Virus record (IMG/VR): IMGVR_UViG_3300029309_000297 | Location: 1-26,598 of that record | Length of the DNA: 26,598 nt | Reading direction: 5' to 3' (one strand) | Source: a virus | Taxonomy: Duplodnaviria; Caudoviricetes | Shown here: positions 1 through 26,598 of the stretch, in pieces | Position numbering within the stretch: the first letter of the stretch is position 1 | Layout of the letters: each line of letters begins with the position of its first letter | The notes under the pieces: model-generated | The model's database searches: none | Told to the model about the DNA's origin: nothing | The model's input: the letters and a program-made list of their open reading frames with translations, nothing else | Program-made: the position numbers and the translations under genes

Positions 1-303
1 ATCCTACAATGGATCAGTCAAAACCCCCCGAAGTATAAGTTTGTTTTTGTACTTTGGGAAGATGCAAACTCTGATAGTAGTTGGAACGAACTTTCCACAA
101 TAGAACAGATGCTACCAACAATATGTATTAGTGTTGGTTTTTTAATTAATAAAACTGAAGACGCTTTTATTTTAGCATCTGATTTTACAACCGATGAAAA
201 AAATGGCAAATATGTTATTGCAGAAGGTGGTAACACTATGGTCATTCCTACCAAAAACGTACTAAAAGTAGTACCAATCCCCCTTAAAATACAGCCTAAA
301 TAG
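1..303 (+). CDS. Phage hypothetical protein, 5'-truncated by the window edge
   Basis: Frame 1 is open from base 1 (ILQWISQNPPKYKFVFVLWEDANSDSSW...) into the listed 109..303 ORF. The VxWxDA..W / VGFL / IP pattern resembles a common small phage protein family. Confidence 0.7.
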   Translation: MLQWISQNPPKYKFVFVLWEDANSDSSWNELSTIEQMLPTICISVGFLINKTEDAFILASDFTTDEKNGKYVIAEGGNTMVIPTKNVLKVVPIPLKIQPK

Positions 304-320
304 TTGCTCTCTTGGATATA
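298..320 (+). promoter_or_regulatory. Candidate phage RNA polymerase late promoter
   Basis: TTGCTCTCTTGGA (304-316) resembles TTGCTGTCCTAGA (3081-3093). Both are intergenic, at positions equivalent to T7 phi6.5 and phi10. Only two copies found. Confidence 0.3.
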
Positions 321-323
321 ACT

Positions 324-512
324 ATGATTTCACAAGAATTAATTGATTATTTAGAAAAGCAATTCCCTGATAAATCGCCTGATCTTAACGATAATGAAAG
401 AAAAGTGTGGTTTAAAGCAGGACAATCAAGTGTCGTATCACATTTAAAAAAGATATTAAATGATAAAGAAAACAATTTATTAAATGAAACAATAATAGGA
501 GATATAAAATAA
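324..512 (+). CDS. Conserved hypothetical protein preceding the head module
   Basis: ATG at 324 is in frame with the listed TTG ORF. The LIDYLEKQFPD..P..AGQxSVV pattern is typical of the small gene at this position in marine T7-like phages. Confidence 0.75.
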   Translation: MISQELIDYLEKQFPDKSPDLNDNERKVWFKAGQSSVVSHLKKILNDKENNLLNETIIGDIK

Positions 513-513
513 T

Positions 514-744
514 ATGTGTGGATTTTCTAGACCCAAGCCACCACCACCACCTCCAGCTCCCCCAGCACCTCCAGCTACGGAAGTTAACGCTTCGTCAACT
601 CGTTTAAGAGAAAAGGCTCCAAAAGCCCCACAAACTAAAACGTCTAGCCGAGTTAGTTATTCGAGGAAACGAGGTAAACAGGCATTAAGAATACCTTTAC
701 AGGTAGGTGGAACTTCAAGTCAAAGTGGTGCAAACGTACCTTAA
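514..744 (+). CDS. Small proline-rich virion protein (T7 gp6.7/gp7.3-like)
   Basis: MCGFSRPKPPPP N-terminus, basic RGKQALRI C-terminal part, AGGAG SD, directly upstream of portal. Confidence 0.7.
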   Translation: MCGFSRPKPPPPPPAPPAPPATEVNASSTRLREKAPKAPQTKTSSRVSYSRKRGKQALRIPLQVGGTSSQSGANVP

Positions 745-756
745 TAGATAAAAAAT

Positions 757-2319
757 ATGGCAAAATTTATGACAGCTAAATCAAGATATAACACTCTTGA
801 AGCTATAAGAGACCCATTTTTAGATAGAGCACGAGATAGTGCAGAATTTACGATCCCATCTATTATGCCTCGTGAGTATCATAGTAAACACACAACATTA
901 CATACTCCATATCAAGGTATTGGTGCTAGAGGTACTAATAACCTTTCATCAAAGCTACTTCTAGCTTTACTTCCACCCAATCAACCTTTTTTTAGACTAA
1001 CACTTGACGAGTTTACTTTATCAGAACTTTCAGGTCGAGATGATATGAAAGGCGAATTTGAAAAAGCTATGGCTTCTATTGAACGAGTTGTTATGAGTGA
1101 AATGGAAGTTAACAATTTTAGAAATGCTTTATTTGAAGCTATTAAACATCTTATTATTGCAGGTAATGTTTTATTATATATTACACCTGAACTTAAAATG
1201 AAAGTTTATCATTTAGATAGATATGTAATTAAAAGAGATGGAATAGGTAATGTATTAGAAATTATTACAAAAGATATGGTTGCACCATCTTCTTTAACAG
1301 AAGAACAAAAGTTATTAATTGAAGGTGATAAAACTAAAGATAGTTATGATGATACTTGTGAAATTTATACTTGTGTTAAAAGATCAGATAATGGAAAAAA
1401 ATGGGAAGTACATCAAGAATTAAACGAAAAAATTATACCTTCATCTTTAGGAACTTATCCTATAGATAAAAACGCATTTATACCATTACGTTATACTTCT
1501 ATTGATAATGCCGATTATGGTAGAGGATTTATAGAAGAATATATTGGTGATCTTCGTAGTCTTGAAGCTTTATATAGAGCTGTTGTTGAAGGATCAGCGG
1601 CATCAAGTAAGGTTCTCTTTCTCGTGAAACCTAACGGCAGTACACGCCTTAAAACTTTATCTGAAAGTCCTAATGGAGCAATTCGTGAGGGAGATGCTAA
1701 TGATGTTACTACATTACAAGTTAATAAATTTTCTGATTTTAATGTTGCATTTCAAACAATGAGATTAATTGAAGAAAGATTACAATTTGCATTTATGTTA
1801 AATACATCTGTGCAAAGAAATAATGACAGAGTTACAGCAACAGAAATAAATTTTGTATCAAAAGAATTAGACGATAGTTTAGGTGGTCTTTATTCTTTAT
1901 TATCACAAGAATTACAACTTCCATTGATAAACAGATTAATGTTTCAAATGGAAAGAAAGAAAGCATTACCTAATTTACCTAAAGATAGTATACGTCCTAA
2001 AATTGTAACAGGATTAGAAGCGTTAGGTAGATCAAGTGATTTACAAAGATTAAATACATTTGTTAACCAACTACAACCTTTTGCAGAACAACTAATGACA
2101 TATCTAAATTTAGATGAATATGTAAAAAGAGTTGGTACTTCACTTGGAGTTGAAATGGAAGGTTTAATAAAATCTCCTGAACAAATCCAAGCTGAACAAC
2201 AAGCTATGCAAGAACAAATGATGGCACAACAAAATTCCCCTGCCGTTGTAAAAGAAGGTATGGGTATAGTCAGGGATAGTTTTAAAGACCAAAGAAACAA
2301 AAACAATAAGGAGAACTAA
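757..2319 (+). CDS. gp8: Head-tail connector (portal) protein
   Basis: 520 aa with T7 portal motifs: TPYQGIGARGTNNLSSKLLLALLPPNQPFFRL, YGRGFIEEYIGDL, RVTATEI, LGGLYSLLSQELQLPL, TGLEALGR. Confidence 0.97.
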   Translation: MAKFMTAKSRYNTLEAIRDPFLDRARDSAEFTIPSIMPREYHSKHTTLHTPYQGIGARGTNNLSSKLLLALLPPNQPFFRLTLDEFTLSELSGRDDMKGEFEKAMASIERVVMSEMEVNNFRNALFEAIKHLIIAGNVLLYITPELKMKVYHLDRYVIKRDGIGNVLEIITKDMVAPSSLTEEQKLLIEGDKTKDSYDDTCEIYTCVKRSDNGKKWEVHQELNEKIIPSSLGTYPIDKNAFIPLRYTSIDNADYGRGFIEEYIGDLRSLEALYRAVVEGSAASSKVLFLVKPNGSTRLKTLSESPNGAIREGDANDVTTLQVNKFSDFNVAFQTMRLIEERLQFAFMLNTSVQRNNDRVTATEINFVSKELDDSLGGLYSLLSQELQLPLINRLMFQMERKKALPNLPKDSIRPKIVTGLEALGRSSDLQRLNTFVNQLQPFAEQLMTYLNLDEYVKRVGTSLGVEMEGLIKSPEQIQAEQQAMQEQMMAQQNSPAVVKEGMGIVRDSFKDQRNKNNKEN

Positions 2320-3062
2320 TGGTTGAAAAAGTAGAAATACCTGCGGAAGAAGTAAAAGAAACGCAAGAGTATCAAGAAGAAATGATAAAAAAAGCTGATG
2401 ATGCAAATAATGTTGCAAATAGTGAAACAGCTCCAACTACTGAACCTGTTAAAGAAGAATTAATACTTGGTAAATTTAAAAGCCAAGAAGATTTAATTAA
2501 ATCTTATCAGGAGTTGGAAAGAAAACAATCGGAAACACCAAAAGAAGAAACTCAATTAGAAGCAGATAAACCTGTTAATTTTGATTTTTCTTCTGCTGAA
2601 AGAGAGTTTGAAGAAAATGGTGAGTTAAGTGAAAACACAATTCAATCTCTTGAAAAAGCAGGATTACCTAAATCTTACATAGACAATTATCTTGCAGGTT
2701 TAGATGCTGTTGCACAAAAGTTTGAACAAAAAGCTTTTGACACTACAGGTGGTGAAGAAAACTATAAAAGAATGACTGATTGGGTAACTGAAAATTTACC
2801 TGAAAATGAAATACAACAATTTAACGATAGCATTGGTCAAGATAATGAAACAGCATTATTTACTATAAAAGGTATGTATGCTCGTTTTCAATCTGAAACT
2901 AAAGAACCAAATTTAGCAACAGGAACTAACGCACAACAATTTGGATCAGCATATGAAAGCATTGGTCAAATGAAAGCTGATATGGCTGACCCTAGATATG
3001 CAACAGATAGTGCATTTAGAAAAATGGTTGCTGACAAAGTTTCAAGATCAAAAGTTATTTAA
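2319..3062 (+). CDS. gp9: Capsid scaffolding protein
   Basis: Acidic 247 aa between portal and capsid. Motifs KFKSQEDLIKSYQELE, GGEENY, MADPRY..D.AFR..V. Confidence 0.93.
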   Translation: MVEKVEIPAEEVKETQEYQEEMIKKADDANNVANSETAPTTEPVKEELILGKFKSQEDLIKSYQELERKQSETPKEETQLEADKPVNFDFSSAEREFEENGELSENTIQSLEKAGLPKSYIDNYLAGLDAVAQKFEQKAFDTTGGEENYKRMTDWVTENLPENEIQQFNDSIGQDNETALFTIKGMYARFQSETKEPNLATGTNAQQFGSAYESIGQMKADMADPRYATDSAFRKMVADKVSRSKVI

Positions 3063-3109
3063 CAAAATTCTGTGGATAAATTGCTGTCCTAGAATAGCAC
3101 GTAAAAGTA

Positions 3110-3140
3110 AGACTTAACCCGTTTGAGGACGGATAATTCT
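3110..3140 (+). promoter_or_regulatory. Stem-loop in capsid gene leader
   Basis: AGACTTA-AC-CCGTT-TGAG-GACGG-A-TAATTCT forms an interrupted hairpin about 60 nt upstream of the capsid start. AAGGAG SD at 3185-3190. Confidence 0.45.
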
Positions 3141-3201
3141 GAAACTGAAATTACTATGCTTTATTAGCAACAACCTATAAATACAAGGAGATATAAATAT
3201 A

Positions 3202-4140
3202 ATGTCAAATTATACTGTATCAAATATAGGTCAGAATGCTGGTTCAGGTAGTACAACTGCTTCTTTCTTGAAAATTTTCAGTGGAGAAGTTATTACTGCA
3301 TTTGAGTCAGCAAACTCGACACTAGATAAGCACTTGGTTAGAACAATTTCTAACGGAAAAAGTGCACAGTTTCCTATCGTTGGTAAAGCAACTGCTTCAT
3401 ACCACACAGCAGGAAACGAAATTACTGGTGGTTCAATAACTCACAATGAGAGAACAATCTCTATTGAGAACTTATTGATTGCTCCAGTATTTATCGCAAA
3501 AATAGACGAAGCTATGTCTCATTACGATGTGCGTAGCATTTATTCAAAAGAGCTTGGCAGAGCCCTTGCTAATCAAATGGATAAACACGTCTATCAAAAC
3601 CTACTTTTAAATAGTAGAGCAGGTGCGGCTTCGCCACAAGCGGCGGGTCAACAAATCACTGACGCTGACTTCGCAACTAATGCGGCTTCTGCGGCGGCTA
3701 CTATTTTTAGTGCGGCTGAAAAATTAGATGCGGCTGATGTGCCTGCGGAAGACAGATATTGTGCTGTCTCTCCTGCGGTATATTACAATCTAATCCAAGC
3801 GACTACTGTTATTAACAGAGATTGGGGCGGATCAGGTTCTTACTCTGATGGTAAAGTATTAAAAGTTGCAGGTATTAACATAGTACCTACAAACAACTTA
3901 CCATCTTCAAACATTAACTCTGGCGTTGGTCAAGGTTCATCTACAAATTTTGCAGGTGACTTTTCTAACACACTTGGTTGTGTTTGGCAGAAAAATGCAG
4001 TTGGAACAGTTAAATTAATGGACTTGTCTACAGAGATGGAATACCAAATCCAAAGACAAGGTACGTTAATGGTAGCAAAATATGCTATGGGTCACGCACC
4101 TCTAAATCCAATCTGTTCGATTGAAATTAAATCTGCGTAA
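3202..4140 (+). CDS. gp10: Major capsid protein
   Basis: T7 gp10 motifs: FLKIFSGEVITAF, RTISNGKSAQFP, HYDVRSIYSKELGRALA, KYAMGH. Strong SD. Confidence 0.97.
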   Translation: MSNYTVSNIGQNAGSGSTTASFLKIFSGEVITAFESANSTLDKHLVRTISNGKSAQFPIVGKATASYHTAGNEITGGSITHNERTISIENLLIAPVFIAKIDEAMSHYDVRSIYSKELGRALANQMDKHVYQNLLLNSRAGAASPQAAGQQITDADFATNAASAAATIFSAAEKLDAADVPAEDRYCAVSPAVYYNLIQATTVINRDWGGSGSYSDGKVLKVAGINIVPTNNLPSSNINSGVGQGSSTNFAGDFSNTLGCVWQKNAVGTVKLMDLSTEMEYQIQRQGTLMVAKYAMGHAPLNPICSIEIKSA

Positions 4141-4162
4141 TTTATTACGTTTGGTTTACACT

Positions 4163-4188
4163 TGGGAGGCGGCTTTGGTCGCCTCTCA
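4163..4188 (+). terminator. GC-rich hairpin after capsid gene (T-phi position)
   Basis: TGGGAGGCGGC-TTTG-GTCGCCTCTCA, an 11-bp stem including two G-U pairs. No immediate U-tract. Confidence 0.6.
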
Positions 4189-4204
4189 CTAAATAGAATT
4201 TATT

Positions 4205-4819
4205 ATGACAACTACAGTTACAACTAAATTAGAAGCAATAAATGTAATGCTTACTGCGATTGGGGAAAGCCCAGTTAACACAATTACATCTTCAACAACA
4301 ACTGATGTTTCTATTGCAATACAAATATTAGATAACGTATCAAGAGAAGTACAAAGTGTTGGGTGGCATTTTAATACTGACACTAATTATTTACTTGCTA
4401 AAAATACATCTAATCAAATTGTTTTACCTTCAAATTGTTTAAGAGTAGATAACTCAAACAAAGATGCAGATTTAGATTTAGTTGAAAGAGGTAGAAAACT
4501 TTGGGATAGAGAAAATCATACTTACACTATTACTAAAGATATTAGAGTTAATATAACTTGGTTTTTAGAATTTACAGAATTACCAGAAACGGCTAGAAGA
4601 TATATTACAATTAGAGCCGCTAGAATATTTCAAGATAGAATGTTAGCATCAGAAACTTTACACGCATTTCATCAAGTTGATGAGCTTTCAGCTTTATCTG
4701 CATTAAAAGAACACGAAGGAGATACTAGAGATCATAGTATTTTTGATAACTATAGTACATACAGAGTTATTGACAGAGATAATTTTCAACCTGCGAAAAC
4801 TACAATTAGCGATGAATAA
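4205..4819 (+). CDS. gp11: Tail tubular protein A (adaptor)
   Basis: LEAINVMLTAIGESPV, VQSVGWHFN and LPETARRYITIRAARIFQ motifs; synteny. Confidence 0.95.
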   Translation: MTTTVTTKLEAINVMLTAIGESPVNTITSSTTTDVSIAIQILDNVSREVQSVGWHFNTDTNYLLAKNTSNQIVLPSNCLRVDNSNKDADLDLVERGRKLWDRENHTYTITKDIRVNITWFLEFTELPETARRYITIRAARIFQDRMLASETLHAFHQVDELSALSALKEHEGDTRDHSIFDNYSTYRVIDRDNFQPAKTTISDE

Positions 4820-7212
4820 TGAGTGCAAGATTAATTTCAAATTCAATTCCAAATTTATTGAATGGGGTGTCCCAACAACCAGATACAGTAAAATTACCAA
4901 ATCAAGCAACCATACAAGAAAATGGTCTTTCTGATATTATTACTGGTTTAGGTAAACGACCACCTACTGAACATATTGCAAAATTAAATAGTGATACGTT
5001 AACAAATAGTAAAGTACATATTATAAATCGAGATACTGTAGAGCAATATGCAGTTTTAGTAAATAATCAATCTATAAAAGTTTATGATTTAGCAGGTAAT
5101 AATAAAAGTGTAGTCACTCCTGATGGGTTAAGTTATTTAACTTCTACAAATCCACAAGAAGATTTTAATTTAGTAACTGTTGCTGATTTTACTTTTATTG
5201 TTAATAAAACTAAAACAGTTGCAAAATCTGGTACTCCATCTGCATCTCGACCTGACGAAGCAATATTTTATGTAAAAAATGGTCAGTATAGAACTACTTA
5301 TGAAATTATTATTGATGGTTCAAGTGTTGCTAATTTTCAAACTTTAGATAATTCTAATGCTAGTAATGCGTCATCAATTACTACAGATAATATAGCTACT
5401 GAGTTAACAAACGATTTAAATTCTAATTTATCAGGATACACTATAATTAGAGATGGCTCTATTATATATGTAAAGAAAAATTCAGGAACTTTTACTGCTG
5501 AAGTATCAGATGGACTTGGTGGTGATGGTTTAATTTTAGTGAAGGATAAAACTAACTCGTTTGCTGATTTACCATATAAAGGTTATATTGGATTTGTTGT
5601 TGAGATTGTAGGAGATGGTGGTACTGAATTTGATAACTACTTCGTAAAATGGGACGGAACTGCGTGGGTTGAAACTGTAAAAGATGGTTTAGATAATTCA
5701 TTTGATACATCAACAATGCCACATTTGTTGATAAGAACAGCAGACGGAAATTTTAGGTTTTGCAAAGCAGACGGTTCATCTTACACGGTTAGTGGTACTT
5801 CATTTACGGAACCAGAATTTGCATCTCGAACAGTAGGGGACGAGACTACAAGTCCCGACCCTACGTTCGTTGGTAGAAAAATTAATGATATATTCTTTTA
5901 TAGAAATAGACTTGGTTTTTTATCTGATGAAAACGTCATCTTTTCTAAAGCAGGAAAGTTTTTTACTTTTTGGGCAACTACAGTAACAACTGCTGTAGAT
6001 GATGATATGATTGATTTAGCTGTTAGTCATAACAAAGTATCTATTTTAAAATATGCTGTACCATTTAATGAACAACTTGTTTTATTTTCAGATCAATCAC
6101 AGTTTACTCTTGATGCTGAAGAAGTGTTGTCAGCTAAAACAGTTTCAATTAATCAAACTACTGAATACGAGATTGATGATGGTGTAAAACCAATAGGTCT
6201 TGGACAAAATATTTATTTTGGAATATCTAGAGGTAGTTTTGCAGGTGTTAGAGAATACTATGTAAATGCTGATACAGAAATTAAAGATGCGTTAGATACA
6301 ACTGTAAATTTACCAAGATACATTTCAGGTGGACTTAATGGATTAAAAGGTTCATCTTCTGAAAATACATTATTTGCTTTTGCTTCAGGAGAAAGAAACT
6401 CTTTATTTGTTTATAAATATTATTTTGATGCAGGATCAAAAGCTTTACAAAGGGCTTGGTCTAAATATAAATTTGTAGACACAGATGTTTTATTAGATGG
6501 TGATTGTATACAAAATTATTTGTATATGGTTATTAAAAGAGCTGATGGTACATATTTAGAAAAATTAAATTTAAAAACAAATGAAGTAGATACAGGATTA
6601 AGTTTTCCAATTTTATTAGATCGTAAAACGAGTTTGACAGGTAGTTATGATAGTGCAACAAATAAAACTACATTTACACTTCCATATCAAGAAACAAATT
6701 CTATGGACGTTGTTTTAGGTGGGTCTTGGTCATCTACAGAAAAAGGAAGAAACATTCCTATTTCTAGTACAACAAACACAACTATAGTTGTAAATGATGA
6801 TTATTCTGCTAATCCTGTTATTGTTGGAAGAAAATATACATTTAAATATCAGTTTTCAACTTTTTTTGTAAGAGAACAAAAAACAACTGGTAATGCTACT
6901 TCTGTAAACACAGGTAGATTACAACTAAAGAAAATGAGTATTATATTTGGAGACACAGGTTTCTTTGAAGTTAATTTAACACCACTAGCTAGAACAGCAT
7001 CTGTATACAAATTTACAGGTCAAATATTAGGATCAAGTACATTTACTATTGGGCAACCTAATTTAGAAAGTGGTACATTTAAATTTCCTATTCAATGTAA
7101 AAATACAGATACAGTTATATTCATATCTTCCGATAGTTACTTACCTTGTAACTTTCTTTCGGCAGAGTGGGAAGGAGTATTCTCTGTTCTTTCTCAACGA
7201 ATAATAACTTAA
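4819..7212 (+). CDS. gp12: Tail tubular protein B (nozzle)
   Basis: 797 aa. SIPNLLNGVSQQPD, GLGKRPP, MPHLL, FYRNRLGFLSDENVIFS, QRAWSKY, GRLQL and C-terminal AEWEG motifs. Confidence 0.96.
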   Translation: MSARLISNSIPNLLNGVSQQPDTVKLPNQATIQENGLSDIITGLGKRPPTEHIAKLNSDTLTNSKVHIINRDTVEQYAVLVNNQSIKVYDLAGNNKSVVTPDGLSYLTSTNPQEDFNLVTVADFTFIVNKTKTVAKSGTPSASRPDEAIFYVKNGQYRTTYEIIIDGSSVANFQTLDNSNASNASSITTDNIATELTNDLNSNLSGYTIIRDGSIIYVKKNSGTFTAEVSDGLGGDGLILVKDKTNSFADLPYKGYIGFVVEIVGDGGTEFDNYFVKWDGTAWVETVKDGLDNSFDTSTMPHLLIRTADGNFRFCKADGSSYTVSGTSFTEPEFASRTVGDETTSPDPTFVGRKINDIFFYRNRLGFLSDENVIFSKAGKFFTFWATTVTTAVDDDMIDLAVSHNKVSILKYAVPFNEQLVLFSDQSQFTLDAEEVLSAKTVSINQTTEYEIDDGVKPIGLGQNIYFGISRGSFAGVREYYVNADTEIKDALDTTVNLPRYISGGLNGLKGSSSENTLFAFASGERNSLFVYKYYFDAGSKALQRAWSKYKFVDTDVLLDGDCIQNYLYMVIKRADGTYLEKLNLKTNEVDTGLSFPILLDRKTSLTGSYDSATNKTTFTLPYQETNSMDVVLGGSWSSTEKGRNIPISSTTNTTIVVNDDYSANPVIVGRKYTFKYQFSTFFVREQKTTGNATSVNTGRLQLKKMSIIFGDTGFFEVNLTPLARTASVYKFTGQILGSSTFTIGQPNLESGTFKFPIQCKNTDTVIFISSDSYLPCNFLSAEWEGVFSVLSQRIIT

Positions 7213-7673
7213 TGAAAATAGATGAAATAGAAGCAACTAGCGAACATATAAAATTATTAGTAAAAGATTTAAGACCTGAAGATAAAAGAGAAATTATTTC
7301 TAAAACAGGAACAAATGATTTAGAAAAAACTTTGCTTAAAGGTTTTACTATGACAGATTATTGTAGATCGTTTTTTGTAGATGATAAAATTGCAGGAATT
7401 TATGGAGTAGTAGCATCACTTGATGATAAAAAAATTGGCTCTCCGTTTTTACTTTGCACTCCTAAAATTAAAAAGATTAAAATTAAATTTTTAAAAGAGT
7501 GTAAAAACAGAGTAAAAGAAATGGAAGATAAGTTTCCTATACTATTTAATTATATAGATAGTAGAAATAAACTTCATTTAACTTGGCTTAAATGGTGTGG
7601 GTTTAAAATTATTAACGAAAAAATGTTTAACAAAGTTTTGTTTTACGGATTTTATAAGGAGAAAAAAGAATAA
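7212..7673 (+). CDS. Internal virion protein A-like (T7 gp13 / GNAT-like)
   Basis: ATG at 7212 overlaps the gp12 stop (TAATG). LRPEDKREI and LFNYIDSRN..H..WLKWCGF motifs; synteny. Confidence 0.8.
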   Translation: MKIDEIEATSEHIKLLVKDLRPEDKREIISKTGTNDLEKTLLKGFTMTDYCRSFFVDDKIAGIYGVVASLDDKKIGSPFLLCTPKIKKIKIKFLKECKNRVKEMEDKFPILFNYIDSRNKLHLTWLKWCGFKIINEKMFNKVLFYGFYKEKKE

Positions 7674-7675
7674 TT

Positions 7676-8254
7676 ATGTGTACTATGGAAGCGTATATCG
7701 CAACAAGAGTGTTACAAGGTTATACGCAATATCAATCCGATAAATCTAAAGCTAACTATATTAATCAACAAGCAGAAACTAAAGGTGCTAGATTAAGAAA
7801 CGAAGCTATTTACACAGATAATGCTTTTATTAGAAAACAAGAAGCTGAAGAAGATAAAGCAGCATTCCAAAAAGAAAAAGTTGCTACACAAAAACTAAAT
7901 GTTGAGGGTTCTGCAAAAGTTGCATTCTTTGAAAAAGGTTTAGGTGGTAATTTATACAATACGGTTCTTGGAGATATATCTAGACAAGCAGGTAAACAAT
8001 TTAACACAATAGATCAAAACTATGAAAACAAATTAAGAGCTATTGGTTATGATCGTTTGTCTTACAATAGAAGATATACAAATCAAATTTTAAGTTTGCC
8101 ACGAGCATACAAACCAAGTTTTATGACTTATGCTTTATCTACTGCTGTAGATATCGGTGGAGTGTATATGGCTAATCAAGCACCTTCAACACCATCAGCA
8201 GGAAATCAAACAATGGACGTATCAAGTATGTCCGATAGTGGGTTTAGATACTAA
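7676..8254 (+). CDS. Internal virion (ejection) protein B, gp14-like
   Basis: MC- start, 192 aa, helical Q/A/K-rich, position after gp13. Confidence 0.7.
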   Translation: MCTMEAYIATRVLQGYTQYQSDKSKANYINQQAETKGARLRNEAIYTDNAFIRKQEAEEDKAAFQKEKVATQKLNVEGSAKVAFFEKGLGGNLYNTVLGDISRQAGKQFNTIDQNYENKLRAIGYDRLSYNRRYTNQILSLPRAYKPSFMTYALSTAVDIGGVYMANQAPSTPSAGNQTMDVSSMSDSGFRY

Positions 8255-10317
8255 TGGTTAAAATAAATACAAATCTTGGAGTTAGCGTCAATTTAGAAAA
8301 CGCACCTACTCCAAAACCAATAATGAATGTTGGTGGAGAAAAAATTGTTGGTAAAGATAAATTTGGTGCACTAGCTGATACATTAGCACAAATAAATCCT
8401 ACTATTAAAAAATTAGCTGATCAAGATTTAAAACAAAAAGCTGAAACATCATTAGAAGAAGGTCAAGCTAAAATAAATGGAATGACTTTAGAAGAAGCTA
8501 AAGAAGCTCACAAAAATGGTTTTCCTGATATATTTAATGGTTGGGCTAGATATGGTGCATACAAACAATATGCAAATAATTCTGTAGATAATTTTATACA
8601 AGATTTTAAATCTGACTATTGGTCTAAAAGAAATCAAGAAGGTTATAATTGGCAAGATCATTATAATGAATCAAGTGGAGTTTTTTTAGAAGGTAAACAA
8701 GGAGATGAGTTTTTTGCTTCTGCTTATAATACAGGCACAGAAGAATTAAGAAGATGGTTAAACGTAAAAGAGTTTGAAAAACAACAAGAAGAATTACAAT
8801 TTAAAGTTATTGGTAATACTTCTTTATCTATACAAAACTTACCTACTAAAGTTGAAGAACAATTAGAAATATCTTTTTATGAAAATGAATTAGCTAACGA
8901 CCCTGAAGGTATGAATGTTAATGGTTATCAAGAAAGAAAAGCAAAATTCTTTCAAGATAATATGTCTCAAACATTTAAAGATATGTTTTATAAATTAAAA
9001 GAAAACAAAAATACCGCTTTGTCTAATGCTGATTTTGATGATGTAGTTATTAATGAAGCTGAATTACACGCAACATTAGATGGTAGATTTGCAAGAGAAT
9101 ACATAGAATTATTAACAACAAATAGACCTGATGGTACTCCTGCAATTATTAACAATCCTAAATATCAAGATAGAGTTGTTAAACTTGTAGATAAATTAAG
9201 AGATGCAATTGAGTTAAATAACAATACTGTAAATTGGTACAATGGTAATGTTGGTTCAATGTCTAAAACTGACAGAACAGAATTAGGTTCTAATATTTTT
9301 CAAAAAGAATATAACAGAAGAAAATCAGAAGGTTTATCTGATGCTGACGCATTTTTAGCTACTACTATGACTATAATGTCAGGTATGAAAAGAAACGAGC
9401 CTGTTAAACAAATAGAAGATTTATTAAGTAAACCATTAACTAGAGAATTTACTGAAGATAATAAACTAGCTTTAGAGGTATATGCCGCTTTAGAAAAAAA
9501 TGGTATTACAGGAATTTATTTTAAAGAAAACGATAAAAACAGATTTAAATATTTTGTAGCTAACGTTAGAATACAAGCAGGAGAAGACCCACGAGATGTT
9601 ATATTAAGTATGGGTACAATGGATACTACTACAAAAGAAATTAACGATTTAACATCACAAGATAAACAAACTATTCAAAGATTTGCTGTAAATATGGCTA
9701 ACCCAAGAAATCAAGAGTTAGCGTATATGGTTGCTAAATATTTTAAAAATATAGCAGGTGGGGTTGATACAGATTACCTTAAACTTACAGAAAAGTTTTT
9801 AGATAACCACTATACAAAAATTAATGATCGTTATGTAAGTAATTATAAGTTAAATCAGTTTGGTGTTCCTGCTGAAAACTATGATGCTTTTAAAGTAACA
9901 GCTATAGAATTATTAAAAGAAAAATTAAATGGTGAAAAGAACATTATTCAAGAAACAGATTTAGTTGGTTTCTTCTTTGATGAAACTAATATTGATGTTG
10001 ACCAACCAGCACCTAATGTAAATGAAGGAATAGATTTAGATGATTATGAGCTTATTGTTAATACTGATGATGATGTTATATATTTTAAACAAGATGATGG
10101 CTCTCCTTTAGAAGTACCCTCTACTGTTGAATATAAAGATGGTCAAACAGCTTGGTTACAATTACCGATTTCTTTAGTTAAAGAAAGATATGACGCAAAA
10201 GTAAAAGAACAAGATGCTAAAGATGCTATAGCAGATGCAGAAAGACTAGAAAAAATAAGAAAAAGAAAAGAAAAAAGAAAAGAATTTTATGAACAAACAA
10301 AGGATATGGTACCATAA
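8254..10317 (+). CDS. Internal virion (ejection) protein C, gp15-like
   Basis: 687 aa, helical, LADTLAQINPTI N-terminal motif. Assigned mainly by synteny and size. Confidence 0.65.
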   Translation: MVKINTNLGVSVNLENAPTPKPIMNVGGEKIVGKDKFGALADTLAQINPTIKKLADQDLKQKAETSLEEGQAKINGMTLEEAKEAHKNGFPDIFNGWARYGAYKQYANNSVDNFIQDFKSDYWSKRNQEGYNWQDHYNESSGVFLEGKQGDEFFASAYNTGTEELRRWLNVKEFEKQQEELQFKVIGNTSLSIQNLPTKVEEQLEISFYENELANDPEGMNVNGYQERKAKFFQDNMSQTFKDMFYKLKENKNTALSNADFDDVVINEAELHATLDGRFAREYIELLTTNRPDGTPAIINNPKYQDRVVKLVDKLRDAIELNNNTVNWYNGNVGSMSKTDRTELGSNIFQKEYNRRKSEGLSDADAFLATTMTIMSGMKRNEPVKQIEDLLSKPLTREFTEDNKLALEVYAALEKNGITGIYFKENDKNRFKYFVANVRIQAGEDPRDVILSMGTMDTTTKEINDLTSQDKQTIQRFAVNMANPRNQELAYMVAKYFKNIAGGVDTDYLKLTEKFLDNHYTKINDRYVSNYKLNQFGVPAENYDAFKVTAIELLKEKLNGEKNIIQETDLVGFFFDETNIDVDQPAPNVNEGIDLDDYELIVNTDDDVIYFKQDDGSPLEVPSTVEYKDGQTAWLQLPISLVKERYDAKVKEQDAKDAIADAERLEKIRKRKEKRKEFYEQTKDMVP

Positions 10318-13300
10318 TGAATATAAATTGGAATTTTATTTCAGAGTTAGAAGGTAAAGGCGTAAATAAAGCTTATGTGCCTAGTGATAACTCTGGAGTT
10401 ACAGTAGCAACTGGGTTTGACTTAAAAGAAAAAGATGTCAACCTAATGAATGAAATAGGTATATCAGAAGAAACAACTAATTTGTTGTCTCAATTTTTTG
10501 GTATGTCAGGTGCACAAGCAAAAGAAGCATCTGCTAATTTTTCATTAACTGATGATCAAGTAACAGAAATAGATAAAGCAAGTCATAATTGGTATGCTAA
10601 CCAAGTTAAGAAAACTTATGAAAGTAAAGATCATAAAGTTGCTTGGGACGATTTAAGTGAAGCTATGCAAACAGTAATTGCATCAGTAGGATTTCAACAC
10701 GGAACATCATTTACAAGAAAAGATGGTTCTGAAATGAATTATATAAAACAAGCTAGAGATAATGACGTAGATGGTATGATTGCTAATCTTCGTAACTTTG
10801 GTGATGACTTTAATACTAGAAGAAACAAAGAAGCAGATTTGTTAGAGAACGAAAAAAAAACTCTAGCGAAACAATTTAAACCTGTAGATATAACTAAACA
10901 AAAAGATTTATTTAGTGAATTACCAGATGTTAGTAGAGGTTTGTTTTTAGATAAAGCATATAACTATAGTGAATATCAAAAGTTTCTTGAAGAACAAAGT
11001 ACATTTACAGAAGCAGTAAAAGCATCAATAAGAGAAAATACAATCTTTGCTAATGCTTCAGATATATTTTTTAATAAAACTTTTGTACAACAAGACGGAT
11101 TTAGTTTTGATAATAATAAACAAGATTTCTTTGACACAATTAAAAAATATAATTTAAAAGGTGAGTATGTAGATGATCTTTCAGATGCTCTTAATCCTGC
11201 ACATTTAGATTATTTAGGACAAAAGGCTCAACGACATCAACAGAATGCTGAACTATTAGCTTCTCTTGGTTGGAAAGGTATTGCATTACAATTTGGTACA
11301 TTTCTTTTAGACCCTGTAAATTTAACAGGATATGGAGCTCTGTCTAAAGTAATGAAAGGTACTCAATTTTTAACTGGTTTAAGTAGAAGACAACACTTTG
11401 TTAGAGCAGGATTGGCTTATGGTACAATGGAAGGAGCTCTCTTTAGTCCTGTTGTAGCAAATAACCCTACTATGGGTCTAAATGACATAATAATTACATC
11501 AGCTTTAGGTGGTACTCTTGGAGGAGGTATCTCTGCATTATTGTCTAAATCTATCAAAAATGTAGGAGTTGCTACTCAACGAGCAGACTTGTTAGAAAAC
11601 AATTTAACGCCTACTAAACAAGCTGAACAAACAAAATTTAAAAATGTAAAACATACTGTTGAAAATAAAAAACTTCAGAAAGACTTATTTGATACAGATA
11701 TGGTTGAAAGTATAGAACCAACGTTTCCTGTTTTAAGAAACTTACCATTTTTAGGATTTAGTATGACTAGATCAGGAACTTTAGGATCAAGTATGTCAAA
11801 AGTAGCTAAAAAGTTTGCTTTTGATAATTTAGAAGACCCTATTGGTTGGTCAGTCAAAGAAAAAGGTTTAGTTAAAAAAGATTTTGTAGCACAAGAACCT
11901 ACAACAGAAATTATTAGAGATACAATGGTTATGGAAGCTCATAACGTTGTTTACACTAAAGGTGGTCTTAATGATGCTATGAAAGGTTACTTAAAAGCTA
12001 GAGGATTTGGTGGCACATTAGTTAGTGATGTCAAAGGCTTCTTTCAATTTGGACATAAAAGAGACTTTATGTATAAAGTGAAAAGAGCTATGGTTGCATT
12101 AAGTAAACCTGCAAAATTAAGAAATGCAGGAGAATTAGAAATACTTAATGATCCAAACATTGTTAAAGGTGCTAATGCTTATGCAGATGGTTTTGAATTA
12201 TTTGCTAAAAAATTAAGAGAAGCAGGTGTTGAAGGTGCTGAAGATTTAGCCGCTAACACAGGCAGATATTATGTACCAAGAAAAATTAGTTACGATAGTT
12301 ATTATACTTTGCAACAACGAATTGGCGAAGATGGTATGGAAGATTTAATTACAGGTGCTATTGCTAGAAAACAACCACTTTTAGATAGATTAGAAAATCC
12401 TATTGCAAAAGGTGGAGAAGTAAAAATTAAAACTGATAAAGGTAAAACTGCAAAAATATCTATAACTAAAGCAAGACTTTTAGCTAGAGTTATAATGAAG
12501 TTTGCAAAATATAATAGCAGACAAGGTGGTTTTGATATTGAACAACTTGTAAAAATTAGAGACCCTCAAAAACTAAAAGAGTATATTGATGATGTCTTTT
12601 CTAATTTAGATGATGATATTAGAAATGAATTATTTACAGGTTTATCAAAAGATCAAATTAATATTATTACATCTGGTAGATTTGAAGCAAGAATAAGACT
12701 TGATGAAAACTATGAACACGTTTTAACAACAGGAAAAGCAAAAGGTCAAACTGTTAGATTAGATGAAATTTACGAAAACGATATTGATATGTTGTGGCAT
12801 TCGTACACAAATGAAATGTCAGGTTGGTATAGTTTAGGTAGTAAACTTGGTGTTAAAAGTAGAAGTGAATGGTTAAAATATAGCAATCAAGTTAAAGATG
12901 ATATTACAGATAGTTATAAAAATAATCCATCAGGTAAAATTAGATCACTTGTAAATAGAGGTCAACCTGTTGATGAAATGGCTATTACTGAAGAACATAA
13001 AACTATAGATAGTTTTTTTAATAATCTTATGGGACGTTCAACAGAAGGGGGCGATCCATCACAAGGTTATCAGGCGTGGTTAAGAGATTTAAGACGATTT
13101 AATTTTATTAGAGTTTTAAACCAAGTAGGAATAGCACAGCTTCCTGAATTTGGAGTTGTAACTTCACAAATTGGTTTAAGAACTTTAGCTAATCAAATAC
13201 CTGCAATTAGAAAATTATTTGATGATGCACAAGCAGGAAAATTACCTGATACATTTAGAAAAGATATGGCTATAATGGGTGCATCAAATGGTGATGACCA

Positions 13301-14384
13301 CATTTATAGATTACATCAATCATTAGATGTTTTAGATAGAGGTTCTGCAAAAACAGATTTTCAAAAAGGTGCATTACTTTCAAAAGCAGGAGCTAATGCG
13401 GCAGAAAAAGTTACAGGCTATACTTCAGGTTTATTACATATAGATGCACTTCAAAGAAAATTAGCTATGCGTGGTTGGGTTCACAATCTTGCAGAAGATT
13501 TAATTGAAGGTACTAAAAAGGGAAATTTAATTGAAAGTTTATCTAAAGGTAAATTAAATAGATACAGAGTATTAGGATTAACCGATAAAGATTTAATAGC
13601 TTTAGCAAAAGAATTTAATAGTCCTCGTGTTACTACAGTTAAAAACGCATTAGGATATAGAGTATTAAGTTTTGATATGGTTGCTATGAAAGATCAAGAT
13701 TTAGTAAGAAGATTTGCTGTAGCAGTTAATAGATTTACTAGACGTTCTGTTCAATACAATCATATTGGAGATACAAGTAGATTTTTTACAGACAATTCAT
13801 TTGGAAAAACTATGTCTCAATTTAGACAATTTATAATGAATGCTTGGAACAAACAATTTTTACACAACGTTGCTATGGCTGATGCACAAACATTTTCTAT
13901 GTTTATGTATACAACTTTAATTGGTGGTCTAGCATACACAGCACAAGCTCACTTTAATTCTGTAGGTATGTCTTCATCTGAAAAGAAAAAATACTTAAAG
14001 AAAAAACTTGGAGATAGAGGTGACTATAGTAAAATTGCTATAGCCGCTTTTCAAAGAGCTGGTTGGTCTTCTGTAATGCCACCATTTATGGATATGATAA
14101 TGGGGCAAATAGCACCAGAGCATAGATTTAATACTAGATCATCTGGTCAAGAAATGAATTTAATTACAGGAAATCCAACTTATGATTTAATTTTTGGTAA
14201 GTTCTTTCCAATATTAGGATCAGGTTTAAAAGCAACTAGATCAGATTATGATTTTAGTAAATCAGATTTAAATAGAATAATGAGAATACTTCCATATCAA
14301 AACTTATATGGAATAAATCAATTACTTAACTTTTTAAGAGACAATTCTGGATTACCAGATAAAGGAGCGAGGAGTTTATATTAA
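10317..14384 (+). CDS. Internal virion protein D (gp16-like) with N-terminal pesticin-like muramidase domain
   Basis: 1355 aa. Residues 1-176 carry WNFISELEG..AYVP..SGVTVATGFDL..QTVIASVGFQHG..RRNKEADLL (pesticin C-terminal/T4-lysozyme-like). C-terminus has QFRQFIMNAWNKQ and LPYQN, as in gp16-like proteins. Confidence 0.85.
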   Translation: MNINWNFISELEGKGVNKAYVPSDNSGVTVATGFDLKEKDVNLMNEIGISEETTNLLSQFFGMSGAQAKEASANFSLTDDQVTEIDKASHNWYANQVKKTYESKDHKVAWDDLSEAMQTVIASVGFQHGTSFTRKDGSEMNYIKQARDNDVDGMIANLRNFGDDFNTRRNKEADLLENEKKTLAKQFKPVDITKQKDLFSELPDVSRGLFLDKAYNYSEYQKFLEEQSTFTEAVKASIRENTIFANASDIFFNKTFVQQDGFSFDNNKQDFFDTIKKYNLKGEYVDDLSDALNPAHLDYLGQKAQRHQQNAELLASLGWKGIALQFGTFLLDPVNLTGYGALSKVMKGTQFLTGLSRRQHFVRAGLAYGTMEGALFSPVVANNPTMGLNDIIITSALGGTLGGGISALLSKSIKNVGVATQRADLLENNLTPTKQAEQTKFKNVKHTVENKKLQKDLFDTDMVESIEPTFPVLRNLPFLGFSMTRSGTLGSSMSKVAKKFAFDNLEDPIGWSVKEKGLVKKDFVAQEPTTEIIRDTMVMEAHNVVYTKGGLNDAMKGYLKARGFGGTLVSDVKGFFQFGHKRDFMYKVKRAMVALSKPAKLRNAGELEILNDPNIVKGANAYADGFELFAKKLREAGVEGAEDLAANTGRYYVPRKISYDSYYTLQQRIGEDGMEDLITGAIARKQPLLDRLENPIAKGGEVKIKTDKGKTAKISITKARLLARVIMKFAKYNSRQGGFDIEQLVKIRDPQKLKEYIDDVFSNLDDDIRNELFTGLSKDQINIITSGRFEARIRLDENYEHVLTTGKAKGQTVRLDEIYENDIDMLWHSYTNEMSGWYSLGSKLGVKSRSEWLKYSNQVKDDITDSYKNNPSGKIRSLVNRGQPVDEMAITEEHKTIDSFFNNLMGRSTEGGDPSQGYQAWLRDLRRFNFIRVLNQVGIAQLPEFGVVTSQIGLRTLANQIPAIRKLFDDAQAGKLPDTFRKDMAIMGASNGDDHIYRLHQSLDVLDRGSAKTDFQKGALLSKAGANAAEKVTGYTSGLLHIDALQRKLAMRGWVHNLAEDLIEGTKKGNLIESLSKGKLNRYRVLGLTDKDLIALAKEFNSPRVTTVKNALGYRVLSFDMVAMKDQDLVRRFAVAVNRFTRRSVQYNHIGDTSRFFTDNSFGKTMSQFRQFIMNAWNKQFLHNVAMADAQTFSMFMYTTLIGGLAYTAQAHFNSVGMSSSEKKKYLKKKLGDRGDYSKIAIAAFQRAGWSSVMPPFMDMIMGQIAPEHRFNTRSSGQEMNLITGNPTYDLIFGKFFPILGSGLKATRSDYDFSKSDLNRIMRILPYQNLYGINQLLNFLRDNSGLPDKGARSLY

Positions 14385-14387
14385 TAT

Positions 14388-16202
14388 ATGGCATTTGCAA
14401 TAGATACATACACGGGTAATAATAGCACAACAAGTTTTAGTGTAACTTTTCCCTACATTGAACAAGCACATGTAATTGTTACATTAGATGGTGTTACTAA
14501 AACTGTAACTACAGATTACACATTTACAAATGCGTCAACGATTACTTTTACAACTGCACCTGCAACTGGTGTAATTATAAAATTTACTAGATCGTCTAAC
14601 AGAACAACACGACTTGTAGATTACCAAGACGGGTCTACACTTACAGAAGCTACGCTTGACCAAGATGGAAACCAAAGTTTCTTTATGGCACAAGAAGCTA
14701 TTGATGTTACAGAAAATTCATTAAATAAAAATGCACAAGATGTATTTGATGCTGAAAATAAAAGAATTGTAAATGTAGCTACACCTACGAGTGCAAATGA
14801 TAGTGCAAACAAATCATATGTTGATGCAGTTGCAGGTTCAGCAACAGCGGCGGCGGCTTCACAAACAGCGGCGGCTAATAGTGCTACTGCGGCTCAAAAT
14901 GCACAAGCGGCGGCAGAAGCGGCTTTAGATACTTTTGATGATGACTTTTTAGGAGCTAAATCAAGTGATCCTACTCTTGATAATGATGGTAATGCACTAA
15001 CAGACGGAGCCCTGTACTATAACACTACTGACAATCGTATGAAAGTATACGATTTAGGTACAACAGCTTGGCTTTTTATTTCGCCTACTTCTACAGAGCA
15101 AACTAAAATTAATTCTGTTGCAAATAATATTAATGCGGTATCAACTGTATCTTCAAATCTTACAGATATAAATTCTTTTGAAAACAGTTACAAAATTTCA
15201 GCTAATGCACCAACTGGTGTAGTAGAAGGTACTCTTTGGTTCGACACAACTAATGATATAATGAAAGTGTATGATGGAAATGCTTTTCAAAATGCAGGTT
15301 CGTCAGTTAATGGTACTTCACAAAGAAATAAATTTATAGCAACAGCAGGTCAAACAGTATTTACAGGCAATGATGCTGATGGCGTGGCTTTGGCATACGA
15401 CCCAAATTTCTTAGACACGTATTTAAATGGAGTTCGTATTATAAATGGCTCTGACTACACAGCTACAGATGGTTCAACAATTACATTAACCTCTGGTGCT
15501 AGTGCAGGAGACATATTATCAGTAGTTTCTTTTGGAACATTTTCTATTGCTTCATTTTCAGCAACTGCAATCACTTCAGATACTTTACCAGTAGCTAGAG
15601 GTGGTACAGGCAAAACAACTTCTGACCTTACAAGTAATCAAGGTAAAGCATTAGTTGTTAATTCAGCACAAAATGGATTTGATTTAGCGAATACTTCTTC
15701 AGCAGAAATTTATGGTTTTGAAATGTCTTTTAATCCATCAACAATAAATATTAATGTCACTGTTCAAAATGTTAATGGTGCAAATAAATATTTTATAGAT
15801 GGTGTTCAACAAAAAACTTTAGAATTATTTGAGGGTAATACTTATGTATTTAGTTATCCCTCAGCACACCCTTTTGCGTTATCAACGACAAATGGGGGTA
15901 GCCACTCAGGGGGCAGTGAGTATACCACTGGGGTCACTAGAGACACGTCAGCAAATACTTTGACTTACGTTGTTCCTAGTTCAGCACCCACTCTTTATTA
16001 CTACTGCACTTCGCATAGTGGAATGGGTGGACAGGCAAATACACCTGTACCTGCTAACAATAGCTTACAGGTCACAACAACAAACGGTGGAAACGATAGC
16101 ATTTCAGCTAGTACATACGCTAACTTTGATGATGTCATTTACGCTTCAACAGGATTTAGTTGGTCATTAAATAGCAATGGTCACTTAATCGCAACAATCT
16201 AA
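14388..16202 (+). CDS. gp17: Tail fibre protein
   Basis: T7 tail-fibre N-terminal domain (YTGN..TSFSVTFPYI, RLVDYQDGSTLTEATLD, FFMAQEAID), then Ala-rich coiled coil, repeated LYYNT/LWFDT..MKVYD units and a C-terminal cupredoxin-like insert. Confidence 0.9.
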   Translation: MAFAIDTYTGNNSTTSFSVTFPYIEQAHVIVTLDGVTKTVTTDYTFTNASTITFTTAPATGVIIKFTRSSNRTTRLVDYQDGSTLTEATLDQDGNQSFFMAQEAIDVTENSLNKNAQDVFDAENKRIVNVATPTSANDSANKSYVDAVAGSATAAAASQTAAANSATAAQNAQAAAEAALDTFDDDFLGAKSSDPTLDNDGNALTDGALYYNTTDNRMKVYDLGTTAWLFISPTSTEQTKINSVANNINAVSTVSSNLTDINSFENSYKISANAPTGVVEGTLWFDTTNDIMKVYDGNAFQNAGSSVNGTSQRNKFIATAGQTVFTGNDADGVALAYDPNFLDTYLNGVRIINGSDYTATDGSTITLTSGASAGDILSVVSFGTFSIASFSATAITSDTLPVARGGTGKTTSDLTSNQGKALVVNSAQNGFDLANTSSAEIYGFEMSFNPSTININVTVQNVNGANKYFIDGVQQKTLELFEGNTYVFSYPSAHPFALSTTNGGSHSGGSEYTTGVTRDTSANTLTYVVPSSAPTLYYYCTSHSGMGGQANTPVPANNSLQVTTTNGGNDSISASTYANFDDVIYASTGFSWSLNSNGHLIATI

Positions 16203-16224
16203 CGCATAACAAGGAGAAAATAAT

Positions 16225-17550
16225 ATGGCAACGATTGACTTGGGTAAGGTGGCTTTTACACATAAAGGCACTTACAACAATAGCACAACATACGAAGACA
16301 AAGATGTTGTTCAATTTACAGACGGAGATATTACTTCTACGTTTGTATACATTAACTCTACTTCAGCTTCAGGACAACAACCGTCCACTGGTGGTACTGT
16401 TAATACTTCGCATTGGTCTTTAATGGCTAAAGGACAACCACAAACTTTTAATGCTAATAGTTTAAAAAACGATGTAGCAACTCTAGCATTAAGACAAGCA
16501 ACTAACGAAAACAAAACAAAGTACAACACAAACTCTATGTATGTAGACGTATTTCAAGACGCAACGGGTATAGCGTCTGGAACACAATATAGAAGAAGTG
16601 CTGAGGAATTTGTAGTTGCTGGATCACAAAGTGTGACTAACAACTTTGAAATAAACGATACTAACTATGCAACTTACTTTGGAACACAAGCCAACAGTAG
16701 TGCTACGCAAGGATTTGAAATTCAAAGAGCTAGTGGTACTCCAAATTTAGACAATGGAGGAACAAATCAATTACCATCATCTTTGGCAGCAGTTAACCAC
16801 AATGGAATGGCTGGTGGAAGTTACAGCGATGTAATGGAAAGAAGTTTTCAAAATGGATATTTTGGAGGAGGTACTCCCGCTGTTCAATTCCATAGTGGTT
16901 ATGGATATTGGTGGTGTTATAAATTCTTACCTGCTTACGATAGTGCTTTTGTTTGTAAAGAAGTAAGTATTGAATGGGCAAATGGTGCTTCGGGAGTAGA
17001 TGATGGAGAATGCTTTGGTGCAACTGACTCAGGAACAATTAGCAGATTAAATGCTAGTAGATTTTTTGCAGGTGCACCTACTAATGGTCAAGTTTATACT
17101 CTAACAAACAACTCACAAAGTACATCTTTTCCAGTATTAGGTATTTGGTTTAGGTATCCTAACTCTAATAATAGTGGTGGTTTTGAACAACTTAAATTTA
17201 GAGGAGATATGACAATCGATACAGTGACTGCAACTGGTCACTTCATAACTTCAGCTGTGACAGCTCCTAGTACAATTTCAAAAATGGGTGCTGTTATCAC
17301 TTATGACGATCATTCAGGAACAAACGCTTTAAATACTGACTTAGTTTGTCAGCTTTCAGCAGACGGTGGTTCAAACTATGCAACAGCAACACTAACACCT
17401 TTACCAAATTTTAGCTCAACAACTAAAATGGCAGTTGTTAATGATTTAGCTGTGACTGGTGGAACATCATTAAGTGCTAAAATATCTTTTGCTAATCAAT
17501 CAGATGGTGTGAAAATCGCAAGAGTGCGTGGCGTTTCGTTAATGTATTAA
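16225..17550 (+). CDS. Second tail fibre / receptor-binding-associated protein
   Basis: AAGGAG SD. MATIDLGKVAFTHKGTYNNSTTYEDKDVV adaptor-like N-terminus; S/T/G/N-rich; follows gp17. Confidence 0.65.
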   Translation: MATIDLGKVAFTHKGTYNNSTTYEDKDVVQFTDGDITSTFVYINSTSASGQQPSTGGTVNTSHWSLMAKGQPQTFNANSLKNDVATLALRQATNENKTKYNTNSMYVDVFQDATGIASGTQYRRSAEEFVVAGSQSVTNNFEINDTNYATYFGTQANSSATQGFEIQRASGTPNLDNGGTNQLPSSLAAVNHNGMAGGSYSDVMERSFQNGYFGGGTPAVQFHSGYGYWWCYKFLPAYDSAFVCKEVSIEWANGASGVDDGECFGATDSGTISRLNASRFFAGAPTNGQVYTLTNNSQSTSFPVLGIWFRYPNSNNSGGFEQLKFRGDMTIDTVTATGHFITSAVTAPSTISKMGAVITYDDHSGTNALNTDLVCQLSADGGSNYATATLTPLPNFSSTTKMAVVNDLAVTGGTSLSAKISFANQSDGVKIARVRGVSLMY

Positions 17551-17575
17551 TAATCATAAATTCAAGGAGAGTTAA

Positions 17576-19051
17576 ATGACAAAAGCTAGAGACATAGCTG
17601 ATTTTAAATTTGAAAATATAGTTGATACTGGAACTACTGGTACAAAAGTTGCAACAGGAACAACAGCTCAACGTGGCTCTACGACTGGTCAATGGAGATT
17701 TAATACAACCACTGGATTTTTTGAGGGCAGAGGTGCTAGTGATTTTTTAACATTAGAACCTACACCCACAGTCACAAGTGTAGACGTGACTGAAGTTGAA
17801 AGTGCTTCTGGTGGTAATCAAACTTTTGTTATTACTGGTACTAATTTTACTGCTGGTGGAGTGATAGCTTTTGTAGGGTCTTCGGCTCAATTTAATGCTT
17901 CAACAACAACTTTTAATAATTCAACACAAGTCACAGCAGTTGCACCTAAAGTAAGTTTTTTAAATGCACAAGAACCATATAAAATTAAATTTTCTTCTGC
18001 TAGTGGAGTAGCAGGAGTTTCAGCGACAGGATTAATTAATGTAGACAACGCACCTAATTGGTCTACGTCAGCAGGAACTTTAGCTACAATCTTTGACAAC
18101 GCAACAGGAACACACGCTACTTTATCAGCTTCCGACCCAGAGGGAGAAACAGTCACGTATTCTGAAACTGGTGGTACAAATATTACTGGTGCAGGATTAT
18201 CGTTGAACAGTTCGACAGGTGTTATTTCTGGCGACCCAACAGATGTTTCAAATGCAACGACAGTTTCGTTTACTAGTAGAGCAACAGCAGGGTCAAAAAA
18301 TACTGACAGAAGTTTCAATATTATCATCAATCCTACTTTAGATGGCACAACTTCAGGCAGAGCAAACACTTCAGCTTCAGCAATCAAAACTTTAACAGGC
18401 ACAACAACAAATGGCTACTACTACATTCAAGCTAGTGGTATGGCAAACCCAGTTAGACTTTGGTGTGATATGAATACTGATGGTGGTGGCTATATGCGTT
18501 TCTGGTGGTTTAATACTTTAGAACAAGATGGTGGGTTAAGTGCTTCTTGGAATACAGGTACAAAATTTGGAACATCAGATATTTCTACAATTACACACAC
18601 TCAAAATTATGGATATGGAAGAATACCAAGTGGAGTGACACCAACTAAATTAATGGTTAAAGGCACTTCGGCACAACAAACTTCTAGCAATCCAGTAAGT
18701 TATATTATCTTTACTTTTAATTCTGGCAATTCAACATCTAATGCTATGTTAGGAAGTATGCAAAATGGAACTACATATTCGTATTCGCCAAGAGATAATT
18801 TTCCACCTACATCAATTAGTTTAGATACTAACCCATACAATATTCAAAGTAGTGGAATGTGTGACCACTGGGGATATGGAACGAATGTTTATTCTGGTGG
18901 AGAAAGTACCTTTGACTTAAATGACGACACAGGAACAAGTAATACGTCTATTGGTGCAGGTAATGATGGTGGAAATCAGGGTACGGACTTTGTGACTGGT
19001 GGTGGCTATCGTTATAGAACAGGTGATTATTTGGCTCTTTATTGGAAATAA
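17576..19051 (+). CDS. Virion appendage protein with Ig-like (IPT/TIG, cadherin-like) domains and C-terminal fibrinogen-like domain
   Basis: AAGGAG SD. PTVTSV..FVITGTNF (IPT), ASDPEGETVTYS..GLSLNSSTGVISG (Ig/cadherin-like), NGYYYI..LWCDMNTDGGG (fibrinogen-related motif). Confidence 0.7.
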   Translation: MTKARDIADFKFENIVDTGTTGTKVATGTTAQRGSTTGQWRFNTTTGFFEGRGASDFLTLEPTPTVTSVDVTEVESASGGNQTFVITGTNFTAGGVIAFVGSSAQFNASTTTFNNSTQVTAVAPKVSFLNAQEPYKIKFSSASGVAGVSATGLINVDNAPNWSTSAGTLATIFDNATGTHATLSASDPEGETVTYSETGGTNITGAGLSLNSSTGVISGDPTDVSNATTVSFTSRATAGSKNTDRSFNIIINPTLDGTTSGRANTSASAIKTLTGTTTNGYYYIQASGMANPVRLWCDMNTDGGGYMRFWWFNTLEQDGGLSASWNTGTKFGTSDISTITHTQNYGYGRIPSGVTPTKLMVKGTSAQQTSSNPVSYIIFTFNSGNSTSNAMLGSMQNGTTYSYSPRDNFPPTSISLDTNPYNIQSSGMCDHWGYGTNVYSGGESTFDLNDDTGTSNTSIGAGNDGGNQGTDFVTGGGYRYRTGDYLALYWK

Positions 19052-19053
19052 TA

Positions 19054-19296
19054 ATGCCTAGAAAAAAAATTACTGCCAAAGAGTTTGTTGAACAAGCAAC
19101 AGGAGTAAGACTTTCTGCACACGAAAGAATTTGTGCTGAGAGAATGAAACACATTCAAGAAAGTATTAAAGAATTAAGTAAAGAAGTAAAATCGTTAAGA
19201 ACTGAAGTCTCAAAAGGTAAAGGTGCAATTTCTGTACTGGTGTTTTTAGGTACTTTAATAGTTGGATTAGTAGGATTCTTTAAGTGGAATGCCTAA
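19054..19296 (+). CDS. Small coiled-coil protein with C-terminal transmembrane helix (holin/XhlA-like candidate)
   Basis: ATG at 19054. RLSAHERICAER motif, heptad repeat, hydrophobic AISVLVFLGTLIVGLVGFF. Confidence 0.65.
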   Translation: MPRKKITAKEFVEQATGVRLSAHERICAERMKHIQESIKELSKEVKSLRTEVSKGKGAISVLVFLGTLIVGLVGFFKWNA

Positions 19297-19432
19297 AAAG
19301 AAATCTAGTTTATTAAATAAAGAACCTCACGAAACCAAAAGCAAATTTAAAAAGACTTCTATATCAACGAACAAAAGTAAAATTAAATGGTCTTCTATGA
19401 ACAAACACAAAAGAAGACAACATAAAAAATGA
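19289..19432 (+). CDS. Small basic protein (47 aa), not in ORF track
   Basis: MPKKKSSLLNKEPHETKSKFKKTSISTNKSKIKWSSMNKHKRRQHKK. Fills the gap exactly, with ATGA overlap to the next gene. Confidence 0.7.
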   Translation: MPKKKSSLLNKEPHETKSKFKKTSISTNKSKIKWSSMNKHKRRQHKK

Positions 19433-19647
19433 TAAAAGTAACTTTATTTATGATTATGTGTTCAGCATCAGCTAATGAATGTATGCCTCCTTATCGACTT
19501 GCATTATTAAATAATCATTATGATTGTATGCAAAGAGGATATTCAGAGAGTGCTAAAAAAATAGAAGAAATAGGTCAAGAACAAATAAATGAACATTTAA
19601 TTTATATAAAGTTTATTTGTAAACCAACAAAAATAACGGAGAGTTAA
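19429..19647 (+). CDS. Hypothetical protein with hydrophobic N-terminus and four Cys
   Basis: MIMCS..ECMPP..YDC..GY..KFIC; tightly packed in the operon. Confidence 0.7.
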   Translation: MIKVTLFMIMCSASANECMPPYRLALLNNHYDCMQRGYSESAKKIEEIGQEQINEHLIYIKFICKPTKITES

Positions 19648-19648
19648 A

Positions 19649-19792
19649 ATGACAAAAAGACGTGGACTATATGCAAATATAAATGCAAGGAAAAAAGCAG
19701 GTACTTCAAGACCAAAATCTAAAAGTACAATTAGCAAAAAAGCATATGCTAATATGAAAGCAGGTTTTCCTAAAAAGAAAAAATATGCGTAG
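19649..19792 (+). CDS. Small basic protein (47 aa), not in ORF track
   Basis: GGAG SD. MTKRRGLYANINARKKAGTSRPKSKSTISKKAYANMKAGFPKKKKYA. Confidence 0.75.
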   Translation: MTKRRGLYANINARKKAGTSRPKSKSTISKKAYANMKAGFPKKKKYA

Positions 19793-20018
19793 TAGAAACT
19801 ACAAAGCAGAATATCGAAAATATCAAAGTTCTACAAAGTCAAAATTAGATAGAGCATCTAGAAATAGAGCAAGAAGAAGATTAGCTCGTTTAGGTGCTGT
19901 ATCAAAAGGTGACGGTCGAGACATAGATCATAGAAATAAAAATCCTAGAGATAACTCTATGTCAAATTTAAGAGTAACATCAAAAAAATTAAACAGAGGA
20001 AGATACAGAGTATCATAA
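19785..20018 (+). CDS. Small HNH-motif endonuclease-like protein
   Basis: GDGRDIDH..N..N..SNLRV..NR minimal HNH/HNN core; Arg-rich. Confidence 0.75.
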   Translation: MRSRNYKAEYRKYQSSTKSKLDRASRNRARRRLARLGAVSKGDGRDIDHRNKNPRDNSMSNLRVTSKKLNRGRYRVS

Positions 20019-20019
20019 T

Positions 20020-20397
20020 ATGTGGTTCAATTTATTATCAATGGGCATCAAGACTGGTGCAAAATTATATTCTGATAAACAAAAAACAAAAGAAGCTTTA
20101 TCAGAAGCTAGACTACTTCACGCCGAGAAGATGAAACGAGGGGACATCGAGTACCAAGGAAAAGTATTTGAGAACCAGAAGGGAGACTGGAAGGACGAGT
20201 TCGTACTTTTGACGGTTAGCTCCCCTCTGTTTCTTTTAGCATATTCTGTGTTTGCAGAAGATGAAGAAATACAAAATAAAATAGATTTATATTTTGAAAA
20301 GCTACAACAGATGCCGTGGTGGCTAGTTTCATTGTGGATTAGTATAGTTGCGGCAATTTATGGAATAAAAGCTACAGATTTAGTAAAACGAAAATAG
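20020..20397 (+). CDS. Membrane protein, holin candidate (3TM-holin-like)
   Basis: WKDEF motif followed by two hydrophobic helices, ending AIYGIK. Confidence 0.6.
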   Translation: MWFNLLSMGIKTGAKLYSDKQKTKEALSEARLLHAEKMKRGDIEYQGKVFENQKGDWKDEFVLLTVSSPLFLLAYSVFAEDEEIQNKIDLYFEKLQQMPWWLVSLWISIVAAIYGIKATDLVKRK

Positions 20398-20405
20398 GAG
20401 ATAAT

Positions 20406-20504
20406 ATGAAAGAGTTTAAAAGTAATATGCAACACTTATGGTTATTTCATAGAAAAACTGTATTAGTTGTAGGGGTGCTATTTGTTATTGCAGTAGTATT
20501 ATAA
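20406..20504 (+). CDS. 32-aa single-pass membrane peptide, not in ORF track
   Basis: AGGAG SD. MKEFKSNMQHLWLFHRKTVLVVGVLFVIAVVL. Confidence 0.6.
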   Translation: MKEFKSNMQHLWLFHRKTVLVVGVLFVIAVVL

Positions 20505-20506
20505 TA

Positions 20507-20662
20507 ATGAAAACAATTATTAATTGGATTAAAAAATTTTGGGAAAAACAAGAAAAAGCAATAGAAGATTGTATGCCTATAGCTTTTCCTGAACCCGAAG
20601 AAATAAACAGAGATAACCTTTGTCCTACTTGTCATAAAGACTTTGGTTGTCAATGTGAGTAG
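20507..20662 (+). CDS. 51-aa protein with C-terminal CxxC..CxC motif, not in ORF track
   Basis: MKTIINWIKKFWEKQ...LCPTCHKDFGCQCE. Sits between neighbours with 2-nt gaps. Confidence 0.6.
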   Translation: MKTIINWIKKFWEKQEKAIEDCMPIAFPEPEEINRDNLCPTCHKDFGCQCE

Positions 20663-20664
20663 TT

Positions 20665-21033
20665 ATGAAAGTATCTGAAAACACATCAGTAGCTATGCCA
20701 ATCAAAAATATGATTGGTATTATTATAGGAGTAGCTATGGGTATTTTTGCATACACAGAAATTACTGCAAGACTTACTTCACTTGAAACATCAAGAGAAT
20801 TAATGACTGCTGATTTACTCAAAAAGTCAGAGCAGACAACCGTAGATAAAGAGCAATTTATCCTTATTGAAGATTTATATAAAACTACTGATGAACATAC
20901 AGAGCAATTAAATAAAAATGTTCACAATCAAGTAATGCTACAACATTTAGAAAAACAATTAGAAAAAGCATTAAGTGATTTAGAAAAATTAAAAGATAAA
21001 GTTAGGGAGAACGGAAATGGAAATAGTCATTAG
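20665..21033 (+). CDS. Membrane-anchored coiled-coil protein
   Basis: N-terminal TM (MIGIIIGVAMGIFAY) followed by heptad repeats. Confidence 0.75.
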   Translation: MKVSENTSVAMPIKNMIGIIIGVAMGIFAYTEITARLTSLETSRELMTADLLKKSEQTTVDKEQFILIEDLYKTTDEHTEQLNKNVHNQVMLQHLEKQLEKALSDLEKLKDKVRENGNGNSH

Positions 21034-21238
21034 TCTATTAATGTTTCTGGGAGAACCTGCGGTATTAAAAGAACATTTATATATACAAGATCAACGAATG
21101 GCAACTTGCCTTAAAATGAAAAGAATTAGCGAAAGATCGTCAAATGCTAAATACCAATGTGCCAAAGTAAAAGCTACAGTTATTGTAGATGAATATTCTG
21201 GCGAGAAAAAAATTACTAGCATAACAAGTATGGACTAA
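21017..21238 (+). CDS. Hypothetical protein
   Basis: GGGAG SD. Hydrophobic N-terminus, CLKMKR..YQC Cys pair; overlaps the upstream gene. Confidence 0.7.
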   Translation: MEIVISLLMFLGEPAVLKEHLYIQDQRMATCLKMKRISERSSNAKYQCAKVKATVIVDEYSGEKKITSITSMD

Positions 21239-21474
21239 TGAGAAAAGAACACAAAAGCCCTACTGGTGGATTAACTGCAAAAGGTAGAGCATACTTTAAA
21301 GCCAAAGGTCATAATCTAAAAGCTCCCGTTACAGGAAAAGTAAAACGAGGATCAAAGGCGGCAAAAAGAAGAAAGAGTTTTTGTGCTCGTATGTCTGGAG
21401 TTAAAGGTGCTATGAAAGATAGCAAAGGAAGACCAACAAGAAAAGCATTAGCTTTAAGAAAATGGAGATGTTAA
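21238..21474 (+). CDS. Small basic protein (DUF6321-like)
   Basis: GGLTAKGR..NLKAPV..RRKSFCARM..ALRKWRC pattern. Confidence 0.75.
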   Translation: MRKEHKSPTGGLTAKGRAYFKAKGHNLKAPVTGKVKRGSKAAKRRKSFCARMSGVKGAMKDSKGRPTRKALALRKWRC

Positions 21475-21477
21475 ATT

Positions 21478-21642
21478 ATGAGTAAAAAACTAAAAGCATT
21501 AAGTAAACAACAAATGAACACACTTAAAAAACATTCTGTTCATCATTCAACAAAACATATGAATTTTATGAAAGATCAGATGCGAAAAGGAAAATCATTC
21601 AAAGTCGCACACAGAATGGCTCAATCAAAAGTTGGAACGTAA
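21478..21642 (+). CDS. Small basic His/Met-rich protein (54 aa), not in ORF track
   Basis: GGAG SD. MSKKLKALSKQQMNTLKKHSVHHSTKHMNFMKDQMRKGKSFKVAHRMAQSKVGT. Confidence 0.7.
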   Translation: MSKKLKALSKQQMNTLKKHSVHHSTKHMNFMKDQMRKGKSFKVAHRMAQSKVGT

Positions 21643-21643
21643 T

Positions 21644-21883
21644 ATGAGTAAAGAAACAGAAAAAAAATTATCAGAACTGCACAGCAAACTAACTGATAAA
21701 CTATTAGAAAAAATTAGAGACCCAGAAGTAAAAGCTTCTGATCTTAATGTTGCTAGGCAGTTTTTAAAGGATAATAACATAGATTGTGTACCTACCGAGA
21801 ACAACTCTATGGCGAAACTTGCAGAGGAGCTCCCATTTAAGCTCTCTGATGTAATACAAGGTAAAGGAGACATAAAGCAATAA
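21644..21883 (+). CDS. terS: Terminase small subunit (T7 gp18-like)
   Basis: LSELH..L..I..ASDLNVARQFLKDNNI..L..LPF motif; directly upstream of terL. Confidence 0.88.
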   Translation: MSKETEKKLSELHSKLTDKLLEKIRDPEVKASDLNVARQFLKDNNIDCVPTENNSMAKLAEELPFKLSDVIQGKGDIKQ

Positions 21884-21925
21884 ACGCTTATATACACGCC
21901 TCTAGTGGCGTTTAAAGGGTATATT

Positions 21926-23551
21926 ATGAAAGAGATAACCCAAGATTTCAGGAACTTCCTGTATATCGCTTGGAAACATTTAAATCTTCCAAGCCCAACA
22001 AAAGTGCAATTTGATATTGCCGACTATTTACAGAATGCACCAAGACGAGCAGTTATACAAGCCTTTCGAGGTGTAGGTAAGTCTTGGATATGTAGTGCCT
22101 TTGTATGTTGGAACTTGTTGAAAAACCCCGACTTAAAATTTCTCGTGGTATCAGCAAGTAAAACAAGAGCAGATGATTTCAGTACATTTACAAAAAGACT
22201 AATAACTGAAATGGACATACTAAAGCACTTAACACCAAGATCAGACCAAAGGGGAAGTAATGTATCCTTTGATGTTGCCCCTGCAAAAGCGGCACACTCT
22301 CCATCTGTTAAGTCCGTAGGAATCACAGGACAACTAACAGGTAGTAGAGCAGATTATATTATTTCTGATGACTGCGAAAGTTTAAACAATAGTTTAACTC
22401 AAAGTATGAGAGATAAACTTACAGATAACGTTAAAGAGTTTGAAGCTGTGTTATCTCCTAGTGGTAAGATTATATTTTTAGGTACACCACAATCAGATAT
22501 GTCAGTTTATAATGACTTACCGACTAGAGGATATGAAACTAGAATATGGACAGCTAGAAATCCTGAAGCAACAAAAGCATACAGATATGAAAACAAACTA
22601 GCACCTTTTATTAAAGAAGGTAAGTTTGGAGAACTAGAACCTATTGATCCCGAAAGGTTTGATGATTTAGAGCTCAAAGAAAGAGAAGCAAGTTATGGAC
22701 GAAGTGGCTTTGCCCTTCAGTTTATGCTTGATACTACTTTATCAGATAAAGAAAGATACCCACTTAAATTAAGTGATTTAGTAGTAATGGACATTAATAA
22801 TGATATAGCTCCCGTCAAGTTAGCTTGGGCGGGTAGTCCCGAATACATTTGTGAAGATTTGCCAAGCGTAGGTTTTACAGGAGATAAGTATTATAGACCT
22901 ATGTTTAAATCCGAAGACTTTGGAAATTACAAAGGTTCTGTAATGTCTATTGATCCTGCGGGTCGTGGTCAAGATGAATTGGCGATTGCCATAGTCAAAC
23001 AGCTAGGTGGTAATCTATTTGTGCAGAACTGCACGGGGTTAAGTGGTGGGTATACAGAAAGCAATCTAACAAAGATTGCAACACTAGCTAGAGACACTAA
23101 AGTTAATATGATTATCGTTGAGAGTAACTTTGGTGATGGTATGTTTACACAACTATTAAAACCTGTAGTCCAAAGGTATTATCCTGTGACTATAGAAGAA
23201 GTTAATCATACTAAACAAAAGGAACTTCGTATCATTGATACGTTAGAACCTGTGATGAACCAACATAGGTTGGTTGTTAGTCCGCAGTTAATACGTCAAG
23301 ATTTTGACACAACTGACCCTAACTACCAATTATTCTATCAGTTAACTAGGATAACAAAAGATAGAGGATCATTAAGAAATGATGACCGACTTGATGCTCT
23401 TGCAATTGCTGTTGCCTATTGGGTAGAACAAATGTCTATAGACAGCGAGAACCAACTTCAAGATCATAGAGAACAATTATTAAAGCAAGACTTGGAGAAG
23501 TTTCTAGAAGGAACTTTTGGACATAGCCAAACAAAAGACCGATGGATTTAA
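21926..23551 (+). CDS. terL: Terminase large subunit (T7 gp19-like)
   Basis: Walker A IQAFRGVGKS, GITGQLTGSRAD, Walker B IISDDCE, LGTPQ, nuclease motifs IDPAGRGQDE / ESNFGDGM / DDRLDALA. ATG 21926 is preferred over GTG 21905 because of the AAGGGT SD. Confidence 0.97.
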   Translation: MKEITQDFRNFLYIAWKHLNLPSPTKVQFDIADYLQNAPRRAVIQAFRGVGKSWICSAFVCWNLLKNPDLKFLVVSASKTRADDFSTFTKRLITEMDILKHLTPRSDQRGSNVSFDVAPAKAAHSPSVKSVGITGQLTGSRADYIISDDCESLNNSLTQSMRDKLTDNVKEFEAVLSPSGKIIFLGTPQSDMSVYNDLPTRGYETRIWTARNPEATKAYRYENKLAPFIKEGKFGELEPIDPERFDDLELKEREASYGRSGFALQFMLDTTLSDKERYPLKLSDLVVMDINNDIAPVKLAWAGSPEYICEDLPSVGFTGDKYYRPMFKSEDFGNYKGSVMSIDPAGRGQDELAIAIVKQLGGNLFVQNCTGLSGGYTESNLTKIATLARDTKVNMIIVESNFGDGMFTQLLKPVVQRYYPVTIEEVNHTKQKELRIIDTLEPVMNQHRLVVSPQLIRQDFDTTDPNYQLFYQLTRITKDRGSLRNDDRLDALAIAVAYWVEQMSIDSENQLQDHREQLLKQDLEKFLEGTFGHSQTKDRWI

Positions 23552-23592
23552 AGACAAGCACGGGCTAATACAACTACTACGATTACTCTGAT

Positions 23593-23645
23593 TAGTATTA
23601 ACTATAGTATTATATCTATAGTATTAGTTGTAGTATTATATCTAT
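23593..23645. repeat. Short tandem array: 4 x TAGTATTA (2 x TAGTATTATATCTAT)
   Basis: Copies at 23593, 23605, 23619 and 23631. Confidence 0.8.
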
Positions 23646-23706
23646 TAGATAATATCATAGTGTTATCTCATTAGGTACACGCTGGACAACTAGATTTAGT
23701 AGTGCA

Positions 23707-23722
23707 GGTAGTCCTGACTACC
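23707..23722. repeat. Perfect 7-2-7 palindrome GGTAGTC-CT-GACTACC
   Basis: Directly visible inverted repeat in non-coding DNA. Confidence 0.8.
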
Positions 23723-23851
23723 ACATTTTGCATAGATTAAGCTAAAAGCTAGTATTGGCGTAGGTGGTTAACGACCGAAACAACTCGGGTGTTGCACAAT
23801 TACAACATCTTGTCAACTCATTTTGTTTTGTTGAAAAAATCTGAAAGGGTA

Positions 23852-24026
23852 TCTTGTTATCGTTCACTATCGAAAAACCCCCGTACACGTCTAGGTTGCA
23901 TTTTAAAAAGACAAAATTAAAAAGCTACAAACCACAACAAACAATAATAAGGATATACAATCCGTTTTATCTAAAATTATAACGGCTTGTTTTTTTTGTG
24001 GGTGGTTTCTTTAAGTGACGGGGTGT
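23852..24026. repeat. Predicted direct terminal repeat (~175 bp), collapsed to one copy in the assembly
   Basis: Preceded by AAAAATCTGA-N7, begins with TCT, has CCCCC 26 nt in, and is followed immediately by ATCTGTT. This is the same geometry as the T7 160-bp terminal repeat junction. Confidence 0.6.
23957..23997 (+). terminator. Possible intrinsic terminator
   Basis: ACAA-T-CCGTT...AACGG-C-TTGT imperfect stem followed by a T run. Confidence 0.4.
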
Positions 24027-24039
24027 ATCTGTTTTTTTT
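24026..24039 (+). terminator. Class II (concatemer-junction type) pause/termination signal for a T7-like RNA polymerase
   Basis: TATCTGTT running into a T tract, at the right edge of the predicted terminal repeat. Confidence 0.55.
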
Positions 24040-24090
24040 GTTTGTGAAAAATCTTAAACCAGAACGGACAGAAAAATTTTAATTAACTCG

Positions 24091-24133
24091 TTATGACTTG
24101 TTATAAACTTTGGACATCTACAACAAGTCATAA
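24091..24133 (-). other. Long hairpin 3' of the minus-strand operon (terminator, stabiliser or RNase III-type site)
   Basis: Perfect 12-bp inverted repeat TTATGACTTGTT / AACAAGTCATAA. It extends to 17 bp with G-U pairs only on the minus strand. Confidence 0.65.
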
Positions 24134-24145
24134 GATTAACAGGTG

Positions 24146-24385
24146 TTAACCTGTGGTTATGTTTGGTTTTGTTTCCGTTGTTTCCGTTGAACTTTTAACG
24201 GGTTGATTTGAGTTTTTATCTACGTCTTGATGGTAGCCCTCATCAACAAACGGGAACGATAATTGAACGGGTTGTTTTGACTTCTTTTTCAATGGTCTAA
24301 CTCGTTCTGTTATTGTGTAGGTTATTGTCTTTTTACGGACATAACCTTTTTCTTTTAAAGTTAATGGTTTTGACTTGTTATCCAT
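24146..24385 (-). CDS. Hypothetical protein (79 aa)
   Basis: ATG 24385 with GGGGT SD, overlapping the upstream stop. Basic N-terminal half, QLSF motif, Thr-rich tail. Confidence 0.6.
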   Translation of the reverse strand: MDNKSKPLTLKEKGYVRKKTITYTITERVRPLKKKSKQPVQLSFPFVDEGYHQDVDKNSNQPVKSSTETTETKPNITTG

Positions 24386-26294
24386 TATTGACCCCACTTT
24401 CTGTTTTTGGTTGTTGTTGATTTAAAGAACTCGGGATATTTGCCCTCGTTCTAATTGCCCGAACACGTCTAAATCTTAACGGCTCGGATAGTTTTAAAGT
24501 AGGTACATTAAAAGAAATATTATTAAATCTTTTTTTGTATCTAACGTTAAAACTTTCCACTTTACGAAACAACTTATTGTTATTTGTGTTTCTAAAATGA
24601 AACTGATTTAACACGGGATAATCACCTCTGTTTTTACTTACCCATAAAATAAACTTTTTATAGTTTAAATCGGAATAGCTTAACGAGTTTGAACGTGCAT
24701 AAGTAGTTAACCCGTGAACAAATTCTAAATATCTATACATTGTTGTCGCTGAAATATTGCCCTTGAATAATCTAAATTCTAAAGTTTTTTCATTAGAGTT
24801 ATTTAATATTTCGTATCTGTCGGTAATTGCCCTTGTATAGAACTTTAATTTTTTACCAAAAACAACACGGGCATAACTCGTATCATTTTGTAAATCACGT
24901 CCCGAAATCTCACAAAGATATTTAAAATTTGGCTCATAATTTAAAAACGTACCAATCAAACCTTGCTGAAATGGTGTTAATAAATGTTTTGGAATATGAA
25001 CGTGAACACCCGTTTTTTTGTCTTTATAACTATACAAATAATCTTTTACGTTTTTTTCAAACTTAAACCAATAATCAGTTTGTTTTGCATAATCTAAAGT
25101 CATTGGGACAATATTTAATTCCAATCCGTTTTGACCTAACGAGCCGTCACTTTTACAAATAGCCGTCCCCGATAAAATATCTTCCTCTAATCTTTTAACA
25201 ATATTTCGGGGACATCTATTAGATTTATTTACCTCTAATTCTACACCTAAATAAAGATTTTTGTTTTTATCTTTTTCATACGGCATTTGTGCAAAAGGTA
25301 ATTTTTCAACTACCTTGAAACTATACTCACGTAATCGGTTATTGTTTGTTGTTAGATTTACACTCGGAAATTGTTCTTTTGTTTTAAAATCTAAATTAAA
25401 AACAATAGTCTTTTTAGAACTCATATACTCGGCTTTTATATATCGTTCTTGTAAATCTTTACTATCATAACCCAAATTAGAATTATAATTATTCCGTGCA
25501 TAGTAATTTGAAATAAATAACTCGTTATGATTATGTAAATAAAACGAATTAAATGCTAAATTATATTTTGACATAACCGAAACTAGATTATCAATCGGTA
25601 CATCTCGATAAAAAGAACTCACGTTTCCAAACCTATAAAACAAACCCGTTATAGAACATTGGAATATTTTATTTTTTTCAATTAAATCCCAATCTAAATA
25701 ATCAAGTAAGTTTTGAAATGCTTTTATTGTGTTTTGATAAACTCGTTTAAACACAGAATTATAACGGCATTTTTTGGCTACATAATTACCGAAATTTTGA
25801 ATTAATGCCGTTTGATTATCCACTCTATTATACAAACCAAAAAAATCTAAATGTAGTCTATGGTTTATTGTTTGAGTTTCCAAACCGAAATAATCTCGTA
25901 AGTGTATCCATATATTTGATTTAACACTAGAGTTTAAAACGTTATCTGTTCTTAATTCATAATAAATATTTTTAATAAAACTATTGATTAAAATAGTATT
26001 TATATATTTATCTAAATTAATAAAAAATAAACTCGTTTCATCATTAAAAGTTTGTTTTGTTAAATCTGTATTTTCTAAATTAACATTTTTGATTTTATCA
26101 TAATCCATATTGTTAAATGAAATTTGATTTAATATCTGTTCCGTTGTTGATAAATCAAACGAGTTAAATTGTTTCCAAATTGAAACTTGTTTTTTCTCTC
26201 GAAATTTTTTTAACGTGTTAAATATATTTGAACTCGTTAACAAGTTATCAAATTGTTTGAATTGATATACTTTTCTTTTTTTTCTATTTGGCAT
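24378..26294 (-). CDS. Putative amidoligase (COOH-NH2 ligase / Amidoligase_2-type domain) with long unknown N-terminal region
   Basis: YLGVELEV, KSDGSL..GLEL..P, TGVHVH, RY..LN and TLEFRLFKG, in the order diagnostic of the glutamine-synthetase-fold COOH-NH2 ligases. ATG 26294 (638 aa) is preferred because of the GGGGT SD. Confidence 0.8.
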   Translation of the reverse strand: MPNRKKRKVYQFKQFDNLLTSSNIFNTLKKFREKKQVSIWKQFNSFDLSTTEQILNQISFNNMDYDKIKNVNLENTDLTKQTFNDETSLFFINLDKYINTILINSFIKNIYYELRTDNVLNSSVKSNIWIHLRDYFGLETQTINHRLHLDFFGLYNRVDNQTALIQNFGNYVAKKCRYNSVFKRVYQNTIKAFQNLLDYLDWDLIEKNKIFQCSITGLFYRFGNVSSFYRDVPIDNLVSVMSKYNLAFNSFYLHNHNELFISNYYARNNYNSNLGYDSKDLQERYIKAEYMSSKKTIVFNLDFKTKEQFPSVNLTTNNNRLREYSFKVVEKLPFAQMPYEKDKNKNLYLGVELEVNKSNRCPRNIVKRLEEDILSGTAICKSDGSLGQNGLELNIVPMTLDYAKQTDYWFKFEKNVKDYLYSYKDKKTGVHVHIPKHLLTPFQQGLIGTFLNYEPNFKYLCEISGRDLQNDTSYARVVFGKKLKFYTRAITDRYEILNNSNEKTLEFRLFKGNISATTMYRYLEFVHGLTTYARSNSLSYSDLNYKKFILWVSKNRGDYPVLNQFHFRNTNNNKLFRKVESFNVRYKKRFNNISFNVPTLKLSEPLRFRRVRAIRTRANIPSSLNQQQPKTESGVNNG

Positions 26295-26598
26295 TGTTGA
26301 CCCCTTTTTTTGTTGTTGTTGTATTTCCGTATGGTTTTGTGTCATCAAAATAATTTTGAGTTTTTGTTTCATCAAAATATAACTCGCAATCTTTTTCATC
26401 TGTTAAATCATAACCCGAATATGTTGCTAAAATATAATCAGCAATTAACTCGGGACGTTCATCACAAAGTAATTTAATTTCGTCTTTATCCATTGTTTGA
26501 ACTAACCCGTTTAAGTCGCTTAAATCTTTTGGTGTTGTTGTATCCGAATTATGCTCGTTCCAAAACTCACTATCATAAACGGGTTTTTGTTGAACTGA
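26284..26598 (-). CDS. C-terminal part of a gene truncated by the window edge (acidic tail)
   Basis: The frame of the listed 69-aa ORF stays open to base 26598 (SVQQKPVYDSEFWNEHNSDTTTPKDLSDLNGLVQT-MDKDEIK...). Its stop overlaps the amidoligase start. Confidence 0.7.
   Translation of the reverse strand, partial: SVQQKPVYDSEFWNEHNSDTTTPKDLSDLNGLVQTMDKDEIKLLCDERPELIADYILATYSGYDLTDEKDCELYFDETKTQNYFDDTKPYGNTTTTKKGVNNAK

Follow-up and report, generated by a model that had tools for sequence, protein, structure and literature searches.

Cluster A mycobacteriophages (L5, Bxb1) carry stoperators, tens of asymmetric sites whose consensus varies by lineage, in a temperate background (PMC6550527). In T7, gp16 brings in about 850 bp of the genome and the host polymerase then pulls, and gp16 binds DNA without sequence preference (PMC8954989). 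The class II signal near the T7 concatemer junction is a word of the TATCTGTT type (10.1101/2021.01.11.426313), while the first-step DNA of T5 is purged of target sites (PMC10644984). How podoviruses import DNA without transcription, and how the entering DNA is shielded, are open questions touched by the locus described here.

The window (the whole stretch of DNA analysed, 26,598 nucleotides) comprises the late half and what is presumed to be the left end of a T7-like phage not yet in culture; its record, a linear fragment, is estimated to be 64% complete. The late genes, of T7 type and running from portal to terminase, occupy bases 1-23,551. Among named phages, the HTVC019P-type pelagiphages are closest, with a terminase 58-59% identical, and the RNA polymerase of a 95% relative is about 31% identical to theirs, which places the phage in a clade without cultured members. 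A leftward operon follows the terminase, and beyond it relatives have an optional MarR-like gene, an integrase and an RNA polymerase, all rightward. The junction between terminase and operon is bridged by independent contigs. The features of the window are, in plain terms:

21905..23551, plus strand: terminase large subunit, which closes the late genes and serves as landmark for the genome end.
23820..24027: putative direct terminal repeat of about 200 bp, proposed from a conserved block, a homology break and a pause-like signal at its right edge.
24026..24033, plus strand: TATCTGTT and a T run, a match to the class II pause signal of T7.
24085..26585: AACYCGTT array, 13 exact copies, eight on the plus and five on the minus strand, cut by the window end.
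24085..24092, plus strand: first site of the array, between genes, overlapping the start of an inverted repeat (24091-24133).
24146..24397, minus strand: small conserved ORF with a QLSFPF stretch, which ends the leftward operon.
24197..24306: sites 24197(-), 24266(-) and 24299(+), in the small ORF closing the operon.
24378..26291, minus strand: amidoligase-like protein, 637 aa if counted from its likely start, in an ORF that reaches 26399.
24682..26238: seven sites of the array, all within the ligase gene, 24682(-), 25519(+), 25643(+), 25740(+), 26030(+), 26158(-) and 26231(+).
25007, plus strand: relaxed site CACCCGTT, in the ligase gene.
26284..26598, minus strand: 3' part of a class II glutamine-amidotransferase-like gene, complete in the relatives L001/L088.
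26504..26585: the last two sites before the window end, 26504(+) and 26578(-), within the amidotransferase gene.
597..6634: outlying sites that form the gradient's tail, 597(+), 1082(-), 5554(+) and 6627(-), and also 3116(+), part of a pre-capsid hairpin.

The small ORF has no family match and no Atlas match. For the amidoligase-like protein, the structural model predicts a glutamine-synthetase fold at the C-terminus and a helical N-terminal domain of about 240 aa; the gene gives a weak Pfam match in five of eight relatives. The amidotransferase-like gene matches GATase_4 with E=0.004, under the curated cut-off. Amidoligase, glutamine amidotransferase and gamma-glutamylcyclotransferase genes all occur in the clade.

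Several observations suggest where the genome ends. The block 23820-23907 is retained even in relatives with a terminase identity of 74-79%, homology with relatives continues to 24,039-24,043 and then breaks, and the pause-like signal lies 455-478 nt past the terminase stop in five of five close relatives and in none of four distant ones. T7 carries TATCTGTT at bases 160-167; its terminal repeat is 160 bp long. Among 41 close terminase loci, 11 terminate 465-607 nt after the stop. From the sequence, we infer a terminal repeat of about 200 bp that ends near 24,027, 58 bp before the first site, which agrees with the initial annotation in starting the array just past the repeat. RNA contigs of X16, which carry neither strand nor level, cover parts of both sides of this region, and the contigs mapped here show no molecule ends.

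The 13 array coordinates given in that annotation, and those of five sites elsewhere (597, 1082, 3116, 5554, 6627), are all exact, and the excess over chance that it had estimated roughly holds under dinucleotide, Markov and synonymous-codon nulls. The whole window contains 18 sites, while 100 dinucleotide shuffles give 1.12 on average and never more than four. Past 23,900, the 13 sites compare with 0.36, 0.99 and 3.46 expected from Markov models of order 1, 2 and 3 built from this region itself (p of 2e-16, 5e-11 and 7e-5, respectively). The 673-codon minus-strand ligase ORF contains seven sites, placed in both orientations and all three reading frames, as had been described; 2,000 synonymous-codon shuffles yield 0.59 (at most four). 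The enrichment persists under codon shuffling in the ligase, amidotransferase and integrase genes and in the first kb of the RNA polymerase gene, so the signal lies at the DNA level, and the proposal that selection falls on the DNA and not on the protein is supported.

The repeated word is a selected, asymmetric DNA signal of 7-8 bp. In six relatives of class A, the class of the window's word (33.8 kb), AACTCGTT is found in 58 copies against 2.0 expected and AACCCGTT in 27 against 1.3. The class-A consensus is HACYCGTT, in which position 1 also accepts T or C and the central YC tolerates as little variation as the arms. Most single-base variants show no enrichment, and AA-N4-TT as a class is hardly raised (1,758 vs 1,515). 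The near-matches listed initially fare differently from one another in these six relatives: AACCCGTG is enriched (7 vs 0.5), whereas AACGTGTT shows no enrichment (4 vs 2.6 for its reverse complement). Perfect palindromes are missing from the same phages, with no copy of AACTAGTT (3.3 expected) or AACGCGTT (1.1 expected). A third palindrome, AACCGGTT, also has none against 1.3, a count that carries no information, as the whole window is devoid of CCGG. With palindromes less frequent than the asymmetric form, and sister words such as AACTCGCA and GACCGCA that are not palindromic, a symmetric dimer is an unlikely reader, and the description of the word as a quasi-palindrome bound by a dimer is not supported. 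No polarity is seen in six phages, where the plus:minus split is 8:5, 15:11, 6:9, 5:5, 6:6 and 8:5. Relative to transcription, class A has 36 sense and 41 antisense sites in four genes, hence no orientation rule, and class B has nine sense and 17 antisense, with a skew in the RNA polymerase gene (4:14). There is no helical phasing in 135 gaps and no extended consensus around the sites; an EM motif search drifted toward A/T-tract patterns and was discarded.

Site positions turn over in part between orthologues. Synonymous positions within sites are variable at 1/18 in one comparison of near-identical phages, and at 2/48 within sites against 243/1,864 (p of 0.085 and 0.16 by base class), which is suggestive of purifying selection on the sites, though not significant.

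The word is sharp and asymmetric, a shape of 6-8 bp that is typical of the targets of Type IIG, Type III or BREX-like enzymes, and several of the words described below contain CGAG or TGAG. It could thus be the target of such an enzyme, kept as a pre-marked tag of self or as a sponge. However, the proteins of the window include no match to a methyltransferase family, and none is evident among the listed ORFs of G001, G002 and L340, some of which were scanned. The words are not among the motifs in the text supplements of PMC8919816 and PMC9516812, as far as these are available. In addition, T5-like target sites in first-injected DNA raise restriction (PMC10644984), so that selection should purge such sites instead of multiplying them. 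A methylation or decoy function, one of the four candidates of the initial annotation, is very improbable and goes unsupported by these two marine methylome supplements.

The left-end DNA has a second compositional signature. CpG stands at 1.5 vs 0.54 and GpC at 0.57 vs 1.17; GpC, CAG, CTTC, CTGC and AGGA are depleted, and the 2.6 kb of left end hold no CTGC, no CTCC, one AGGA and two CTTC. Words with CCG, CCC and CGA are gained at synonymous positions in eight of eight relatives, most weakly in L101 and L122. This loss of words is reminiscent of the purged first-step DNA of T5 (PMC10644984). The array might then be a by-product, in which a left end that shuns many short words, in line with this signature, accumulates the few permitted G+C words without anything binding to them. 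Short-word depletion does not explain the array, however, since 13 sites remain against 3.5 under the region's own order-3 model; moreover, most single-base variants are unenriched, AA-N4-TT is barely raised and the words differ between lineages. An unbound by-product is highly improbable.

The word reaches its highest density over the 6 kb that open the genome at its inferred left end. The array of near-identical relatives extends over about 6 kb, through ligase, amidotransferase and integrase to the start of the RNA polymerase gene. L001/L088 have 26/27 sites in the 5.8 kb after the repeat, a stretch that ends within the first third of the polymerase gene; the 3.2 kb preceding the repeat have none. 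Density is maximal right after the repeat and in the intergenic stretch ahead of the integrase, and thins toward mid-genome; G001 shows a gradient of the same shape made of a different word. In the window, positions 1-7,000 have five sites (0.3-0.65 expected), and the 16.9 kb from 7,001 to 23,900 have none (0.6-0.9 expected). The site at 3116 belongs to a conserved pre-capsid hairpin, which has a one-base variant in phages with other words; an Rfam search of the window gives no family. The enriched outside sites and the empty stretch between describe a gradient and not a bounded island. The word is therefore concentrated at the inferred end, as first stated, but it is not confined there, its density declining gradually to mid-genome.

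In sister lineages the same region is filled by ACCGCTW (class B), AACTCGCA (class C), ACTCGCT/CCTSAG (class D), YCGTTAAG (class E) or GACCGCA (class F), each class being richest in its own word. On the suggested check of whether related phages carry the same or another palindrome at this end, these lineages thus use different words. Class A (33.9 kb) has 119 A sites, no B site and one D site. The A word is not exclusive to class A, however: B, D and E have it at 0.8-1.6/kb, and several phages hold two or three words. Classes A, B, D and E each form one clade on the RNA polymerase tree with support of 99-100 (32 rows, 27 distinct), with class labels that were assigned after the counts were seen and many rows that are near-duplicates. 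On the integrase tree the classes are intermixed: for the same 26 loci, which leave out L325, L326, L330 and L307 (leading region short or weakly labelled), class changes number three, the fewest possible, on the polymerase tree and six on the integrase tree. One tRNA-Cys att allele is common to classes A, B and D and one tRNA-Leu allele to B, D and E (the 'Cys' rows of L106, L325 and L326 are false positives of the pattern and were ignored). Class A phages without att and MarR have 3.5-4.4 sites/kb, in only two independent lineages, against 1.7-2.2 in those with both. By these sequence comparisons, the word follows the core genome, as represented by the RNA polymerase tree, independently of integrase, att allele and MarR gene.

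L040 and L048 have the leftward operon and weak arrays, and L068 has a leftward leading gene and no two-strand array. None of nine reference T7-like or marine phages has a comparable two-strand array; HTVC120P and S42-C7 carry GGGCGA repeats on one strand (9/9 on plus in HTVC120P), and the repeats of 16 distant terminase loci are mostly one-strand. In a two-strand 7-mer test the separation is modest, class B reaching a log10 p of -4.4 and the best reference -3.4.

Because the classes are clades on its tree, the phage RNA polymerase itself might read the word, as a promoter fragment or a pause signal. The base of the specificity loop holds two of six three-state class-diagnostic columns and four of the 30 fixed differences between A and B. 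On the other hand, the loop positions aligned to T7 746, 748 and 758 are K, K and Y in A, B and E alike, and the sites lie in both orientations without an extended consensus, whereas a T7-type promoter would show a long one-strand consensus, mostly intergenic and co-varying with the loop. Reading by the polymerase is scarcely credible.

The host of the clade is likely SAR11. L303 represents a prophage junction, and on the host side its tRNA-Cys half matches the HTVC121P att core at every one of 42 nt; in L104, the tRNA-Leu half matches the one in HTVC105P with 97.7% identity across 43 nt; HTVC121P and HTVC105P integrate in Pelagibacter HTCC7211 (10.1101/410191). It is this match of att cores, in phages that share the T7-like gene order, RNA polymerase and integrase of pelagiphages and place the core in a SAR11 tRNA, that points to the host. 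The window's own lineage has no such att core, so its host is deduced from its kin. Scans of species genomes give no match for a prophage or att locus.

A SAR11 protein could therefore be the reader, as a Chi-like check on an AddAB-type nuclease or as a chromosome organiser, with phage words that differ by the SAR11 clade infected. The class B word contains AGCGG, which is the Chi sequence of Bacillus subtilis, a gradient from a free DNA end suits an end-loading nuclease, and the candidates checked include no phage reader. Chi works in one orientation, however, and the six phages show neither strand polarity nor a preferred orientation with respect to the DNA end. An excess of host Chi sites close to landmarks of replication or packaging is possible in phages (PMC3784561), yet identical att alleles here span several word classes, and cultured Pelagibacter phages are without such arrays. 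The host factor put forward in the initial annotation is disfavoured, and we consider it unlikely.

Is the word then the operator of a phage repressor? Under stoperator-like silencing, a repressor on many asymmetric sites would shut the early region during a carrier state or at a late stage of infection, and each word would define an immunity group. The sites are asymmetric and lineage-specific, at 20-30 per genome, like those of cluster A mycobacteriophages (PMC6550527). They cluster between the leftward operon and the integrase, and the clade integrates, as the L303 junction indicates; the density peaks after the repeat and before the integrase fit gene control as well. However, class A sites follow no orientation rule relative to transcription (36 vs 41), although those of class B are skewed in the RNA polymerase gene (4 vs 14), and the sites are 7-8 bp and not 13, many of them in coding DNA. 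The sole regulator-like gene, the MarR, is tied to att: 22 of 35 loci have both, 12 neither and one is discordant (L330, L303 and L307 were dropped for short flanks). With MarR-like genes absent from these 12 loci, a cognate repressor is not found in every member, although a repressor of another family is possible. The arrays are densest where the MarR gene is missing, which discounts the MarR as reader and, with it, the repressor candidate of the initial annotation in its MarR form. Silencing of this type is rather unlikely. If true, it would constitute a new repressor system; a host reader, for its part, would give SAR11, the ocean's most abundant bacteria, their first Chi-like or nucleoid signal.

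We tentatively favour, as the most probable of these readings, a word that serves as the binding site of a phage-encoded protein coating the entering DNA and helping to import or shield it. The genome-end position, the entry of the left end first (by analogy with T7), the phage origin of the reader and its role in entry are all parts of this reading that would have to hold. Since the word tracks the core genome and not the att allele or integrase, a phage protein is the simplest reader, though this tracking may reflect no more than descent, or host clades whose branching mirrors that of the phages. A free linear genome is suggested by the gradient, which departs from the inferred end and is strongest where phages have no att core. 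Only the leftward operon occupies the leading stretch, and it takes 3.6-3.8 kb to reach a plausible rightward gene (in L340, none is found before 9043). This would rule out T7-style pulling by transcription and call for a longer step that is independent of it. An antisense rightward promoter at the left end is possible; a sigma-70 scan for one is uninformative (22 matches vs 30 expected), and an 11-mer search detects no repeated phage promoter. L040 and L048, with their weak arrays beside a leftward operon, and L068 speak against this reading.

In the proposed mechanism, entry of the first 3.6-3.8 kb would proceed without transcription, a protein bound in either orientation every 120-250 bp would ratchet the DNA inward, and the bound protein would also shield it. 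The reader may arrive with the virion, as a protein of the gp15 or gp16 family, or be expressed first, from the leftward operon, with the N-terminal domain of the ligase as a candidate. More specific, and more doubtful, is the proposal that a virion-delivered protein reads a private 7-8-bp code across the first 6 kb, drawing in and shielding DNA beyond the pull of transcription, and that code and reader have been switched together at least five times.

Among the proteins checked, the reader has not emerged. The small ORFs show no DNA-binding family apart from the dispensable MarR-like gene. The variable segments of gp15 and gp16 are not class-diagnostic, and gp16 segment 500-560 is common to B and D. 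The N-terminal domain of the ligase is predicted confidently (pLDDT 78), yet has no Atlas, Foldseek or PDB match. Of the four candidates offered at the outset, the co-injected coat is nevertheless the most likely, in the form of a phage-encoded protein. The six natural variants of the word provide ready specificity swaps for a pull-down of the reader.

A literature search that took in few subscription papers, with preprint supplements outside its scope, returned no description of the word, including in the available text of 10.1101/672428, PMC5537680 and PMC8631192. By the tests run, this lineage-specific second code, graded from the probable entry end, fits no known family. In how it works the word is most like stoperators, with which it shares the tens of asymmetric sites, the consensus that varies by lineage and the temperate background (PMC6550527), yet it lacks their orientation relative to transcription and a cognate repressor; it is also shorter, often coding and graded from one end. 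Like the Chi sites of lambdoid phages, it is a short asymmetric word over-represented near a genome landmark (PMC3784561), but it has no polarity, tracks the phage lineage and differs among phages with the same att allele.

The temperate HTVC019P-type pelagiphages (Autographiviridae) have the same gene order, MarR-integrase-RNA polymerase block and tRNA-Cys and tRNA-Leu att cores, whereas the leftward amidotransferase-ligase operon is found in the clade described here and the repeats of cultured members are one-strand. With phiEco32-type phages the clade shares the full set of amidoligase, amidotransferase and gamma-glutamylcyclotransferase, to which its amidoligase adds a 240-aa N-terminal domain. 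We know of no link between this gene set and a DNA word; a role in superinfection exclusion has been cited for it (10.1101/2024.05.16.594516). Finally, the first-step DNA of T5 and BF23 and the leading end of T7 are likewise first-entering DNA under special sequence selection, and short words are depleted here too. The present case differs from both: T7 gp16 has no sequence preference where the word here is specific (PMC8954989), and T5 purges target sites where the phages described here gain a specific word (PMC10644984).

Two small ORFs are conserved, one that closes the leftward operon and a micro-ORF in a related or comparison phage locus (L088; all L and G numbers denote such loci):

Window 24146-24397, minus strand: short ORF at the end of the leftward operon, with a conserved QLSFPF stretch
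L088 7185-7367, leftward: conserved micro-ORF with a FxHPSFYKKL-like start and a low-complexity tail

The QLSFPF stretch, and the QMELPL present in the L122 ORF at 9787-9969, look like beta-clamp-binding motifs, a likeness in sequence which suggests that these two ORFs encode an early clamp-binding protein. The L088 micro-ORF sits within the densest cluster of main-word (AACYCGTT) sites. In the leftward operon, residues 1-200 of the amidoligase-like protein (window 24378-26291) form an N-terminal domain with a confidently predicted fold (pTM 0.80), for which a Foldseek search against the PDB returned no match.

In the integrase region of L088, L102, L119, L122, L323, L324, L331 and L342, loss of the tRNA att core goes together with loss of the MarR-like gene, and the integrase is intact. 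The MarR-like protein may act as an excision factor and not as a repressor.

Features of the late genes and of non-coding DNA are as follows:

L340 665-1165 and 2611-3015, and window 21238-21642: several very basic late proteins (45-80 aa) near the terminase, DUF6321 among them
Window 3065-3200: conserved structured leader upstream of the capsid gene, with stem changes among distant relatives
Window 23566-23645: AT-rich repeats, both direct and inverted, directly past the terminase stop

The very basic proteins, found in some classes and absent from G001, are candidate DNA-condensing internal proteins. A search for an Rfam match to the pre-capsid leader found none. The AT-rich repeats, whose position is kept in G001, are a possible packaging or origin signal.

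The leading region (window 24000-26598) is strongly depleted in GpC, CAG, CTTC, CTGC, CTCC, AGGA and GATC. CCGG and GCGC have zero occurrences in both parts of the window that were counted, and GANTC is almost missing. Other repeated words are:

Window 23783, 24429, 25362, 25427 and 26448, and also L088 and L117: ACTCGG, a second word
L201 (HTVC120P) 1702-2421, 9/9 on the plus strand: early-region cluster of GGGCGA direct repeats
L087 36425-39320, 9/9 on the plus strand: early-region cluster of GGGCGA direct repeats

GGGCGA does not occur outside these clusters in either L201 or L087. The strand ratio of ACTCGG is 4:0 in the window past 23,900 and 7:0 in L088, and CGAGCC is likewise biased (0:6 in L014 and L018). 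Its one-strand bias distinguishes ACTCGG from the main word, which has no such bias.
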